A stretch of 64,000 nucleotides of DNA from Candidatus Binatia bacterium (GTDB taxonomy: Bacteria > Desulfobacterota > Binatia > UBA1149 > CAITLU01): contig JBLFWR010000004.1 in the NCBI GenBank assembly GCA_047611725.1, positions 10,496 to 74,495 on the forward strand, written 5' to 3'. Below, piece by piece: positions 1 to 64,000 of the stretch. The position numbers and the translations under genes were made by a program. Position 1 is the first letter of the stretch, and each line of letters opens with the position of its first letter. The notes beneath the pieces are model-generated. The model did not search any database and was not told the DNA's origin. It saw only the letters and a list, made by a program, of their open reading frames with translations.

Positions 1-53
1 AATCGCCACAAGAGGGGCGGTTAGGGCTTCAGCCGATGCGAAACGAGGCGTGA

Positions 54-1256
54 CTATTTGTGGGCCGCAGCACCGGCGGCCTCGATCAATATGGCTCGCT
101 CGTAGTCGGCCACATCTTCAAATGTCCCCTTAATTCGACGACGGTTCAGGAACAGGGTGGGGGTCGAACTCAGCTTTAGTTTTTCACCGCTTCGAGCCTC
201 GGCAACGATTTTTTCGAGAGTCTTATGCTCTTCCATGCAGACGCGAAAGGAGTCCTTATCGACTCCAGCGCGTTCGGCGAGGCGAAAGATATTGGTTTCG
301 AAAAGCTGGGGCTGATTGCCGAATAGCTCGGCCGAAACTTCGTGCTGTAGGCCCTGTAGTGATGCACATTGGGCCGCCTCAGCGGCACGACAGGCGTTGC
401 GGTGAACGGTGGAATCTATGGCACCGTTGCACTTCGCATCCAATGGGAAGTTGCGATGAACGACATGGACAAGGTTGCCGCGGCGCTCGAGAACCTCTTC
501 GAGGAGATTCCAATTGCGTCGACAAGAAGGACACTCAAAGTCTGAGTAGTCGATGAGCACGACGGGTTTGCTGCCAAGGTTGGCGGCTTCATCGTCGGAC
601 AAGACCAGCTGGTCGGAATTCTCGATCGGCTGCTCGAAATACCAAGCGTAGAAGTTCGGGTCGCCGGATTGAAGTTCTTGCAGCGTCATACTGCCCGGGT
701 CGAGGCGTTCTCCTTCGCCACCGGAAGAGGCCAGACCGATGGCGGCCGTAACGACCAACGCCGCTCCGGTGGAAGCGATTGCCCCGGCGACGGTCAATGG
801 GCGCGGATGTCCTGGATAGACACGCACGAACTCACGGCAGGCGAACGCAACCACTAAAGCCAGCGTAAAGGAGACGACGTACAACGAGGTACAAAGCAGG
901 CAGATTGTCTTCAGGATAAGGGCCGAGACCAGCGCCATGTACAAAGAAAACACGACCGATCCGATCGTGCCGGCCGCTGCCAGGCCCAGTAAGCGGCTGC
1001 CCGCTCGTCCGCCCTTTCTGGCCATCAAGAATGCTGCCGCCAGCGCTAGATACGCAAGCAGGGCGAGCCAGGCTACGGGTATCCCGGCGACCTTCGAATA
1101 GTCGCTCGATAGTACCGCGTCGCAATTGATCGAGCTGTTGACGTTGCAGAAGCTGGTGTATCGATCGCCGAGCGATGCGATTTGCGAGTGTACCCACGAA
1201 ATCTCAACCGCGATTGCCGCTCCAACGAGCGAAATTAGAGCGGCGGCGAGGAGCAA
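54..1256 (-). CDS. VKOR-family membrane oxidoreductase fused to a DsbA/thioredoxin-like domain (disulfide-bond formation)
   Basis: 400-aa ORF. The N-terminal ~150 aa are hydrophobic helices with a loop Cys pair (FCNVNSSINC) and a membrane CxxC (CLLC), the bacterial VKOR pattern. The C-terminal domain has a thioredoxin-fold CxxC (DFECPSCRR) in a DsbA-like context. Apparent TTG start at the ORF edge, so the start is uncertain. Confidence 0.8.
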   Translation of the reverse strand: MLLAAALISLVGAAIAVEISWVHSQIASLGDRYTSFCNVNSSINCDAVLSSDYSKVAGIPVAWLALLAYLALAAAFLMARKGGRAGSRLLGLAAAGTIGSVVFSLYMALVSALILKTICLLCTSLYVVSFTLALVVAFACREFVRVYPGHPRPLTVAGAIASTGAALVVTAAIGLASSGGEGERLDPGSMTLQELQSGDPNFYAWYFEQPIENSDQLVLSDDEAANLGSKPVVLIDYSDFECPSCRRNWNLLEEVLERRGNLVHVVHRNFPLDAKCNGAIDSTVHRNACRAAEAAQCASLQGLQHEVSAELFGNQPQLFETNIFRLAERAGVDKDSFRVCMEEHKTLEKIVAEARSGEKLKLSSTPTLFLNRRRIKGTFEDVADYERAILIEAAGAAAHK

Positions 1257-1386
1257 GCGCTTAAGGCGCGTTCCTGAATCTTTCGCAGACGTTTTCAGCT
1301 GAATTTCCCCGAGAAAACTGAGTGACGCGGCAACCTATCGGCCGGTTTTCCGGTTTGCAACTCGCCTCTGGCAAGGGCCCGGCTTG

Positions 1387-3183
1387 TCATGGCGTGGAAC
1401 CCGGCACTTGGGCCTCACAGCGTGCGACTGCGGCTTGGATTACGGGCTCGTCGAGGAGGCGAGCGGCTCGGCGATAGTCGTCCAGAGCCGCCGAACAACC
1501 CTGGCTACGCTCGCGAACCATGCCGCGGCCGTACAAAGCTTCAGGCACGTTGGGGGAAGATTCTAGGACGGTGTCGAACTCTTGTTCGGCGCGATCCAGA
1601 CGTCCATATCCCGCAAGGTCCATCGCATAGGCAATTCGCAGACCGATATGGCTGGGGTTGGTGGTTATCGATTCGGCACGAACCGCGAGGGCGCTTTCGC
1701 GGTCACCCGCGATCTCGTGGGTCACCACAAGGTTGTTCCATGCGCGGTCGAAATCGGGCCGCGAGGAAAGCGCGGTTCGAAAAGCGCGCCTGGCTTCGTC
1801 GAGCTTTCCGGCTTTGGCGAGCATGTTCCCCATGTTGTACGCGGCAACGCCGTAATCCGGCTTAATGGCCAGCGCGCTGCGAAACGAAGCTAGGGCCTCT
1901 TCGGTGCGGCCAGCTCGACCTAAGGCTGAGGCCAGTTCCATATGTGCCCGTGCACTGTGTGGCACGGCCTCTGTGGTTTGTTGAAATAGCTCGATGTGAG
2001 AACGCCAGTCACGCGTGCGGTCGATGTCGATGGCAATCCAGGCAAGGGCGACTGCGCCCAATACCACGCCAGCGCGTTTGCGATCGCGGTTTAGGGCGAA
2101 AGATAGCGCTGGCGCTGCCGCGAGGCACAACCCCAGGGTCGGCAGATAGAACAGACGCTCGCCCATGATCGTCCCAATCTGAACGATGCTGTTGGAGACA
2201 ATCGAGTACGAAGCAACAGCCAGCCCGAGGCCGACCGGTACGGCTGCGAGTTGCCGCCAGCGCCAAGCGCTCCACAGGCTACCTCCGCAAGTGGCAAACC
2301 CGATCACGCTCCAGAGGTTGCCGCGGAAGCCTTCGGCAATGCCAAGCGCATTGTAGGAATAGTCGATGCTGAGGGGGAGGGGCCAGACGACAAGTCCGAT
2401 GTAGCGGCCCAGGACAGCCAAAGCTCCGGCCGCGCGTCCAGGCAGATCGAGACCATGCAGCGGGTTGTCGAGGATATCGGCGGCTGTGGTCGCAGGAAGG
2501 AACGGCCCGTCAGCCGCGGCGCGCAAGCCAACGTAGGCTAGGAGTCCGATTCCAAGGGCCGCTGTTTCTTTTGCTGCACGACTGGCCGGCGCCGGTTGGT
2601 TACGATGCACAAAAATCGCGAACAGCGCCGGGGCCACGAGGATCGTCACTGCATTTTCTTTGGCTAGGATGCCAGCGAACAGGCAAAACGCTGCTGCTGT
2701 CAGCGCCATTGGTGACATTCGCGCGCGAAGCAAGGCCAGAGCTGCACCGGCAAAGCCCAGGGCAGCGAGGATTTCGGCTCGACCCACACTCCAAATTACG
2801 GCTTCGGAATGGATGGGCATTGCCACGAAGGCCAGAGCTGCTGCTGCGGCGCCGAGCCGGTCTACGCCCAAAGCTAGCGCCAGAAGCCATAGCAGCTGCC
2901 CGACTAGGGCATGAAGCACGATATTGGTCGCGTGAAAGGGGCCCGGCGCCGATCCGGATACCCAATGTTGGACCGCGTAGGTCAAGGTCGTCAGGGGTCG
3001 GTAGCCGGGAGAATCGGCACGGTCAGCACCCCACCAAGAGTACGTCGTGAAAATTTCCGGCAGATTCAGTTCGCCGACTACGTGCTCGTTGCTGATGATC
3101 GCGTTGACGTCGTCAGACACGAGCGGGGCATTGAATGCGCCCGCGTACGCGATTCCCGCAGCCACGACGAGGGCGGCGAACAT
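1387..3183 (-). CDS. Polytopic GT-C-type (TMTC/PMT-like) membrane glycosyltransferase candidate with C-terminal TPR repeats
   Basis: ORF 1387..3240; likely ATG at 3183 (MFAALVVAAG). The first-loop motif PLVSDDVNAIISNEHV resembles the conserved acidic motif of TMTC/PMT-type O-mannosyltransferases. Many hydrophobic segments follow. The last ~200 aa are TPR-like (e.g. AYNMGNMLAKAGKLDEARRAFRTALSSRPDF). Confidence 0.6.
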   Translation of the reverse strand: MFAALVVAAGIAYAGAFNAPLVSDDVNAIISNEHVVGELNLPEIFTTYSWWGADRADSPGYRPLTTLTYAVQHWVSGSAPGPFHATNIVLHALVGQLLWLLALALGVDRLGAAAAALAFVAMPIHSEAVIWSVGRAEILAALGFAGAALALLRARMSPMALTAAAFCLFAGILAKENAVTILVAPALFAIFVHRNQPAPASRAAKETAALGIGLLAYVGLRAAADGPFLPATTAADILDNPLHGLDLPGRAAGALAVLGRYIGLVVWPLPLSIDYSYNALGIAEGFRGNLWSVIGFATCGGSLWSAWRWRQLAAVPVGLGLAVASYSIVSNSIVQIGTIMGERLFYLPTLGLCLAAAPALSFALNRDRKRAGVVLGAVALAWIAIDIDRTRDWRSHIELFQQTTEAVPHSARAHMELASALGRAGRTEEALASFRSALAIKPDYGVAAYNMGNMLAKAGKLDEARRAFRTALSSRPDFDRAWNNLVVTHEIAGDRESALAVRAESITTNPSHIGLRIAYAMDLAGYGRLDRAEQEFDTVLESSPNVPEALYGRGMVRERSQGCSAALDDYRRAARLLDEPVIQAAVARCEAQVPGSTP

Positions 3184-3236
3184 TTCCGCATGGATTTTCA
3201 CATGGTCACGCCCTTGGATGGCTGACCGGGGCTGCC

Positions 3237-4442
3237 TCAACGGGAAACGACGTTTGTGACTGCCAACACCGGTAGTGGCGAGACTTGCTCGGTCTCAGTG
3301 TCGGCGGCGTCCATGACTCGTACGTTGAAGCTGCCGGGACTCAAGCTTTCGTTGGTCCGGAATGCGCACGTGACCACCGGGCCAGTCTCAGGCATCCCGT
3401 CCAAGTCGATGATTCCGATCTTGGCGGAACGTCCAAGTTTGTTTGCGGCGCCCAGCATGCCCCCCAAGAACAGGCAGTCCAGCTTGGTTGCACCCTGCGA
3501 GACAAAGCCGCCACTATCGCCGAGGTGGTCGATTTCGAACTGAAGGGCGCCGAGTTCATTGCTGCCTTCGACGATGGAGACTGTGATCTCGTATTCCGGA
3601 AGGCCGGGGCTAAATCCTGGAGAGTCGTCGTAGTTGTCAGTGGCGGTTCCGGTTTCTGCCTGGCCGTCGTCGGCCGCCGCTGGTGCAGACGGGCCAGCCT
3701 TATTGCCCAACGGATTGTTGGCGGCGATGCGGTCGCGCACGCGTTGCGCCGATGTTGATGCCGGCTCCACGGGTGCGACCGGCGCGGCGGGCACGGCGGG
3801 TGGGGTGGCCTTCGGTACGCTGGCGGTCGGAGCCTTTGGAGCTGGAGCCGGTTTGGATGCGGGTGTCGGGGCGGGGCTAGGCGGCGGATTGCTGCCTGCC
3901 GGCTTCTTTCCATCCGGCGAAACCTTCTGCTTGTCCGAAACCGCCGCCGGTGGCGTCGGTTTTTTATCGGTCTCCACGGGGGCCGGAACTGGGAGGGGTT
4001 GGATTCTCGCTTGGCGTGGAGAGCGGGGGTCGAGTTCCTTCCCTTCTTCGTCTTGGGCCTTCACGATCCTGGCTTTCATTGCCTTCTGGATTGTAGTCGC
4101 GTTGGTCATCGGGTCTGCCGGGATCATGCGGCAGGCGGCGAGATCGATTGGGCCGGTAAAACCGCGGTTGGAACGCGCGCGCAAAGTTAGGCGTCCCACG
4201 CCGTCGTCGGTGAAATCTCCGCCTACGAAGGGGCTGATGAAAGCGCACTCAAGATCAGAACCATCTCGGGAGATCGTCGCTCCGGCCTGCGAGTAGTCAA
4301 CAAGAATCGTCGCGCTCGCCAGCCTTGCGGTGTCTTGAGACAGGGAAATCACTACCTCGACGGGGGGTGCGCCACTGTTTCCACACGATGCGAGGATCAG
4401 GCCCAGGCCGGAGACGGCCAGAATTCGAGTGAACTTTTTCAC
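3237..4442 (-). CDS. Lipoprotein with two copies of a two-Cys beta-module separated by a long Pro/Ala/Lys-rich linker
   Basis: ORF 3237..4487. Probable GTG start at 4442 (VKKFTRILAVSGLGLILAS|CGN, lipobox) preceded by a GGGGGA Shine-Dalgarno-like run. Module copies lie at about 4032-4364 and 3240-3590 (ALQFEIDH...LDC...GPVVTCAFR). The linker is PAPTPASKPAPAPKAP-like. Confidence 0.75.
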   Translation of the reverse strand: MKKFTRILAVSGLGLILASCGNSGAPPVEVVISLSQDTARLASATILVDYSQAGATISRDGSDLECAFISPFVGGDFTDDGVGRLTLRARSNRGFTGPIDLAACRMIPADPMTNATTIQKAMKARIVKAQDEEGKELDPRSPRQARIQPLPVPAPVETDKKPTPPAAVSDKQKVSPDGKKPAGSNPPPSPAPTPASKPAPAPKAPTASVPKATPPAVPAAPVAPVEPASTSAQRVRDRIAANNPLGNKAGPSAPAAADDGQAETGTATDNYDDSPGFSPGLPEYEITVSIVEGSNELGALQFEIDHLGDSGGFVSQGATKLDCLFLGGMLGAANKLGRSAKIGIIDLDGMPETGPVVTCAFRTNESLSPGSFNVRVMDAADTETEQVSPLPVLAVTNVVSR

Positions 4443-4483
4443 GGATCCCCCTGAAGGCGGACAGCTGTTGAAATCGCTGCCAA

Positions 4484-5050
4484 TCACGGCGCGGTAGTCG
4501 TTGTGGTTGTGGACGAAGAGGTTGTAGTGGTCGAAGGGGAGCCATCGTCAGGCGCGACCGTCGTCGATGTTGATGTTGATGTTGCGCTGGCCGCGCTGAC
4601 GGCGACGGTGATCGTCGCCGTTTCGTCTGCGCCATCTGCGTCCTGCGCGGTTACGGTGCCAATTGTGAAGTTGCCGGATGTCGGAGCCACGGACGATTCG
4701 AAGGTGCACACGGCGACTTCCTCGTCTGCGTCGATGAGCGTGTCTCCGGCAGAAACGGCAATTTCTAGGTCGTCCACGTCGTCATCAACAAAAGAACTCG
4801 TGCCAGTCGCGTTGCCACTGGTTGAACAGTCCACGTTCGATCCCGCTCCCGTAAAGTCGCCTCCACCCGTGTAGGTGACGCCAAAGGTCAGCTGGTCGAT
4901 AGGGTTGGTAGCCGTGGCGACGGTGAATGAAATCAGAAAAGTCTGAATGTCACCCTGGCTGGGGCCGCAGCTGGTGATTAAAGGAAGAAGCAGACTTGCG
5001 AGGGTGACCAGGCGAAGTCGCGTGGAGAAGGAGTGCCATTGACGATTCAT
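4484..5050 (-). CDS. Lipoprotein with one two-Cys module and a Ser/Thr-rich C-terminal tail
   Basis: 188-aa ORF with lipobox LPLITS|CG. The module (LTFGVTYTGGGDF...VDC...EEVAVCTFE) lies at about 4598-4951. The tail is STSTSTTVAPDDGSPSTTTTSSSTTTTTTAP. It overlaps the downstream ORF by 4 nt, which suggests an operon. Confidence 0.75.
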   Translation of the reverse strand: MNRQWHSFSTRLRLVTLASLLLPLITSCGPSQGDIQTFLISFTVATATNPIDQLTFGVTYTGGGDFTGAGSNVDCSTSGNATGTSSFVDDDVDDLEIAVSAGDTLIDADEEVAVCTFESSVAPTSGNFTIGTVTAQDADGADETATITVAVSAASATSTSTSTTVAPDDGSPSTTTTSSSTTTTTTAP

Positions 5051-5143
5051 TGGCTTTGAATTCTAGGTTAAACGCCGCCAGGCGGCCAATCGACGCTTTG
5101 GCTTCGCCGGCCGCTGCAGCGATTGGCCGCAGCGTGAACGAAC

Positions 5144-5178
5144 AAAAGCCCGACCCCTTTTTCGGGGGCCGGGCTTTT
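5144..5178 (-). terminator. Rho-independent terminator candidate after the 625-aa Cys-rich gene
   Basis: GC-rich hairpin aaaagcccgacccc / gggggccgggctttt with a 6-nt loop. On the minus strand a T-rich tract (ttttgtt) follows. It lies 41 nt downstream of the stop at 5219. Confidence 0.7.
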
Positions 5179-5218
5179 GCATTGATCTCAGCCACGAGGG
5201 CTCAAATCGTTGTCGGGC

Positions 5219-7096
5219 CTACTCGGTCTGACAGTTCTCGTCGCAGCCGTCGTCTCCGACGAAGTTGCTGTCGTCGCAGGTTTCGTCGCAACCAATTTCG
5301 CCATCGCCGCAGCGACAGACCTGGATAAACGACTTCAGGCTGATGGCCCCGGGGCCGGTCAAGCCACCCGCGCTGTTAATGGTCGACGACGAGGTCGCCG
5401 GCACACAGAACAGAGCGGCCGTGGTCGGCCGTGAGCTGTCATCAACGCAGGTGTCGTCTCCGGCGCAATCGGCATCGCTTGTACAGGCGTTGGGATTGTC
5501 CGGATCGTTTGCGCAGTAGCTGCCCAACGGTGAGGGGACACCGTCTCGGGTGATCTCAGCCTCGAAGCAGGGCTTGAACTCGAACTGACACACGCCTGCA
5601 CTGTTGGCAGCACAGGTTGAATCGTCGTTGCAGGAGCGGAAGCTCTGCAGCGAGCAAGTGCCCACCAAGTTGTCCGGGCACAGCTCCTTGTCATCCAAGC
5701 CGCAGATGAATTTGAACCCTACACCGCATTCGTTCGGCTGAGACTGCGGAGCGTTGGCGCCCACCGATCCACTTCCAACCGTACAAGTACTGTCACCTGG
5801 ACAGGACTCGTCGTCGAAACACGGCAGCGTCGGATCGTCGTCGCAGAATCCACAGTGGCACCAGTGTCCACAGGTAATGGGCTGAATCGGAGCTGCTGCA
5901 CAGGCACCGCCGCCACAGTCACCGTTGGTGCTGCATACGGTGCGTGGGTCGTCGTCGCAGCGCAGGCAATCCGCGTTGGTGCTGCACGAGTCACCATTGT
6001 CAACGCAGGTCGCAGGTCCGTTCAGCGGGTTGTTGCCCAACAGGAAGTTCGAGCACGGTAGCTTCGCCGTCTTCGTCACTGTGCCCGTAGTCACGTTGTC
6101 GAAGATGATCGACAAGCCAGCACCGGAAATGTTGGCACCCAGAGTCGGGGGACAATCGAACGAAACACCACCGAAATCAGGACTGATCGAATCGATCGTG
6201 CAGTCGGCCCCTGGGAACTGTCCATCGTCGCAAGTGAAGGTGGCTCCGAGCTCTAGGTTCTGGCCCAGACGTCCGCAGCGAGGACAGGGCTGATCGACCG
6301 CGTCGCCCAAGAACACACGCGATTTCAGGTTTACGCCGACCTTGGAATCACCAGTCACCGCGTTGCTGGTGCCGGTGAATTCACTGTCGAAAATCGACAC
6401 TACGCAGACCGGGTTGCCGGCCGACGATAGCGGGAGCGGGGGGCCGAACATGAACTTACATGCCACGCCACTGGGGCAATCGCCGTCGGAATCGCAGGCT
6501 GCAAGCGTTGTTACACAGCGCTTCTGACCAACAGGTCCGGCGATCTCGCAGTCGGTGTCGCCACCTTCATTGCAATCGCAGGTCGGGTTGCAAAGTTCGC
6601 CGCTCGGGCAATCTTCGTCTTCGACGCAGATTTCATCCGAGATGCTACAGCGGCGCAGGGTGCGAATGAGCACCGAACCGCCTTCAATCACTTCGGCGTT
6701 GTGGGCGATGCCTGTCCAGCCGGAATCCAGATCGGATCCACTCAGGACAAAAAGTTCAGCTGAGGTGCACGCGGGGCCGCCGTCTACCGGTGGGCAGTCA
6801 CAATCGAGTGTCACCCCAACTTGGCCGACCGCGTAGCGAAGACACTGCAGGGCGTCACTGGCACGGACGTTGCCGTCGCCGCTGACATCGCAAATGCACT
6901 CCTCGTCGCTGTCTGGGAGGCAAGCCTGGGCGCCTACGGCGACCTTAAGGATGGCCAGGCAGTCGCTGGCTCTCGGGCCCTCGTTATTGGTTGACGGTTG
7001 GCTACAGTCGCCCTGAGCGGCCAAAGCTGCTGCGGGCAAGAAGATTGAGAGGACGAGCGCGCCAGCGGTAAACAGGCGCATTGCGGAATTTCGCAC
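5219..7096 (-). CDS. Secreted, extremely Cys-rich protein (paralogue 1) with an N-terminal dockerin-like repeat pair and a C-terminal Myxococcus-type Cys repeat
   Basis: 625-aa ORF with a GTG start 7-8 nt after AAGGAGGG. Signal peptide ...PAAALAAQ|GD. 60 Cys by my hand count. Dockerin-like CDVSGDGNVRASDALQCLRYAVG. Core motifs SGWTGIAHN, PPLPLSSAGNPVC, PCPRCG, NISGAGLSI and FCVPATSSSTINSAGGLTGPG are shared with the ORFs at 10374..13346 and 13661..15742. The C-terminus CGDGEIGCDETCDDSNFVGDDGCDENC resembles the Myxococcus cysteine-rich repeat. Confidence 0.85.
   Translation of the reverse strand: MRNSAMRLFTAGALVLSIFLPAAALAAQGDCSQPSTNNEGPRASDCLAILKVAVGAQACLPDSDEECICDVSGDGNVRASDALQCLRYAVGQVGVTLDCDCPPVDGGPACTSAELFVLSGSDLDSGWTGIAHNAEVIEGGSVLIRTLRRCSISDEICVEDEDCPSGELCNPTCDCNEGGDTDCEIAGPVGQKRCVTTLAACDSDGDCPSGVACKFMFGPPLPLSSAGNPVCVVSIFDSEFTGTSNAVTGDSKVGVNLKSRVFLGDAVDQPCPRCGRLGQNLELGATFTCDDGQFPGADCTIDSISPDFGGVSFDCPPTLGANISGAGLSIIFDNVTTGTVTKTAKLPCSNFLLGNNPLNGPATCVDNGDSCSTNADCLRCDDDPRTVCSTNGDCGGGACAAAPIQPITCGHWCHCGFCDDDPTLPCFDDESCPGDSTCTVGSGSVGANAPQSQPNECGVGFKFICGLDDKELCPDNLVGTCSLQSFRSCNDDSTCAANSAGVCQFEFKPCFEAEITRDGVPSPLGSYCANDPDNPNACTSDADCAGDDTCVDDSSRPTTAALFCVPATSSSTINSAGGLTGPGAISLKSFIQVCRCGDGEIGCDETCDDSNFVGDDGCDENCQTE
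6821..7009 (-). other. Dockerin-like EF-hand repeat pair (domain of the 625-aa protein)
   Basis: ASDCLAILKVAVG ... CDVSGDGNVRASDALQCLRYAVG. The second segment fits the D-x-[NSD]-x-D-G-x(5)-D-A-L-x-x-L-[KR] calcium-loop plus helix pattern of dockerin repeats. The first segment keeps only the helix. Confidence 0.6.
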
Positions 7097-7241
7097 GGGG
7101 GGATCCCTCCTTGGATTTCAGTTGGGTGATCATGGCCCTTTGGCCGAGCAGACGGAAGGCTAAAACTAAGGGGAGCCCTGCGAACAGGACTCCCCCTAGT
7201 TATAAAGTGCCGTAGGCGTCTAACCTGCGGCCGTTTTCTTG

Positions 7242-8765
7242 CTACAGCGGAACGACAGCTACGGTGACGTCAATGGTATTGAAGTCAAAGCCGTTACCGT
7301 CAGGATCGCCAGCGTCGTCGATTACAACCCCGAAATCACCCGCCGAGGGTGTTCCGTTGAAGCGGCAGCGCGCGATCTCGGTCGGTCCGTCAAACCCGAA
7401 CAGCGCGATGTAGCCGACGTTCAGCAGGCTGTCTCCGGTGATGTCGTTGAACACCGGTAAAACACTACCGCCGATCGAATCGGTACAATCCACATCACCG
7501 TCGATGTCGACAAAGGTGCCAGCCGCGCCACTGTAATCAACACCGAACTGCAAGGCCCCGAAGGTCAGGGCATTGCTGACGCTGAAGACGATCTCGGAAA
7601 CCGGGCCACTAGCTTCGGTGGTTGTGGTCGTGGAGCTCGTCGTCGTCGGAGCGACATTCGTGGTCGTCGTCGTTCCGCCATCAAGCGTGGTGGTCGTCGG
7701 CTCCAACGTGGTGCTGGTAGTCCCAACCACATTGATTTGGCTCGGGATAACCGACGGGGTGAATCCGAACTCATTGCCGTCCGGGTCCGTTGCGTCGGTG
7801 ATCGTGATGTCGAAGTCGTCGGCAACCGGGCAGATAGCCCCGTTGAACGTGCATTCGACGATGTCGGCAGGACCTTGGATCCCGGCGATGCTGATCACGC
7901 CTACGGTCAGGATCTGCAGGCTTTCTTTGTCGTTGGCTGACGGAACCGATTGGCTTACTAGGAAAGCGCATTCAACGTCTGCTCCCATTCCGGCGAAGCC
8001 GCCCGGTGCATCTGCATAGTCGATATCGAACTGCAGAGAACCGAAGAGAGCGGCGTCTTCGACGCGAAAGACAACGTTGCACTGAACTGCCGGGGGCAGT
8101 GTCACGCTGGTTGTCGTCGACGAAGACGTTGTCGTGGTCGGAGGGATGGTGGTCGTAACTGGCGGCAACGTGGTCGTCGTGTCGGAGACCGTCGTCGTCG
8201 TCGAAGTCGTGGTGCTGTTGAAGTTGCAAGGTGCAACGTTCTCACAGACCGGATCTTCACAATCGGTCAGACCATTGCCGTCGTCATCCACGTCGTTGTC
8301 GCAATTTTCGCAAGACAAGGGGTTTGGATCGCGATCGATGCACAGCGGAGGCGTTTCGTCACAGCCAGCAACGGAACACTCGCAAATCGCGGTGGTGGCC
8401 GCTTCGAGGGCGTCGATGTTGAGGCCGCTGTCGAACACGCAGCTAAACAGTGCCGAGATCTCATCGATGGTGCAGCTGTCGATAGTCACGGTCAGCAGAT
8501 TGCCGTCCAGATCGATGTCGGATTGGCAGCCGTCGAGTGAGCTCGCCAAGTCGCAATTGGCGGCGCCGAGATCGTCGGTGTCAATGCTGGCGCCAGCGGC
8601 GTCCAGATCAACAGTCACGACTACACGGCCACAATCGCCGTCACCGACGATGCCGAAGAAAATTCTAATTAGTCCGCTACCACCGCCATCGTCACAACCG
8701 CCAACGGCAAAGCCGAGCGAGAGGACAAGGGCGCCAAGACCTAGCTTGCGCATCCAACCTTTCAT
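7242..8765 (-). CDS. Lipoprotein with a Cys-rich N-terminal region, Thr-rich linkers and two two-Cys modules
   Basis: 507-aa ORF with ATG 7 nt after AAGGAG and lipobox LGFAVGG|CDD. The N-terminal region includes CENCDNDVDDDGNGLTDCEDPVC. Linkers are STTTSTTTTVSDTTTTLPPVTTTIPPTTTTSSSTTTS and similar. Modules lie at about 7725-8087 (GSLQFDIDYADAPGGF...VEC...IVECTFNG) and 7245-7604 (GALQFGVDYSGAAGTF...VDC...IARCRFNG). Confidence 0.85.
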   Translation of the reverse strand: MKGWMRKLGLGALVLSLGFAVGGCDDGGGSGLIRIFFGIVGDGDCGRVVVTVDLDAAGASIDTDDLGAANCDLASSLDGCQSDIDLDGNLLTVTIDSCTIDEISALFSCVFDSGLNIDALEAATTAICECSVAGCDETPPLCIDRDPNPLSCENCDNDVDDDGNGLTDCEDPVCENVAPCNFNSTTTSTTTTVSDTTTTLPPVTTTIPPTTTTSSSTTTSVTLPPAVQCNVVFRVEDAALFGSLQFDIDYADAPGGFAGMGADVECAFLVSQSVPSANDKESLQILTVGVISIAGIQGPADIVECTFNGAICPVADDFDITITDATDPDGNEFGFTPSVIPSQINVVGTTSTTLEPTTTTLDGGTTTTTNVAPTTTSSTTTTTEASGPVSEIVFSVSNALTFGALQFGVDYSGAAGTFVDIDGDVDCTDSIGGSVLPVFNDITGDSLLNVGYIALFGFDGPTEIARCRFNGTPSAGDFGVVIDDAGDPDGNGFDFNTIDVTVAVVPL

Positions 8766-9085
8766 CAGTTAACTCCTTATCTACCTAATTCGACTATTTC
8801 GACTTTGTGCGGATTGGCTTTGCCGACTCACTAGAGCCGGGACCAAACTCTCCAAAAACTGGAGTATTCGCGGGATATTAGAACCAAGGTTTAGCCGTGA
8901 GCTTAGGCGATTGTCAAGCAGGGGTAAGCTGCCCGGCAAGATCACGCGGGTCTGGGCCTTCAGTTGCGTTGAGGGCTTTTTCGGAGCTATACGCGATGAA
9001 CGGTGGCAGGAATACCTGTGCTGCCGGATCTGTATCGGGCGCCGGCAGAATTGAGCGCCCCATTTCCCAGAGTCCAGGAGGACCC

Positions 9086-10210
9086 ATGCAACCGACCGAG
9101 TCGTTGATTGCGGCCAGCCGCAGCCGTAGCCCATTGCGAATCGCAACCGTCGCGACCGCGATAACACTAGCTTTTGCCCCAGCGCAGGCCCCGGCCTTTT
9201 TCCAATCGACCTCGCTTGAGGGCGGTATCGGCCACGATATCAGTGGTGTTTGGCTGGCGATGCATCATGTTTTGCCGGAATTTCGAATCCGCTTCGAAAA
9301 GCCCCAAGATACTGAAATTCCTTCGGAATATGTCCCCTTCAAGGTTGGCCCGGTGCCTGCCGATCTCTCCAAAGCTTTAGGCCCCGGGGCGGCCGGGGTT
9401 GCGGTCACCGAAATCACCGACAGCGCCTTGGCCAATCGCTATGGGATCTATCCCGGAGATGTGATCCGCAAGATTGGCAGCTACAGCGTTAGGGACGTGG
9501 ATAGTTGGCAAGAGGGCCTTGAGAACGCCCCCAAGGTGATTCTGCTCACGGTACGTCGCCCGAGCCTGAAACAGTCGAAGGGGCGGCTATTCAAGCTCAC
9601 GTATGAGGCGAGCAGCGCCACGGAACAGGTGGGCGACGGAAGTGAAACCGTGGTTGCTGAGGAGACCTTCAAAGTCGAAGTTCTCGATGTTGCACTGCCC
9701 GGTGACGCGGTTGCTGAAGAACAGCGCAAGAAGTCGGAGTTCTGGGAGCCTTCGGCGGCCGACATTGAGGCGCTGCGGGCCGAGTGGTTCAAGTTGTCGA
9801 TGGTCAAACCTCTTCGGTTTTTACGGGGCGATACCCGGGTTGTCGCGTCGTCTCACTACGGTGCGGATCTCGCCGGTGACTCCAATACGAAAGACACGCT
9901 TTTCGCGATGGTGCTCAAACTGGAGGCGAATCCCGTCGGCGCGGGCGGGGGGCAGTTGGTCGATATTTACGGTATCCGAGAGATCAACGGCGCAGAGATC
10001 GCAGGTACTTACGTAACCGCGCTCATCGCGCGGGCACCGTTCCCGATCAGTGTTGAGTTCAAAGGAAATTTCACGATGACCCGGCTTGATGATCTTTCTG
10101 ATCGCGATGTTGCTTGGCGGAAGGAAAATTCCAAGAATGCTGCCGACCGGGAAGCGGAAGATCTAGACAAGTTCGAGCTGGCCCCGGATATTCCGACCGA
10201 CCTGCAGTAA
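9086..10210 (+). CDS. Secreted PDZ-domain protein, function unknown
   Basis: ORF 8897..10210. The internal ATG at 9086 follows CAGGAGGA and gives a signal-like N-terminus (LRIATVATAITLAFAPAQA). PDZ-like segment GIYPGDVIRKIGSYSVRDVDSWQEGLENAPKVILLTVRR. Confidence 0.65.
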   Translation: MQPTESLIAASRSRSPLRIATVATAITLAFAPAQAPAFFQSTSLEGGIGHDISGVWLAMHHVLPEFRIRFEKPQDTEIPSEYVPFKVGPVPADLSKALGPGAAGVAVTEITDSALANRYGIYPGDVIRKIGSYSVRDVDSWQEGLENAPKVILLTVRRPSLKQSKGRLFKLTYEASSATEQVGDGSETVVAEETFKVEVLDVALPGDAVAEEQRKKSEFWEPSAADIEALRAEWFKLSMVKPLRFLRGDTRVVASSHYGADLAGDSNTKDTLFAMVLKLEANPVGAGGGQLVDIYGIREINGAEIAGTYVTALIARAPFPISVEFKGNFTMTRLDDLSDRDVAWRKENSKNAADREAEDLDKFELAPDIPTDLQ

Positions 10211-10247
10211 CGACGTTGAATCCCGTGAGGCCTTGAGCTTCACGCAG

Positions 10248-10286
10248 AAGGGCCCGCACCAATCATATTGGTGCGGGCCCTTTTCG
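10248..10286 (+). terminator. Rho-independent terminator after the PDZ gene
   Basis: 13-bp perfect stem aagggcccgcacc / ggtgcgggccctt with a 9-nt loop, followed by ttttcgtt. Confidence 0.75.
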
Positions 10287-10303
10287 TTATTGCCGATAGA
10301 GCG

Positions 10304-10368
10304 ACGTGTCGTCCCGGTGGGCAGGGTTAGGTCGCAACTTGCGACCCCCTTCCGCCGGGACGACACGT
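10304..10368 (-). terminator. Nested (hairpin-within-hairpin) structure immediately after the stop of the 990-aa gene
   Basis: The outer 14-bp perfect arms acgtgtcgtcccgg (10304-10317) and ccgggacgacacgt (10355-10368) enclose an inner 7-bp hairpin ggtcgca-act-tgcgacc (10330-10346). The structure starts 6 nt after the TAG at 10374-10376. No clear U-tract. Confidence 0.45.
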
Positions 10369-10373
10369 ATCAG

Positions 10374-13346
10374 CTATGGTAGCGACGGAACGTTCAGGAC
10401 CGACGTTCCTCCTTGGCGCAACCGACCCATTCCAGGCAAGCCCGCTGTTGAGTTCACTGCTACCGACGTTGTCGCCGGTACGCAGTAGTTCGCAACGGTG
10501 AAGAAGTTAGTCGGATCTGCGTTACCGTTAAGCGTATCTCCACCCTCAACCTGATGGTCTGGCAGGTAGCACAAAGCGACATCAGCCACGCAGATACCGG
10601 CGCCGGGAACGATCTCGTCGCAGTTCTGGGTCGTGTTTTCGTCTTCGGGCTGGCACGGGAGCGACTCAAACTCTCCGCTACAGTGGAATGTCTTGCCAGC
10701 GCCACACACCCCGGCGTCAGGATCTACCACGTCGCAGGGGAATCCAGCGCAGTCGAAGGTGTCACCACAGACCAGGCCATCTTGGCTGCCGCCGTTACAC
10801 TGTCCAGAAGGTAGGCAAAGCGGAACACACCGACCGCTCGGACAAGCGTCGCCACAGACGCCGTCGCCAGGGGTGACAAGGGTGTCGCAATCGGCGTTAA
10901 CCGAACAGCTGTTGAGGCTCTTTTCGGGATCGCCCGCTGTGCAATGCACTGGGGTATCCGTACAGGTGCCTCCAGGGCAATCGCTGTCCTCGTCGCAGGC
11001 AGCGGTGCTGTTACTACAGGTCGTAAAAATCCCACTCCCGGTGTTGCCTGTCACACAGCCCTGGCCGAGTTCCGCGCCAGCATTGCATGAGGCGTTACAC
11101 TTGTTTGGCTTGGTCCGTATTGAGCCAGTACCCAGGACACAGTTGCAGTCAAAGTTCTCGAAACCTTGAGCATCGCAGGCACCAGGGAAGGGCAGTGCTA
11201 CTAGCTCGCTAGTTGTCGGTTGAAATAGGATCTGCAAGCCAGCTCCGGAAATGTTTTTCCCGACCAAGGGCTGACAGTCTACCGAAGTGGTCCCGAAATT
11301 AGTGAATGCCTCGACCCGACACGTGTCTCCTGCATCGATTCCCTGAGCGCAAATCAAGTCAAGCTGACAAGGCCCTCCAGCGCAGCTCGGAGTCGCTGTG
11401 CTGCAGACTTCTTCTGGCCCTGGGCAATCCGAGTCGAAACGACAATCGAGTCCCCAACATTCCCCGCCATCGGTACAATCGCCATTGGCTGTGCAGATAG
11501 TGCCGTCGTTGCTGCCAAAACGGCACTCAAGGGTGTCGCCACAGGTTCCTTCACACCGTTCCTCGTTGCGGTCGCCACCAAGACAGTACCCGCCGCATGT
11601 CGGACAAGGACTTGTCTGCGTGGTGCCGAGGAAAACCTTGGCTCGCAGTTCGTAGTTGATTATGTGCTCACCCGTAACGTGGTTGGCGGTGCCCTCCACG
11701 TCGGAGAAATACTCATTTCTCACGCAAGTCTGGGTTCCACTCGAGGACAGAGGAAGCGGCGCGCCGTTGGTGAGGACCACGCACATTGCCGCGCTGTTAC
11801 AGCGCCCCCGGCACACTTCACTCTCGGCACAATCCGACTGTCTGACGCACGGCCCGGTTGGCGATCCGCCAGTATCGTAGCACTGGGCGTTGCAGTCCGA
11901 CTCGCCGGTACACGACGCTCCGGCATTAGTGGTGAAGGCGTCGCACTGGGCGCAGTCGGCGTCTTCATGCTTGCCATCTACATCACCGAAAGCATCGCAG
12001 CTGGGATCACCAAGATCGAGTCCCCAGTCACAACGCGGCTCTGTTTGCGCGAACACGGTGCAAATCGGGTCGGTTGAAACGCCGATACATGTTGCCGTGT
12101 CGATAGCGTCGAACTCGGTACAGTCACAATTAGTGACCGCGGTGATAAACCCAGCTCGGTCCGGGACACCGGCGTTGTGAGCCAAGCCGGTCCAGCCGCT
12201 GTCAAGCTTTGCTGCAAATCCATCAACAAACCGACGCGCGCGCGGAATATCTCCGCAGGTGCACTCGAACGCATCGCCCGGAGGCAAGCAGTTCCCAACG
12301 CAGGCCGAGTCTTCGGTCCCATCACATTCCTCGCCGATCAGCGCGAACTGGTTTCGAACCGGATTCACGCGATTGTCGCCGCAAAAAGACTTGACGCTAA
12401 GCGGGTAGGCCGCGTTGATGATACTCGTGGGGAGGAATTCCGTTTCCCCGGGGCCTTCGGTCGTTGACCCGGCCTCCATAGCTACGTCTGATAGACATGC
12501 CTGCGCCGCCTCGACCGTCGTGACTCCGCCGACGCCTAGTCCGCATAGATCAAGTACTGTCAGTGTTTCCACGGTGCACTTCTTAGGAATGGCGTCGACG
12601 AGCTTCTGGATCGCTTTCGCTACTTTCTCAGAAGTCTTTTGGTCTGCGACCTGGCAGTTGGTGGTCGTCACCGTAACCGGCTCTCCTGGAACTAGGGCCG
12701 TACGGTTGACCTTGTCTCGACACTTGGCGACGGTTTTGCCGATCGAAGCGGCAGTTTTGCCAACGGTTAAACCCAGAGCGAACATACACTTCTCGGCTTC
12801 TTTGGTGAGCCCGCTTTCGGAGTCGATGCTGCCAGCCACGTTGGCAAGGATCGACTCGGCGATTTGCTCGGCGGCATCAGACACACAATTCCCGATGTCG
12901 GCGGCGTCGGTGATCTCTCCGCAGAGTGACCCCGGGAATCCAATTTTTGAGGCATTCATTGGCTTGGCTTTAGCCCCTGCAGTGCAGATTTCGGGGCTCG
13001 AGCCGTTGGGTGGGCAGGCTTGGCTGTCGATACAGAGCAAACCTGAAACGGAGCAAGTGCTGACGCACTTTTTCCCAGCGAGCTTGACCGCTTTTGCCCG
13101 GGCCTTTGTGATTTTCAACGACGCTTTGGCGTCAGGGCACGACGCAGCCGGATTGGAGAGAAGGCACTTGACGCCATCTTTCGCCGCGTTTTGAACTAGC
13201 TTGGCGGCGCTTTTTGCCATGATGCCAGTACACTTGGCTTCAATCTGGCTGAATGCCTGAGCGTGGGCGTTGCCTGGGGCAACTAGCGCAAACGCCAAGG
13301 CTGTGAGAACCGCCATTGATGTGGCGGCGGTGTGAAAACGTTTCAT
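10374..13346 (-). CDS. Secreted, extremely Cys-rich protein (paralogue 2) with an N-terminal helical Cys-ladder domain
   Basis: 990-aa ORF with ATG shortly after GGAGGAG and signal peptide ...LVAPGNAHAQ|A. The first ~300 aa are Lys/Ala-rich with spaced Cys. Then come an FCGDN...EECDG Myxococcus-repeat-like segment and the shared core motifs DSGWTGLAHN, GAPLPLSSSGTQTC, SPCPTCGG, NISGAGLQI and YCVPATTSVAVNSTAGLPG. Confidence 0.85.
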   Translation of the reverse strand: MKRFHTAATSMAVLTALAFALVAPGNAHAQAFSQIEAKCTGIMAKSAAKLVQNAAKDGVKCLLSNPAASCPDAKASLKITKARAKAVKLAGKKCVSTCSVSGLLCIDSQACPPNGSSPEICTAGAKAKPMNASKIGFPGSLCGEITDAADIGNCVSDAAEQIAESILANVAGSIDSESGLTKEAEKCMFALGLTVGKTAASIGKTVAKCRDKVNRTALVPGEPVTVTTTNCQVADQKTSEKVAKAIQKLVDAIPKKCTVETLTVLDLCGLGVGGVTTVEAAQACLSDVAMEAGSTTEGPGETEFLPTSIINAAYPLSVKSFCGDNRVNPVRNQFALIGEECDGTEDSACVGNCLPPGDAFECTCGDIPRARRFVDGFAAKLDSGWTGLAHNAGVPDRAGFITAVTNCDCTEFDAIDTATCIGVSTDPICTVFAQTEPRCDWGLDLGDPSCDAFGDVDGKHEDADCAQCDAFTTNAGASCTGESDCNAQCYDTGGSPTGPCVRQSDCAESEVCRGRCNSAAMCVVLTNGAPLPLSSSGTQTCVRNEYFSDVEGTANHVTGEHIINYELRAKVFLGTTQTSPCPTCGGYCLGGDRNEERCEGTCGDTLECRFGSNDGTICTANGDCTDGGECWGLDCRFDSDCPGPEEVCSTATPSCAGGPCQLDLICAQGIDAGDTCRVEAFTNFGTTSVDCQPLVGKNISGAGLQILFQPTTSELVALPFPGACDAQGFENFDCNCVLGTGSIRTKPNKCNASCNAGAELGQGCVTGNTGSGIFTTCSNSTAACDEDSDCPGGTCTDTPVHCTAGDPEKSLNSCSVNADCDTLVTPGDGVCGDACPSGRCVPLCLPSGQCNGGSQDGLVCGDTFDCAGFPCDVVDPDAGVCGAGKTFHCSGEFESLPCQPEDENTTQNCDEIVPGAGICVADVALCYLPDHQVEGGDTLNGNADPTNFFTVANYCVPATTSVAVNSTAGLPGMGRLRQGGTSVLNVPSLP

Positions 13347-13410
13347 AATTAGGTTCTCCTCCTAGAGATCAGGGCGCGCAGCGCGAAAGCCCCAAAACCG
13401 ATTTGCAATG

Positions 13411-13431
13411 CCAGCCCTAACTTAGGGCTGG
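13411..13431. promoter_or_regulatory. Perfect 10-bp palindrome upstream of the 990-aa gene (operator or 5-prime-UTR hairpin candidate)
   Basis: ccagccctaa-c-ttagggctgg lies 65-85 nt upstream of the start codon at 13346, inside a 314-bp non-coding gap. Confidence 0.25.
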
Positions 13432-13575
13432 ACTCAGAAGTCTTTGACTGGTCGTCTCCCGCTTTCTCGTCAAGGCACGCCCAAGACACGCCCGACAGCG
13501 ACCCTATACCTAAAGACCCGGACAGGGCCATGTCAAGGTCGAAAGATAGGAACACTGCCTGGCTTGCCTAAATGA

Positions 13576-13610
13576 AGAAGGCCCCCGACGCGATGCGCCG
13601 AGGGCCTTCA
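13576..13610 (-). terminator. Terminator candidate after the 702-aa gene
   Basis: Hairpin gaaggccc...gggccttc (8-bp outer stem with extra internal pairing). On the minus strand ttcattt follows. It lies about 50 nt downstream of the stop at 13661. Confidence 0.5.
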
Positions 13611-13660
13611 GTGGTTCGGTTGGAGTCCGAGGCCGACAAAGCCGGCTTCAGGCTACGTTG

Positions 13661-15742
13661 TTAAAACAACTTTTCGGTTAACATGTCGATGCGAATGGCT
13701 GCTGGACCAGGTGTGCCAGCAGCGAGGTTCACGCCGCCATTGTTGGTCGGGGGCACGCAGAACGTTCCAACGACAATCGGGTTGTCCACGTCCGGTGTGC
13801 CTGAGAGCAGAATTGGATCCAGGAAGCAGGTCCGGGTCTCGATAACCGTACACTCTCCGCAATCGTTGCCCGGACAAACATCACCGGCTCCGCCCTCGAA
13901 AGTCTCGCAGTCTGCGGTGGTGATGCACGCGAGCACGCCTCCTCCGTTGGCACGAGTCAGACCGTCACAGAACTTGTCGAACGGGCCTGCACCGGAGCAT
14001 GAGCCTCGATCAGTCTGGGAGATGTCGTCGTTACACACGGTGTCTCCACACTGGTTGGGAACACGGTCGGCGGCTGCTCCGCCACCGTTCGAGGTGCAGG
14101 TCGTACCGCCGACAGCGACGCATTCGGCGTCGGAGTTACAGGGCTGGGACAATGCCCCAACGCACTGTCCGCAAGCGCAGTCCAGTGTGTTGAGCGCGCC
14201 GTCACACTTCACATCGAAACCGAGTGAGGTGCTGCCGGTGGTCAGCTCAAGGTTGATGACCAAGCCTGTGCCGCTGATGTTTTCAGTGGCTGAGGAGGGA
14301 CAGTCCAAGCTGACATCGCCGAAGCTCGCATCCAGAGCATGGACGTCGCACGGTTGGCCATCTTGCGCACCGCCCGTGCAGGTTCCGTCGCGATTGCCGT
14401 CCTGAGCGGTGGTGTCCCCTTCACAAATCGGACAAGGCTGCTGTTGCACCTCGCCAGTGTGAACCTTCGACAACAGGTTGATGTTGAGTATGCCGGTGCC
14501 GTTGTCCGGATCCGAGGTGCCGGTGATATCTTCACGGAGGCGGTTCTGGGAGCAAGTAAACGTCCCGCCAGCCGAGATGGCCAAAGGTCCGCCGAGGTAG
14601 TAGCCGCATTCCCCGCCAGATGGGCAGGCAGGATCGTTTCCAAACGGGTTGGTACACTCGATCGATGTATCTTGCGCGCAACGTGCGAAGTTCGAATACT
14701 GGTCGCTTCGTGTGCTTAGACCGTCGATCGTACACGAACCGCAGCTGCCCTCGCCCAGTCCCGGGCAAGTGATGTCGGCAGCAATTTCGTAGTCATCCGG
14801 CAAGTCGAGGTTGTGGGCAACTCCCGTCCAGCCAACGTTGAGCACCGTACCGGTGGCTCCGGCTGAGCCTTGCCCAGCGCGGATGGTAGAAACGATCCCG
14901 TTTGGACAGGGGCTGTCGCCGTAGCCGGTTGCGTAAGCGAGATCTTTGGCTGCCAGGAATTCAGCTGCCGCACAAGTCTGGAGGCTGGCGATGTCGGCGC
15001 CGCACACTCCCAGTGTGACCAAATCGGCTGGGGCTCCGCAGAACTTGGTGATGAACCCGTCAGCCTTTTCCAGGGACTTCGCTGCTTTGCCTTTCAGGTC
15101 CACGCCACTGCACAGGGCAATGTCGTTCTCGCCGAGCTTCTTGTCGTTGTCCTTCTGGCACTTCTGTTGGTTCTTCAGGAAGTCGTCGAGATATTTCTGG
15201 TAACCCTTCTGAACGAATTTGGCGCACTTCTGGCTGTCCTTGTCGTCCGTGAAGCTGGCAGGGTCCGGAAGGCCGAGGGCTGCGGCGGAGGCGGTCTCCA
15301 CGGCATTCAAGACTTCGCAGGTCAGGCAGTCGGCGATTTCTTGGTCGTCGGCCAAGGGCGTGCTCAAGCTTTCCGACGTGATGCATTCGGCCGAACAAGT
15401 GAAGAATCGGTCTACCACTGATTGAGCCTTCTCAGCGGGGCAATTCTTGTCGAGTGCCGTTACGATTTTTTCGGTGCCCTTGCCAATCTTGCCTTTGCCA
15501 GCATCGGCTACGATGGTGTCATAACAGTCGTCGGTGGCTTCCCGCTTGCCGGCCAGACGGTCTGCGTAGCACTTGCCAATGGCCTTGCCGGCGGTCTTCA
15601 CCATTTTGCCGACTTCTTTGGCCAGGGCGCCTCGGCACTTTTGTTCATCTTTATTGAACTGGGCTTGTGCCAGTGTGGGCGTGAGAGAGAGGGCGAAGGC
15701 AAAAGCCATTGCCCCTCCGAGAATTCTCGAGCGGTTATTCAT
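13661..15742 (-). CDS. Secreted, extremely Cys-rich protein (paralogue 3) with an N-terminal helical Cys-ladder domain
   Basis: ORF 13661..15769. The ATG at 15742 follows GGAGGAG and gives MNNRSRILGGAMAFAFALSLTPTLAQAQ|F. The N-terminal ~250 aa are homologous to the N-terminus of the 990-aa protein. Core motifs are NVGWTGVAHN, GGPLAISAGGTFTC, QPCPICEG, NISGTGLVI and FCVPPTNNGGVNLAAGTPGP. Confidence 0.85.
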   Translation of the reverse strand: MNNRSRILGGAMAFAFALSLTPTLAQAQFNKDEQKCRGALAKEVGKMVKTAGKAIGKCYADRLAGKREATDDCYDTIVADAGKGKIGKGTEKIVTALDKNCPAEKAQSVVDRFFTCSAECITSESLSTPLADDQEIADCLTCEVLNAVETASAAALGLPDPASFTDDKDSQKCAKFVQKGYQKYLDDFLKNQQKCQKDNDKKLGENDIALCSGVDLKGKAAKSLEKADGFITKFCGAPADLVTLGVCGADIASLQTCAAAEFLAAKDLAYATGYGDSPCPNGIVSTIRAGQGSAGATGTVLNVGWTGVAHNLDLPDDYEIAADITCPGLGEGSCGSCTIDGLSTRSDQYSNFARCAQDTSIECTNPFGNDPACPSGGECGYYLGGPLAISAGGTFTCSQNRLREDITGTSDPDNGTGILNINLLSKVHTGEVQQQPCPICEGDTTAQDGNRDGTCTGGAQDGQPCDVHALDASFGDVSLDCPSSATENISGTGLVINLELTTGSTSLGFDVKCDGALNTLDCACGQCVGALSQPCNSDAECVAVGGTTCTSNGGGAAADRVPNQCGDTVCNDDISQTDRGSCSGAGPFDKFCDGLTRANGGGVLACITTADCETFEGGAGDVCPGNDCGECTVIETRTCFLDPILLSGTPDVDNPIVVGTFCVPPTNNGGVNLAAGTPGPAAIRIDMLTEKLF

Positions 15743-16005
15743 AAATCTCCTCCGGTTATTTCGATACAAATTGGCGGCGAATGTATTTATACGTCTCGCA
15801 CCGTGTTGGGGCGGAGATTAAGATTGCGTCCGTAGCGGTGTCAAGGGAAGTTCTAGGATAACCTAAGCAATAAGCGTTCAACTCGGAGTTTAGGAAGCTC
15901 GCTCGGCAGTCGAAATGTACGATGACGCAGCGAGCCGTTGAGCGGTTTTCCGCGCTGCCAGACCAAGCCGTCGCGAAAGCGATTCCCCACAGGAGACTGA
16001 TTCGA

Positions 16006-16386
16006 ATGAAGAAAACCACTATTTCGTTAGCCCTGCTCGTCGCCACGACCGTCGTCGTGAGCGTGTCCGTTGCTGAAGCCGGTCTGACCTGTCGCAAGGT
16101 TGTTGCCAAAGAGGCAACGGGTGAAGGCCGCAACGCCCTAAAAGGGTCGCGTGTAAAGTGTGGCGAAGGCGAATTCCTGACTGGAGGTGCCTGTTATCCT
16201 GAGGTTCGTCCCGAAGAAGACGGCAGTTGCCAAACCTCGGCGATGGGAATCATCCAAACCTTAGTCGATTATCCCGGCACCACCGAGGCTGCATTTTTCA
16301 CTTGCATGCAGACCGGAGGAACGGATTGTCCGGTCGATGAGCGCACTCGAGCCATGGCGATTTGCTGCAGAATCGTCGACGAATAG
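16006..16386 (+). CDS. Small secreted Cys-rich protein, unknown function
   Basis: ORF 15922..16386. The internal ATG at 16006 follows AGGAGA and gives the signal peptide MKKTTISLALLVATTVVVSVSVAEA. The mature part has 8 Cys. It is divergent from the 702-aa gene. Confidence 0.6.
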   Translation: MKKTTISLALLVATTVVVSVSVAEAGLTCRKVVAKEATGEGRNALKGSRVKCGEGEFLTGGACYPEVRPEEDGSCQTSAMGIIQTLVDYPGTTEAAFFTCMQTGGTDCPVDERTRAMAICCRIVDE

Positions 16387-16428
16387 AGGGCTTGCTCGGA
16401 GCTCGGCTAGAGCCGTCTTGAGAGAGAC

Positions 16429-16467
16429 AAAAAAAGGGGTCGGTGCGTTAGCACCGACCCCTTTTTT
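16429..16467. terminator. Bidirectional rho-independent terminator
   Basis: An A-run, the 11-bp perfect stem ggggtcggtgc / gcaccgacccc with loop gtta, then a T-run. It lies between the convergent genes ending at 16386 (+) and 16487 (-). Confidence 0.85.
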
Positions 16468-16486
16468 GCTCACCCTGCTGGGGTGT

Positions 16487-18454
16487 CTAGAACTGCCAGG
16501 TTGCCTGGAAGCTCGTTTCTGAGCGTCCGCGGCTTCCACCGCCGAGGAACCAAGGCTCGAACAATTCCCCACCGTCGATGTCAGAGTCGTTCTTGTGTCC
16601 CTGGTATGGATCCCAGGGATAACCTACCCAGATCAAGCGTGTGGTGATGTTCAACGCGACATTCGGCGTGATGAACCAATCTACACCGATCGCCACCTCC
16701 TGCGAGTAGCTGTTCACCGGATCCATAATGTAAATGAAGGCCGGAACTAGCGTCCCACCCTTGTAGAAACCGATGGCCGCGAAGGTCGTCAGGATTTCCC
16801 ACTGGTGAATGGTGTCGCGCCCTTTGCCGTTGGGTGAATCGAGCTTGGGTAGATCGAGTCCGCCGATCAAGCCCGTTTGCTCGCCGGGGAGCAAGAAGTT
16901 CCCGTTGTCGTCACCACAGTTCTCACCCGGATCGTTCGTGTAGCCGTTGGCCGGGTCGTCTCCGATGGCACAGCGTCGGCGCTCGTGCTCGATGATGTAG
17001 TGCCAGAACATCTGGCCGGAAAGGAAGAAGGTGGTCTTCTTGTTCAGCCACTTGATCCAAGTCGGACGATCGAAGGCGATCATACCCTTCCACATGTTTT
17101 TCGAAGTGATTCCGGGAAGCAGGATCGGGCCGTTGTCAGGACGATTGAACAGCGCGTTCTGCTTGTCACCATCGTAGAAGGGCAGGTCGAAATCGATCAC
17201 CGACTCAACGCGCCAAACCGTTTGCGTGTACACCCCCTCGAACCAATTGAACGAGAAGCCGACGGTGTGGACGTAAGGGGTGAAGTACTCGGCGCACAGC
17301 TCACCTGCGGCCCACGGCACTGCTGCGGCAACACCTGGGTCGTTCGGGTCCAAAGCCCGCCCTTCGCACCATTGCTGCGCGTTGAACGTGCGCTCGCTCC
17401 CGTTATCGAAGGTGACGTCGAAGGTCTGGTTTTGCGGGACACCTCGGACGAACGCGATCGGAGATCCGTCAGGAGAGAACCGCTGGTAGAGATAGTTGAT
17501 CGTCCACTCGGTCGAACCCGCCAAGAAGTGGAACCGAATTCCAAACTGACTGTTGTCGGCAATGTTCTTTGCGTAGTTGCCTTGATTCAGGAACTGGGTG
17601 CCGTTGAGCAGGCCGCTACAGGTGCCGTCTTTGGCGTTGCGGCAGAACGAACTCTGGAATGCACCGGAGCCTTTGGAATTTTCCAGAGGGTTAAGAATCT
17701 TGGCTCCCCAGGGGCGCGGCAGGAAGCCGACCTTGCCTGGGTTCCAGTCAAAACCGGGATTCCAGTAGGCCTCAATAAAGGTCTGCGAGAGCGGACCAAC
17801 CTTCTTCAGGTCGTATAGCCCCTTGACCATGAAGAAGGGCTGACGAATTTCATCGAATCCGAACCCGGGCGGCGGCAGCTCTTGGAAAAAGTGCCAAGAA
17901 AGATCGAGCGTGTTTGCACGGTCGAGCATGCGGAAGCCGTCGGTCTCGCCCCAAACAATCTGCTGCTTACCAATGCGCAAGGTCAGCGGAATGTGCTTGA
18001 AGTACAAATCGATGTACGCCTCGCGAATATTATTGTTGAACTTGAACGAGTCCCGCTCGTCCGCAGACAGCGAATCAAGCGAGACGTCTTGAGGGGTCAA
18101 CGGGTCGCCCTGGAAATCTTTACGCTCAAGCTGGCCCGGCCTCGTGTCGTAGATGCTGTCGTACATGCCGCGGTACAGCATGTAGATGTCGGAGCGCTTC
18201 AGGAAGGGAACGTTGTACTTCCCGAAAGCCTTGCCCCGTTGCAGCCACTTGTACTCCAGGCGCAGCTTCAGCGTGTTGCGCTGCATAATGAACGCCAAGT
18301 TGTCGATATCCTGATGGCGGATAACGTTCGTAGTGCGAATGTGTCCGCCGATATCGAGGCCGTTTGCGCGGTATAGCGCGTCAGCCGGCATCGGTGCCGC
18401 GATAACCAGACTGAGCGCGAGCGCGAGCCCGAGCGTCCAGGAGACTGCTTTCAT
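16487..18454 (-). CDS. Outer-membrane beta-barrel protein, DUF1302-like
   Basis: 655-aa ORF with signal peptide ...VIAAPMPADA. Rich in Tyr/Trp/Gly/Asn with alternating beta-strand character. The C-terminus ...SFQATWQF ends in Phe (OMP signature). The N-terminal GGHIRTTNVIRHQD...LKLRLEYKW resembles DUF1302; this family call is from memory and was not searched. Confidence 0.65.
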   Translation of the reverse strand: MKAVSWTLGLALALSLVIAAPMPADALYRANGLDIGGHIRTTNVIRHQDIDNLAFIMQRNTLKLRLEYKWLQRGKAFGKYNVPFLKRSDIYMLYRGMYDSIYDTRPGQLERKDFQGDPLTPQDVSLDSLSADERDSFKFNNNIREAYIDLYFKHIPLTLRIGKQQIVWGETDGFRMLDRANTLDLSWHFFQELPPPGFGFDEIRQPFFMVKGLYDLKKVGPLSQTFIEAYWNPGFDWNPGKVGFLPRPWGAKILNPLENSKGSGAFQSSFCRNAKDGTCSGLLNGTQFLNQGNYAKNIADNSQFGIRFHFLAGSTEWTINYLYQRFSPDGSPIAFVRGVPQNQTFDVTFDNGSERTFNAQQWCEGRALDPNDPGVAAAVPWAAGELCAEYFTPYVHTVGFSFNWFEGVYTQTVWRVESVIDFDLPFYDGDKQNALFNRPDNGPILLPGITSKNMWKGMIAFDRPTWIKWLNKKTTFFLSGQMFWHYIIEHERRRCAIGDDPANGYTNDPGENCGDDNGNFLLPGEQTGLIGGLDLPKLDSPNGKGRDTIHQWEILTTFAAIGFYKGGTLVPAFIYIMDPVNSYSQEVAIGVDWFITPNVALNITTRLIWVGYPWDPYQGHKNDSDIDGGELFEPWFLGGGSRGRSETSFQATWQF

Positions 18455-18710
18455 CGAAATTCCCTCACAAATAACGGGGTGCGACCCCGTTCCCTCTCTT
18501 TAATTCCTTGACCCGACGGATCGAAGGCCAGCGATTAAAACACCGCGGTGCGGACCAGGCAACCAAATCCTGTGTTCCGACCGTTAATGTTTTTTGGAAG
18601 CTCGGTCTTGCGCCAACGGTTTGTCACCCCCAGCCAGCACGCGTACAAGGCGCCCGACCTCTGAGGCACGCCACTTTCAGTGCAGGTGCGCCGAATGGCT
18701 GCATCGTTGG

Positions 18711-18806
18711 GGAGAAGGATCGGGTCCGGTGGCCCGGCCGGTCTTCAAAACCGTGACGTCGACCCTTGCGGCCGACGGAGGGTTCGACTCCCTCCCTTCT
18801 CCGCCA
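18711..18806 (+). tRNA. selC: tRNA-Sec (anticodon UCA)
   Basis: Hand-folded. 8-bp perfect acceptor stem GGAGAAGG/CCTTCTCC. 6-bp D stem CGGGTC/GGCCCG with the 4-nt loop CGGT. Anticodon loop CTTCAAA (UCA). Long variable arm (about 18758-18776). 5-bp T stem GAGGG/CCCTC with loop TTCGACT. Discriminator G and an encoded CCA. The 8/5 geometry and the D arm match bacterial tRNA-Sec. The anticodon stem has only 4 clean pairs. Confidence 0.9.
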
Positions 18807-18816
18807 AGTTTTGCGT

Positions 18817-18853
18817 GCAGCGCGTCGATAGAAAAGGCTATTTGACGCGCTGC
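18817..18853. terminator. Stem-loop between tRNA-Sec and the convergent beta-propeller gene
   Basis: 10-bp perfect arms gcagcgcgtc (18817-18826) and gacgcgctgc (18844-18853) with a 17-nt loop. No strong U-tract. Confidence 0.35.
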
Positions 18854-18895
18854 GCTGTCTTGCCACTCGTCAGTGATGACACCGGAATCTCGGGG

Positions 18896-20248
18896 CTAAC
18901 GTCCGAAACTCAAGGTAAACGGCAGGGCGCCGGGAAAGATCGGGTCCTTCGTCAATTCGACGTTGTTGGCGATGTTGAAGACCCTGAGTCCGGCCGTGAC
19001 CGGTTTCGAGTTTTCGCGGAAAGACACCCACAATTCGCCCGCCTCGGTCAGTTCGATGTCGGTGATGGCCTCTGCGCTCGAAAGAAGTTCGGCGCTTACC
19101 CGCCCTTGCTTAAGGTCGATCTCGACCACCCGGCTGCGAGAGTCCGCTCCCGCTACGATGCCATAGGCACGAGACGACCCGACCACGGCCAGGTCGAACA
19201 GGTCGCCTCCCAGAGCGGAACCGTCGATCAGGACTCCGAGCGACGCTCCAGCCTGGAGATCCACCAATTCGACCCCACCGTCGGACTGATCAACGAACAC
19301 TTTGCCGGGCCCGCCTATATATAGAAGCCCGGAGCGCGGCTCTACGATCAGTCCCTTGGTTTCCAGAAACGGGTTCTCAAGCTCCAAGTCGATGGAGCCA
19401 ACGATCTTGTCGGTCTCTACATCGATCACTGCCAGCCGGCCGGGAGCTGCGGGCAGGAAAAATCCGGTGTGATCGAGCATTTGCAGGGAGACGTAGAGAC
19501 GGTTGCCGACGACCGCCATTTGGTCCATCTCGGGGAGCCCATCCTCGTCGGCGAGTGAAGAGAGATCGATTCGCTCTAGGATCAGCCCGTCGCAACTAAC
19601 CGAAAGGCCCGATTGCAGCACCGCGACGTCCAAGACCAGCAGCTCCGCTCCATCGTAGAGAGTGGCGTATGCCTTGTTGCCCACCCGCGCGATGTCGTGA
19701 GGATTGGAGTTAAAGCCATCCGATAGACTGCACTGTTTTACAGTCGGGAGTGCGGGGTCATCGAGATCCAGGCGCTGCACCGAGTTGGCACCGAAGCGGT
19801 TGAGAAAAACCGGTTCGGTGCCGAGCTTGCGGACTACAGAGTCGCGATGAAGCACTCCCGGCCGAAACTGAACAGCGCGTGTGGCCAGATCTACGACCGC
19901 AACCCCGGCCGCATCAAAGCGAGACGAGGCCGTGGCAACCGCGACGAAGCGGTCTTTGAATGCGGCGCAGCGGGGAATGGTATCCGTGACCGCCGCAAGC
20001 AGTATTCCCAAGGCGTCGGATGCCGACAGCCTCCCGTCCGGCTCGTGCTGCGCCGAGTTGTCGCCCCGGTCGTCGTACTGTCCTGCTACCGCCTTCTTCA
20101 GGGCAGCCAGGGCGTCGCTGGCAAAGACAAAGCCGTCGCCTGTGACGTCGCCACACAGTGCAAACCCGGTGCTTGGGAGGCAAAGCAGCAGGGTGATCAA
20201 AGCGGGGAGACATGCGCCGCCCAGGATTCTCGTTTGATTGCGTATCAT
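18896..20248 (-). CDS. Secreted beta-propeller protein (YncE/lactonase-like repeats) with an N-terminal dockerin-like repeat pair
   Basis: 450-aa ORF with signal peptide ...LCLPSTGFA. Dockerin-like CGDVTGDGFVFASDALAALKKAVAG ... DGRLSASDALGILLAAV. The remainder has repeated beta-propeller-like strands (LLVLDV, LAVIDVETDKIVGSIDL, VELVDLQAG, VVEIDLKQGRV). It starts 10 nt after the stop of the TonB-dependent receptor. Confidence 0.75.
   Translation of the reverse strand: MIRNQTRILGGACLPALITLLLCLPSTGFALCGDVTGDGFVFASDALAALKKAVAGQYDDRGDNSAQHEPDGRLSASDALGILLAAVTDTIPRCAAFKDRFVAVATASSRFDAAGVAVVDLATRAVQFRPGVLHRDSVVRKLGTEPVFLNRFGANSVQRLDLDDPALPTVKQCSLSDGFNSNPHDIARVGNKAYATLYDGAELLVLDVAVLQSGLSVSCDGLILERIDLSSLADEDGLPEMDQMAVVGNRLYVSLQMLDHTGFFLPAAPGRLAVIDVETDKIVGSIDLELENPFLETKGLIVEPRSGLLYIGGPGKVFVDQSDGGVELVDLQAGASLGVLIDGSALGGDLFDLAVVGSSRAYGIVAGADSRSRVVEIDLKQGRVSAELLSSAEAITDIELTEAGELWVSFRENSKPVTAGLRVFNIANNVELTKDPIFPGALPFTLSFGR
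19979..20158 (-). other. Dockerin-like EF-hand repeat pair (domain of the beta-propeller protein)
   Basis: GDVTGDGFVFASDALAALKKAV and EPDGRLSASDALGILLAAV, separated by about 15 aa. Confidence 0.6.
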
Positions 20249-20258
20249 CGGGGCACAC

Positions 20259-22325
20259 TCATGAGCCGTTGCTTCCCAGCCAGCTCAATGTGGCAAAGAC
20301 GGATCGACCGGGAAGCGGAAAACCAAGATCGTCGGGCACAAGGCTATCGGTAAGGTTTTCTAGCTCAATCGCCAGCTGCCAATGGCGCCACGGGCCCAAT
20401 ACGAGTGAGACATCGTGCTGGAGCCGAGACGAGATCGCCTGGGCTTCGGTATTTTCGATGTCGCTGAAATGACGGCCTGTGAACTGCGTTTCCCATGCTA
20501 ACAGCCAGCGACTGCGCCCGAAGGCGAGCCGCGTCGAGAACTCTTCCCGAGCAACCCCTGGCAGTTGGCGCCCGAGCTCACTTTCTGGGGCACTCGGGCT
20601 CACATTTCGTGAGTCCTGGTAGGTGTAGTTTGAGCTCAGCGACCAGCCCCTCGGTGCATCCAAGCGCAGCCCGACCTCGTGTCCACGAATTTGGCCAGCT
20701 TCCAGGTTGTTGGCCTTGGGGATTCCAAACGAATCCAGACTGACGACGATGATGTCGTCAGTGTCATTGGCAAACCACGCGTACTCCAAGCCGAGCTTCC
20801 AAGCTTGGTGCGATAGGCTGACGGCTGCACCGACGTCAAAACTTTTTCCGTCCTCGGGTTTCAAGGCGGGGTTCTCTCGAGCGAAGCCGTCGGAGCCGAA
20901 CTGCTCGGATAGGGTCGGAGGGCGAAACCACGTGCTCGCGTTGGCTTTCAAGGTGAGCCATCCGAGCGGCGCCCAACGAAGGCCCAGTCTGGGGTCGGTG
21001 GAATCGGTGCTCACTGAGGAAAGAGCGGCGCCGTCGTTACCGATGGTTTCGCCTTCGAAATGATTCCAGAGCTGCTGGTGTCGCAACTGGAGCGAGACGG
21101 TCAGGTCGAGGGTATCGAACGCGATCTCGTCGCCGACTGCGATCGCGAAAGTGTCTCGCTCCACGTTGCGATCGGGGAACGATGCGTTTTCTTCGGCGAA
21201 CTCCCCCTCGAAATCTTCGTGGGCGCCCTCAACCGATGCTTCCAACAGGTGACGATCGGCAACCACACGCTGCCAGTGCGCGCCCAGGTCGGCCGTCCAG
21301 CTCTTCGTCTCGTTGCCGGCCACGACCTCTTCATCTGCTGAGACATGCAGATTCTTACGCAGCACCAGTATAGAGCCGCCGATCGACCACTGGCGGGCAT
21401 CAATCGTGGCCGAGAACACGTCTTGGAATGTACGAAGGCGGACCCCTTTGAACTCGAAGGGCACCAAGCCCGGTACGCCTTCGTCTCGGTGAAGCAATGT
21501 GTTTCTGAGAACCAGGCGGCGGTTGTTATGGAGTGGGCGGGTCCAGGTCGCGCCAGCATCCAACGATTCTGTGTTGTTGTTCTTTCTGGGCCGAACGCGG
21601 TCGTCGAAAGGATTTTCTCGAGTCCCACCGTCATCCAAGAAATCGAAGTCGCCATCGGTTTGTCGCCAGGCCAGTGAAACCCCGACGGTTCCTGAGGCCC
21701 ACGGTGCTGAAAAGTGCCCGTTGGCGCCTCCGGTACCATAGGACCCGAGGCTCAACGCCGCCCCATAACTGGGCTTGGACGCTGTTCGCGTGATGATGTT
21801 GATCAGGCTCGCCCCGGAGCCGGCTGCGTAGCGCAGCGGGGTAAACCCTCGATGGAGGTCGATGCGCTCGACCATGGAAGCAGGCAGCGTGGCCAGATCC
21901 ACGACCGGATCGTTGGCGCGGCCCAACGGGACACCATCGAGCAGTATTCGCACCTGCCCCGAACGCGCTCCGCGAATGCTCAGCGTGCTGCGCGTCTCGC
22001 GTCCGCCCTGGCTGCGCACTCGAACGCTGGTGCTGCGGTCGAGAATTTCGGCGATGTCTTCGGTTCCACGCCATACCGATCGCATGTCGATACTTTCGAC
22101 GAACCCCGTGCTGTCGTTGGCGACTTCGTTGCTGCGTACGATCGCTCGCGATGCCGAGTCTTCGGCGTCTGCTTCCACGACAACCGGGGGAAGCTCGGTG
22201 AGCTGGTCGCCCAGAGCCAGATTCGGAACGGTTAGTGCGATGGCGAACAGCAGCACCAAGCCACAGCTGGCTGCGGTTTGAGGTTGCCCGGATGGGAAAC
22301 GAAGGTTGCGGTGGCACGGCATCAA
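20259..22325 (-). CDS. TonB-dependent outer-membrane receptor
   Basis: 688-aa ORF. TonB-box/plug region (ELPPVVVEADAEDS; TLSIRGARSGQVRILLDGVPL), a long beta-barrel and the C-terminal motif LENLTDSL...GRSVFATLSW. The start is uncertain because the ORF edge overlaps the divergent dxr upstream region. Confidence 0.85.
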   Translation of the reverse strand: MMPCHRNLRFPSGQPQTAASCGLVLLFAIALTVPNLALGDQLTELPPVVVEADAEDSASRAIVRSNEVANDSTGFVESIDMRSVWRGTEDIAEILDRSTSVRVRSQGGRETRSTLSIRGARSGQVRILLDGVPLGRANDPVVDLATLPASMVERIDLHRGFTPLRYAAGSGASLINIITRTASKPSYGAALSLGSYGTGGANGHFSAPWASGTVGVSLAWRQTDGDFDFLDDGGTRENPFDDRVRPRKNNNTESLDAGATWTRPLHNNRRLVLRNTLLHRDEGVPGLVPFEFKGVRLRTFQDVFSATIDARQWSIGGSILVLRKNLHVSADEEVVAGNETKSWTADLGAHWQRVVADRHLLEASVEGAHEDFEGEFAEENASFPDRNVERDTFAIAVGDEIAFDTLDLTVSLQLRHQQLWNHFEGETIGNDGAALSSVSTDSTDPRLGLRWAPLGWLTLKANASTWFRPPTLSEQFGSDGFARENPALKPEDGKSFDVGAAVSLSHQAWKLGLEYAWFANDTDDIIVVSLDSFGIPKANNLEAGQIRGHEVGLRLDAPRGWSLSSNYTYQDSRNVSPSAPESELGRQLPGVAREEFSTRLAFGRSRWLLAWETQFTGRHFSDIENTEAQAISSRLQHDVSLVLGPWRHWQLAIELENLTDSLVPDDLGFPLPGRSVFATLSWLGSNGS

Positions 22326-22355
22326 AGCGGCGGCACGCTAGGGACCGGAGCCCGA

Positions 22356-22390
22356 GCTGTCAATCGGGCCCCGCGCATCACATTGACAGC
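22356..22390. promoter_or_regulatory. 9-bp inverted repeat in the divergent TonB-receptor / dxr intergenic region
   Basis: GCTGTCAAT (22356-22364) and ATTGACAGC (22382-22390) with a 17-nt spacer, inside the ~90-bp region between the divergent starts. Operator-like geometry; binding has not been shown. Confidence 0.3.
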
Positions 22391-22418
22391 CCGCGAAACG
22401 GGTAATACACCGGCGCGA

Positions 22419-23600
22419 ATGCCAAGTTCGCAAAAAAAGAGAGTGTCGATTCTCGGTTCGACCGGCTCGATCGGAACGACCACCCTTGAGCTTGTCTCGC
22501 GCTTCCCCAATCGCTTCGACATCGTGGCCTTGGCGGCCGGTCGCCGTGTCGCAGATCTAAAAGACCAGATCGCGCGCTTCAACCCTGAACTCGTCTCGAT
22601 CGCCGACCCCGCTGACGCAGCTCATCTCCGTGACGCCCTCGGCGCGGATGGACCCGCCGTGGTAAGCGGCCCGGAAGGCCTTTGTCGCGTTGCGACCGCA
22701 CCGGGAACCGATGTGCTGGTGTCCGCTCTGGTTGGGGCGGTGGGAGTTCCTCCAACTTTGGCTGCGGTCGATGCCGGAATTGATATCGGTCTGGCGAACA
22801 AAGAAGTGATGGTCGTGGCCGGTGAGTTGGTCGGGAGTCGAGCTAGAAAGGCCGGCTGTACGGTGTTGCCGATTGATAGTGAGCACAACGCGATTTTTCA
22901 GGCCCTAGAAGGGCGTCGTCGCGAGCACGTGGCGAAGATTGTCCTGACTGCCTCCGGGGGACCCTTCCGCGCCACCAGCGCTGAAGATCTTCGCAACGTA
23001 ACCCGTGCCCAGGCGCTGGCTCATCCGACCTGGACGATGGGTGAGAAGATCTCGATCGATTCCGCGACTCTTATGAATAAGGGGCTGGAGGTTATCGAGG
23101 CACGTTGGTTCTTCGATGCACCACCGGAAATGATCGACGTGGTTGTCCACCCGCAAAGCATCATCCATTCGATGGTGCGGTACCGTGACGGGTCGGTCAT
23201 CGCAGTCATGGCGATCCCTGACATGACCATCCCGGTTGCTCATGTCTTGGCCTATCCCGATTTGCTTGACCTCGAACATTTGCCCGTTCTGGATTTGCCG
23301 GCAGCCAGGCAGCTCACGTTTGAGCAGCCGGACACCGAGCGTTTCCCCTGCTTACGCCTGGCCTTTGAGGCTTTGCGGGCTGGCGGCACCATGCCGGCGG
23401 TCGTTAATGCGGCCAACGAGATCGCGGTCGAACGTTTTCTGGCCGGCGACATTGCGTTTCTGGAAATTTCATCGACCGTGGCCGCTACAATGGCGGCCCA
23501 CCCCGTACAGAGCTACGTCTGCGTTGAGGATCTCTACGCAGTTGATGCTTGGGCGCGGGATCATGCCGCAAACGTCGCGTCGACGCGGTTCGCGGTCTGA
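22419..23600 (+). CDS. dxr: 1-deoxy-D-xylulose-5-phosphate reductoisomerase
   Basis: ORF 22278..23600. The ATG at 22419 gives MPSSQKKRVSILGSTGSIGTTTLELV (NADPH-binding GSTGSIG). Also LANKE, IDSEHNAIFQ, HPTWTMGEKISIDSATLMNKGLEVIEA and HPQSIIHSMV. Confidence 0.95.
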   Translation: MPSSQKKRVSILGSTGSIGTTTLELVSRFPNRFDIVALAAGRRVADLKDQIARFNPELVSIADPADAAHLRDALGADGPAVVSGPEGLCRVATAPGTDVLVSALVGAVGVPPTLAAVDAGIDIGLANKEVMVVAGELVGSRARKAGCTVLPIDSEHNAIFQALEGRRREHVAKIVLTASGGPFRATSAEDLRNVTRAQALAHPTWTMGEKISIDSATLMNKGLEVIEARWFFDAPPEMIDVVVHPQSIIHSMVRYRDGSVIAVMAIPDMTIPVAHVLAYPDLLDLEHLPVLDLPAARQLTFEQPDTERFPCLRLAFEALRAGGTMPAVVNAANEIAVERFLAGDIAFLEISSTVAATMAAHPVQSYVCVEDLYAVDAWARDHAANVASTRFAV

Positions 23601-23606
23601 GAATTA

Positions 23607-25592
23607 GTGGCGATTTCTCGCCCGGCTAACGCCTTGCTAGACAAAATCCGAAACGCGCTCCCTTGGCTCGCCGTTGTCTCGACGGCGATCTTTGCGCTAC
23701 GCAAAATCGACGACTTCGATACTTGGTGGCACCTGGCGGCCGGCCGCTGGATTGTGCGCAACCTTTCGGTGCCGGCGCACGACGTCCTGTCGTTCACAGT
23801 CCCCGACCACGAGTGGCTCAACCTGCAATGGTTGTATGATGTCGCCCTCTACGCGCTGTGGAGTTTGGGCGGACCCAACCTGCTGATCTTTTCTTCGGTG
23901 GTCTGTTTCGCCGGGGCCATAGCTGTCATGGGTCGTGTGGTCTCGCGGTCAGTCGATCCGGTCACAACTACGATTGTGCTCGCCTGGGCTGCGGCCATGT
24001 CTGCTGAGCGTTTTACGGTTCGCCCGGAGATGGCGACCTTCGTGCTGTTTGCGGTGGTGTGGGAGCTCGTCAGTCGCGCCCGCAGCAATGGCGGGAAACA
24101 TCTTTGGTGTCTGGTCCCAGTTTTGGTTCTCTGGGCCAATCTTCACTCGTTGTTCGTCTTGGGCCTGGCGCTGGTGTTGGCACATATCGTTGCGGCCGAG
24201 CTTGTGCCCTACTTGCCGCTGCCCCGTGGGTGGATCGAAGACAGCCGGTGGGAACCCACGGCGCGCAAGCAACTGCGGCAGTGGGGCGGCGCGGCGGTCT
24301 TGGCCACCTTGATCAATCCCTATGGGGCCAAAGCCTGGCTGTTTCCGCTGGAACTTTTCTCGCGCATCGATGGCAGTTCACGAGAAGTTTTTCAGGTTAT
24401 TGGCGAGTTCAGACCGCCGTGGTCGGGTTACTTCCCAACGTTTTCGATCGGCGCGTACCAGGGCTTCTTTGTTGTGGCTTGTGCCGTGGTGGTGGTTGCG
24501 GGGCTGCTTCGCGCTTGGCCACAACGACCGCGACGACGGCCGCGACGACCACGCCAAGGCGTAATCGAGGGTGCTCGTTTTGACCTTGGATCGGTCGCCA
24601 TCTTTGCAGCGTTGGCTTGGCTATCGCTGTTGGCGCGTCGAAACGTAGGAGTGTTCGCAATCGGATCGCTGCCGGTGGTGGCGGCTTGTCTACGCATCAT
24701 TTGGGAGCGAAGCCCTGAGCTAGTGCGCCGTGGTTTGGCTTCCTTCGGCTTGGTCCTCGTCTTTGTCTTGCCGGTGGGTGCTGTCGGGTTGTCGTACTTC
24801 GTGATCGGCAACCATTGGTATGCGGTAGCCGGAGAGCAGCACGAATTTGGGATCGGTGTGTTCGAGGAAAACTTCCCGATTTATGCGGCCGAGTTTTTCA
24901 AGAAACAAAACTTGCCTGGGCCCCTCTATAACGACATGACCGCGGGCGGCTATCTGACTTGGGCCCAGCCGACGCCAGACGGTGTCTATGTCGATGGACG
25001 CCTTGAGGTCTACGACCCGCCATTTTTCAGCACGTATTTGAACTCTCTGAGGGATCTGAATGTTTTTTCGAGCCAGGTCGAAAAATTCGATATTCAGTCG
25101 GTTTTGCTTTTTCATCGATGGGGCAACCGCGATCGCCTAATCTCAGCACTGACGAACAGTCCTGCGTGGGCGTTGGTTTATCGCGATGAAGTGGCGATCG
25201 TTTTCGTGCGGGTCGAGGGAAATACGGCGGTTGTTGCTGCCGCTCGCGAAGCCAGAGACGCCACTGATCGCATCACGTTGGAACGGCTAACAGCGCCGGT
25301 CGCGAGTTGGCAGCTGCCGTTGGCTCGCACTTACGGGCTGATGGCCTACGGACGTTTGCTGCAGAACCAAGGCGAACGTGATCAGGCTCTCGACATCTAC
25401 AAAGCGATTTTGGCTCTACCGCTTGAGGCTTCGCAGGAGATCTTCGCGCGCTTTCGCTCGGGAGCCCTGTTGGCTTATCGAGGCGACCTTTCTCAAGCTC
25501 GTCTGATGTACGAACGAATCTTGGTTCTTCAGCCCGAGGAATCAGACGCCTCGAGCATGGTCGAGCGAATCGATGCCGCGCTCGCAAACTGA
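23607..25592 (+). CDS. Polytopic membrane protein with C-terminal TPR repeats (GT-C-like, putative)
   Basis: 661-aa ORF with a GTG start. About 12 hydrophobic segments. N-terminal DFDTWWHLAAGRWIV motif. The C-terminal ~120 aa are TPR-like (YGRLLQNQGERDQALDIYKAILAL...). The product call is tentative. Confidence 0.6.
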   Translation: MAISRPANALLDKIRNALPWLAVVSTAIFALRKIDDFDTWWHLAAGRWIVRNLSVPAHDVLSFTVPDHEWLNLQWLYDVALYALWSLGGPNLLIFSSVVCFAGAIAVMGRVVSRSVDPVTTTIVLAWAAAMSAERFTVRPEMATFVLFAVVWELVSRARSNGGKHLWCLVPVLVLWANLHSLFVLGLALVLAHIVAAELVPYLPLPRGWIEDSRWEPTARKQLRQWGGAAVLATLINPYGAKAWLFPLELFSRIDGSSREVFQVIGEFRPPWSGYFPTFSIGAYQGFFVVACAVVVVAGLLRAWPQRPRRRPRRPRQGVIEGARFDLGSVAIFAALAWLSLLARRNVGVFAIGSLPVVAACLRIIWERSPELVRRGLASFGLVLVFVLPVGAVGLSYFVIGNHWYAVAGEQHEFGIGVFEENFPIYAAEFFKKQNLPGPLYNDMTAGGYLTWAQPTPDGVYVDGRLEVYDPPFFSTYLNSLRDLNVFSSQVEKFDIQSVLLFHRWGNRDRLISALTNSPAWALVYRDEVAIVFVRVEGNTAVVAAAREARDATDRITLERLTAPVASWQLPLARTYGLMAYGRLLQNQGERDQALDIYKAILALPLEASQEIFARFRSGALLAYRGDLSQARLMYERILVLQPEESDASSMVERIDAALAN

Positions 25593-27267
25593 CTCGCTTC
25601 GTCCACGGATGCCGGGTTGGGCGCGGCTGGTGCTTGTGGCGCTAGCTGGGATCTTTCTGGCGCAAACACTTTGGGCCGCCAATCGCGACTCGGTGACGAT
25701 CGATGAGTTCGTCCATCTTCCCGTTGGTCTGAACGCTTGGTACCACGGCGATTTCCGCATCGACCCCATCAACCCGCATCTGCCGCGAATGATCGCGGCA
25801 CTCCCCCTGCTGTTACACCCGCCAGCATTTTCACCGGCGCCCGAAGGGGGGCATTGGGGCATGGGCTACGATCTGGCCAATCGCAATAGCGAGCGCTACC
25901 AAGCTTTGTTCGTCGAGGCGCGCGCGATGATCGCATTGATCGGCGTTTTGCTCGTCGCTGTCGTGTTTAGCTGGGGACGCGAACTCTACGGTTGGCGAGC
26001 TGGCCTGGCCTCAGCCGCTTTGTTTGCGGTCGCGCCCTCGATGCTCGCCCACGGACACCTTGTCACTTTGGACATGGCTGGGGCGTTTGGCTTCACGCTG
26101 TCAGTCTACGCTTGCTGGCGCCTGATGATGGCTCCCAGCCGCTCCCGTGCGGTGGCTTTGGGCGTGGCCCTTGGCCTCGCGAATCTATTCAAGCTGTCGT
26201 CTTTCGTCCTGATTATCGTCGTGTTGGGACTGATTGCGTGGCGCGCGGCTACCGCTCGTCACACGGGCACATCTGCGGGGGCGTGGTTCGGTCATCTGAT
26301 TCTGGCCGGGCTGGTCGCGCTGGCGGTGCTGAATCTCGGCTATGGTTTTGACGGCACGTTTGCGCTGCTGGCCGAAGCTCGGTTGGCGGATGGTGGACTG
26401 CTGGCAAACCTGGAACGAGCCGCTCCGTGGCTGCGTTTTCCGCTACCCCTGCCAGTGATCGATGGCATCGACATGATTTTGAATGTGGGCAAGACCAGCG
26501 AGCCTTCCTACTTCTTGGCGGGTGAATTGTCGGCTGAAGGTTGGTGGTACTACCACTTGGCGGCCTTCGCTTTGAAGACGCCATTGCCGCTGTTGGCGCT
26601 ATCGCTGTGGGCGCTGGTTCGATGGCTGGGAGGCTATGATCGAGCGCCGCTTAGCTCGGTGGTGTGGGTCGCCGTGGTTGCGATTTTTGCCGCCAACAGT
26701 GCGTTCAATTCTTTGGCCATTGGAGTGCGCCACGTGCTCGCAGCCGTGCCGTTGCTGCTGATTCCCTGCGGAGGAGTTGTCGCCGCTACGGTTACGCGTT
26801 GGAACGGGGCCCGCGTGAACAGGTCGGCAGTCGGTGCTGGGATCGCCGCGTTGCTATGCCTTTGGCTGGCGGCTGAATCGCTTTCGGTGGCACCGCGCTA
26901 TCTTCAGTACTGCAACCAGATCGCTGGAAGTGCCGACGGCTGTCACGAGTGGTTGGTCGATTCGAATATTGACTGGGGACAAGACCTGTTGCGCTTGCGC
27001 GAGTATATCGACGAGCGTCAACTTGCCGGTGTTCATCTAGCGTACTTCGGCCGTGTGGACCCACTTGTTTACGGCATTCGCTACGCTCCGCTGCACCCAA
27101 CGTCGAGCGGCACAGCGGTCATCTCCGCATCTTTTTTGATGGGGCGTCCTTACTTTTGGTTCGTGAATGGCCGTTATGGTTGGGCGCGCGCTAACACCTA
27201 TGCGTGGATGCGCGACAAGCAACCGGTGGATCGCGTCGGTTCATTGCTCGTGTACGAACTTCCTTAG
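25573..27267 (+). CDS. GT-C family glycosyltransferase (ArnT/PMT, GT39/GT83-like)
   Basis: 564-aa ORF; an alternative ATG at 25609 would avoid the 20-nt overlap. The first-loop motif SVTIDEFVHLPVGL and the polytopic N-terminal half followed by a soluble C-terminal domain are typical of dolichyl/undecaprenyl-phosphate-sugar-dependent transferases. Confidence 0.7.
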   Translation: MPRSQTDSLRPRMPGWARLVLVALAGIFLAQTLWAANRDSVTIDEFVHLPVGLNAWYHGDFRIDPINPHLPRMIAALPLLLHPPAFSPAPEGGHWGMGYDLANRNSERYQALFVEARAMIALIGVLLVAVVFSWGRELYGWRAGLASAALFAVAPSMLAHGHLVTLDMAGAFGFTLSVYACWRLMMAPSRSRAVALGVALGLANLFKLSSFVLIIVVLGLIAWRAATARHTGTSAGAWFGHLILAGLVALAVLNLGYGFDGTFALLAEARLADGGLLANLERAAPWLRFPLPLPVIDGIDMILNVGKTSEPSYFLAGELSAEGWWYYHLAAFALKTPLPLLALSLWALVRWLGGYDRAPLSSVVWVAVVAIFAANSAFNSLAIGVRHVLAAVPLLLIPCGGVVAATVTRWNGARVNRSAVGAGIAALLCLWLAAESLSVAPRYLQYCNQIAGSADGCHEWLVDSNIDWGQDLLRLREYIDERQLAGVHLAYFGRVDPLVYGIRYAPLHPTSSGTAVISASFLMGRPYFWFVNGRYGWARANTYAWMRDKQPVDRVGSLLVYELP

Positions 27268-28016
27268 GAAAGGCTTTTTCGCGGTTTCACGGCAATCGCT
27301 GCTAGCGACAACCCGAAAGGTAGGCCGCATGTTGCCGCTGCCGCGGCCTCCGCGTGATAAACCCCGAGCATAATACGATTCAGAAGAGGCGGGACCGTTC
27401 CGAGGTCAGCAGTTTCGGATTCGTTGCCGGTAACATTTCGAAGCGCACGGACTGCCGCTGCCACCGGTAAGATCACGCAGCTCGACCAACCCACACGCTC
27501 AATTTCCAATGGTGACGAAGCGAGCAGGGCGCGCAGGCCCCGTCGAGTGTAGCGGCGCTTGTGTTCGAGAATCTCGTCGTGACGGCTCCACATCGAAGGC
27601 CAGGCCGGAACGTGGATCGCGACGGTGCCGCCCGGTCGCAGCACGCGCGCGAGTTCAGCGACCATCGCTCGGTCGTCTGCAACATGCTCAAGAATGTCGA
27701 AAGCGGTGACTAGGTCGAAGCTATTGTCGGCGAAGGGTAGTGCGGTCGCGTCAGCTGCCACGGCCTCGCTCACCCCGCGGCGGCGCGCTAGAGCTAGGGC
27801 CGCGGGGCTGAAATCGGTAGCAACCACCGAGCCGTAGCGGCCAAAATCGGTGGCCACCGCTCCGGTCCCGCAGCCAACATCCAAAATGCGCGAACTGGCG
27901 CGGTTGGCTGGGTCGAGGCGCTGGCCGAGCAGACGACGGAAAAGCAGGCGTTTCCCCACAAACCACCAGTGGGTAGTTTCGACTTCGAACATTTCCTGGT
28001 GCTGCTGTTCTTGCAT
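27264..28016 (-). CDS. Class I SAM-dependent methyltransferase
   Basis: 250 aa. Motif I ILDVGCGTGAVA, post-I VVATDFS, and later LRPGGTVAIHVP. It is convergent with the GT-C gene, with a 4-nt overlap. Confidence 0.8.
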   Translation of the reverse strand: MQEQQHQEMFEVETTHWWFVGKRLLFRRLLGQRLDPANRASSRILDVGCGTGAVATDFGRYGSVVATDFSPAALALARRRGVSEAVAADATALPFADNSFDLVTAFDILEHVADDRAMVAELARVLRPGGTVAIHVPAWPSMWSRHDEILEHKRRYTRRGLRALLASSPLEIERVGWSSCVILPVAAAVRALRNVTGNESETADLGTVPPLLNRIMLGVYHAEAAAAATCGLPFGLSLAAIAVKPRKSLS

Positions 28017-28081
28017 GGGCGTTCCGGTCGGGCCGTGTCGCTGCTACTAAGAAAGATCGTGGCGACACCCCAGAGAATGTT

Positions 28082-28420
28082 GTGACCGATCAGAATTCAA
28101 CCGACCCCGTTTCAATACCACCAGCTGCTCCCTTGCCAGCGGGGTCAAACGCGACTCGTCTCCTCCAGGCTGCGGCGATCGCGGTTGTCGTCTTCGGCAT
28201 CGAATGGCGAATGGCCGATCCGTATGCGATCGCGCTCGATCCGCAACTGTGGCCGCTCCCGTACTCGATGCTGTTCATGATGCTGCCGGTGGCGCTCGGG
28301 GCTTGGGCCTTCGAGGCAACCTCGAACGGCAAGCCTGGATTTAGGGTGGATGCACTCAGGGGCATTTTGGCTGGGACTTTGTCCTATGTTGCGCTCAGCG
28401 TCTTTGTTCGGTTCTTTTGA
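28082..28420 (+). CDS. Small membrane protein, hypothetical
   Basis: 112-aa ORF with a GTG start and three hydrophobic segments. No recognisable motif. Confidence 0.4.
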   Translation: MTDQNSTDPVSIPPAAPLPAGSNATRLLQAAAIAVVVFGIEWRMADPYAIALDPQLWPLPYSMLFMMLPVALGAWAFEATSNGKPGFRVDALRGILAGTLSYVALSVFVRFF

Positions 28421-28477
28421 ACGGCGCCTCGCTCGGGCTGGGGCTCGTTCTGGGGCACTGGCTGGGGAAAGTTTCGA

Positions 28478-29383
28478 TTAAACTCCAAGTTCCGTGACCT
28501 TCAAGCCCACACGGCGGGCAACCATGGCTCGATAGCTTTCTTGCAGCTGTTTCGTCAGTGCTCCCACAGCTCCGGACGCCACTTGGCGTCGCCCAACCCT
28601 TACAACCGGAACGATTTCGATGGACGTCGACGTTAGAAAAATCTCGTCGGCATTCCACATGTCTTCGACCTTGAATCGACGTTCGATGACATCGGCACGG
28701 CGGCGAGCGATCCGTAAAACCATCGCTCGGGTCACACCCGGCAGAACGCCATCTAGGACCGGAGTCGTGATGACCTTGCCGTTCTTGACGATAAACACGT
28801 TGCTGGTTGTCCCTTCCAAAACCGTACCGTCGTCGAGTTGATAGATGCCCTCGAAACAACCCCGCTCGCGCGCCGCGGCTTTGCCGAGCACCGCTGGCAG
28901 ATAGTTGATCGTTTTCAACTGCGGCATGTCCGGGCGCCCACCGCTGCTCGGCCGGATCATGTGTACGCCTATCCCTTCGCTGCGGACCTGTTCCAAGCCG
29001 GGTTCAAGGCCACGCAATAGCATGAGCTGGGTTGGACGCTGGGCTCCAGTCGGCAACAGCCAACCTTGGCCGGGGCCACGCGTGATGGTCAGGCGCATGA
29101 TGGCGGCGCTTGTGCCGTAACCGTTGCGCTTCGAAAGTGAGATCGCGCGTCGCTCCCATGGTTGGCTGGGGTCGAAGGGAATGCCCAGGGCTTTGGCTGA
29201 GTGGGCCATTCGCCGCAGGTGCTCAGCGGTCGCGAAGGGGCGGCCACTGTAGGTTCGCCAAGCTTCGAATAGGCCTTCGCCGAACAGAAAGCCTCGATCC
29301 AGAACTGAAATGCCGGCGTCATGAACGTCGAGATAGCGACCATTTAGATAGCAAATTGAAGGAGTCATTGCGTTCGCGCTCAT
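28478..29383 (-). CDS. pabC: Class IV aminotransferase-fold enzyme, probable aminodeoxychorismate lyase
   Basis: ORF 28478..29560. The ATG at 29383 overlaps the pabB stop (ATGA). N-terminal YLNGRYLDVHDAGISVLDRGFLFGEGLFE and later LEGTTSNVFIVKNGKVITTP are class IV (PabC/IlvE/Dat) motifs. The PabC assignment rests on translational coupling to pabB. Confidence 0.65.
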   Translation of the reverse strand: MSANAMTPSICYLNGRYLDVHDAGISVLDRGFLFGEGLFEAWRTYSGRPFATAEHLRRMAHSAKALGIPFDPSQPWERRAISLSKRNGYGTSAAIMRLTITRGPGQGWLLPTGAQRPTQLMLLRGLEPGLEQVRSEGIGVHMIRPSSGGRPDMPQLKTINYLPAVLGKAAARERGCFEGIYQLDDGTVLEGTTSNVFIVKNGKVITTPVLDGVLPGVTRAMVLRIARRRADVIERRFKVEDMWNADEIFLTSTSIEIVPVVRVGRRQVASGAVGALTKQLQESYRAMVARRVGLKVTELGV

Positions 29384-30861
29384 ATTTCCTCGAGAGCACG
29401 AAGGAAGGCCTGCGCCTTGACGCAGGTCTCGTCCCACTCTCGATCGGCCTGGGAGTCGGCGACAATACCGCCCCCGCTCCAGTAATGTATCCTGCCCGCG
29501 CTCGCGACCGCGGTGCGAATCGCTACAGCGAGATCGGCTTGGCGGCCACCGTTCCAGCATCCCAGCGCTCCAGTATAGACGCCACGAGTGACCCCTTCGA
29601 CCTCGGCAATGATGTCCATGGCGCGAATCTTTGGAGCGCCCGTAATCGACCCGCAGGGGAACGTTGCCCGAAGAATTTCGTACACTCCGACATCCGGACG
29701 CAGGCGGGCAGCGACTTCCGATTCCAAGTGATGGACCGTTGCGAACGATCGCAACCGGGCGAAATCTCGAACCGCTACCGACCCGACAACTGCGATGCGT
29801 CCGAGGTCATTGCGTTCAAGGTCCACGATCATCACATGTTCGGCTGCCTCTTTTGCGTCGCTCTTTAGTTCCGCTTGAGCCTGTGCGTTGCCGCGGTCGT
29901 TCGACCCTGTAGCAGCCCTTGTCCCCTTGATCGGAAAAACCGAAATGTGCTCGCCGTCAACTCGCAGGAACGTCTCCGGCGAGTTGCTGATGATTTGAAA
30001 GCCTCCGTAGTCGAAAAGAGCACCGTGAGGGACCGGCTGAACACTTCGCAGGCGCTGCATGATCTCCAGGGCAGGCGCTGTTACGGGTAGTGTCTGAACC
30101 CTTGCCAGGTTGGCCTGGTAGATCTCGCCGAGGCCGATAGCCTGTTTTATGCGGTCGAATGCTTGCTGATACTTTTCACGCCCGGTTGAGTTCCAGTTTG
30201 AACCCGAAAGCTCACCAAGTGCTTGGATCTGGGCTGGCTTCTCGTCGTCGAAAATGACCTCGCCGCAAGACGCGACTCCAGGCTGCCATACACGAACGCG
30301 CGGGTAGGTCGCCAGGACTGCCAAAGGCATGGAGAGCGGATCGGTTGCGGCGCGCGAGACCCGCTTCTCAATGAAAGGAGCGAGTTCGTAGCCCAAGTAT
30401 CCCACCGTTCTCGGAAGGATGGTCTGTTCGCTGAGCCAGGGCGGTTGGTAGCGGGGAGTCGAGTGCGAGCCCTCAATGAAATCGGCGATCGCAGTGTGCG
30501 GTTGGGTGGAGACGACGTGGCTTCCGCGATGATCGTACAAGACCGAGTTGCCGCTGGCGTCAACGATTAAAACCGTTGTGGGGGAGGAGCCGGCGAACGA
30601 CGGACGCGAACCGTCACACGCGTCAAGAATGAACGGAAACACAGAACCGGGCACGGGTGCGAAAAGCTCGGCGAGAGGCGCCGCCGCTGGCAGGGCCATA
30701 GGCACGCGGTCTGAGTAGGAGCAGGTCGGTTCGCGGTCAAGTGGTTTGGCATCGCACGACATTGCCACGGGCGCACCCCATGCGTAGGTTCCGCCCGTGG
30801 AAGGCGCTCTCGACATTCTCCATCGCGTGGCAGCGGCAACTGTTACGATCGAAGCTGACAT
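29380..30861 (-). CDS. pabB: Aminodeoxychorismate (or anthranilate) synthase component I
   Basis: Chorismate-binding family motifs: EIYQANLAR, FLRVDGEHISVFPIKGTRA, MIVDLERNDLGR, FPCGSITGAPKIRAMDII, RGVYTGALG and GGGIVADSQADREWDE. The start is uncertain: the ORF edge overlaps the divergent gene, and an ATG at 30699 (MALPAAAPL) is plausible. Confidence 0.8.
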   Translation of the reverse strand: MSASIVTVAAATRWRMSRAPSTGGTYAWGAPVAMSCDAKPLDREPTCSYSDRVPMALPAAAPLAELFAPVPGSVFPFILDACDGSRPSFAGSSPTTVLIVDASGNSVLYDHRGSHVVSTQPHTAIADFIEGSHSTPRYQPPWLSEQTILPRTVGYLGYELAPFIEKRVSRAATDPLSMPLAVLATYPRVRVWQPGVASCGEVIFDDEKPAQIQALGELSGSNWNSTGREKYQQAFDRIKQAIGLGEIYQANLARVQTLPVTAPALEIMQRLRSVQPVPHGALFDYGGFQIISNSPETFLRVDGEHISVFPIKGTRAATGSNDRGNAQAQAELKSDAKEAAEHVMIVDLERNDLGRIAVVGSVAVRDFARLRSFATVHHLESEVAARLRPDVGVYEILRATFPCGSITGAPKIRAMDIIAEVEGVTRGVYTGALGCWNGGRQADLAVAIRTAVASAGRIHYWSGGGIVADSQADREWDETCVKAQAFLRALEEI

Positions 30862-31705
30862 CCCTCCTAACCATCCTTCGGTTCCGGTTTTGGGGGTTCA
30901 GCGCTACGGAACGGGTGCCGTCGTGGACGACGCCGGTTACATCCTCAGCGTCCACTATGTTGTGCTCGGGGCGAGCCGGATTAGCGTCACCGACGTCAGT
31001 GGCAACGAATATGAAGCCGAAATCGTTGCCCAGGATTTCGCAACGGGAATCGCGACTCTATCGATTAGCGCCGGCGCGTTACCGGCATTGCCGCGTGGCG
31101 ACTCCCGTTCTCTTACGCCGGGTCGCGACGTTTTCACGGTGTCCAGTGTTGGCGGCTCAGAGCGCCGTTCGGCTTCCGGTTTTGTTGCTGCTGTGGATCC
31201 GTTTGATGCCTACTGGGAGTACTGGCTCGAGCGTGCCCTGTGGGTGAGCTACCCAAACCCAGGTCTTGGCGGGGCTCCGGTTTGTTCGGCAGATGGTGCT
31301 TTGTGTGGGCTGGTTTCGTTGAACCTCGGCGGGGTCGGTCGCTCAACTTTGGCGATTCCGTCGGAGCACTACTACGACCACGTTGAAGAACTACTTCGTC
31401 ATGGACGGCGTGTTTCACGCGACACTCGTGCGTGGCTAGGCCTGTTTTGCTATGCGACCGAAGAGCGTCCCGTCGTGGCGGGCCTGATTCCTGATGGGCC
31501 GGGTGAAGCCGCAGGATTGACCGTCGGCGACATCGTCATGCGGATTGGAGAGGAGGCGGTCGAGAACCGCGCCGCGCTCTATCATGCCCTTTGGCGTAGT
31601 AAGCCAGGCGAGACGATCGCGCTTCGTGTCCTGCGTTCGGGCGCGGAGACCGACGTTGCCGTGCAAGCTGGCGATGCCGAAGAATTCTTCTCTATTGGCG
31701 AATGA
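30797..31705 (+). CDS. Trypsin-fold (S1C/HtrA-like) domain plus PDZ protein, catalytic Ser apparently absent
   Basis: 302 aa with a GTG start. GTGAVVDDAGYILSVHYVV and DFATGIATLSI resemble the HtrA His and Asp regions. At the GNSGGP position the sequence is NPGLGGAPV. The PDZ-like C-terminus is GLIPDGPGEAAGLTVGDIVMRIGEEAV. Confidence 0.65.
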   Translation: MEGALDILHRVAAATVTIEADIPPNHPSVPVLGVQRYGTGAVVDDAGYILSVHYVVLGASRISVTDVSGNEYEAEIVAQDFATGIATLSISAGALPALPRGDSRSLTPGRDVFTVSSVGGSERRSASGFVAAVDPFDAYWEYWLERALWVSYPNPGLGGAPVCSADGALCGLVSLNLGGVGRSTLAIPSEHYYDHVEELLRHGRRVSRDTRAWLGLFCYATEERPVVAGLIPDGPGEAAGLTVGDIVMRIGEEAVENRAALYHALWRSKPGETIALRVLRSGAETDVAVQAGDAEEFFSIGE

Positions 31706-31710
31706 TTTTC

Positions 31711-31741
31711 GCCGCTCGCCGCTCGCCGCTCGCCGCTCGCC
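31711..31741. repeat. Tandem heptamer (gccgctc) x4.4
   Basis: gccgctc repeated four times plus gcc, in the 72-bp gap between convergent genes. Confidence 0.9.
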
Positions 31742-31777
31742 CATGCGATACGGAGGCGGGGCGGTGCGGCTTCGGTT

Positions 31778-32959
31778 TCAGGCGATTGGAGTTTCCGGGT
31801 CGCGGTGTGAAGGCAGGTCGCGCGGTCCGGTAGCGAAGATCACCATACCCACAAGTGTGATCGCCAAAGCTGTCAGGAACATCGCCTGATAGCCGTGGTT
31901 CTCGACGATCGTACCGAAAAAGAAGGCACAACTGGCGATGCCCAAACTGTAAGAACCGCTGAAAAGGCTCTGGGTTCGGCCGATGTTGCGCGGGTTGCTC
32001 CAGTCGGCAACCAGGGCGTTCATGGTTGGGTAAAGCAGCCCCTGGGCTAGGCCGAACACGCCGCCCATTGCGACAATCCCGGCATAGCTTCGAACGAAAG
32101 CCAGTCCGGTGACTGCCGCCGACATCACTGCCATTGCGGGTAAGATGACCGCCCGGCGCCCGTACCGATCGGAAGCACTGCCCAAAAGCAGCCGCACCGA
32201 AACAGCCGCGACACTCCAAGCAATAAAGAACCCACCGACTCTGCCCACATCGAAGCGTTCCATCATCGCGGGCACGAAGGTTTGCGTGGCACCGAAGCCA
32301 AACCCATAGGCCGTCATGGCCACGACGGCCGTCGCAACTGCGCGTCGGGCGACGCCCGGGTCGATTTTTGTGGCGCGGGGGTCAATATCCAGATCAGGCG
32401 GACGCGGGATGAAGCAGGCGATGGCAAAGGCCATGAAAGCAAGGCCCGTCCCCACTGCGAACATGGCCTCAAATCCCCAACGCACGATGATCTCCTCACC
32501 GATTGCGGGGCTGATGGCGTGCGTGAGAATGGTGGAAATGCCGAACCAGCCGATCGCCTCGGCACGACGTGAGACCGGAGAGAAGAGTACGGCTAAGGTT
32601 TGCGCCCCGGTAAAGGCGCAGGTGAAAGCGACACCCTGAATGGCGCGAAGCGCGTAGAGCCATCCGTCGATCTGCTCGACGAAGATGAACCCCGCGGAAC
32701 AGGCAGCGGAAACCAAACCACCAAAGATCATGAAACGACGGCAGCCGAAGCGGTCGAGCAGCCAACCCACGGCGGGCAGGACTGCCAGGCCAGCGAACCC
32801 CTGAATCCCCATCAGTCGCCCGGCGATTTCCTCTCCCCCTCCCTTCTCGAAAACCCACAATGGCAGCAGAAAGAAGAACGCGAGATTCAGAAAGAATAAG
32901 AAGTTCGCCACCGCTACGAGGAAGAACGCTCGCGGGATCGGTGGCTTGGACGGAGGCAT
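31778..32959 (-). CDS. MFS transporter
   Basis: 393 aa with 12 hydrophobic segments and the MFS loop 2-3 motif GWLLDRFGCRRFM. A second-half repeat shows DRYGRRAV. Confidence 0.8.
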   Translation of the reverse strand: MPPSKPPIPRAFFLVAVANFLFFLNLAFFFLLPLWVFEKGGGEEIAGRLMGIQGFAGLAVLPAVGWLLDRFGCRRFMIFGGLVSAACSAGFIFVEQIDGWLYALRAIQGVAFTCAFTGAQTLAVLFSPVSRRAEAIGWFGISTILTHAISPAIGEEIIVRWGFEAMFAVGTGLAFMAFAIACFIPRPPDLDIDPRATKIDPGVARRAVATAVVAMTAYGFGFGATQTFVPAMMERFDVGRVGGFFIAWSVAAVSVRLLLGSASDRYGRRAVILPAMAVMSAAVTGLAFVRSYAGIVAMGGVFGLAQGLLYPTMNALVADWSNPRNIGRTQSLFSGSYSLGIASCAFFFGTIVENHGYQAMFLTALAITLVGMVIFATGPRDLPSHRDPETPIA

Positions 32960-33033
32960 CGATGATCTGTACCGAGGCCGATACCCGCAGGCAATGAGGT
33001 GCGTCTTTCCTTGATTTGGAGCCGGGCCGTGGG

Positions 33034-35019
33034 ATGCTCACCGGTTCGATGTACGAGGCTTTCTTCGGACTAAAGGATCAGCCCTTCCGGCTGACTCCCG
33101 ATCCTGACTACCTCTTCATGAGCGCCAAGCACCGCGAAGCCTTCGCGCATCTGCTGTATGGCGTCAATGAGGGGAGTGGGTTCGTTGCTATCACCGGCGA
33201 AGTCGGTGCTGGCAAGACGACGCTCGTTCGCGCTTTGCTGCGAGAAGCCGAGTCCAATGTCACCGTCATTTACATCGTCAACCCGGTTCTGACCTCGACC
33301 GAGCTTCTCCAAACGATCAATAGCGAGCTGGGCTTGCCGTCTTCAAGCACGAGTCGCAAAGAACTCGTTGAAGCGTTGGCCAGGTTTCTACGTGACAATC
33401 AGGCCAAAGGCGGCCGTACCGTCATCATTGTCGATGAGGCCCAGAACCTCGACCCAGTCGTGCTGGAGCAGCTTCGTTTACTTTCCAATCTAGAGACGGA
33501 AACCGAAAAGCTTATCCAGATCGTCCTGGTCGGGCAGCCCGAACTGCGCACGTTGTTGGAACGGCACGATCTACGACAGCTCAATCAGCGTGTCACCGTG
33601 CGTTGGCACCTCGACAAGCTCGATCGCGCCGAAACCTTTGAGTACGTGCGCCACCGCATGGGCGTTGCTGGCGCAACAACCGACCTTTTCGAACCGCGTG
33701 CGGTCGATTTGATCTATCGCTACTCCGACGGCGTGCCCCGCCTGATCAACATCCTTGGTCACCGTGCGTTGCTTGTCGCCTTCACTCGCAGCAAAGGGAA
33801 AGTTGGCCCCGCCGAGATCGCTGGTGCAGCCAAGGAGCTTGGTCATGGCAGCGGACCGGTTCGTACGAGAGGTGGTCGCCAGATTTACCAGGTAGCCACG
33901 GTTGTCGCGTTGGCAGTGACGGTGGGATTCGCAGCTTTTTACATGGTTACACCCGCCGGTTTCGCGCCGGTCTCGCCTGCGGCCAAACCGTTGATGCCAG
34001 CCCGGTTGGCAACCCAAACAGCGGCCGTGGATTCCGAGGCGTCGGCCCCAGAGCAGCCCGTCGCTGAACCACCGACGGTTCGACCAAGCGAGTTGGCGGC
34101 AGCGGCGCCAGCAGTGATCGTCGCAACGCCGACGCCAGTTGCTTCAGTTGAGGTTCCCGCGCCTGAGATGCCCACAGTCGCGGATGCCGCCACACCTGTG
34201 GGCGAGGTCGAGTTTCCATCAGCCCCGGCAGTCCCTGCCGACCCGGTTGCGGGGACACCTACGGTGGTCGAGGCACCGGCAGCGGAGGTGGACACGCCAG
34301 AGGTAGTGCCAGAGGTAGTGGTCGCCGAGCCGACAACTCCGCCGTTGTTGACGGCGTCGCAGGGAGCGACGGCGTTGGCATCGCGCAGCGCTTTCGAGTT
34401 GGCCGCCGATAGCCTCTCGCGGTTGCTTTACCTTTGGGAAGCGCCAGCGCTCGGGCCCCTTGAGCTGCGTGCGGATGCGCTGGACCTTGCGGCCATCGCA
34501 GACTCTCGAAGCCTTCGGTATATGTCCGCCCAGATGACGCCCGCCTTTCTTGCCGCTTTGGATCTTCCAGCGGTTTTGGAAATAGACATTCCTGCCAGAG
34601 GCGAGTCGGCCTACGTTCTGCTAGAACGCTATGATCGTGAAGCGAACGAGATGACTCTGGTTGGCGGGCGGCGGTTGGCCGCCGATACTGTGTTGGAATG
34701 GTGGACCGGTCGTACCCACATTGTTTGGCATGACACCCATCAGCTGGGCGCAAACCTTGGACCAGGAAGTGGCGGCCCGCGAGTGCGGACGCTGCAAACG
34801 CTCCTACGTGAGATTGGAATTTACGATGGCCCGTCAAACGCCAAGTTCGATGCCTTGACTGAAAACTCGGTGCGGCGCTTCCAGGAAACGCGCCATGTGG
34901 TGGCTGACGGAATTGCTGGTCCTGTGACTCAGATCCTCCTTTACAACTCGCTCAGCTCTACAAAGCGCCCTAGACTTAGCGGCGAAGACGGCGCGGGCAC
35001 GCCTGGCTTAGTTCAATGA
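33034..35019 (+). CDS. ExeA/GspA-like AAA ATPase with a C-terminal peptidoglycan-binding domain
   Basis: ORF 33016..35019; ATG at 33034. N-terminal YEAFFGLKDQPFRLTPDPDYLF, Walker A GEVGAGKTT and Walker B IVDEAQNL. One TM segment, a Pro/Ala-rich spacer and C-terminal PG_binding_1-like LQTLLREIGIYDGPSNAKFDALTENSVRRFQ. Confidence 0.8.
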   Translation: MLTGSMYEAFFGLKDQPFRLTPDPDYLFMSAKHREAFAHLLYGVNEGSGFVAITGEVGAGKTTLVRALLREAESNVTVIYIVNPVLTSTELLQTINSELGLPSSSTSRKELVEALARFLRDNQAKGGRTVIIVDEAQNLDPVVLEQLRLLSNLETETEKLIQIVLVGQPELRTLLERHDLRQLNQRVTVRWHLDKLDRAETFEYVRHRMGVAGATTDLFEPRAVDLIYRYSDGVPRLINILGHRALLVAFTRSKGKVGPAEIAGAAKELGHGSGPVRTRGGRQIYQVATVVALAVTVGFAAFYMVTPAGFAPVSPAAKPLMPARLATQTAAVDSEASAPEQPVAEPPTVRPSELAAAAPAVIVATPTPVASVEVPAPEMPTVADAATPVGEVEFPSAPAVPADPVAGTPTVVEAPAAEVDTPEVVPEVVVAEPTTPPLLTASQGATALASRSAFELAADSLSRLLYLWEAPALGPLELRADALDLAAIADSRSLRYMSAQMTPAFLAALDLPAVLEIDIPARGESAYVLLERYDREANEMTLVGGRRLAADTVLEWWTGRTHIVWHDTHQLGANLGPGSGGPRVRTLQTLLREIGIYDGPSNAKFDALTENSVRRFQETRHVVADGIAGPVTQILLYNSLSSTKRPRLSGEDGAGTPGLVQ

Positions 35020-36122
35020 GCAGTATTCTTGACGCGGTAAACAAGGACCCGGAGCGCACATCGGGTTCCGGCTTTGGTCCCCTGCCGGATGGCTTTGAGG
35101 GGCCGCCGACTGGCGGTGGTCCGAGTCCGAATCGCAACCGTTTTCTTGCGGTTGTTGCCGTTGTTGTCGGTGGTTTTGCGTTGGGTGCAGTTGCAGCGAG
35201 CCTGTTGGGGAACGAATCCGATCTCGATGAAGGCGCGGTTCAAGTGGCCGCAGTAAGTGAACCCGCGGTGGAGCCTGTTGGGGATGCTGTACCGCCTCGC
35301 GAGGCAGCCCAAGACAAGAAGAAGTCGGCTAATAAGCCGCATCTGAACAAGCGTCGGCCCAAGGGCGATCCAGTCCCCCCCGAAGGGATGAAGGCGGCGA
35401 AGGCGCAGGCCAAAGGCAAGTTGAAAGTGAAGCAGCTGCCCGAGCCGATTCCGGCCAAGCCGGAGCAAGCTCCCCCGCTGCACATCAATGCTGCGCCCAA
35501 ACCTGCACCGCAACCAGCCCAACCCACACCCGCAGCCACACCCGCGCCAGTAATTCCTTCGCTTCCCGTCCCTTCGACGCCGACGCCGACCCCGACCCCG
35601 AAGGCGGCACCTGCGCGGGTGATCGAAGCGATCCCAGCGCCGGACGAAATGAAGCCATCGGAGCCGGAAGCGCCGGTTGTAAAGCCGACAATAAAGCGCC
35701 CGCCCATCGTGATCGGGGAGCCGTCCACGGAAAAGAAGCTAGACCTTGCTGCGCCGCCGAAGCCGACGGCACAACCCTTTGCGACTCCACCGGTTGCCAA
35801 ACCCGTTGCACCGCAGCCGCTGCAGCCAATGGTCAAACCTGTACCGCTGGCTGTACCGCCGGCTGCACTGCCGGTTCGGGATCGTTTAGCCGTTCTCACG
35901 GAAGCCCCAGCCGGGGCACCCGAAATTCAATTACTTTTCGTGATGTGGGCACGGGATGCCGGCAAACGAATGGTCTCCATGCGGATCGGTGACGGCGGTG
36001 TGCAAATCGCCCACGAGGGCGATGTTGTGGGGCATCAGCTGAACGTCGCTTCGATTCATCGCGACGCCATCGACGTGACATGGACGGGGCGAACGTTTCG
36101 CGTCGACGTCCCCCGCTTCTAG
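35016..36122 (+). CDS. GspB/ExeB-like Pro-rich membrane-anchored protein
   Basis: 368 aa with an ATGA overlap with the ExeA-like gene. One TM segment (FLAVVAVVVGGFALGAVAASLL), a very long Pro/Ala-rich region and a conserved-looking C-terminal ~70 aa. The assignment rests mainly on the pairing with ExeA. Confidence 0.55.
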   Translation: MSSILDAVNKDPERTSGSGFGPLPDGFEGPPTGGGPSPNRNRFLAVVAVVVGGFALGAVAASLLGNESDLDEGAVQVAAVSEPAVEPVGDAVPPREAAQDKKKSANKPHLNKRRPKGDPVPPEGMKAAKAQAKGKLKVKQLPEPIPAKPEQAPPLHINAAPKPAPQPAQPTPAATPAPVIPSLPVPSTPTPTPTPKAAPARVIEAIPAPDEMKPSEPEAPVVKPTIKRPPIVIGEPSTEKKLDLAAPPKPTAQPFATPPVAKPVAPQPLQPMVKPVPLAVPPAALPVRDRLAVLTEAPAGAPEIQLLFVMWARDAGKRMVSMRIGDGGVQIAHEGDVVGHQLNVASIHRDAIDVTWTGRTFRVDVPRF

Positions 36123-36140
36123 CGTTGACACTTGGGCGGT

Positions 36141-37550
36141 CTAAGGCCGTCCATCATCAAGATAGCCGAGCGCTTCGAGGTCTTGGCGGGTTTGCTCGTC
36201 GAGCTGGAAGGTGGCGAGGCTATGCGGTCGAATATCCTGCATTTCGCGTTCCCAGTCTTGTAGGTTCTTGAGTAGCCGGATGAACTTCTGCGCGGGCCAA
36301 AGGTTGTTGAGTTCGGCAGGGTCTGTTCCCAAGTCATAGGCCTCAAACGTTGCGTGCTCGGAGCCAGGGATCTTGATCAGTTTTAGATTTCCCTGTCGCG
36401 CGGCACGCCATCGTCCGGCAAGCCCGGGAACTTCCAGACGATGCCAGCGATCATAGCGAGGACGCCACGGGGCGGAAGCCGCGAAAAGCGTTCGCTTGGT
36501 GTCACCTTGGCCGCGAAGCGGCAACGCTACCCCATCCATCTTGTGTCGGCAGTCAAGGTCGAGCCAACCGCAGACGCTGGGCATGACATCGATGAGCGAT
36601 ACCGGTTCGCGCACGTGGTGCCCTTCTATGCCGGGCGCGCGCACGGCCAGAGCGACGTGGATAAGTTCTTCGTAGAGCGTGAAATCGTGGGCGAACCACA
36701 ACTGATGCTCCCCCATCGATTCCCCGTGGTCAGAGACCAGAATTACGACGGTGTCCTTGTCACGTCCGCGTTCGGCCAAGCCATCGAGAAGTCGGTCAAT
36801 CTCGCGGTCAACCCGGCGGATCTCGGCTTCATAGAGCAATCGGGTCGTGGCGAGAATTCCTTCGCGGTACGGAGCCTTGAAAATGATCGTCTGCTTGTCG
36901 TGCTTGTGGTCAGTGAAATCTCGAATCACTGCCGAGGTTGCGTAGCGTAGTCCAAGCGCCTGGGCATCTTCGAGGAGCGGCCTGTAGGGCATGTGAGGGT
37001 CGAGGTAGTGACCCCACATCATGAAAGGGGCATCGCCGATTTCATCGAGTTGCCCGAGCAGGCCAGTGGTTACCGCTTTGGCATCTGGCTTGGGCGTCCT
37101 CTTCGGTACTTTGCCCCCAAACGCGTCGAAGCCGCGGCTGAAGCCCATCATCTTGTTCGTCAGCCACGGGTTGGTGACGACACCCGCCGTTCGGCGCCCA
37201 CTTTTGCGAGCCAGCTCCGCCATTGTAGGCGCTTCGCAATAGGTCAGGGAGCTGTCGCCGGAGTGATTCACGACCCCGGTGCGGTCGGGGTACTGACCAG
37301 TCATTAGGGCTGCCACCGAAGGCATCGTGAATGGCGCCGGTGCCATGGCGGCATCGAACACGACCCAGTTGTGGGCCCTGGTATCCAGATTTGGCGAGCT
37401 CGGTCGCGTATGTCCGTAAAAGCCGAGGCGGTCAGCGCGAACTGTGTCGATCACCAGCAGCAAGACAGACAGGGGGCCGTCGCTCGGGATCTCCGGTTCA
37501 GTGGTTGGCGTGCAGGCAGCGGTGAGACAAAGCGCCAAGCAACATGCCAT
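36141..37550 (-). CDS. Sulfatase-family (alkaline-phosphatase superfamily) protein, probable lipoprotein
   Basis: ORF 36141..37748. The ATG at 37550 gives MACCLALCLTAA|C. LLLVIDTVRADRLGFYGH is the metal-binding N-terminal motif. The nucleophile region reads PFTMPSVAALMTGQYP instead of C/S-x-P-x-R. A later motif is VSDHGESMGEH. Confidence 0.75.
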   Translation of the reverse strand: MACCLALCLTAACTPTTEPEIPSDGPLSVLLLVIDTVRADRLGFYGHTRPSSPNLDTRAHNWVVFDAAMAPAPFTMPSVAALMTGQYPDRTGVVNHSGDSSLTYCEAPTMAELARKSGRRTAGVVTNPWLTNKMMGFSRGFDAFGGKVPKRTPKPDAKAVTTGLLGQLDEIGDAPFMMWGHYLDPHMPYRPLLEDAQALGLRYATSAVIRDFTDHKHDKQTIIFKAPYREGILATTRLLYEAEIRRVDREIDRLLDGLAERGRDKDTVVILVSDHGESMGEHQLWFAHDFTLYEELIHVALAVRAPGIEGHHVREPVSLIDVMPSVCGWLDLDCRHKMDGVALPLRGQGDTKRTLFAASAPWRPRYDRWHRLEVPGLAGRWRAARQGNLKLIKIPGSEHATFEAYDLGTDPAELNNLWPAQKFIRLLKNLQDWEREMQDIRPHSLATFQLDEQTRQDLEALGYLDDGRP

Positions 37551-37919
37551 AGCTACGGCTTGGCCTTGCCGCGGTGCGGGTGCCCCCCCCTGGTAGCCAG
37601 AGCGGCGAAGACATGGCTGGTTGTCTCTTGTGCGGCCGCTGCGCAGGGCTGTGTTTGTGTAACTAGCTGATATCAAAGTGTTTTCCGTCCTAGGCACGTG
37701 TCCCCGCATACCGGACGCCGAAAGGCAAGCAAATTCCTTGACTCGCACTTAGGCCGCTCGTAGCGTCCCGCTGGCTTCTCATACAAGAGCGACAATTTGC
37801 CTCAACGGCTGGGGCCGGCTCCCCGAAAGAAAAATTCGAGTCAACGGCGGACGTGTCCCCAAAGGCTTAGCGGAAATCGCGCATCGTGCGGCGAATGATT
37901 CCGTGACCCACGAGTTCGA

Positions 37920-39815
37920 ATGGAGAAAAATATCAGCAAGGCGGTTTACGAGAAAAACCTCGCCCAGCTCCTCGAGCTAGGCAAGGATCGCGGCTACGTC
38001 GGCTATGAGGACATCAATCGTCTGTTTCCTCAGGATGACACCACGCCAGAAGAGCTCAAGGAAGTTGTCAACTTTCTCACAGAGAACGACGTCGAAATCG
38101 TCGAGAAATTTGAGGAGGAAGAAGAGGAAGACGAGACTACCGATTCCTCGGACGCCGACCCAGACTCACTGTTTGGAGATGACGAAGAGTGGACCCTAGA
38201 TGGTGCCGGTGATGACGACAGCGCCCCGACCAAGCCTGCGGCTGCTGACCCCGAGCCGCTGCCCGAGAAAGGCCCTAAGGCGGCCGCCGCTCCCGGGCGC
38301 GATTACGGCACGGACAGTACCGATCCGGTGCGAATGTACCTCCAGGAAATGGGCAGTGTGCCGCTGCTTTCCAGAGAGGAAGAGGTTCGTATCGCCAAGG
38401 AGATTGAAAGCGGTCTCCACGAAGTGCGCGACTGCATTTACGGGTTGCCGGTCACCTGCGAGTACATCATCGGGACAGCCGAGATGCTGCGCAACGGCGA
38501 GATCGACCCTCGCGAAGTATTCGGTGATGACGGAGACGAAGAACGCAGCTCGGTGGAGCGCGATGAGCGTAAGGTCAAGGCTTTCCTTAAGGAAGTCTCG
38601 ACGCTGAAGCGGCTGTATACCGCCTACCAGGCGAATATCCCTTCCCGGCTCGCGCCGGTTTTGGTGGCCGCGAACAAGCCCAAGCGCAAGCCGACTGCCA
38701 AGGAACTGCGGTTCGAAACTGCTCGCGAGAAAGTTCGCGAGCATCTGATCGGCCTGAAGCTGGGCGAGAAACACACCACTGCGATCGTCAGCAAGGTTAA
38801 AGAGGCTCGTTCGCTGGCGCGCGAGGGCGAACGCGTGATTCGCCGCGCGGAGAAGCGCACCAAGCGTGATTCCAAGCAGATTCTTGAACTGGCTCGCCAG
38901 ATTTCCACCGGCGACGCCAATGCAAAGCGAAAGGCGGCTGGAAACCTGCGAATGAGTGCCGAACGAGCCACCAAGCTCGCGGCCGACATTCGAGAGGCCC
39001 GGCGAAAGATCCACGAAATCGAGAAAGCCGTGCACATGGCTTTCAGCGATCTCGACTACTTCAGTAAGCGAATTCGTCAGGGCGAAGATCGGGCGATGAT
39101 GGGCAAGAAGGCGCTGATCGAAGCGAATTTACGCCTCGTTGTTTCGATTGCCAAGCGTTACACGAACCGCGGCCTGGGCTTCCTGGATCTCATCCAGGAG
39201 GGCAACATCGGTTTGATGCGTGCCGTGGACAAGTTCGAGTACCAGCGTGGCTACAAGTTCTCGACGTATGCGACGTGGTGGATTCGTCAGTCAGTAAGCC
39301 GGGCGATCGCGGATCAGGCCAGAACGATTCGAATCCCGGTTCACATGATCGAAACCATCAACAAGGTGCTGCGTACGTCACGCTACCTGGTGCAACAGCT
39401 CGGTCGCGAGCCCGCTCCTGAGGAAATCGCCGAGCAGATGGAGATGCCGCCGGACAAGATCCGGAAGGTTCTGAAGATCGTCAAAGAGCCGGTTTCGCTG
39501 GAAACCCCGATCGGCGACGACGAAGAAAGCTCGCTTGGAGATTTCGTCGAAGACCGCCAGTCGGTTTCCCCTGCGGATGCAGCGGTGGCTCTTAGCCTGG
39601 AGGAGCAAACTCGAAAGGTTTTGGCGACCCTGACTCCGCGCGAGGAGCAGATTCTGCGGATGCGCTTCGGGATCGGCGAAAAGACCGATTACACTCTCGA
39701 GGAAGTTGGCCAGAAGTTTGCGGTTACACGCGAGCGAATTCGTCAGATTGAGGCCAAGGCTCTGCGCAAACTGCGAAATCCGCAGCGCTCACGGGGTACC
39801 GAATCCTTCGGCTGA
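37920..39815 (+). CDS. rpoD: RNA polymerase sigma factor RpoD (sigma-70)
   Basis: 631 aa. Acidic region 1 ([17 protein letters not shown]). Region 2 [59 protein letters not shown]. Region 4 [28 protein letters not shown]. Confidence 0.97.
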
Positions 39816-39846
39816 GTCTCTCCGCTTAAGTCAGACGTAGATGATT

Positions 39847-39878
39847 GAGAGGCGACAGTTGGAAAACTGTCGCCTCTC
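39847..39878 (+). terminator. Terminator hairpin after rpoD
   Basis: 12-bp perfect stem gagaggcgacag / ctgtcgcctctc with an 8-nt loop, 32 nt after the rpoD stop. A weak T tract follows. Confidence 0.65.
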
Positions 39879-39894
39879 TTGCGAGGATCCGCGC

Positions 39895-40977
39895 GTGTCG
39901 AGCACTCCGGACCTCTACGAACCAGACCGCAAACTGCGCTCACGACTGCTGCGTGGGACCGCGGGGGTCGCGCTGGTTCTGGTTCTTGCCTACTCGATCA
40001 TGCTCGTCGTGACCGGGCGCTCCAGCATACTGGAGTCATTGGCGAATCTTGATCCACGCCTGGCGCTGCTGCCGTTTATCGCCACCTTCCTTAGTTACGG
40101 GACGATGTCGCTTTCTTACGAAGGAATCGTTCGCGCCGCCGGTGCCACGATTCGATCGCGAGATATGCTGCGCATCACGTTTATCGCCAATACCGCCAAC
40201 TACGTGTTGCCCAGTGGGGGATTGACCGGGTTTGCCTTGCGGCTGGTGTTTTTCACCCGACGCGGCATTTCGGCTGGCCGCGCGGTGTCGATCTCGTTCA
40301 CTCAAACCATGCTGACCAACCTCATGCTCGTGGTTTTTGTGGTGTTTGGTCTGTTGAACCTGCTGGCGTCTCGGACCATCGGAGGGTTTAGCCTCGTGGC
40401 TGCCCTCATCATGGCTTTCGGGTTGATCATGATGCTGCTGGTTTGCCTGGCCATGATTTATCGGCCGTCGGTGCGTGCCCCAATTCTCGAGTTCGTTGCA
40501 CGGGTCAGTGATCGGATCCTCGAACTGACTCGTCAGCACGAACGTTTCGGGCCGAGGGTGCGGCGGCTACTTGCGCATGTCGGCGAAGGAATGGATCTCG
40601 TCGCCAAGCAGCCTGCCGCGATGATTGTGCCGTCTTTGTGGATCTTCCTAGACTGGCTGTTCATGATCGGCACGCTGTATCTGGGTTTCTACGCCACCGG
40701 TTACCCGATCACATTCAGCGCGGTGACGATCGCATTTTCCGTCTCGATCATTCTTGCGATTGTGTCGTTCGTCCCCGGCGGAGCAGGGGTTCTCGAAGGC
40801 GCATTGGCAGCAACGTTTCTTGGTCTCGGAGTACCACTGCAAGATTCGTTGCTCCCTATTTTTATCTATCGGATTAGCTATTTTGGGTTTCCAGCTCTGG
40901 TTGCACTCGTTGTTCTCCGCGGGGCCTTTCGCGACATGACGCCAGCTGAAGCCGAAATGGCCGAGGAGGCGATGTGA
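39895..40977 (+). CDS. Flippase-like / lysylphosphatidylglycerol-synthase TM-region family (UPF0104) membrane protein
   Basis: ORF 39841..40977. I moved the start to the GTG at 39895 because the first codons coincide with the rpoD terminator hairpin. About 8 TM segments; the C-terminal PGGAGVLEGALAATF is typical of the family. Confidence 0.6.
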   Translation: MSSTPDLYEPDRKLRSRLLRGTAGVALVLVLAYSIMLVVTGRSSILESLANLDPRLALLPFIATFLSYGTMSLSYEGIVRAAGATIRSRDMLRITFIANTANYVLPSGGLTGFALRLVFFTRRGISAGRAVSISFTQTMLTNLMLVVFVVFGLLNLLASRTIGGFSLVAALIMAFGLIMMLLVCLAMIYRPSVRAPILEFVARVSDRILELTRQHERFGPRVRRLLAHVGEGMDLVAKQPAAMIVPSLWIFLDWLFMIGTLYLGFYATGYPITFSAVTIAFSVSIILAIVSFVPGGAGVLEGALAATFLGLGVPLQDSLLPIFIYRISYFGFPALVALVVLRGAFRDMTPAEAEMAEEAM

Positions 40978-41630
40978 TTAGACTGCGCAATCTGTTCATC
41001 GCGGGGTTGATCGTTCTTGTGCCGGTGGTGCTCACGGCCTCGATTCTGCAGTTCCTTTTCGGCTTGCTTGACGGGATTTCGCAGCCGCTGGTGAAGGGCT
41101 ATCTGGGCCGCGAAGTGTCTGGCGTTGGTGCCATGCTGACGGCGGTCATTATTCTTCTGCTCGGCTACTTTTCGACTCTGTTTGTCGGGCAACGAATCGT
41201 CGAAGCGTTTGAGTACTGGGTTGCGCGGATTCCCATCGTGCGCAGCGTATATTCCACCACCCGTCAGGTCGTGCGCGGCTTTTCCAGCAACGAAGGCATG
41301 AACTTCCAGCGCACGGTGTTGGTGGCTCGAGAAGACGACATCTTGATGTTCGGCTTCGTGACCGGGGATTTTTCGCTGACCAAGGCTGGCGAAGAGCAGC
41401 GCATGTGTACAGTCTATGTTCCTACCAACCATCTGTATCTGGGCGATGTCTTCGTGGTTCCCGCCGAGCTGATTATTGAAGTCGACATGACGTTGGAAGA
41501 GGGAATTTCGGCCGTCCTCTCCTGTGGTGGTTCGCTGCCGGACGACGTTCGCCTCGGAGCGAGAACGGTCACCGATCAGGCCGACGAAACGATAGAAGTC
41601 GGCGCCGGGCCAGACTCAATTCCGAGCTGA
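40974..41630 (+). CDS. DUF502-family membrane protein
   Basis: 218 aa with N-terminal LRNLFIAGLIVLVPVVLTASILQFLFGLLDG and a conserved RIPIVRSVYSTTRQV segment. The start overlaps the upstream stop. Confidence 0.65.
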   Translation: MIRLRNLFIAGLIVLVPVVLTASILQFLFGLLDGISQPLVKGYLGREVSGVGAMLTAVIILLLGYFSTLFVGQRIVEAFEYWVARIPIVRSVYSTTRQVVRGFSSNEGMNFQRTVLVAREDDILMFGFVTGDFSLTKAGEEQRMCTVYVPTNHLYLGDVFVVPAELIIEVDMTLEEGISAVLSCGGSLPDDVRLGARTVTDQADETIEVGAGPDSIPS

Positions 41631-41635
41631 CCGCG

Positions 41636-42661
41636 TTGAGCTCGATGGGCAATACCATTGGCTTCGATGTTGGCGGCCGGTCGGTGAAAGGGGTCCTGGT
41701 CGATTCGGACGGGGCTGTGCTTGCGACGACGAAGCAGCCGACCGGATTCTCGACGAATCTCGAATCCTTGGCCGATGCCCTGCGCATCTCAATGACGGAG
41801 TTGGGCCAAACACGGATCGCCGACGGCTCGTTGGCGAAAGACTCCGTAGCAATTCCATTTGGCCTTGGCATCGCCGGATCTAGAACCAAAGAACAGCTCC
41901 TGCGAGGCAGTCCCAATTTGCCAGCCCTGTGTGGGCATGACGTTGGCGCTGTGGTCGGTGCGGTGCTGGGCCGCCCTGCGATCGTTGAAAACGATGCCAA
42001 CTGCGCGGCAACGGCCGAGCATTGGATCGGTGCGGCTGGAGGTTGCCCGGATTTTCTGATGGTCGCGCTTGGTACCGGAGTCGGCTCGGGCCTGTTTCTC
42101 GGGAATCAGCTTTTCCAAGGCTCTACCGGTCGCGGGTGCGAACTCGGCCACACGATCGTAGAGCGAGGCGGCCGACTCTGCGGTTGCGGCAACCGGGGAT
42201 GCTTAGAGGCCTATATTTCTGAGACTGCCGTCAGGGCGCGGGTTCGCGAATCTACGGAACAGCTCGAGAGTGTGGTTTCTGTCCGAGCTCGTGCCCAGGC
42301 CCAGAGTCAGAGTCAGGGTCAGGGTCAGGGGCAGGGTCAGACAGATGGCTGGGCCCGTGCTTTGTTCGACTTGGCGGCCGAGGGTGAGCCGCGTGCCGAG
42401 GCCTTGGCTTGCGAGATGGTGGAAGTTCTCGGTGGAGCCATCGCTTGTGCCGTGAACTTGTTCGATCTGCCAACCGTTGTTTTGGGCGGAGGGCTTGCCC
42501 GGGGTGTGCTCGGTCGGCTGGACGATCTTAACAGGGGCCTGGCGTCGGCATTGTTTGCTCGTCGTACTGGCGATGTTCGCATCGTTGGCGCTGCACTGGG
42601 CCCACTGGCAGGAGCGATCGGCGCTGCACGAATCGCGATGCCAAAACGGTCGCCTGATTGA
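41636..42661 (+). CDS. ROK-family sugar kinase (glucokinase-like) with an internal Gln-rich repeat insertion
   Basis: GFDVGGRSVKGVLVD (ATP-binding), ENDANCAA, GTGVGSG and the ROK zinc motif GHTIVERGGRLCGCGNRGCLE. The insertion is AQAQSQSQGQGQGQGQ. Confidence 0.8.
   Translation: MSSMGNTIGFDVGGRSVKGVLVDSDGAVLATTKQPTGFSTNLESLADALRISMTELGQTRIADGSLAKDSVAIPFGLGIAGSRTKEQLLRGSPNLPALCGHDVGAVVGAVLGRPAIVENDANCAATAEHWIGAAGGCPDFLMVALGTGVGSGLFLGNQLFQGSTGRGCELGHTIVERGGRLCGCGNRGCLEAYISETAVRARVRESTEQLESVVSVRARAQAQSQSQGQGQGQGQTDGWARALFDLAAEGEPRAEALACEMVEVLGGAIACAVNLFDLPTVVLGGGLARGVLGRLDDLNRGLASALFARRTGDVRIVGAALGPLAGAIGAARIAMPKRSPD
42293..42340 (+). repeat. In-frame hexanucleotide repeat (xxx-CAG)x8 inside the ROK kinase gene
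   Basis: gcc cag gcc cag agt cag agt cag ggt cag ggt cag ggg cag ggt cag encodes AQAQSQSQGQGQGQGQ. I checked the frame against the ORF start. Confidence 0.9.
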
Positions 42662-42721
42662 TTCGCTCCGGCAGCGTTTTTCCGTCTAAAATCGCGTTTG
42701 CCAACAGGAGGCCGCGCGTTC

Positions 42722-43201
42722 ATGCATCAGCACTCTAAGATACAATCCACCGTTCTCCCCTTCTTACTCGCAACCCTCTTGGCTGCCTGCACGGGCGGCA
42801 CTGGCGAAGAAAAGAAAGTAGCTGCACCGGCCGCTCCGGACGAAGATCGAGTCTTCACTCTGGCCATTGAGCTGGCCGATGAGATCGAACTCGGTGCGCT
42901 CCAGGTCGATTTTGACTACAGCGATTCGGTTGGCGGCTTCGTCGGCGATGCCGACGCGGTTGAATGCGAGACCGTCGTCGAAGGCGCGTTGAGCAGCTAC
43001 AACAATCAGACTGCCGAAAGGATCCTGAAAGCGGCGTTTGTCGCCGTCGACGGAATGTCGGGCCCCATCCGCATTGCTGAATGCAAATGGAAGGGAGTGT
43101 TCGATCCAGCAACGCTCGGCGTCGAGGTTCGTGACGCGTCGGCACCGGACTTAAGCAATATCGCCCCACTTCCCGAGCTGCGGCTCGTCATCGAGGATTA
43201 A
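42722..43201 (+). CDS. Small lipoprotein consisting of a single two-Cys module
   Basis: ORF 42698..43201. The ATG at 42722 gives MHQHSKIQSTVLPFLLATLLAA|CTGG (lipobox). The module LGALQVDFDYSDSVGGFVGDADAVEC...GPIRIAECKWKG lies at about 42845-43198. Confidence 0.7.
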   Translation: MHQHSKIQSTVLPFLLATLLAACTGGTGEEKKVAAPAAPDEDRVFTLAIELADEIELGALQVDFDYSDSVGGFVGDADAVECETVVEGALSSYNNQTAERILKAAFVAVDGMSGPIRIAECKWKGVFDPATLGVEVRDASAPDLSNIAPLPELRLVIED

Positions 43202-43270
43202 CAGGCACCGCACGCCGTCGGTCTCGCTTTTGTGAGCCCGTGGCGCGCGGGCCCTGTTTGAGGCCCCAGC

Positions 43271-44995
43271 TTGCGTTACACTCGACTTCTCGCCCCCACA
43301 CTCAAAGAAGAACCCTCCGACGCCGAGGTGGCGAGCCATCGCCTTCTCGTTCGCGCCGGCATGATCCGCCAGGTTGCGCGCGGTATTTACGACTTTCTTC
43401 CGCTCGGGTTGCGGGTCGTTAAGAAGGTTGAGCGCATCGTTCGTGATGAACTCGACCGGTCGGGTTGTCAGGAAGTTCTGCTGCCCTTGGTCTCCCCTGC
43501 CGAACTCTGGCGGGAAAGCGGTCGCTGGGATTTTTACGGCAAAGAACTACTGCGCATCAAAGATCGCCACGATCGCGAGTTCTGTCTCGGACCGACTCAC
43601 GAAGAGGTTATGACCGACCTGGTGCGACGCGATGTGCGCTCCTACAAGCAGCTTCCGCTGAATCTCTACCAGATCGCGACGAAGTTTCGTGACGAAATTC
43701 GTCCGCGCTTTGGACTCATGCGTGGACGCGAATTCGTGATGAAAGACGGCTACTCGTTTCATGCCGGAATCGAGGACGCCGAGCGTGAATACTTCAACAT
43801 GCACGCGACCTACACGAGGATTTTTCGCCGCTGCGGTTTGGAGTTCCGTGCTGTTGAAGCCGATACCGGCAACATTGGGGGCTCTCTTTCTCACGAGTTC
43901 CAGGTCCTGGCTACTTCGGGCGAAGATCTCATCGTCGCGTGTGATTCCTGCGAGTACGCGGCCAACGTTGAAAAAGCAGAGATGCAGGCGAACGCTGATT
44001 GTAGCTTCGGTTCGATCCCCTTGGAGACCGTTGACACCCCCGATGTCCGCACGATTGATGAAGTTTCGGCCTTCCTCAACGAGAGCCCCGAGCATTTCAT
44101 CAAGACACTTATCTGTGTTGCCGACGACGTTGTGATCGCTGCGTTGGTTCGTGGCGACGATCAATTGAGCGAGCCTAAGCTGAAGACTCTGCTTGGTGCC
44201 CAAGACCTACGCATGGCCGAGGAAGCCGAGATTGTGGCGGCCACTGGTGCTCCTCAAGGCTTTGCCGGGCCGGTGGAATTGTCGGGGATCTCCATTGTCG
44301 CCGACGAGCGCCTTCGCTCGTCAACGGGTATGGCCACTGGTGCCAACCAGGCCGACCGCCATTTTCGTGGTGTTGATCAAGAGCGCGATTGGCCCGAAGT
44401 TCGGTTCGCCGATTTGCGCGAGGCACGCACCGGCGATGCCTGCGCCCGGTGTGAAAGCGGTCATTTTAAGGAGCATCGCGGCATCGAGGTCGGCCACATC
44501 TTCGTCCTCGGGACCAAGTATTCCGAAAAACTCGGCGCCACCTACCTCGATGCTGACGGCAACGAACAAGTCATGGAGATGGGAACCTACGGCATCGGTG
44601 TGACACGGACGATGGCAGCGGCCATCGAACAAAATCACGACGACGCGGGAATTATTTGGCCGGTGGCGATCGCTCCCTACGAAGTCCTGTTGGTTCCGGT
44701 GAAGTGGAGCGACGAAGAATCGCAGATCGCCACCGAGGCTTTGTACACCGAACTCATCGAGGCCGGTGTCGAGGTACTTCTCGACGATCGTGATGAGCGT
44801 GCAGGTGTGAAGTTCAATGATGCCGATCTCATCGGGATTCCGTTTCGCGTTACGATCGGGCCGCGCGGTCTAAAGACCGGTGTGGTTGAGCTCAAGCGCC
44901 GTGGGCAAGACGAAGCTTCCGAGCTTAAGCTGGCCGAAGCGGCGTCCGCGATTGCCGGCCTTGTGCGTGAGGCAAAGCAGGAGCAAGCAGCGTGA
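43271..44995 (+). CDS. proS: Prolyl-tRNA synthetase
   Basis: 574 aa with a TTG start. N-terminal RYTRLLAPTLKEEPSDAEVASHRLLVRAGMIRQVARGIYDFLPLG. Class II motifs FRDEIRPRFGLMRGREFVMKDGYSFH and MGTYGIGVTR. An editing-domain insert is present. Confidence 0.95.
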   Translation: MRYTRLLAPTLKEEPSDAEVASHRLLVRAGMIRQVARGIYDFLPLGLRVVKKVERIVRDELDRSGCQEVLLPLVSPAELWRESGRWDFYGKELLRIKDRHDREFCLGPTHEEVMTDLVRRDVRSYKQLPLNLYQIATKFRDEIRPRFGLMRGREFVMKDGYSFHAGIEDAEREYFNMHATYTRIFRRCGLEFRAVEADTGNIGGSLSHEFQVLATSGEDLIVACDSCEYAANVEKAEMQANADCSFGSIPLETVDTPDVRTIDEVSAFLNESPEHFIKTLICVADDVVIAALVRGDDQLSEPKLKTLLGAQDLRMAEEAEIVAATGAPQGFAGPVELSGISIVADERLRSSTGMATGANQADRHFRGVDQERDWPEVRFADLREARTGDACARCESGHFKEHRGIEVGHIFVLGTKYSEKLGATYLDADGNEQVMEMGTYGIGVTRTMAAAIEQNHDDAGIIWPVAIAPYEVLLVPVKWSDEESQIATEALYTELIEAGVEVLLDDRDERAGVKFNDADLIGIPFRVTIGPRGLKTGVVELKRRGQDEASELKLAEAASAIAGLVREAKQEQAA

Positions 44996-45759
44996 CTGTG
45001 AGCGTGACAGCAGCGGCTCGAGCTCGTGCCCGTGAGCGTCTGATTTTCGCTCTCGATGTTAGTTCGCTGCGTGAGGCGGGTGCGCTTGTTCGCACCCTGC
45101 AGGGCAGCGTAGGCAGCTTTAAAGTTGGCAAGCAGCTGTTCTTGGCCAATGGCCCGCGCGTCGTCAACTACCTCAGGGAGCGCGGCGCCGAGGTCTTTCT
45201 CGATCTAAAATTCCACGACATCCCACAGACTGTCGCCCGGGCTTCGGTTGAAGCCACTCGGTTGGGTGTGGCGATGTTTAACGTCCACGCTTCGGGTAGC
45301 GCGGCGATGATGAATGAAACCCAGGCCCAGGTTCGTCGTGTGTGCCGGGCCGAAAAGCTACGCCGCCCGCGCATGTTGGCGGTAACCGTGCTGACCAGCT
45401 TGTCGGTCGGCGATCTCGAAACAATAGGCGTCAACGGTGAGGTTGAAGATCAGGTGGTTCGCCTGGCGGTGCTGGCCAAGGAATCCGGCATGGACGGAGT
45501 CGTTGCGTCGCCTCGAGAGATCGTCAGCATTCGTGCCGCCTGCGGTCCACGTTTTCTCATTGTGACTCCGGGAATCCGCCGCTCGTCGGATGCAATGGGA
45601 GATCAGCATCGCACCAGCGGTCCGGCCCAGGCGATTGAAGACGGTGCAGATTTCATTGTCGTCGGTCGGCCTATTCGCGATGCTCCCGATCCCTGTGCGG
45701 AAGCCGACAAGATCGTAGACGAAATAGCTGAGGCTTTGGCTGCTCGTCGCCGACGCTGA
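44992..45759 (+). CDS. pyrF: Orotidine-5-prime-phosphate decarboxylase
   Basis: LIFALDV, FKVGKQLF, FLDLKFHDIPQTV, and C-terminal IVTPGIR and IVVGRPI. 4-nt overlap with proS. Confidence 0.9.
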   Translation: MTVSVTAAARARARERLIFALDVSSLREAGALVRTLQGSVGSFKVGKQLFLANGPRVVNYLRERGAEVFLDLKFHDIPQTVARASVEATRLGVAMFNVHASGSAAMMNETQAQVRRVCRAEKLRRPRMLAVTVLTSLSVGDLETIGVNGEVEDQVVRLAVLAKESGMDGVVASPREIVSIRAACGPRFLIVTPGIRRSSDAMGDQHRTSGPAQAIEDGADFIVVGRPIRDAPDPCAEADKIVDEIAEALAARRRR

Positions 45760-45777
45760 TCGCTTTCCCTGCCGGCT

Positions 45778-45807
45778 CTTTCCCCGCAGACACTTTCCCC
45801 GCAGACA
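45778..45807. repeat. Tandem 15-mer x2 (ctttccccgcagaca)
   Basis: Perfect direct duplication in the 62-bp gap between convergent pyrF and the moeA-like gene. Confidence 0.9.
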
Positions 45808-45821
45808 CGGCTGCGCGTCGC

Positions 45822-47345
45822 TTACTGGCGGCGCCCGAGAATCAAATCAAAGTTAGGCAACGTTGCTGCGAATGGAGCAACGACCATCACGCTGTTTTCG
45901 TTGAGATCTCGGCGCTCGATTTCGGGTAGCCGCTGGGCGACCCGCATCAGCGCCGGGTCATCGACACCGAATACCGCAGCGTGCGCTTCCCCAGCCACGA
46001 GTGCTTCGACCGCGTCGTCTTGGCTGTTGCCGAGCCACACCATACGCAGCACGTGTCCGTTTGCGCGTAAATCATCTTCAAGTGCAGCACTGTCGCGGTC
46101 TGGCGCTCCAGCGATTACGACGGTCGTCAACGCTTCTGCGCTGCTGCGGATCAAGTCGATTGTAACTTCAGCATCCGCATCGACCCCCTCGCTCGTCGGT
46201 CCGATTCGCAACCAGCCATGAGCTCTGGCGGCGGTGCTAACAGCACCCGCACCGCGCGGCAGCGGTGCTACGACAAAACCCGACTCGTGACGGCATAGAC
46301 ACACCCGGCGGAACTCTTCGACGCCAAGGCGTGACGGAATCTTGCGACCGATGCGTGCTTGGACCCGCTCGGGGCCGGTCTCCAATACCCCTGCGAGTTT
46401 GGCCAGCAGCGGCGCCAGTAGCTGCTCGGCAGCGACGATGGCCGAGACCGGGTATCCGGGAATTCCAACGATCGGAGTATTTCCAATACGGGCGATCGAT
46501 ACCGGTTTCCCCGGCATCATATCGACCCCGTGGGCCAGAACGTCACCGAGCTTGGCGAGCACATCGACGGTCAAGTCGCGGCGCCCCACGGAGCTGCCTG
46601 CGATCACCGCTACAGCGTCGTAGTTGGCGGCGGCGTCGGCAACGGCGCGTTCCAGCTTCGATTGGTCATCGGCCACAATCGCCAGGCGCGTAACCTGGAT
46701 GCCAACAGCGACAGCCGCGGCTTCAATCATCCTACCGTTGTACTCGAGTACCTGTCCGGGAGCCGGGTCGGCGATTGGTTCGGTCACTTCGCTTCCGGTT
46801 GGCAGAATCGCGAGCCGCGGCCGAGCGACGACGTTGATATTTACGATGCCAGCGGCGATCAGGGCGCCGAGGTCCCAAGGTGTGATGCGCGCGCCACGCG
46901 GAAGGAGTCGCGAACCCTTATCTATGTCTTCGCCAGCGCGGCGGACATCGTGACCGGGGGCGACAGCGCATCGCAACGAAAAGCCGTCTGGTTCGCGACG
47001 AACGTCTTCGATCCGGACCACGGCGTCAGCCCAATCCGGCAATACGCCTCCCGTGTCGATCTCCGCGCAGCCGGGCCCCGAAGCCGGGGGCAGGCCCAAC
47101 GTGACGGGCTGCTCGGGTGTAGCTTCAAACGTATCGGCCGCTCGTACTGCAATGCCGTCCATGGCGGAAGCGCGGTAGTGAGGGGCGTCGTGAATGGCAT
47201 AGATCGCCGCGGCGGTGATGCGACCACAGGCCGCGTCGATACTGATGCTTTCGCAGGGCAGTGGTCCTACGTCTTCAAGCAGGCGCCGACGCGCTTCGTC
47301 TGGAGAAACGCGGGCGAGGAACTTGCCGGGCTTCGGTGCGGTCAT
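45822..47345 (-). CDS. MoeA-family molybdopterin molybdenumtransferase paralogue with a ~100-aa C-terminal extension
   Basis: 507 aa with a MoeA-like N-terminus (SIDAACGRITAAAIYAIHDAPHYRASAMDGIAV) and the central MoCF-binding domain (AILPTGSEV...AGSSVGRRD). The extra C-terminal segment looks like part of a periplasmic-binding-type fold; that part is tentative. Confidence 0.75.
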   Translation of the reverse strand: MTAPKPGKFLARVSPDEARRRLLEDVGPLPCESISIDAACGRITAAAIYAIHDAPHYRASAMDGIAVRAADTFEATPEQPVTLGLPPASGPGCAEIDTGGVLPDWADAVVRIEDVRREPDGFSLRCAVAPGHDVRRAGEDIDKGSRLLPRGARITPWDLGALIAAGIVNINVVARPRLAILPTGSEVTEPIADPAPGQVLEYNGRMIEAAAVAVGIQVTRLAIVADDQSKLERAVADAAANYDAVAVIAGSSVGRRDLTVDVLAKLGDVLAHGVDMMPGKPVSIARIGNTPIVGIPGYPVSAIVAAEQLLAPLLAKLAGVLETGPERVQARIGRKIPSRLGVEEFRRVCLCRHESGFVVAPLPRGAGAVSTAARAHGWLRIGPTSEGVDADAEVTIDLIRSSAEALTTVVIAGAPDRDSAALEDDLRANGHVLRMVWLGNSQDDAVEALVAGEAHAAVFGVDDPALMRVAQRLPEIERRDLNENSVMVVAPFAATLPNFDLILGRRQ

Positions 47346-48583
47346 AGGAGCACGACCTCGACTTCGCTGCCGGCGGCCAGGCCTTCGGTGGAAGCCGGGA
47401 CCGCCAACAAACCGTCGGCGCGGGCGATGGTTGAGATCGCCACAGACTTTCCGCGCACTGGTCGGGCGATTGGCAGATCCAGACCCAGCCCGGGCTCAAG
47501 CCGAACTCTGAGGTAGTCCTCTCGGCCCGCCGGCGAAGCGACGTCTTCATCAAGGCGGGCACGGACTCGTGGGCGGCGCAGCAATATTCGTTCGACCGGC
47601 TCTCCTTCCAATGACCCCACCAACGCGCTGCCGAAAAGATGCATCACGACCGCGGCTGCCGCCGGATTTCCCGGCAGGCCCATCACGTGTAAGCCGCCAG
47701 CGCGCGCGAGCAAAGTCGGTTTCCCCGGCGCGATTGCCAAGCCGTGGAAAAGCACCTCTGCGCTTTCCATTGCGCTGACCGAGCCGACGGTCAGATCTCG
47801 CGCACCGCGCGAGCTGCCACCGGAAATGAACAGGACGTCGCAGTCCTCGACAGCTCGCTCCAAAGTGCGAGAGAACGCGTCTTCGTCATCGCCGATCACC
47901 CCGAAGTCTTCGACGTGATTTCCGAAAGAGAGTGCAACAGCGCGCATGAGATACTGGTTGACGTTGCGAACGCTGCCCGGTGGCAGCGGTGCGTCGGGTT
48001 CTACGATCTCGTCACCGGTGGCAACGACACCGATGCGAACCGGACGGCGCACGCGCACTTGGATGACGCCGACTCCCGATAACACCCCGGCATCGACGGG
48101 TCGCAGCCGATGCCCGGCTTCGAAAACGAGATCTCCAGCCCGCATGTCTTCACCGATGGCCACCGTGTTTTGGCGGGGCAGCACCTTGGCCCGAACCAGG
48201 ATTTCGTCGGGAACGGGCTCTTCTGTGTTTTCGATGATCACCACGGCGTCGGAATCCGGCGGCATCATCGAACCAGTGGAGACCCGGATCGCCATACCGG
48301 GCGGCAGCGGCTGCGTGGCTTCGGCGCCCATCGCCACAGTGCCGGCGATGCTCATGCGGACCGCGCTATTGTCGCCAGCCGTGAAGGTGTCTTCGGCCCG
48401 CACGGCGAACCCGTCCATGTTCGAGCGAAAAAAATGTGGAATGTCGTCGCCAGCCCGAACCTCGTCGGCCAGAACCATACCGATCGCATCGATGGCCGCG
48501 CAGACGATGATTTCCGTCGGCTCCGCTGCATCGATCATGCGGTAGGCTTGCGAGGCGCTTAGCAGTTCCAGAAACGGTTTCAT
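47342..48583 (-). CDS. moeA: Molybdopterin molybdenumtransferase MoeA
   Basis: 413 aa: FFRSNMDGFAVRAED, VATGDEIVEP, ISGGSSRGARD, PGKPT and LPGNPAAA. 4-nt overlaps with both neighbours. Confidence 0.85.
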   Translation of the reverse strand: MKPFLELLSASQAYRMIDAAEPTEIIVCAAIDAIGMVLADEVRAGDDIPHFFRSNMDGFAVRAEDTFTAGDNSAVRMSIAGTVAMGAEATQPLPPGMAIRVSTGSMMPPDSDAVVIIENTEEPVPDEILVRAKVLPRQNTVAIGEDMRAGDLVFEAGHRLRPVDAGVLSGVGVIQVRVRRPVRIGVVATGDEIVEPDAPLPPGSVRNVNQYLMRAVALSFGNHVEDFGVIGDDEDAFSRTLERAVEDCDVLFISGGSSRGARDLTVGSVSAMESAEVLFHGLAIAPGKPTLLARAGGLHVMGLPGNPAAAAVVMHLFGSALVGSLEGEPVERILLRRPRVRARLDEDVASPAGREDYLRVRLEPGLGLDLPIARPVRGKSVAISTIARADGLLAVPASTEGLAAGSEVEVVLL

Positions 48584-49413
48584 GTGGGCAATCTCCGATG
48601 CTCCAGGCTGGGCAGGTCGCGGCGAACTTTTGCGAGTAACGCGGCATCGAGGTCAGCCACAATCACAGCCGGTGTATCCTCGGGGGCCTCGGCGAGGATA
48701 CTGCCCCACGGGTCAACGATTAACGAGTGCCCGTACTCGGCCAAGCCGGTTGGTGAAGCCGAATCATGCGCGGCGCTGCCGAATTGGTTGGGTGCGAGAA
48801 AGTAACATTGATTCTCGATCGCGCGCGCCCGGATCAATGGATGCCAATGCGCGCGGCCGGTCGGGAGAGTAAATGCCGAGGGCATGACGACGACCTCGGC
48901 TCCGGCGTCGGCTAAGCGTCGGAACAGTTCCGGAAAGCGTAGGTCGTAGCACACGGCCAGGCCGATCCGCCCAAACGGTGTTTCGACGCAGATTGTTTCA
49001 GAGCCAGCGCGTCTGGTGTCCGACTCACGAACCGAAACTTGGCCGGGGATGTCGATGTCGAAAAGGTGGATCTTGCGGTAGCTCGCGACCAGGTCTCCGT
49101 CCGGAGCGAATAGGGTCGCGGTATTGTAGCAGCGGTCGTCACCGTCCAAGCGTTCCAAGAACGACCCGCCCACGATCCATACCCTAGCCTCAGCGGCGAC
49201 GGCGGATAGCGCCTGGACGGTCGGGCCCTGCAGGGTCTCGCCCTGCGCGACCTCTTGGTCTTTTGGGCCTCGCCAGGCCACCACTTCGGGAAGGGCAACC
49301 AGTTCGGCTCCCTGTTTGGCGGCCTGCAGGACCAGCTCGCGGGCGGTACGAAGATTGGCACTTCGATCGGCACCAGAACGCATCTGAATAACGGCTGCTC
49401 TTAGGTCCTTCAT
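48580..49413 (-). CDS. Carbon-nitrogen hydrolase family protein (nitrilase / omega-amidase-like)
   Basis: ORF 48580..49452; ATG at 49413 (MKDLRAAVIQMRSG). Catalytic-triad contexts LPE (Glu), YRKIHLFD (Lys) and GLAVCYDLRFPE (Cys). Confidence 0.8.
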   Translation of the reverse strand: MKDLRAAVIQMRSGADRSANLRTARELVLQAAKQGAELVALPEVVAWRGPKDQEVAQGETLQGPTVQALSAVAAEARVWIVGGSFLERLDGDDRCYNTATLFAPDGDLVASYRKIHLFDIDIPGQVSVRESDTRRAGSETICVETPFGRIGLAVCYDLRFPELFRRLADAGAEVVVMPSAFTLPTGRAHWHPLIRARAIENQCYFLAPNQFGSAAHDSASPTGLAEYGHSLIVDPWGSILAEAPEDTPAVIVADLDAALLAKVRRDLPSLEHRRLPT

Positions 49414-49653
49414 AGCCGGCCGGAAGCTATGCGCGCCCCCTGGGGGCGTCAACCGGGGTGCTATCTGCTCTCCCGTGGCCCTTAGGAAGTGGCTGGATTA
49501 GCGGCCGAAAGAGAGAAGACAGGCCCCTGAAGCCCGTGATATTAGCTACTTACACGCGCGTTAAGGAGACCGCTGAGGGGAAAACGTGACTGCGGCGCAA
49601 CTTGCAGCTGAGCTAGAGCGGTGATAACTCACTGCGTTATCGAGGTGAATGAC

Positions 49654-50358
49654 ATGTCCACTCAACGAATTATTAAGCGCTACACGAACCGCAAACTCTA
49701 CGACACTGACCAGTCGCGGTACGTAACTCTAGAAGATATCGCCAAGCTTGTTCGCGCTGGCGAGGACGTTCGCGTCATCGACAACGAGGCTGGCGAAGAT
49801 CTAACAGCGATCACGTTTGCGCAGATCATCCTTGAAGAAGAGAAGCGCAAGACGAACCTCGTGTCGGTTCCCTTCCTTCGAAAGTTGATCCGCTCAGGAG
49901 AGTCCGCTGTACAGGACATCGGCGATGCTGCGACGCGTAGCATCGAGCGTCTTGGCGAGTTGACCGAAAAGGCTGGCGAACGGGTTCTCGATGCAGCGCG
50001 CGGCGGATCGCGCGCGATCGACGGTCTGGTCAACCTTCCACAACGACAACTCGAAGAGCTTCGCGACGCAACGCGTGGTGCGTTGGACCGCTTGCGCGAA
50101 TCCTCCACCGTCCAACGCGAAGTCGATCGTATCGAGAAGAGCCTCAAGGCGATCGAAGAGCTACTTGCGAATCTTAAGGTCGAGGAACGCGAATCGGCCA
50201 CTGCTTCCGAGGGAGATGCCTCGACGCCAGAGGCGACAGCCGCCACGCCAGATCCGGCCCAAGCCCAGCCGGAAGCCGGGAGCCAAGGGGTCGAAGAAGG
50301 GGGTGACGCGAACGCGGACCCCGACTCCGACGATTCCAGCGCTGAGCGAAGCGCTTAA
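49654..50358 (+). CDS. phaR: Polyhydroxyalkanoate synthesis repressor PhaR
   Basis: ORF 49621..50358; ATG at 49654 after GAGGTG. RIIKRYTNRKLYDTDQSRYVTLEDIAKLVRAGEDVRVID...DLTAITFAQIILEEE is the PhaR N-terminal DNA-binding signature. The C-terminal tail is acidic and low-complexity. Confidence 0.8.
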   Translation: MSTQRIIKRYTNRKLYDTDQSRYVTLEDIAKLVRAGEDVRVIDNEAGEDLTAITFAQIILEEEKRKTNLVSVPFLRKLIRSGESAVQDIGDAATRSIERLGELTEKAGERVLDAARGGSRAIDGLVNLPQRQLEELRDATRGALDRLRESSTVQREVDRIEKSLKAIEELLANLKVEERESATASEGDASTPEATAATPDPAQAQPEAGSQGVEEGGDANADPDSDDSSAERSA

Positions 50359-50430
50359 GCGAGCTTCGCAAATCGCGGGTCCGCACTGGCGGTAACCCGA
50401 GGCTATGAACAGTCGAAGCTAAGTATGTAA

Positions 50431-50465
50431 GAAGCCCGGGAGGTTGCGCCTCCCGGGCTTCTTTA
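50431..50465 (+). terminator. Rho-independent terminator after phaR
   Basis: 13-bp perfect stem gaagcccgggagg / cctcccgggcttc with a 5-nt loop, followed by tttacatt. Confidence 0.8.
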
Positions 50466-50500
50466 CATTCGGGGCCCGGCCAGTTACTCCAGTCCCACCC

Positions 50501-50869
50501 ATGGCCAAGGTATTACGTGTGCGAAGACAGACCCGGAAACCTCCTGAGCGGAACGAAACGCTGGAGCGTCTCAAAGAAATTGCGGCTGGCATAGGCCTCG
50601 ATGTTCGCGAAGAGAGGCTCCATCGCGAGGTTGGTTACAGCGTGCGCAGCGGGATCTGCACCAAGGATGGCGAGGAACTCGTACTCCTGGATCGCAACGC
50701 TGCCCCGGCCGAACGAATCGAGGTTCTTTGCCAAGTGTTGGCCGATCACGATTTAGATGGCATTTGGATCGAGCCCGAGTTGCGTAGTCGCATCGGCACT
50801 GACGTCTCCGCTGACCTGTCGGCTGACCTGTCGGCGGCCGACGAAACTCCACCTTCCTCGGGTGACTGA
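50501..50869 (+). CDS. Hypothetical small protein translationally coupled to fur
   Basis: ORF 50444..50869. I moved the start to the ATG at 50501 because the upstream codons lie in the phaR terminator. Codon usage looks gene-like. The stop overlaps the fur ATG (TGATG). It contains the in-frame 12-mer duplication SADLSADLSA. No Shine-Dalgarno sequence was seen. Confidence 0.45.
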   Translation: MAKVLRVRRQTRKPPERNETLERLKEIAAGIGLDVREERLHREVGYSVRSGICTKDGEELVLLDRNAAPAERIEVLCQVLADHDLDGIWIEPELRSRIGTDVSADLSADLSAADETPPSSGD

Positions 50870-51345
50870 TGACCGATCTTTCCCACGACAAATCGGACAA
50901 GCCGGACAACCCGGACAAGCTCGAGCGCTTCCGCCGCTTCATCCATGACCGAGGTCTCAAATCGACCCGGCAACGTGATGAAATTGCGTCCTGGTTCTTT
51001 GCTATCCGAGATCACCTGAGCGCGGATCAGATCTACCGAGAGATTCAGAAAGTTTCTCCAGGGATCGGCTTCTCTACGGTGTATCGCACGATGAAACTTC
51101 TGTGCGAGGCTGGCCTAGTTTCGGAGCGGCACTTCGGGAACGCTGAAGCGCTTTACGAAAATGTCTCTACGCATCACGACCACTGCATCTGTACAGCCTG
51201 TGGACGCATCATCGAGTTCGAGAACGACGAGATCGAGCAGTTGCAACAAGGGGTCGCAGCCCGTTTCGGTTTCGAACTGTCGAACCACAAAATGGAACTA
51301 TACGGTCGATGTGCCGAATGCTGTCGGGCCTCGAATCAAACCTGA
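50869..51345 (+). CDS. fur: Ferric uptake regulator family protein
   Basis: 158 aa: STRQRDEIASWFF, FSTVYRTMKLLCEAGLV and HHDHCICTACGRIIEF...LYGRCAECC. These match the Fur HHDH and CxxC zinc sites. The N-terminal extension is DKSDKPDNPDK. Confidence 0.85.
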   Translation: MTDLSHDKSDKPDNPDKLERFRRFIHDRGLKSTRQRDEIASWFFAIRDHLSADQIYREIQKVSPGIGFSTVYRTMKLLCEAGLVSERHFGNAEALYENVSTHHDHCICTACGRIIEFENDEIEQLQQGVAARFGFELSNHKMELYGRCAECCRASNQT

Positions 51346-51357
51346 CCTCTTCGTCAC

Positions 51358-51375
51358 GATCCCGATCCCGATCCC
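51358..51375. repeat. Tandem hexamer (gatccc) x3
   Basis: Directly downstream of the fur stop. Confidence 0.9.
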
Positions 51376-51429
51376 GTTTACATGGCAGGCCGGTCTCCGG
51401 CCGAGTTCTATTTGGTACTTCGTGAAGGT

Positions 51430-51465
51430 CATCGTGACGACCATCGTGACGACCATCGTGACGGT
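51430..51465. repeat. Tandem 12-mer (catcgtgacgac) x3
   Basis: Two perfect copies and one near-perfect copy in the 453-bp gap after fur. Confidence 0.9.
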
Positions 51466-51798
51466 CTTCTTGACGGTGGAATGCCGCCTTGGGGCGATGC
51501 GCTTGGAGAAACGGCGTTGTGGGATCAGATCGCTCTTGCGTGGACGCGTCGCATGCCGAGTCCCCCTCCTGAAATGGCAAGGTGTCGAGGTTGTCACACG
51601 CCCGACCCAGATCTCATGTCGGCTTCCGATCTAGTTTCGCCCGCGTCTCTGATCTTCCGGTCAGATGACGAATTAGCGGCGGCGGTTTCCGCGCTCACCA
51701 CCCTCACCACCCACCCAGGGCATGACGACCTTGCTCGTACAGCCTTGCTGGCTCGCTGGTTGGCCTACGAAACCCCGCGCAGCGATTAGGCGCAGCGT

Positions 51799-53517
51799 CT
51801 AGTCGGCACGCGACTCCAAAGTTGGTTGCGGAATCACAGCAGTGCCTTCTGAATCCAAGGCCTCGATGAGGTCGATGGCGAAGTCGTCGTCGCCAACCGT
51901 ATCGCGGGGAGTGAATCCGCAACGAACGATGTCGGTGCTGCCGGCTGGCGCCTGATCAAGAATCACAGCGAGCCCGACACCGTCGATCAACGGTTCCGCA
52001 CTAAGCTCGCCTTCAACGAGAAGGGAACACTCGGGAGCGCCGGGTAGGCCCCCGAATCTTCCGGCGTTTCCCGAATCAAACCACTGCAGTTCCAGACTCT
52101 GCAATGGCTGGTCGGTTTCGACACTCAAAATCACTGCGCCCACGGCTGGGCATGTGGTGCCCGTACGCATGAATACGGCTAGGCGAAGGGTGGCCAGAGC
52201 GTCGCTCGCAGTGATGGCGCCGTTGCCGTTTACGTCGCAGACAAAAGCCGGACACCGAATGTCTTGACCGACGGCGGATCTGAGCACCAGCAGTGCATCA
52301 GTCGCGAGGATACGACCGGAGTCGTCCGCGTCACCGCAAAGTCGCGACACCGAACAACCCGAAGAGCACCCGTCTCCGTCGTCGGTATTCCCATCGTCAC
52401 ATTCCTCAACGCTTAGTCGCTCGATTCCGTCGCCACACGCGGCAGCGATGCATCCATCCAGGCACGCGTCGCTATTGTCGGCGTTGGCGTCGTCACAGTC
52501 CTCATCGGCTTGGACGACTCCGTCACCGCAGAAGGGTATTGTGGTGGTCGTTACCGATGAACTGCAGTCTAGTTTCGTGATCGCGACGCCAGGTGGCGGA
52601 TCGAGTTCTTCACCGGCCTCGTTGCTGGCCACTTCCACAGCGATCGGAAAGTCGGCTCCGCTGGGTACGCTGCTGCCTGCCCAAGCGCAGCGCACCAGTG
52701 GGCTCGGCGAGTGGAAGGGGTCTAGAGCTATGTGGGCCGCTTCAAGGCGCGCCGCAACGTCGCGGTCGTTGATCGAAGTCAGGGTTCCCGCAAGGAGGAT
52801 CTCGCATTGAACGGCGGAACCGACGCCTAAGAAGTCACCCAGAGCCGGGTCATAATCCAAGTGCCACTGAAGCGCCGTCAATGGTTCCGTGCCGAGCACC
52901 GAAACTTCAACTTGGCAATGAACGGGAGCAATCGTTGAGGTGGTCACCGAAGAGGTAGTCACCGAAGAGGTAGTCGTTGATGTCGTAGAGCTGGTGCTGC
53001 TGTTGGGATCACAGCCTCGTGGAACGGGGACCACCGTGGGCAAGGGCTCAAGGGGTTCGCCATCCGTGGTCGCCGCGTCGTTTACGGTTACGGCAAAGTC
53101 ACTGGCCACAACAACTGCCGTTTGGTCAAAGTTGCATGTGGCGATCACATTCGGTCCTTGAAAACCGAACAGAGAGATCAAACTGGTCGTCAGTTTTCGC
53201 GATGACCGATTGTCCTGGAACGAGCCGAGTACACCGCCAATCTGCTCACTGCAGTCGGGCGTGACCATGCCCGGGGTCACTGCGAACGAACCCGGCGCGT
53301 CTTGATAGTCTACTTCGAAACCCAGGGATCCGAGTTCGAACGGTTGAACGAGCTGCATCTCGACCACACAGCGCGCTTCGGTTTGCCACGCGGATCCAAG
53401 CACGAGGCCAACAGCTATTGCAAAAGGCATTGCCAAGAGCGCTGCCCACCCACGGGCCTTCCGGAACTTTGGGAACTTTGGGAACTTTGCGAATCTTCGA
53501 ACTTTCACGAGTTCCAC
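51799..53517 (-). CDS. Secreted multi-modular protein: three two-Cys modules, two Myxococcus-type Cys repeats and a dockerin-like repeat pair
   Basis: 572 aa with N-terminal KFPKFPKF and a hydrophobic signal segment. Modules lie at about 53023-53370, 52570-52923 and 51802-52146. The linker is SSTSSTTSTTTSSVTTSSVTTST. FCGDGVVQADEDCDDANADNSDAC...CGDGIERLSVEECDDGNTDDGDGCSSGC. Dockerin-like CGDADDSGRILATDALLVLRSAVG ... CDVNGNGAITASDALATLRLAVF. Confidence 0.85.
   Translation of the reverse strand: MELVKVRRFAKFPKFPKFRKARGWAALLAMPFAIAVGLVLGSAWQTEARCVVEMQLVQPFELGSLGFEVDYQDAPGSFAVTPGMVTPDCSEQIGGVLGSFQDNRSSRKLTTSLISLFGFQGPNVIATCNFDQTAVVVASDFAVTVNDAATTDGEPLEPLPTVVPVPRGCDPNSSTSSTTSTTTSSVTTSSVTTSTIAPVHCQVEVSVLGTEPLTALQWHLDYDPALGDFLGVGSAVQCEILLAGTLTSINDRDVAARLEAAHIALDPFHSPSPLVRCAWAGSSVPSGADFPIAVEVASNEAGEELDPPPGVAITKLDCSSSVTTTTIPFCGDGVVQADEDCDDANADNSDACLDGCIAAACGDGIERLSVEECDDGNTDDGDGCSSGCSVSRLCGDADDSGRILATDALLVLRSAVGQDIRCPAFVCDVNGNGAITASDALATLRLAVFMRTGTTCPAVGAVILSVETDQPLQSLELQWFDSGNAGRFGGLPGAPECSLLVEGELSAEPLIDGVGLAVILDQAPAGSTDIVRCGFTPRDTVGDDDFAIDLIEALDSEGTAVIPQPTLESRAD
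52171..52338 (-). other. Dockerin-like EF-hand repeat pair (domain of the 572-aa protein)
   Basis: DADDSGRILATDALLVLRSAVG and DVNGNGAITASDALATLRLAVF, separated by about 8 aa. Confidence 0.65.
52342..52533 (-). other. Two Myxococcus-type cysteine-rich repeats (CGDG...EECDDGN...DGC, DUF4215/TIGR02232-like)
   Basis: CGDGVVQADEDCDDANADNSDACLDGC and CGDGIERLSVEECDDGNTDDGDGCSSGC match the remembered consensus closely. Confidence 0.75.
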
Positions 53518-53569
53518 TTTGGCAGAACCAGCGAGTTAGCGCACCGTAGTTTGCGCGCTGCGGGGCCGA

Positions 53570-54355
53570 TTAGGAGAAAAACAGGGCTTCGGCGTTGGCG
53601 GTTGTGGCCTCTTCGACCCGGGCCAAGCTGACACCGTGGAGTTCGGCGAGCGCGGCGGCAACTTTGACCACGTAAGCTGGCTCATTGCGCTTGCCTCGAT
53701 AGGGCATGGGCGCGAGATAGGGCGAGTCGGTCTCTACCATCATGCGGTCGAGCGGCAGGCGGCGCGCGGTGTCGCGAAGCTCGTCGGCATTCTTGAACGT
53801 GATCATCCCGGTAAAGGAGATGAGCAGGCCGTGGTCGAGGTAGCGTCGCGCATCGTCGTAGCCGCCTGTGAAGCAATGGACCACGCCACGAATGCCGTCT
53901 GGGGTTTCGCTGGCGAGCACCTCGTGAAGGTCAGCTTCGGATTCGCGACAGTGCAGGACAACCGGTTTGTCGAAGCGTTTGGCCAAACCGAGATGCCGGG
54001 CCAGCGCGTTTCGCTGCGCCGGGCGTGGGCTGTGCTCGTAGAAGTAGTCCAGGCCCGTTTCTCCAACGGCAGCGATCGCGTTGGACTCAAGCAGAGCCAC
54101 GATGCGCGATTCAATAGCGTCGTCGTAGGAGTCTGCGTCGTGGGGATGGATTCCGGCGGTTGCAGCGATGAAGTCGTGTTGCGCAGCCAGGCGCGCTGAT
54201 TCCTCACTGTCTTCGATTGGACCCCCACCGCCCACGGCCACGATTCGGTGCACACCGGCATCACGCGCACGTTGGATCACTGCGTCGCGATCATCGGCGA
54301 AGCGCTTGTCCAAGATGTGACAGTGCGAATCGACAAGACCGGGCCCCGAACTCAC
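53570..54355 (-). CDS. tatD: TatD-family metal-dependent hydrolase
   Basis: 261 aa: LVDSHCHI, GETGLDY, PVVLHCRE, VVHCFTG and VETDSPYL. Confidence 0.85.
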   Translation of the reverse strand: MSSGPGLVDSHCHILDKRFADDRDAVIQRARDAGVHRIVAVGGGGPIEDSEESARLAAQHDFIAATAGIHPHDADSYDDAIESRIVALLESNAIAAVGETGLDYFYEHSPRPAQRNALARHLGLAKRFDKPVVLHCRESEADLHEVLASETPDGIRGVVHCFTGGYDDARRYLDHGLLISFTGMITFKNADELRDTARRLPLDRMMVETDSPYLAPMPYRGKRNEPAYVVKVAAALAELHGVSLARVEEATTANAEALFFS

Positions 54356-55887
54356 GATGGAACCTCGATGCGCGGAAACAATGGTTCAGGTGCTGACAGC
54401 TGATGGTTGTTTGCGTAGAACGCTCCCCACTGTGGAGCCGGGTCGGCCAGCCGCTCGGGAGCGGTGTTGAGCAGCTCCGAGATTTTCGCCGAAGTTTCCG
54501 GCATGAATGGCGCGATCAGGCGAGCGGTATGGCGAAGCGCGTCGCAAAGCACGTGCAGGATCATCCCTACGCGCGGTCGCTCGGCTTCGTCCTTCCACAG
54601 CTTGAAGGGCGCGGTATCGACAATGTACTTGTCGCAACTCGCGAGTGCCTTCCAGATTTCCTCCAGAGCCATGTGGAACGCGGAGTTTTCCAGATGGGCG
54701 ATCGCCTTTTCTTCGGCCACCAAGAAGGCTTGCTCGATGGCGCGCTCGGGTTCCCCTAGTCCGACAGGCTCCTGAACGCAGCCTTCAAAGTACTTTTTCT
54801 GCATGGCCAGAACACGGCTCACCAAGTTGCCGAGTCCGTTGCAAAGGTCGCCGTTGAATCGTTGGATAAACGCATCTTCGGTGAACGCCGCGTCCGAGCC
54901 GAAAGCCATTTCGCGCAGTAGAAAATAGCGGAAGCCGTCGAGTCCGTATCGCTCTTTCATCTCAAGCGGCCGAATGACGTTGCCGAGCGACTTCGACATC
55001 TTCGACTCGCCCATATTCCAGTAGCCGTGTACATGCAGGCCATTGTACACGGGCAAGTCGGCCGCCATGAGGATGGTCGGCCAGAAAACGGCGTGCGGTT
55101 TCACGATGTCTTTTGCGATGAAGTGGTGAGAATTGGCCCAAAACGACTCCGCGTCGTTCGGGTGCGCTTGGTGCAGAGCGCTGACGTAATTGAGTAGGGC
55201 GTCGAACCAGACATAGCAGACGTAGTTGCTGTCGAAGGGAAGATCGATGCCCCATTCCAAGCGACTCTTCGGACGCGAGATGCACAGATCTTCGAGTGGT
55301 TCGCGCAGCAGGCCCAGAACTTCGTTGCGGTAACCGGGCGGTGCTACGAAGTCAGGGTTCTTTTCCAGATGATCCAGCAGGCGATCCTGGTAGCGGCTCA
55401 TCCGAAAGAAATAATTCTCTTCGGCGATCCACTCGGGCGGGGTTTCGTGGTCGGGACAGTTCCCGTTGACAAGCTCGCGTTCCTGGAAAAATCGCTCACA
55501 CCCTTTGCAGTACAGCCCACCATACTCACCGAAGTAGATGTCGCCCTTCTCATGGACGCGGGCGAGTACTTCGGAGACGAACTTGCGATGGTGTTCGTCG
55601 GTGGTGCGAATGAAGTGATCGTAGGAAATACCACACTCGTCCCAGGTCGAGCGGAACAAGCCGGAAACGTGGTCTGCGTAGGTTTTTGGGTCAACGTTGT
55701 CGGCTGCGGCAGCCTCGGCAATTTTGTCGCCGTGCTCGTCGGTGCCGGTCAGAAAAAACACATCGCGGCCCATCGAGCGATGAAAGCGAGCCAGAGTGTC
55801 TACAACCACCGTCGTATAGGTGTGGCCGAGGTGGGGCTCGGCGTTTACGTAATACAGAGGGGTCGTGAGCTGGATCTTCTCGGCCAT
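54352..55887 (-). CDS. metG: Methionyl-tRNA synthetase (short form)
   Basis: 511 aa: PLYYVNAEPHLGHTY (HIGH), FLTGTDEHG, a CxxC...CP zinc knuckle and KMSKSLGN (KMSKS). Confidence 0.95.
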   Translation of the reverse strand: MAEKIQLTTPLYYVNAEPHLGHTYTTVVVDTLARFHRSMGRDVFFLTGTDEHGDKIAEAAAADNVDPKTYADHVSGLFRSTWDECGISYDHFIRTTDEHHRKFVSEVLARVHEKGDIYFGEYGGLYCKGCERFFQERELVNGNCPDHETPPEWIAEENYFFRMSRYQDRLLDHLEKNPDFVAPPGYRNEVLGLLREPLEDLCISRPKSRLEWGIDLPFDSNYVCYVWFDALLNYVSALHQAHPNDAESFWANSHHFIAKDIVKPHAVFWPTILMAADLPVYNGLHVHGYWNMGESKMSKSLGNVIRPLEMKERYGLDGFRYFLLREMAFGSDAAFTEDAFIQRFNGDLCNGLGNLVSRVLAMQKKYFEGCVQEPVGLGEPERAIEQAFLVAEEKAIAHLENSAFHMALEEIWKALASCDKYIVDTAPFKLWKDEAERPRVGMILHVLCDALRHTARLIAPFMPETSAKISELLNTAPERLADPAPQWGAFYANNHQLSAPEPLFPRIEVPS

Positions 55888-55991
55888 GATTGCGCTAGCG
55901 TTGGTTCCGCGCGCGTCGGCCGCGCTTGTTCGGCTGCCACCCGTGCGATCGGCCAGCCGTGTTTAACAGTGAAAGAAGAGTGAAAGTCGGG

Positions 55992-56999
55992 TCAACCTCG
56001 CACATGAAGGAGCAGGTCGCGAATGGCTATCTTAGCATTCGCGTTGCGCTCCAAGGCCGATGCAGTGCGCAGCATGCGTTCCCCGGTTTGGGCCAACTCA
56101 AACGGCTCCGACTGGTGGGCGGCTTCAAGCGCGTCGCGTACTTGGGGCGCAAGCGTCGGGTCATCCGGGCTATCTACCCCCAGTCGGACACGTAGCTTTC
56201 GCAGCTGCCAGGCCAGCAGTTCCTCGAGAGCGTATCCGCTGGTTTTGCGAGCGATCATCGCGTCCAGCAGGCCGTCCATGTCGCCGTCGTCGGTGCCAAC
56301 TTGTTCAAGCGCTGCGTGCAGCGCGTCCAAGTTGTCGAGCCCTTCAGGGTCCAGGGCCAACGCTCGGCCAGCACTGCCCCGTCCGGCCGCAGCCATCCGC
56401 GCGGCGTCGGCGCCTTCGAAACCGTGTTTGTTGAGGACCGTCAGTAGATCGGCCTCGGGTAACGCTCCGAACCGAATTACCTGGCACCGGGATCGAATTG
56501 TCGGCAGCAGCCCGGCGGGGTTGTCGGCTACAAGGATGAGAACGGCGAAGCCCGGCGGCTCTTCAAGCAATTTGAGCAGCGAGTTCTGGGCAGCGGGCAA
56601 AATACTATCAGCCTCGCGAACGATCGCTATATTGGGCCCGTCGCATGTCGGCCGTCTGGCCATGGTGCTGAGTAGCGAGCGAGTCTGATCGATTTTAATC
56701 TTTGCCCCTTCAGATTCGGGGTTGAGAATATGAACGTCACGATGAGTCCCAGCGCTAATTTGGCTGCAGGTCGGGCAACCAGAGCCGCGCGAGCATTGCC
56801 CGGCTAGTTGGCACTTTAGTAGGCTCGCCCACCACAGCGCCGTCGCGAACTTGCCGATGCCCGTCGGGCCCGCAAAGACGTAGGCGTGATGCAGGCCTCG
56901 CCGATCTTCACCGCGCGCCAGATCGGCGAGGCGATCAAGCCGCTCCAGCAAAGGTTCGTGCCCCAGTGGCCGCTCGAATATCTCGGAGTCGCCGCTCAT
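55992..56999 (-). CDS. holB: DNA polymerase III delta-prime subunit
   Basis: 335 aa: HAYVFAGPTGIGK, a Cys cluster (CSRGSGCPTCSQI), LLKLLEEPP and TIRSRCQ. Confidence 0.85.
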   Translation of the reverse strand: MSGDSEIFERPLGHEPLLERLDRLADLARGEDRRGLHHAYVFAGPTGIGKFATALWWASLLKCQLAGQCSRGSGCPTCSQISAGTHRDVHILNPESEGAKIKIDQTRSLLSTMARRPTCDGPNIAIVREADSILPAAQNSLLKLLEEPPGFAVLILVADNPAGLLPTIRSRCQVIRFGALPEADLLTVLNKHGFEGADAARMAAAGRGSAGRALALDPEGLDNLDALHAALEQVGTDDGDMDGLLDAMIARKTSGYALEELLAWQLRKLRVRLGVDSPDDPTLAPQVRDALEAAHQSEPFELAQTGERMLRTASALERNANAKIAIRDLLLHVRG

Positions 57000-57616
57000 G
57001 ACAGGTGACTGTGGACGGCCGCAATAACGTCAACGGTGACGGCGTCTAACTCGCGATTGCCGTCAATACGCACGAAGCGACCTGGTTCGGCGGCTGCAAG
57101 AGCAGTGAACCCGGTGTGAATGGCGCTGTGAAAGGCGAGCGGCTCAGCTTCGAAACGGTCGCCGGGGCCACCGTCACCACCGCGCGCCCGATGCAGGCCG
57201 ACTTCGATGTCTACGTCGATCCAAATCGTGAGATCCGGGTCCAGATCGCGCGATGCCCAAGCACTGAGTTCGCGCAGCATCGGGAGCTTGTGCCCGCGGC
57301 CATAGCCTTGGTAGGCCATCGTTGAATCAGCGTAGCGATCGCAGACCACGATGGCGCCCCGTTCCAACGCCGGCCGAATTACGGTGGCGACGTGTTGGGC
57401 ACGATCGGCCAGGAACAGCAGAAGCTCCGCGCGCGAATCGAGGATTGATTCAGGATCTGCGAGCAGACGACGAATCGCCAGGGTGACGTCGGTACCGCCG
57501 GGCTCGTGGGTCAGTACCACTTCGCGCCCTGCTGCGCGCAGATTCTCGGCCAGCAGTGCGGCCTGGGTGCTCTTACCGGATCCCTCGGTGCCTTCGAAAG
57601 TTATAAATGTTGCCAC
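56996..57616 (-). CDS. tmk: Thymidylate kinase
   Basis: 206 aa: FITFEGTEGSGKSTQ (P-loop), THEPGGT and DRYADSTMAYQG. Confidence 0.92.
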   Translation of the reverse strand: MATFITFEGTEGSGKSTQAALLAENLRAAGREVVLTHEPGGTDVTLAIRRLLADPESILDSRAELLLFLADRAQHVATVIRPALERGAIVVCDRYADSTMAYQGYGRGHKLPMLRELSAWASRDLDPDLTIWIDVDIEVGLHRARGGDGGPGDRFEAEPLAFHSAIHTGFTALAAAEPGRFVRIDGNRELDAVTVDVIAAVHSHLS

Positions 57617-57671
57617 GGCGCGCGCAGAGTGTCGCCACTCATCGACAAGCGCAACCGACTTGCAGGGCTTG

Positions 57672-58076
57672 TTACGGAGGCGGTGTGCAGGCGCTCAAAT
57701 CCTCGGCCTGCCGTACGAAGGTCCGGCTCGCCGCGCCGCAGCGAGCATGAGCGGTGACGAGGCAAACCCCATCTCGAATCTGTGCGCTGACATCGAGTCG
57801 GGTGGCACCTGGAATCCAGTCTGCCACGGAAGAGCCGAGTCCTGGAGCGGGCAGGATTACGCCCGAGAGTGCCGCGAAACGAGCGCAAGCAACTTCGACG
57901 CGAGCTCGTGATTCTTGCGCCAGAGCGATCACGCTTCGGCTGGCCGCCATGCTTGTCATAGCTAGCGCGGCGACCACGAGGACTGCCGCGACAAGAGCCG
58001 CGCCCTGATTTGCCGGCTGCCCGGTGCGAGGAAATCGCGGATTACATCCCTGTCGCGCCGTTACTGCTGGGCTCAT
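57672..58076 (-). CDS. Small pseudopilin-associated protein (GspK-like N-terminus only)
   Basis: 134 aa. The N-terminal GAALVAAVLVVAALAMTS resembles the GspK/PilX-type hydrophobic segment. 4-nt overlap with the upstream gene. Far shorter than GspK. Confidence 0.4.
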   Translation of the reverse strand: MSPAVTARQGCNPRFPRTGQPANQGAALVAAVLVVAALAMTSMAASRSVIALAQESRARVEVACARFAALSGVILPAPGLGSSVADWIPGATRLDVSAQIRDGVCLVTAHARCGAASRTFVRQAEDLSACTPPP

Positions 58077-58561
58077 TGGCCGATGCCCGAATACAATCGT
58101 CGGCCGTTGATCTCGACCAAAACCACCTGGGCATCTGATAGCAGCAAAGTCGGATTCCCATCGGCATCCAGGGCGGCCAGTTCAGTGGAGGCAGGCAGAT
58201 TGTCAGCCACCGTCATCGATTGACGGCCAAGGCTATGAAGCAGGCGCACAGGTTGGGAGCCGTTGCGTCGCAGACGAAAGCCGATTCGTTCACTACCCGA
58301 CGTATTGATCACCCCGTCGCCGTTGAGGTCTGCACCCAGGGCTAGCTCGTCTGTCGCGATGCGAACCATGTCGACCCGAGGTTGGCGTACTGTCGCAAAA
58401 TCGAGCATCTGCTCGATGTGGGTTACGGTGGCCAATCGATCGCCAGCGCGCTGGACGGCAGCGCCTAGCGAAACGGCCGACGCGAGCGATCCCACGAGAA
58501 ACGCGAGCACCGCAGCTTCGGCGACCAAGGTCGCAGCGACCTCCAACAGTGAGAGGTTCAT
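58073..58561 (-). CDS. Pseudopilin-like protein (GspJ-like position)
   Basis: ORF 58073..58759. I chose the ATG at 58561 (MNLSLLEVAATLVAEAAVLAFLV), 16 nt after the upstream stop. Degenerate prepilin-type N-terminal segment with Glu. Confidence 0.45.
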   Translation of the reverse strand: MNLSLLEVAATLVAEAAVLAFLVGSLASAVSLGAAVQRAGDRLATVTHIEQMLDFATVRQPRVDMVRIATDELALGADLNGDGVINTSGSERIGFRLRRNGSQPVRLLHSLGRQSMTVADNLPASTELAALDADGNPTLLLSDAQVVLVEINGRRLYSGIGQ

Positions 58562-58577
58562 CGAGCCCCGTTCGCTG

Positions 58578-58937
58578 TCATGTGCACTCGGGTATGCGTC
58601 GTAGAAGCCCGAGCTCCAACTGCGACGCGCCGTGTTCATCGGACTCGATCGTGACTCGTACTGATTCGATATTGGCGTGTGGCCCAGCCTGGATACGGGT
58701 TGCACAGCGCAGGCCTGCGGGACACGCAGGGGCTGCGGCGCAGGGCAACCGACGCGCATAAATCAAGTGAGCGCGGCCAGTATCGAGCATGGACTCAGCC
58801 CTGACGATTCGCGCAACCGCGGTTGCGCCGAACGACAAAGCGTTTGCCGAAGTTGCCCCGGCGGAGGCAGCCATGGCCAAGGCGATCATTGCTTCAAGCA
58901 GCGAGCCGCCACGTAGGGCGATTCGAGATACCGTCAC
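58578..58937 (-). CDS. Pseudopilin-like protein (GspI-like position)
   Basis: 119 aa with a GTG start. The N-terminal RGGSLLEAMIALAMAASA fits the G|xxxxE prepilin cleavage/methylation pattern. Confidence 0.5.
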   Translation of the reverse strand: MTVSRIALRGGSLLEAMIALAMAASAGATSANALSFGATAVARIVRAESMLDTGRAHLIYARRLPCAAAPACPAGLRCATRIQAGPHANIESVRVTIESDEHGASQLELGLLRRIPECT

Positions 58938-58969
58938 CCGTGACTGCCCCGTGACTGCCCCGTGACTGA
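58937..58969. repeat. Tandem 11-mer (cccgtgactgc) x3
   Basis: It fills most of the 40-nt gap between two pseudopilin-like genes and abuts the GTG start at 58937. Confidence 0.9.
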
Positions 58970-58977
58970 CGACGTAG

Positions 58978-59451
58978 TCATCGGATGCGACCTCGTTGGT
59001 TGACCACGATTCTGCGCTGCGGACCGGCGGTCGCTCGTCCTAGGACGATGGTCGCGTTCTCGGCCCGAGCGCCAGCAAAGAAGGCAACGTCGCCATCGGC
59101 CGGGGCGGCCTGGATAAGAATTCCACGCGGCAGCGCTAGACGCAGCCGAACACTGTCGTCATCGCTCAACACAATCGTGCTAGCCAAGATATCGACACGG
59201 GCTCGCACCGTTCGATTTTCGAGAAACGCCAATCTGCGAGCCGTAGAAAACGCCGCCACCGTGCTGCGTCGTCCTTCTTCCAAGGCGATCGCATCGAAGG
59301 TTGCGGCCGCTGCGCGAACGCCCGCCGTGGCAGTCAACGCCGATAGCGACAGCGCCACCGCGGCTTCGGGAAGACTAAATCCGCAATTCGAGTCGTGGAC
59401 TCCTTTCTGTGTGGATCTACGTCTCACGGGTTGTGGTTTCGCACGGATCAA
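58978..59451 (-). CDS. GspH/FimT-like minor pseudopilin
   Basis: 157 aa. NCGFSLPEAAVALSLSALTA matches the prepilin-peptidase motif G|F-S-L-P-E followed by a hydrophobic helix. Size and C-terminal beta character fit GspH/FimT. Confidence 0.6.
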   Translation of the reverse strand: MIRAKPQPVRRRSTQKGVHDSNCGFSLPEAAVALSLSALTATAGVRAAAATFDAIALEEGRRSTVAAFSTARRLAFLENRTVRARVDILASTIVLSDDDSVRLRLALPRGILIQAAPADGDVAFFAGARAENATIVLGRATAGPQRRIVVNQRGRIR

Positions 59452-59526
59452 AGAGGTCGGGCAACGACCATAATGTTATGAGATGCTGTTATGAGATCGC
59501 CACGAGCGACGTGCTATGGTCGCAGC

Positions 59527-60390
59527 ATGCGCGACCGTATTCAGTCCTTACTCTCGCCGAGCTCGATCTCCCTGACGACCGGTGTTTTCGACCCTCTCAG
59601 TGCCATGATCGCCGAACGTGCCGGTTTCGAAGCCGTCATGCTCAGCGGCTACTCGGTGGCCGGTAGCTATCTTGGAAAACCTGATTTTGGACTTCTCACG
59701 CAAAGCGAAATGATCGACGTGGCGCGTCGCACGGTCGCTGCCACGAAGATGGCGGTCTTGGTTGACGGGGATACCGGCGGGGGTGGCGCTTTGAACGTCA
59801 TGCGTCTGGTCGAAGAGCTGGCGTCAATGGGCGCGGCTGGCGTGTTCCTCGAAGATCAGAAGTGGCCGAAGCGCTGCGGTCATATGCGCGACAAGGTCGT
59901 GGTGTCGGCCGAGGAGCATGCGGAGAAAATCAGCGCAGCGAAGCAGGCGCGGTCTGACCGGCCCTTTGTAATCGTGGGGCGTACCGATGCGCGGGCGCCG
60001 TTGGGTTTAGAGGAGGCGATTCGTCGCGGTAACGCCTACCGCGAAGCCGGTGCGGACATCGTGTTCATCGAGGCGCCGCAAAGTATTGACGAACTTCGCA
60101 CGATTCGCTCCGAGATCTCCGGACCATTGCTTGCCAACATGGTTGAAGGGGGCAAGACCCCACTACTATCGGCATCCGAGCTTGCCGAGTTAGGATTCGA
60201 AATCGTCGTGTTCCCCGTAACCGGGATCCTGGCCGTCGCCCGCGCTCTTGAAACAGCCTTTACGCGGCTTCGCTCCGACGGCACGAGTGCCGCGGTGAGC
60301 GACGCGTTGATGGGTTTCGACGAGTTCGGAACCCTGGTCGGACTCAACGAAGCGTACACTGTTGATGAGCGCTTTGGTCGCACGCGCTAG
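59527..60390 (+). CDS. Isocitrate lyase / PEP mutase superfamily enzyme (2-methylisocitrate lyase or carboxyvinyl-carboxyphosphonate phosphorylmutase-like)
   Basis: ORF 59491..60390; ATG at 59527. GVFDPLSAMIAERAGFEAVMLSGYSVA, DGDTGGG, EDQKWPKRCGHM and RTDA are the family signatures. Confidence 0.8.
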   Translation: MRDRIQSLLSPSSISLTTGVFDPLSAMIAERAGFEAVMLSGYSVAGSYLGKPDFGLLTQSEMIDVARRTVAATKMAVLVDGDTGGGGALNVMRLVEELASMGAAGVFLEDQKWPKRCGHMRDKVVVSAEEHAEKISAAKQARSDRPFVIVGRTDARAPLGLEEAIRRGNAYREAGADIVFIEAPQSIDELRTIRSEISGPLLANMVEGGKTPLLSASELAELGFEIVVFPVTGILAVARALETAFTRLRSDGTSAAVSDALMGFDEFGTLVGLNEAYTVDERFGRTR

Positions 60391-60452
60391 CGGCAGTCAT
60401 CGACCAGGCCATCGTCGCGGGCGCGCATTGAGGAAGTAGAGAGGGACTAGAG

Positions 60453-62783
60453 ATGGACATCGTTGGCGACCACGAAGCGGCGCAAGCCACCAGCACTGAT
60501 CCTGTTTGCGGGATGAGTGTTGCGATCGAAAGTACACGTACTTTTGAACACGAAGGCACGGTTTATCGGTTCTGTGGTGACCGCTGCAAGCAGCGTTTCA
60601 GCGAAGCCCCTGAAAGCTTTCTTGCCGGGACTCAGGAAGTCCCCGTAGCCGTACCCGTAAGCGTTGCGGGTGCTCAGTGGACCTGCCCGATGGACCCGGA
60701 AATCGTCCGCGAAGAGCCCGGTCCTTGCCCGATCTGCGGAATGGCATTGGAGCCTATGATGCCGTCGTTGGACGACGATGATGACGGCGAACTCGCAGCA
60801 ATGACCCGCCGCTTAATCGTTGCCGTGGGTCTGTCCGTTCCGCTTATGGTTGTTGCCATGGGCGAGATGGTCGGGCTTCCAATTGGCAACTGGCTGTCGT
60901 CGCAATCATCGGGGTTGCTACAGCTGGCACTGGCGACACCAGTGGTTGCTTGGTGTGGATGGCCTTTTTTTACACGTGCGTGGATGTCGCTTGTTACCCG
61001 GCGTCCCAACATGTTCACGCTAATCGCGCTCGGCACGGGTGTGGCGTGGACCTACAGCCTCGTCGCTTTACTGGCGCCAGGCTTGTTCCCGCCGTCGCTG
61101 CGCGGACACCACGGCTCCATCGACCTCTATTTTGAATCCGCAGCCGTGATCATCGCGCTTGTTTTGCTGGGCCAGGTTCTGGAACTGCGGGCTCGCAAGC
61201 GAACCGGTGCGGCCGTGCGTGCGCTGCTCGGGCTAACCCCGCCGAATGCACGGCGCATCGATAGTGACGGTGAGGAGCGCGACGTCCCGATTGCTGAAAT
61301 CAAAGTGGGCGATCGTCTTCGCGTTCGTCCCGGTGAAACCATGCCGATCGACGGGGTGATCGAAGAAGGCGCGGGCTCGATTGACGAGGCGATGGTAACC
61401 GGGGAACCGGCGCCGGTCACCAAGCGTCGTGGTGATCCAGTGACCGCCGGTACTCTTACCGGCAACACCTCGTTCATCGTTCGCGCCGAGGCCATAGGTG
61501 ACGACACGTTGCTGGCGAAAATCGTTCGCATGGTTGTCGAGGCGCAGCGAACTCGTGCGCCCGTTGAGCGAGTCGTCGATGTTGTGGCCGCCTGGTTTGT
61601 CCCTGTCGTTGTCGCGAGTGCAGTTCTGGCGTTTGGCGTCTGGTTGACGGTTGGCCCCGAGCCACGTTTGGCTCACGCCATCGTCGCCGCGGTCGGGGTT
61701 CTGATCATCGCGTGTCCTTGCGCTCTGGGGTTGGCCACACCGATGTCAATCATGGTCGCGACGGGCCGTGGTGCTGGCGTGGGTGTTCTGTTTCGCAACG
61801 CCCAAGCCATCCAACGCCTTCGCGACATCGATACTCTGGTCTTCGACAAGACCGGCACGCTGACCGAGGGGAAGCCGCGCTTAGTAGCGATTCATAGCTG
61901 CCAAGGTTTCGAAGACGACGAGGTCCTACAAATTGCGGCCAGCTTGGAGGCCGGTAGTGAGCATCCGTTGGCTGCGGCAATTATCGCAGGTTCATCTCTG
62001 CGCTCTTTTTCTCTGGTCGAGGCGGAACAGTTCGATGTCCACCCTGGGCTTGGTGTCAGCGGCGTCATCGAAGGGCGCCGAGTATTGCTCGGCAATGCGG
62101 CACTCCTGGCGGGCGAAGGCGTTGTACTGGGCGCGCTTGAGGTCGATGCAGAAACCCAGCGCAAGGGCGGGCGAACGGTCGTATTTCTGGCCGTTGAAGG
62201 GGTTGCTGCGGGGTCGCTGGTTGTCGCGGACCCGATCAAATCTTCGACCCGTGAAGCCATTGCGTCGCTTCGAGCCGACGGCCTACGGCTGGTGATGCTA
62301 ACCGGCGACGCGCAGGGAACAGCGCAAGCGGTCGCGACTGAACTGGGCCTGGACGAGGTCGTGGCCGGTGTCTTGCCCGAGGGCAAGGCCGAGCTCATCA
62401 AACGACTGCAGGGCGAAGGATCTGTTGTGGCCATGGCCGGCGATGGCATTAACGACGCCCCCGCCTTGGCACTTGCCGATGTCGGAATAGCAATGGGCAC
62501 CGGCACCGATGTTGCAATGGAAAGCGCCGACATCACTTTGGTAAAAGGTGACTTGCGGGGCATTGCTCGCGCGCGTCAGTTGAGTCGCGCAACCATGCGA
62601 AACATTCGCCAGAATCTTTTCTTCGCGTTCTTCTACAACGCGGCGGGAATCCCGATTGCAGCCGGCATTTTGTACCCCGTGTTCGGCGTATTGCTCAGCC
62701 CGATGATCGCGGCAGCCGCGATGAGCCTTAGTTCGGTATCGGTGATCGCGAACGCCTTGCGACTGCGGCGAGCGGTGGTGTGA
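60453..62783 (+). CDS. copA: Copper(I)/silver-type P1B ATPase with N-terminal YHS/TRASH and CPxC...CPxCGM metal-binding modules
   Basis: 776 aa: DPVCGMSV...YRFCGDRCKQRF (YHS/TRASH-like), WTCPMDPEIVREEPGPCPICGMALEP, TGEP, the membrane CPC (IIACPCALGLATP), DKTGTLT and GDGINDAPAL. Confidence 0.9.
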   Translation: MDIVGDHEAAQATSTDPVCGMSVAIESTRTFEHEGTVYRFCGDRCKQRFSEAPESFLAGTQEVPVAVPVSVAGAQWTCPMDPEIVREEPGPCPICGMALEPMMPSLDDDDDGELAAMTRRLIVAVGLSVPLMVVAMGEMVGLPIGNWLSSQSSGLLQLALATPVVAWCGWPFFTRAWMSLVTRRPNMFTLIALGTGVAWTYSLVALLAPGLFPPSLRGHHGSIDLYFESAAVIIALVLLGQVLELRARKRTGAAVRALLGLTPPNARRIDSDGEERDVPIAEIKVGDRLRVRPGETMPIDGVIEEGAGSIDEAMVTGEPAPVTKRRGDPVTAGTLTGNTSFIVRAEAIGDDTLLAKIVRMVVEAQRTRAPVERVVDVVAAWFVPVVVASAVLAFGVWLTVGPEPRLAHAIVAAVGVLIIACPCALGLATPMSIMVATGRGAGVGVLFRNAQAIQRLRDIDTLVFDKTGTLTEGKPRLVAIHSCQGFEDDEVLQIAASLEAGSEHPLAAAIIAGSSLRSFSLVEAEQFDVHPGLGVSGVIEGRRVLLGNAALLAGEGVVLGALEVDAETQRKGGRTVVFLAVEGVAAGSLVVADPIKSSTREAIASLRADGLRLVMLTGDAQGTAQAVATELGLDEVVAGVLPEGKAELIKRLQGEGSVVAMAGDGINDAPALALADVGIAMGTGTDVAMESADITLVKGDLRGIARARQLSRATMRNIRQNLFFAFFYNAAGIPIAAGILYPVFGVLLSPMIAAAAMSLSSVSVIANALRLRRAVV

Positions 62784-62923
62784 GAGATCGAACGACCCCT
62801 GGCGCGAGAGCCACAGACAGTAGGAAGACAATGAGCGCGCAGTCTCAGAAACTGAATTCATCCACGGCGCTCTGGCGGCTTTCCCTACGCAGCCCGCTCG
62901 GCTGGAGCGATGCGGGGTTGCCG

Positions 62924-63095
62924 CTTCTTGCCTGCCTGCCTTCCATAAATAGTAGGTTACCTGCATCCGGAGCCATACTTCGGCGCTGTTATCGAGCCAC
63001 TTCGCGAGCCTAATGGCCATATCGGGACTGATGGCCGCCTTGCCGTTCACGACACGCGACAGCGCAACGCGCGTGACGCGAAGCTGCCGCGCAGT
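62924..63095 (-). pseudogene. HigA/VapI-type antitoxin (XRE HTH) fragment lacking its N-terminus and native stop
   Basis: The translation TARQLRVTRVALSRVVNGKAAISPDMAIRLAKWLDNSAEVWLRMQVTYYLW closely resembles HigA/VapI antitoxins. The usual N-terminal HPGEIL segment is missing. The frame runs on without a stop, antisense into copA. Confidence 0.45.
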
Positions 63096-63357
63096 TTGGC
63101 TGCGCGATATCGGGTGTTGCAGATTCGAAGACGACAACGGGCATCGGTGTCGCGCGACACGCAACCTCGAGTACCATCACAAAGTCCCGTTCGCCCAAGG
63201 CGGGCAGCACGAAATCGAAAACATAGAACTGCGCTGTCATGGCCACAACCAGTATCAAGCGGATCTCGATTTCGGTCGAAGCTTTATGCGAGCCAAACGC
63301 AGGCATGGCCACAGTTGCCAACAGTTGCCAACAGTCGGCGCAGACTGTTGGCGGTAG
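63091..63357 (+). pseudogene. HNH endonuclease C-terminal fragment
   Basis: VWLRDIGCCRFEDDNGHRCRATRNLEYHHKVPFAQGGQHEIENIELRCHGHNQYQADLDFG carries the Cys...Cys, LE-HH, N and HN signature of HNH nucleases. The ORF sequence upstream of it is simply the antisense of the HigA-like fragment. Confidence 0.5.
63311..63351. repeat. Tandem 10-mer (acagttgcca x2.5) merging into a 9-bp-stem hairpin
   Basis: acagttgcca acagttgcca acagt, then ccaacagtc-ggcgca-gactgttgg (63328-63351). Confidence 0.85.
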
Positions 63358-63624
63358 TTAACCCAAGCACCCCATCAACAGTCAGCGCCGAGTGTTGAAA
63401 ACTTCTACTCCCCAAGTGTCCGGTCACCCGCTCCGCACCTTTCGCATCTTCAAAGACCGCGCGAAGGTGTCGGGGGCGAGGCAGTGCTCGGAGAACGATT
63501 CCGCAGCGCAAAGCGCGAGGACCAAGTGAAACGAGCATTGCCTCGCCCCCGGCGCCCTAGCAGAAGCCGTGGCTGAACGTTCCTTCTTAGAAACCCTCAG
63601 CCACGATTCAAGCTACTTGCCTAC

Positions 63625-64000
63625 TTACTTGCCCTGCCAGTTAGGCTTGCGCTTCTCAGCGAAAGCGCGTGGCCCTTCGACGAAATCTTCTGAGTGAAAT
63701 AGATCGTGAAGCGCCGGGTACTTCACACTCATTGATTCTTCGAGGCCGTAGTCGAGACTTTGCATTGCCACCTGCTTGGTTGCGCGTACCGAAAGCGGAG
63801 CGCATTCCAGGATCTCGTCGGCCAGTGCGTTGGCGCGCGCCATGAGCTGGTCAGCCGGAACGACTTCCTGAGCGATGCCGAGTTGCTTGGCTTCCGCTGC
63901 GCCGACCATACGACCGGTTAGCATCATGTGCATGGCGTTCTTGAGACCAATTTGGCGGGGCAAACGTTGCATGCCGCCGGCCAAGGCCGCCAGTCCAACC
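63625..64000 (-). CDS. Enoyl-CoA hydratase/isomerase (crotonase) family protein, 5-prime part beyond the window
   Basis: GGMQRLPRQIGLKNAMHMMLTGRMVGAAEAKQLGIAQEVVP and C-terminal DFVEGPRAFAEKRKPNWQGK are typical of crotonases. The reading frame stays open to the window edge. Confidence 0.85.
   Translation of the reverse strand, partial: VGLAALAGGMQRLPRQIGLKNAMHMMLTGRMVGAAEAKQLGIAQEVVPADQLMARANALADEILECAPLSVRATKQVAMQSLDYGLEESMSVKYPALHDLFHSEDFVEGPRAFAEKRKPNWQGK

Follow-up and report, generated by a model that had tools for sequence, protein, structure and literature searches.

Three secreted Cys-rich proteins of 625, 990 and 702 amino acids (aa), encoded by neighbouring genes within a 64-kb stretch of DNA (the window), share a core that represents an undescribed secreted domain family, predicted to be disulfide-rich, which we call GWTG after its first conserved island. 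A dockerin-like module on the 625-aa protein, adjoining cohesin-like lipoproteins and a co-encoded disulfide-forming enzyme suggest a cell-envelope complex. We give an even chance to the reading that a cohesin-dockerin-type envelope assembly includes the three proteins as disulfide-stapled cargo or subunits, with a core that binds something or is structural.

Table 1. Features of the GWTG locus (positions in the window)
Feature	Position (nt)	Residues	Strand	Description
VKOR-DsbA fusion	54-1256		-	Disulfide-forming oxidoreductase; Pfam VKOR E 2e-22, Thioredoxin_4 E 2e-13, DSBA E 2e-9; last gene of the conserved block
617-aa protein	1387-3240		-	Hydrophobic N-terminal half, C-terminal TPR repeats; syntenic at 41-56% identity
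416-aa lipoprotein	3237-4487		-	Two cohesin-like modules, Pro-rich linker; module HMM E 1e-10 to 1e-17; syntenic
188-aa lipoprotein	4484-5050		-	One cohesin-like module, Ser/Thr-rich tail; module HMM E 2e-13 to 2e-18; syntenic
625-aa protein gene	5219-7096		-	ORF; secreted; signal peptide, dockerin-like module, GWTG core, DUF4215-like Cys-rich tail; 60 Cys
DUF4215-like Cys-rich C-terminal repeat, 625-aa protein	5228-5323	592-623	-	Pfam PF13948 E 0.005, 17.6 bits, under the cut-off of 27
GWTG core, 625-aa protein	5309-6784	105-596	-	Alignments; core HMM E 4e-219
Islands of this core	6698-6727, 6404-6445, 6275-6355, 6107-6175, 5348-5410		-
Dockerin-like module, 625-aa protein	6782-7015	28-105	-	Pfam, PDB profile, Foldseek
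507-aa lipoprotein	7242-8765		-	Three beta modules, Thr-rich linkers; two clearly cohesin-like, one divergent; directly upstream of the 625-aa gene
437-aa protein	8897-10210		+	Cys-free; hydrophobic N-terminal stretch; weak PDZ match
990-aa protein gene	10374-13346		-	ORF; secreted; signal peptide, HelN N-terminal domain (residues ~26-298), GWTG core; 84 Cys
GWTG core, 990-aa protein	10422-12260	363-975	-	Core HMM E 3e-191
Terminator-like hairpin	13609-13577			Strong; after the 702-aa gene
702-aa protein gene	13661-15769		-	ORF; secreted; signal peptide, HelN, GWTG core; 46 Cys
GWTG core, 702-aa protein	13685-14896	292-695	-	Core HMM E 1e-148
HelN domain, 702-aa protein	14897-15679	31-291	-

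Three paralogues share a conserved core with variable insertions

Composition-corrected BLASTP aligned the proteins with E-values of 2e-18 (625 versus 990), 3e-22 (625 versus 702) and 9e-12 (990 versus 702), indicating homology rather than shared Cys-rich composition and bearing out an earlier note that had called them paralogues; its adjective "giant" does not fit their lengths. That note had also listed five conserved islands in a fixed order, interrupted by variable Cys-rich insertions. All five are present and collinear in the three proteins, and the regular expressions given for them match 13 of the 15 instances. Each of the two misses departs by a single residue or spacing: the 625-aa protein has FCVPATSSSTINSAGGLTGPG as its island 5, and in the 702-aa protein island 3 opens with NG instead of TG. 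The gaps in the 625-, 990- and 702-aa proteins measure 84, 136 and 72 aa between islands 1 and 2, 33, 99 and 33 aa between islands 3 and 4, and 232, 247 and 164 aa between islands 4 and 5, with the largest Cys-rich insertions in the 990-aa protein.

The same order and spacing of the islands recur in 92 homologues. Island lengths are nearly fixed (10, 13-14, 26-30, 21-28 and 21 aa for islands 1 to 5), as is the spacer between islands 2 and 3 (median 16 aa, range 16-27), whereas the gaps 1-2, 3-4 and 4-5 vary two- to three-fold (72-164, 32-104 and 157-306 aa). The five islands are not the whole of the conserved sequence, however; additional elements exist, for example C-[FY]-x(3,4)-I-x(3)-G-x-P before island 5. 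The proposed mini-motif C-x(2,4)-[DN]-x-[DE]-C-x(3,7)-C is strongly enriched, with 8 occurrences against a mean of 0.30 in shuffles of the same sequences (none of 2000 reached 8), but its assignment to the variable insertions is only partly correct. About 23 Cys positions are kept in at least 85% of 170 cores, and some mini-motifs belong to this conserved framework, such as C201, C207 and C213 (91-98% conserved).

A window G+C content of 57-64% produces many long spurious ORFs, and Cys-rich low-complexity sequences can resemble each other by chance. We rejected an artefact of this kind, since it is already refuted by hundreds of homologues with conserved islands, the composition-corrected E-values, the confident structural model (pLDDT 92) and the preserved synteny.

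The GWTG core is predicted to be a single beta-rich domain

AlphaFold2 modelled the whole 625-aa chain as one compact, beta-rich body (pLDDT 92.3, pTM 0.84), with a strand content of 50-64% in islands 1-3 and about 30% in islands 4-5. The core is acidic (pI about 4) and spans 400-610 aa in the three paralogues; that of the 625-aa protein has a net charge of -44. Internal duplication within the core was not detected, and some homologues (P0111, P0204 and P0089) carry two complete cores in tandem on one chain. Together with the model scores, these observations point to one autonomous domain and agree with the earlier suggestion that the islands form a single beta body.

The core had not been recognised as any named domain, and our searches gave the same result: no confident match to Pfam, NCBIfam, PADLOC, PHROGs or PDB sequence profiles, and no Foldseek match of the core model to PDB folds or BFVD. 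Orthologues of the 625-aa protein (44-71% identity) are all unnamed. Clustered at 50% identity, the homologues number 966 (E<=1e-3), 594 (E<=1e-10) or 138 (E<=1e-30) clusters. All family members derive from uncultured metagenome-assembled genomes (MAGs), and every source of the 594 clusters is labelled Binatia, Myxococcales or "delta proteobacterium". The core genes lie mostly in tandem arrays.

The cysteines are predicted to form disulfides

The Cys totals of the three proteins are all even, and the 60 residues previously counted by hand in the smallest one proved exact. In the 92 homologues the gap between islands 3 and 4 holds 2, 6, 10 or 14 Cys, never an odd number. All three proteins have signal peptides and lack CxxCH and CxxCxxC motifs, and Dsb oxidoreductase genes are conserved alongside: the VKOR-DsbA fusion, or, in distant loci, a DsbA-fold CPFC lipoprotein beside the cores. 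We infer from these features that the cysteines form disulfides. Metal or redox ligation as their main role (metallothionein-like, Fe-S or haem-binding) would be in keeping with the very high Cys content (6.6-9.6%) and with a single CX3CH motif in the 625-aa protein. We consider it very improbable, given the features above, the absence of CX3CH from the other two paralogues, the gain of Cys by multiples of four between islands 3 and 4, and a confident, well-packed beta fold that does not resemble a metal-cluster peptide.

Short disulfide-clamped, Asp/Asn-rich loops are also found in small acidic modules of extracellular proteins of eukaryotes, namely disintegrin (PF00200), the teneurin C-rich region and the Dictyostelium CTDC repeats. 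In those proteins they are arranged as beads on a string, whereas the mini-modules described here are inserted inside a larger beta domain, and the Pfam scan found no match to these profiles on the three window proteins. A teneurin-like C-rich motif is present in the 507-aa lipoprotein.

Dockerin-like and cohesin-like modules are encoded side by side

The isolated module of the 625-aa protein matched Pfam Dockerin_1 with E 2.5e-5 (24.8 bits; cut-off 22.9), and 10 of 28 orthologues matched this model too. Dockerin_1 went unreported in the whole-protein Pfam scan, and the 102-aa N-terminal fragment gave E 0.042. A profile of the module detected the PDB dockerin 1ohz_B (E 2.2e-4), and Foldseek matched the module to the dockerins 4uyq_B, 4uyp_B and 4fl4 (probability 0.99, TM 0.65-0.72). 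Cysteines staple this module, whose first repeat is degenerate. The other two paralogues have no dockerin; their HelN domains are connected to each other by jackhmmer. Neither module type, nor the conserved locus, had been described in the earlier note.

The AlphaFold2 model of the 507-aa lipoprotein (pLDDT 82) contains modules at residues 30-145, 225-348 and 388-507, and its best Foldseek matches in the PDB are cohesins (3l8q, E 1.5e-5, probability 1.0; 2xdh, TM 0.55). HMMs of these modules, built solely from orthologues of the 507-aa protein, also detected the 188- and 416-aa lipoproteins, bringing the cohesin-like modules on the three proteins to five or six. Since the Pfam cohesin model has no match on the lipoproteins of the locus, the assignment is one of fold. 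The window encodes additional modules of both types, including a 572-aa protein that bears both, like an adaptor scaffoldin.

As in known cohesin-dockerin assemblies (cellulosomes, amylosomes and non-cellulosomal systems), a cargo protein bears the dockerin-like module and cell-anchored scaffold proteins carry tandem cohesin-like beta modules with Thr/Pro-rich linkers. In contrast to those systems, the host belongs to an uncultured Binatia-type lineage instead of the Gram-positive cellulolytic bacteria, lipoproteins take the place of SLH- or sortase-anchored scaffolds, the putative cargo is a Cys-rich core instead of a CAZyme, the dockerin-like module is Cys-stapled with a degenerate first repeat, and the Pfam cohesin model gives no match.

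The locus is conserved in eight Binatia genomes

The gene order 507-625-188-416-TPR-VKOR is kept in 8 Binatia genomes at 34-70% identity (44-67% for the VKOR-DsbA fusion). Within this block the 416-aa gene overlaps each of its neighbours by 4 bp. The N-terminal 400 aa of the TPR protein have no match in Pfam or the PDB, where only the TPR repeats gave hits. The 437-aa protein matches PDZ_6 below the cut-off (E 3e-4) and PDB PDZ domains weakly; its N-terminal stretch is a probable signal peptide, and the true start probably lies further downstream. Its homologues adjoin cores at loci L001-L007, L011, L012, L015, L016 and L020, some in distant genomes. Distant MAGs retain the cores, the PDZ-like protein and a Dsb oxidoreductase.

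Alternatively, the paralogues might act on their own after secretion or in the periplasm, for instance as adhesins, toxins or components of a matrix or coat, with cohesin-like lipoproteins that are merely co-located and a dockerin-like module that serves only as a Ca2+-binding stabiliser. Such an arrangement would accommodate the two paralogues without dockerin and the many loci elsewhere that are plain tandem core arrays in which the 507-aa lipoprotein has no detectable counterpart; for dockerin-like modules outside cellulosomes, too, a partner is often not known. We nevertheless regard it as unlikely, because the cohesin-like lipoprotein gene adjoins the dockerin-core gene in all 8 genomes, with overlapping genes and down to 34-57% identity, and the extra cohesin- and dockerin-like modules in the window, one protein having both, argue for a working interaction network.

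The core more likely binds than catalyzes

Dockerin-bearing subunits of classical cohesin-dockerin systems such as cellulosomes are mostly enzymes. By this precedent the core could be an enzyme carried as cargo by a complex resembling a cellulosome, and residues suited to an active site are well conserved in 170 cores: S312 (99%), D314 (88%), H132 (84%) and D124 (83%), with S312, D314 or D124, and H132 as candidates. We judge this quite doubtful. No sequence or fold match to a hydrolase, lyase or other catalytic family was obtained, the surroundings of S312 (F-G-G-x-S-x-D-C-P) form no known nucleophile elbow, and conserved Ser, Thr, Asp and Asn would be just as expected at a Ca2+ site or in the tight turns of an acidic extracellular domain. 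Moreover, the only partner domains in 42 diverse members are DUF4215, disintegrin, DUF7450, P-domain and dockerin; none is catalytic, making binding a more likely function than catalysis.

Ten of these 42 members have DUF4215 repeats after the core, and true disintegrin domains lie C-terminal to it in some homologues. The dockerin-like module occurs on 104 of 262 family members, never together with HelN. Precomputed PF13948 hits are present on several orthologues of the 625-aa protein. DUF4215 proteins (PF13948) are likewise secreted and Cys-rich and come from the same kinds of MAGs, but DUF4215 is a 47-aa repeat, whereas the GWTG core is a single large domain without a match to it.

A proposed envelope assembly

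In the proposed assembly, the conserved islands would provide a beta framework held by a conserved set of disulfides, and the variable-length loops between them, largely C-x-x-[DN]-x-[DE]-C-x(n)-C mini-modules, would give each paralogue a different surface. After Sec export, the paralogues would acquire their disulfides in the periplasm through the co-encoded VKOR-DsbA protein. The dockerin-like module of the 625-aa protein, which we infer to bind the cohesin-like modules, would then dock onto those of the 507-, 188- and 416-aa lipoproteins, while the 990- and 702-aa proteins, with HelN instead of dockerin, would enter in some other way. The route by which the three proteins would cross the outer membrane was not identified. 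The assembly would sit within the envelope or at the cell surface and present a core that may bind a ligand or be structural.

VKOR-thioredoxin/DsbA fusions substitute for DsbB-DsbA in many bacteria, and the fusion described here, with its VKOR and DsbA-like domains, would similarly supply disulfides to exported proteins. Its gene, however, lies inside a locus that encodes exceptionally Cys-rich putative substrates and is conserved together with that locus, suggesting that its role is dedicated to such substrates, or at least co-regulated with them.

Three cysteine-rich paralogues share a conserved core

Three secreted Cys-rich proteins of 625, 990 and 702 aa, each with a signal-peptide-like N-terminus, are encoded on the minus strand, at the places where the earlier note had put them. 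Their designation there as "giant" is too strong for chains of this length. The proposed paralogy held up: composition-corrected BLASTP gave E-values of 2e-18, 3e-22 and 9e-12 for the three pairs, indicating homology beyond the common Cys-rich composition. In a three-way alignment the five conserved islands described for these proteins were collinear, and the regular expressions written for them matched 13 of 15 instances, the other two being off by one residue or spacing. Together the islands mark a domain of 400-610 aa, the GWTG core. They are not the complete set, as at least one further conserved segment, C-[FY]-x(3,4)-I-x(3)-G-x-P, precedes island 5.

Island order and spacing were kept when measured over 92 homologues, with near-fixed islands and variable gaps. 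Gap 3-4 contained 2, 6, 10 or 14 Cys in these sequences and never an odd number. The gaps had been read as insertions packed with a mini-motif, C-x(2,4)-[DN]-x-[DE]-C-x(3,7)-C. This motif is indeed enriched (8 copies versus 0.30 expected; 0 of 2000 shuffles reach 8) and the gaps do vary, but some of the mini-motifs assigned to insertions (such as C201/C207/C213) belong to the conserved framework. In the structural model of the 625-aa protein, each of its four copies has a short helix spanning the acidic residues, followed by a terminal strand; two of them also start with a strand.

Lengths of the core segments in 92 homologues
Segment	Length (aa)
Island 1	10
Gap 1-2	72-164
Island 2	13-14
Spacer 2-3	median 16, range 16-27
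Island 3	26-30
Gap 3-4	32-104
Island 4	21-28
Gap 4-5	157-306
Island 5	21

Across 170 full cores, ~23 Cys positions are kept in at least 85% of the sequences. Leaving aside Cys, Gly and Pro, conservation is highest at S312 (99%), T243 (94%), F308 (93%) and D314 (88%), followed by H132 (84%), D124 (83%), N574 (82%) and W127 (80%). The cores are strongly acidic, with a pI of ~4 and a net charge of -37 to -59.

A profile of the three proteins matched 152 proteins in a word-indexed database. Nearly all were unnamed, and the labelled ones came from metagenome-assembled genomes (MAGs) of Candidatus Binatia, 'Limnocylindrales', Deltaproteobacteria and Dadabacteria. Exhaustive hmmsearch with a core-only profile returned 966, 594 and 138 clusters (50% identity) at E<=1e-3, 1e-10 and 1e-30, respectively. 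With one genome scanned per species, 28 loci were located, every one in a MAG, with several loci in some of them. Their labels were Binatia, Myxococcales/Polyangiaceae, 'delta proteobacterium' and Thermodesulfobacteriota, with single contigs labelled Opitutaceae, Acidimicrobiales and Nitrosopumilus.

Predicted fold and cysteine chemistry of the core

Using the 92-sequence alignment, AlphaFold2 modelled the entire 625-aa chain with a pLDDT of 92.3 and a pTM of 0.84. Strand content was 50-64% in islands 1-3 and ~30% in islands 4-5. Two complete cores per chain occur in three homologues (P0111, P0204 and P0089), and comparison of the core quarters with each other by hhalign revealed no significant internal duplication beyond the mini-motif (best probability 35%). 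The five islands therefore constitute a single mobile domain.

The earlier note had recognised no named domain in the islands, and database searches bore this out. Pfam and NCBIfam gave no match within the core at E<=0.1, and PADLOC and PHROGs none for the three proteins; the sole match of the whole proteins in these four collections was a sub-threshold DUF4215. PDB sequences searched with the 92-sequence profile yielded no match at E<=1. When the 625-aa model was compared with PDB and BFVD by Foldseek, nothing was found at E<=0.001, the core TM-score was always <0.2, and the matches obtained fell on the dockerin-like module alone (see below). A likeness of the core to outer-membrane beta-barrels was dismissed as noise (TM <0.2, probability 0.01). 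Literature searches found nothing describing the GWTG core family or Binatia together with cysteine-rich proteins, and nothing relevant on DUF4215. The family is undescribed, and the modelled core is provisionally a new fold as compared with PDB and BFVD.

The 625-, 990- and 702-aa proteins contain 60, 84 and 46 Cys, even numbers throughout. CxxCH and CxxCxxC motifs are absent from all three, and CX3CH occurs as a single copy in one paralogue. A haem, Fe-S or metallothionein-like reading was rejected given this lack of CxxCH or clustered CxxC ligand motifs. Correlated gain and loss of Cys, analysed for disulfide partners, was dominated by subfamily structure. That the core proteins are exported and disulfide-stapled is well supported: they carry signal peptides, their Cys are conserved and even in number, metal-cluster motifs are missing, and Dsb genes persistently accompany them, as described below.

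Modules flanking the core

Scanned alone, residues 28-105 of the 625-aa protein matched Dockerin_1 (PF00404) with 24.8 bits (gathering cut-off 22.9; E 2.5e-5); Dockerin_1 also matched 10 of 28 orthologues, and a 102-aa N-terminal fragment reached an E-value of just 0.042. The second segment, DVSGDGNVRASDALQCL, is canonical for a Ca2+-binding loop-helix (F-hand). The consensus of the first, SxGxxPxAxDCLxIL, retains the terminal Asp and the helix, with an incomplete D-x-[DN]-x-[DN] loop. A profile of the module matched the C. thermocellum dockerin 1ohz_B with an E-value of 2.2e-4, the HMMER alignment spanning both repeats. In the 625-aa model the module has a dockerin fold, matching 4uyq_B, 4uyp_B and chains G and A of 4fl4 (Foldseek probability 0.93-0.99, target TM 0.65-0.72, rmsd 2.9-3.6 A); the E-values of 0.13-0.5 reflect its shortness. 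At the C-terminus, DUF4215 (PF13948) scored 17.6 bits (E 0.005), below the 27-bit cut-off. Since PF13948 is present in several orthologues, this repeat is probably a degenerate copy.

The 990- and 702-aa proteins instead begin with HelN, a Lys/Ala-rich, Cys-paired domain of 260-330 aa. Its two versions were linked by jackhmmer; HelN had no Pfam or PDB match, and a PDB sequence search with HelN alone gave noise. Among 262 sampled family members, the dockerin-like module was found in 104 (N-terminal in 91) and HelN in 85, with no protein carrying both. Partner domains in 42 diverse members were DUF4215 (10), disintegrin, DUF7450, proprotein-convertase P-domain and dockerin; none was catalytic.

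A binding or structural role of the core is favoured, as catalytic partners were absent from these members, the core is acidic and its surface loops vary. The conserved Ser, Asp and His residues speak for the less likely alternative, that the core is an enzyme.

Cohesin-like lipoproteins and the gene neighbourhood

Directly upstream of the 625-aa gene lies the gene for a 507-aa lipoprotein. In its AlphaFold2 model, disordered linkers rich in Thr lie between three beta modules, of which those at residues 225-348 and 388-507 are counted as cohesin-like. The model shows the cohesin beta-sandwich fold: cohesins dominate the top 50 Foldseek matches in PDB, including the 3l8q dyad (E 1.5e-5, probability 1.0), 2xdh (TM 0.55) and 3kcp_B, 2y3n_A and 5k39_A (probability 0.99-1.0). 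The Pfam cohesin model (PF00963) had no match at E<=0.1 in the 507-, 416- or 188-aa lipoproteins. Module HMMs, built from orthologues only, detected the cohesin-like module twice in the 416-aa lipoprotein, at residues 45-155 and 298-413, and once in the 188-aa lipoprotein, at residues 36-157.

Positions of features in the window
Feature	Position	Strand
VKOR-DsbA fusion	54-1256	
4-bp start/stop overlaps	3237-3240, 4484-4487	
625-aa core protein	5219-7096	-
Motif CENCDNDVDDDGNGLTDCEDPVCENVAPC (residues 153-180 of 507-aa lipoprotein)	8226-8309	-
PDZ-like protein (437 aa, Cys-free)	8897-10210	+
990-aa core protein	10374-13346	-
Terminator-like hairpin	13577-13609	-
702-aa core protein	13661-15769	-
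154-aa ORF	15922-16386	+
DUF1302 outer-membrane protein	16487-18454	-
450-aa protein	18896-20248	-
661-aa TPR protein and 564-aa glycosyltransferase	23607-27267	+
Small open frame	42662-43198	+
572-aa protein	51799-53517	-

Along the block the genes run 702 - 990 - PDZ-like (opposite strand) - 507 - 625 - 188 - 416 - TPR - VKOR/DsbA, an arrangement shared at 34-70% identity by seven further Binatia-type genomes. The last two genes encode a hydrophobic TPR protein and a VKOR-DsbA fusion, the latter identified by Pfam (VKOR 80.3 bits, cut-off 27.5; Thioredoxin_4 51.3, cut-off 23.2; DSBA 38.3, cut-off 25.6). Distant 'delta proteobacterium' MAGs hold a reduced set at 25-33% identity, comprising a 990-like core, the PDZ-like protein, a DsbA-fold CPFC lipoprotein and two to four more cores. 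In the related loci L011, L012, L015 and L016, this oxidoreductase lipoprotein lies ~7-10 kb in and has the CPFC thioredoxin (DsbA-fold) domain without the VKOR part; by eye, its N-terminal region appears DsbC/G-like.

RpoD, ProS and Dxr are also encoded in the window, which is therefore chromosomal. The start/stop overlaps join the 188-, 416- and 617-aa genes and suggest translational coupling within the block. The strong hairpin (15-bp stem, 11 G-C pairs), 52 nt past the 702-aa stop, suggests that this gene ends its own transcription unit. Between the 702-aa and DUF1302 genes, on the opposite strand, is a 154-aa ORF with 9 Cys and no family match; its identity in two other genomes (75%) exceeds that of its neighbours. 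The adjacency of the DUF1302 gene to the cluster is repeated in loci L003/L004 (78% identity). At the left end of L006 the 154-aa ORF alone is kept, and the DUF1302 gene was not seen in distant loci.

For the 617-aa TPR protein we considered the idea of a TMTC/PMT-like O-glycosyltransferase that would modify the Thr-rich linkers. The searches did not support it: Pfam matched nothing in the first 400 aa even at E 0.5, and PDB searches returned TPR matches only. Outside the cluster, at a distance of ~10 kb, another TPR-containing protein (661 aa) is followed by a PMT/PMT_2-type glycosyltransferase (564 aa), a pair that could be relevant to linker glycosylation.

Other cohesin- and dockerin-like modules occur in the window. 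The 572-aa protein, with 22 Cys, has cohesin-like modules at residues ~54-169, 204-325 and 468-574 (module HMMs), a dockerin-like module (residues 400-462, E 3.6e-15) and a DUF4215 repeat. This architecture resembles that of an adaptor scaffoldin and suggests that a putative cohesin-dockerin network in this organism extends beyond the locus. The small open frame, which immediately follows a ROK-family gene, encodes one cohesin-like module (module HMM E 6e-29). The 450-aa protein has a two-segment dockerin-like N-terminus (Dockerin_1 E 0.0055, family HMM E 5e-7), and its other 350 aa had no Pfam match. Within the 507-aa lipoprotein, the motif CENCDNDVDDDGNGLTDCEDPVCENVAPC scored under the cut-off of the NCBIfam 'acidic double-disulfide repeat' (E 6.5e-5) and matched the teneurin-4 C-rich region (7plp_A) with a profile E-value of 6.7e-4. 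Literature searches found no report linking Binatia/Binatota to dockerins.

Implications for assembly and function

The locus resembles two known kinds of system, one being cohesin-dockerin assemblies and the other Cys-rich secreted proteins that Dsb systems fold. Docking onto a lipoprotein scaffold, which the 625-aa protein would bind via its dockerin-like module, is the most economical hypothesis, given that one paralogue carries such a module, that cohesin-like lipoproteins flank it and that the genes are conserved and partly overlap. A more far-reaching reading, which we consider unlikely as a whole, is that the new-fold core, in three paralogue types that diverged long ago (625-, 990- and 702-like), makes up, together with the PDZ-like protein that lacks Cys and a dedicated Dsb oxidoreductase, a hitherto unknown hetero-oligomeric envelope or surface machine. 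It would extend from Binatia to the 'delta proteobacterium' MAGs and, in Binatia, be mounted on a lipoprotein cohesin-dockerin scaffold without carbohydrate-active enzymes. If this were true, the scaffold would be the first described in the Binatia lineage.

In the collections searched, Binatia and related uncultured lineages are represented by metagenome assemblies alone. Their envelope proteins are mostly annotated as 'hypothetical'. The locus defines a large, conserved and nameless domain family (~600 clusters at 50% identity) without a detectable relative of solved structure, and its high-confidence model readily opens the core to work on structure and binding. These exported, extremely Cys-rich proteins are encoded in conserved association with VKOR-DsbA or a DsbA-fold protein, which offers a natural system for studying bacterial folding with 20-40 disulfides. 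The locus also points to a putative cohesin-dockerin network outside cellulolytic Firmicutes in which lipoproteins would serve as scaffolds and the cargo would be non-enzymatic and rich in disulfides; should the docking prove real, it would widen the uses of cohesin-dockerin systems.
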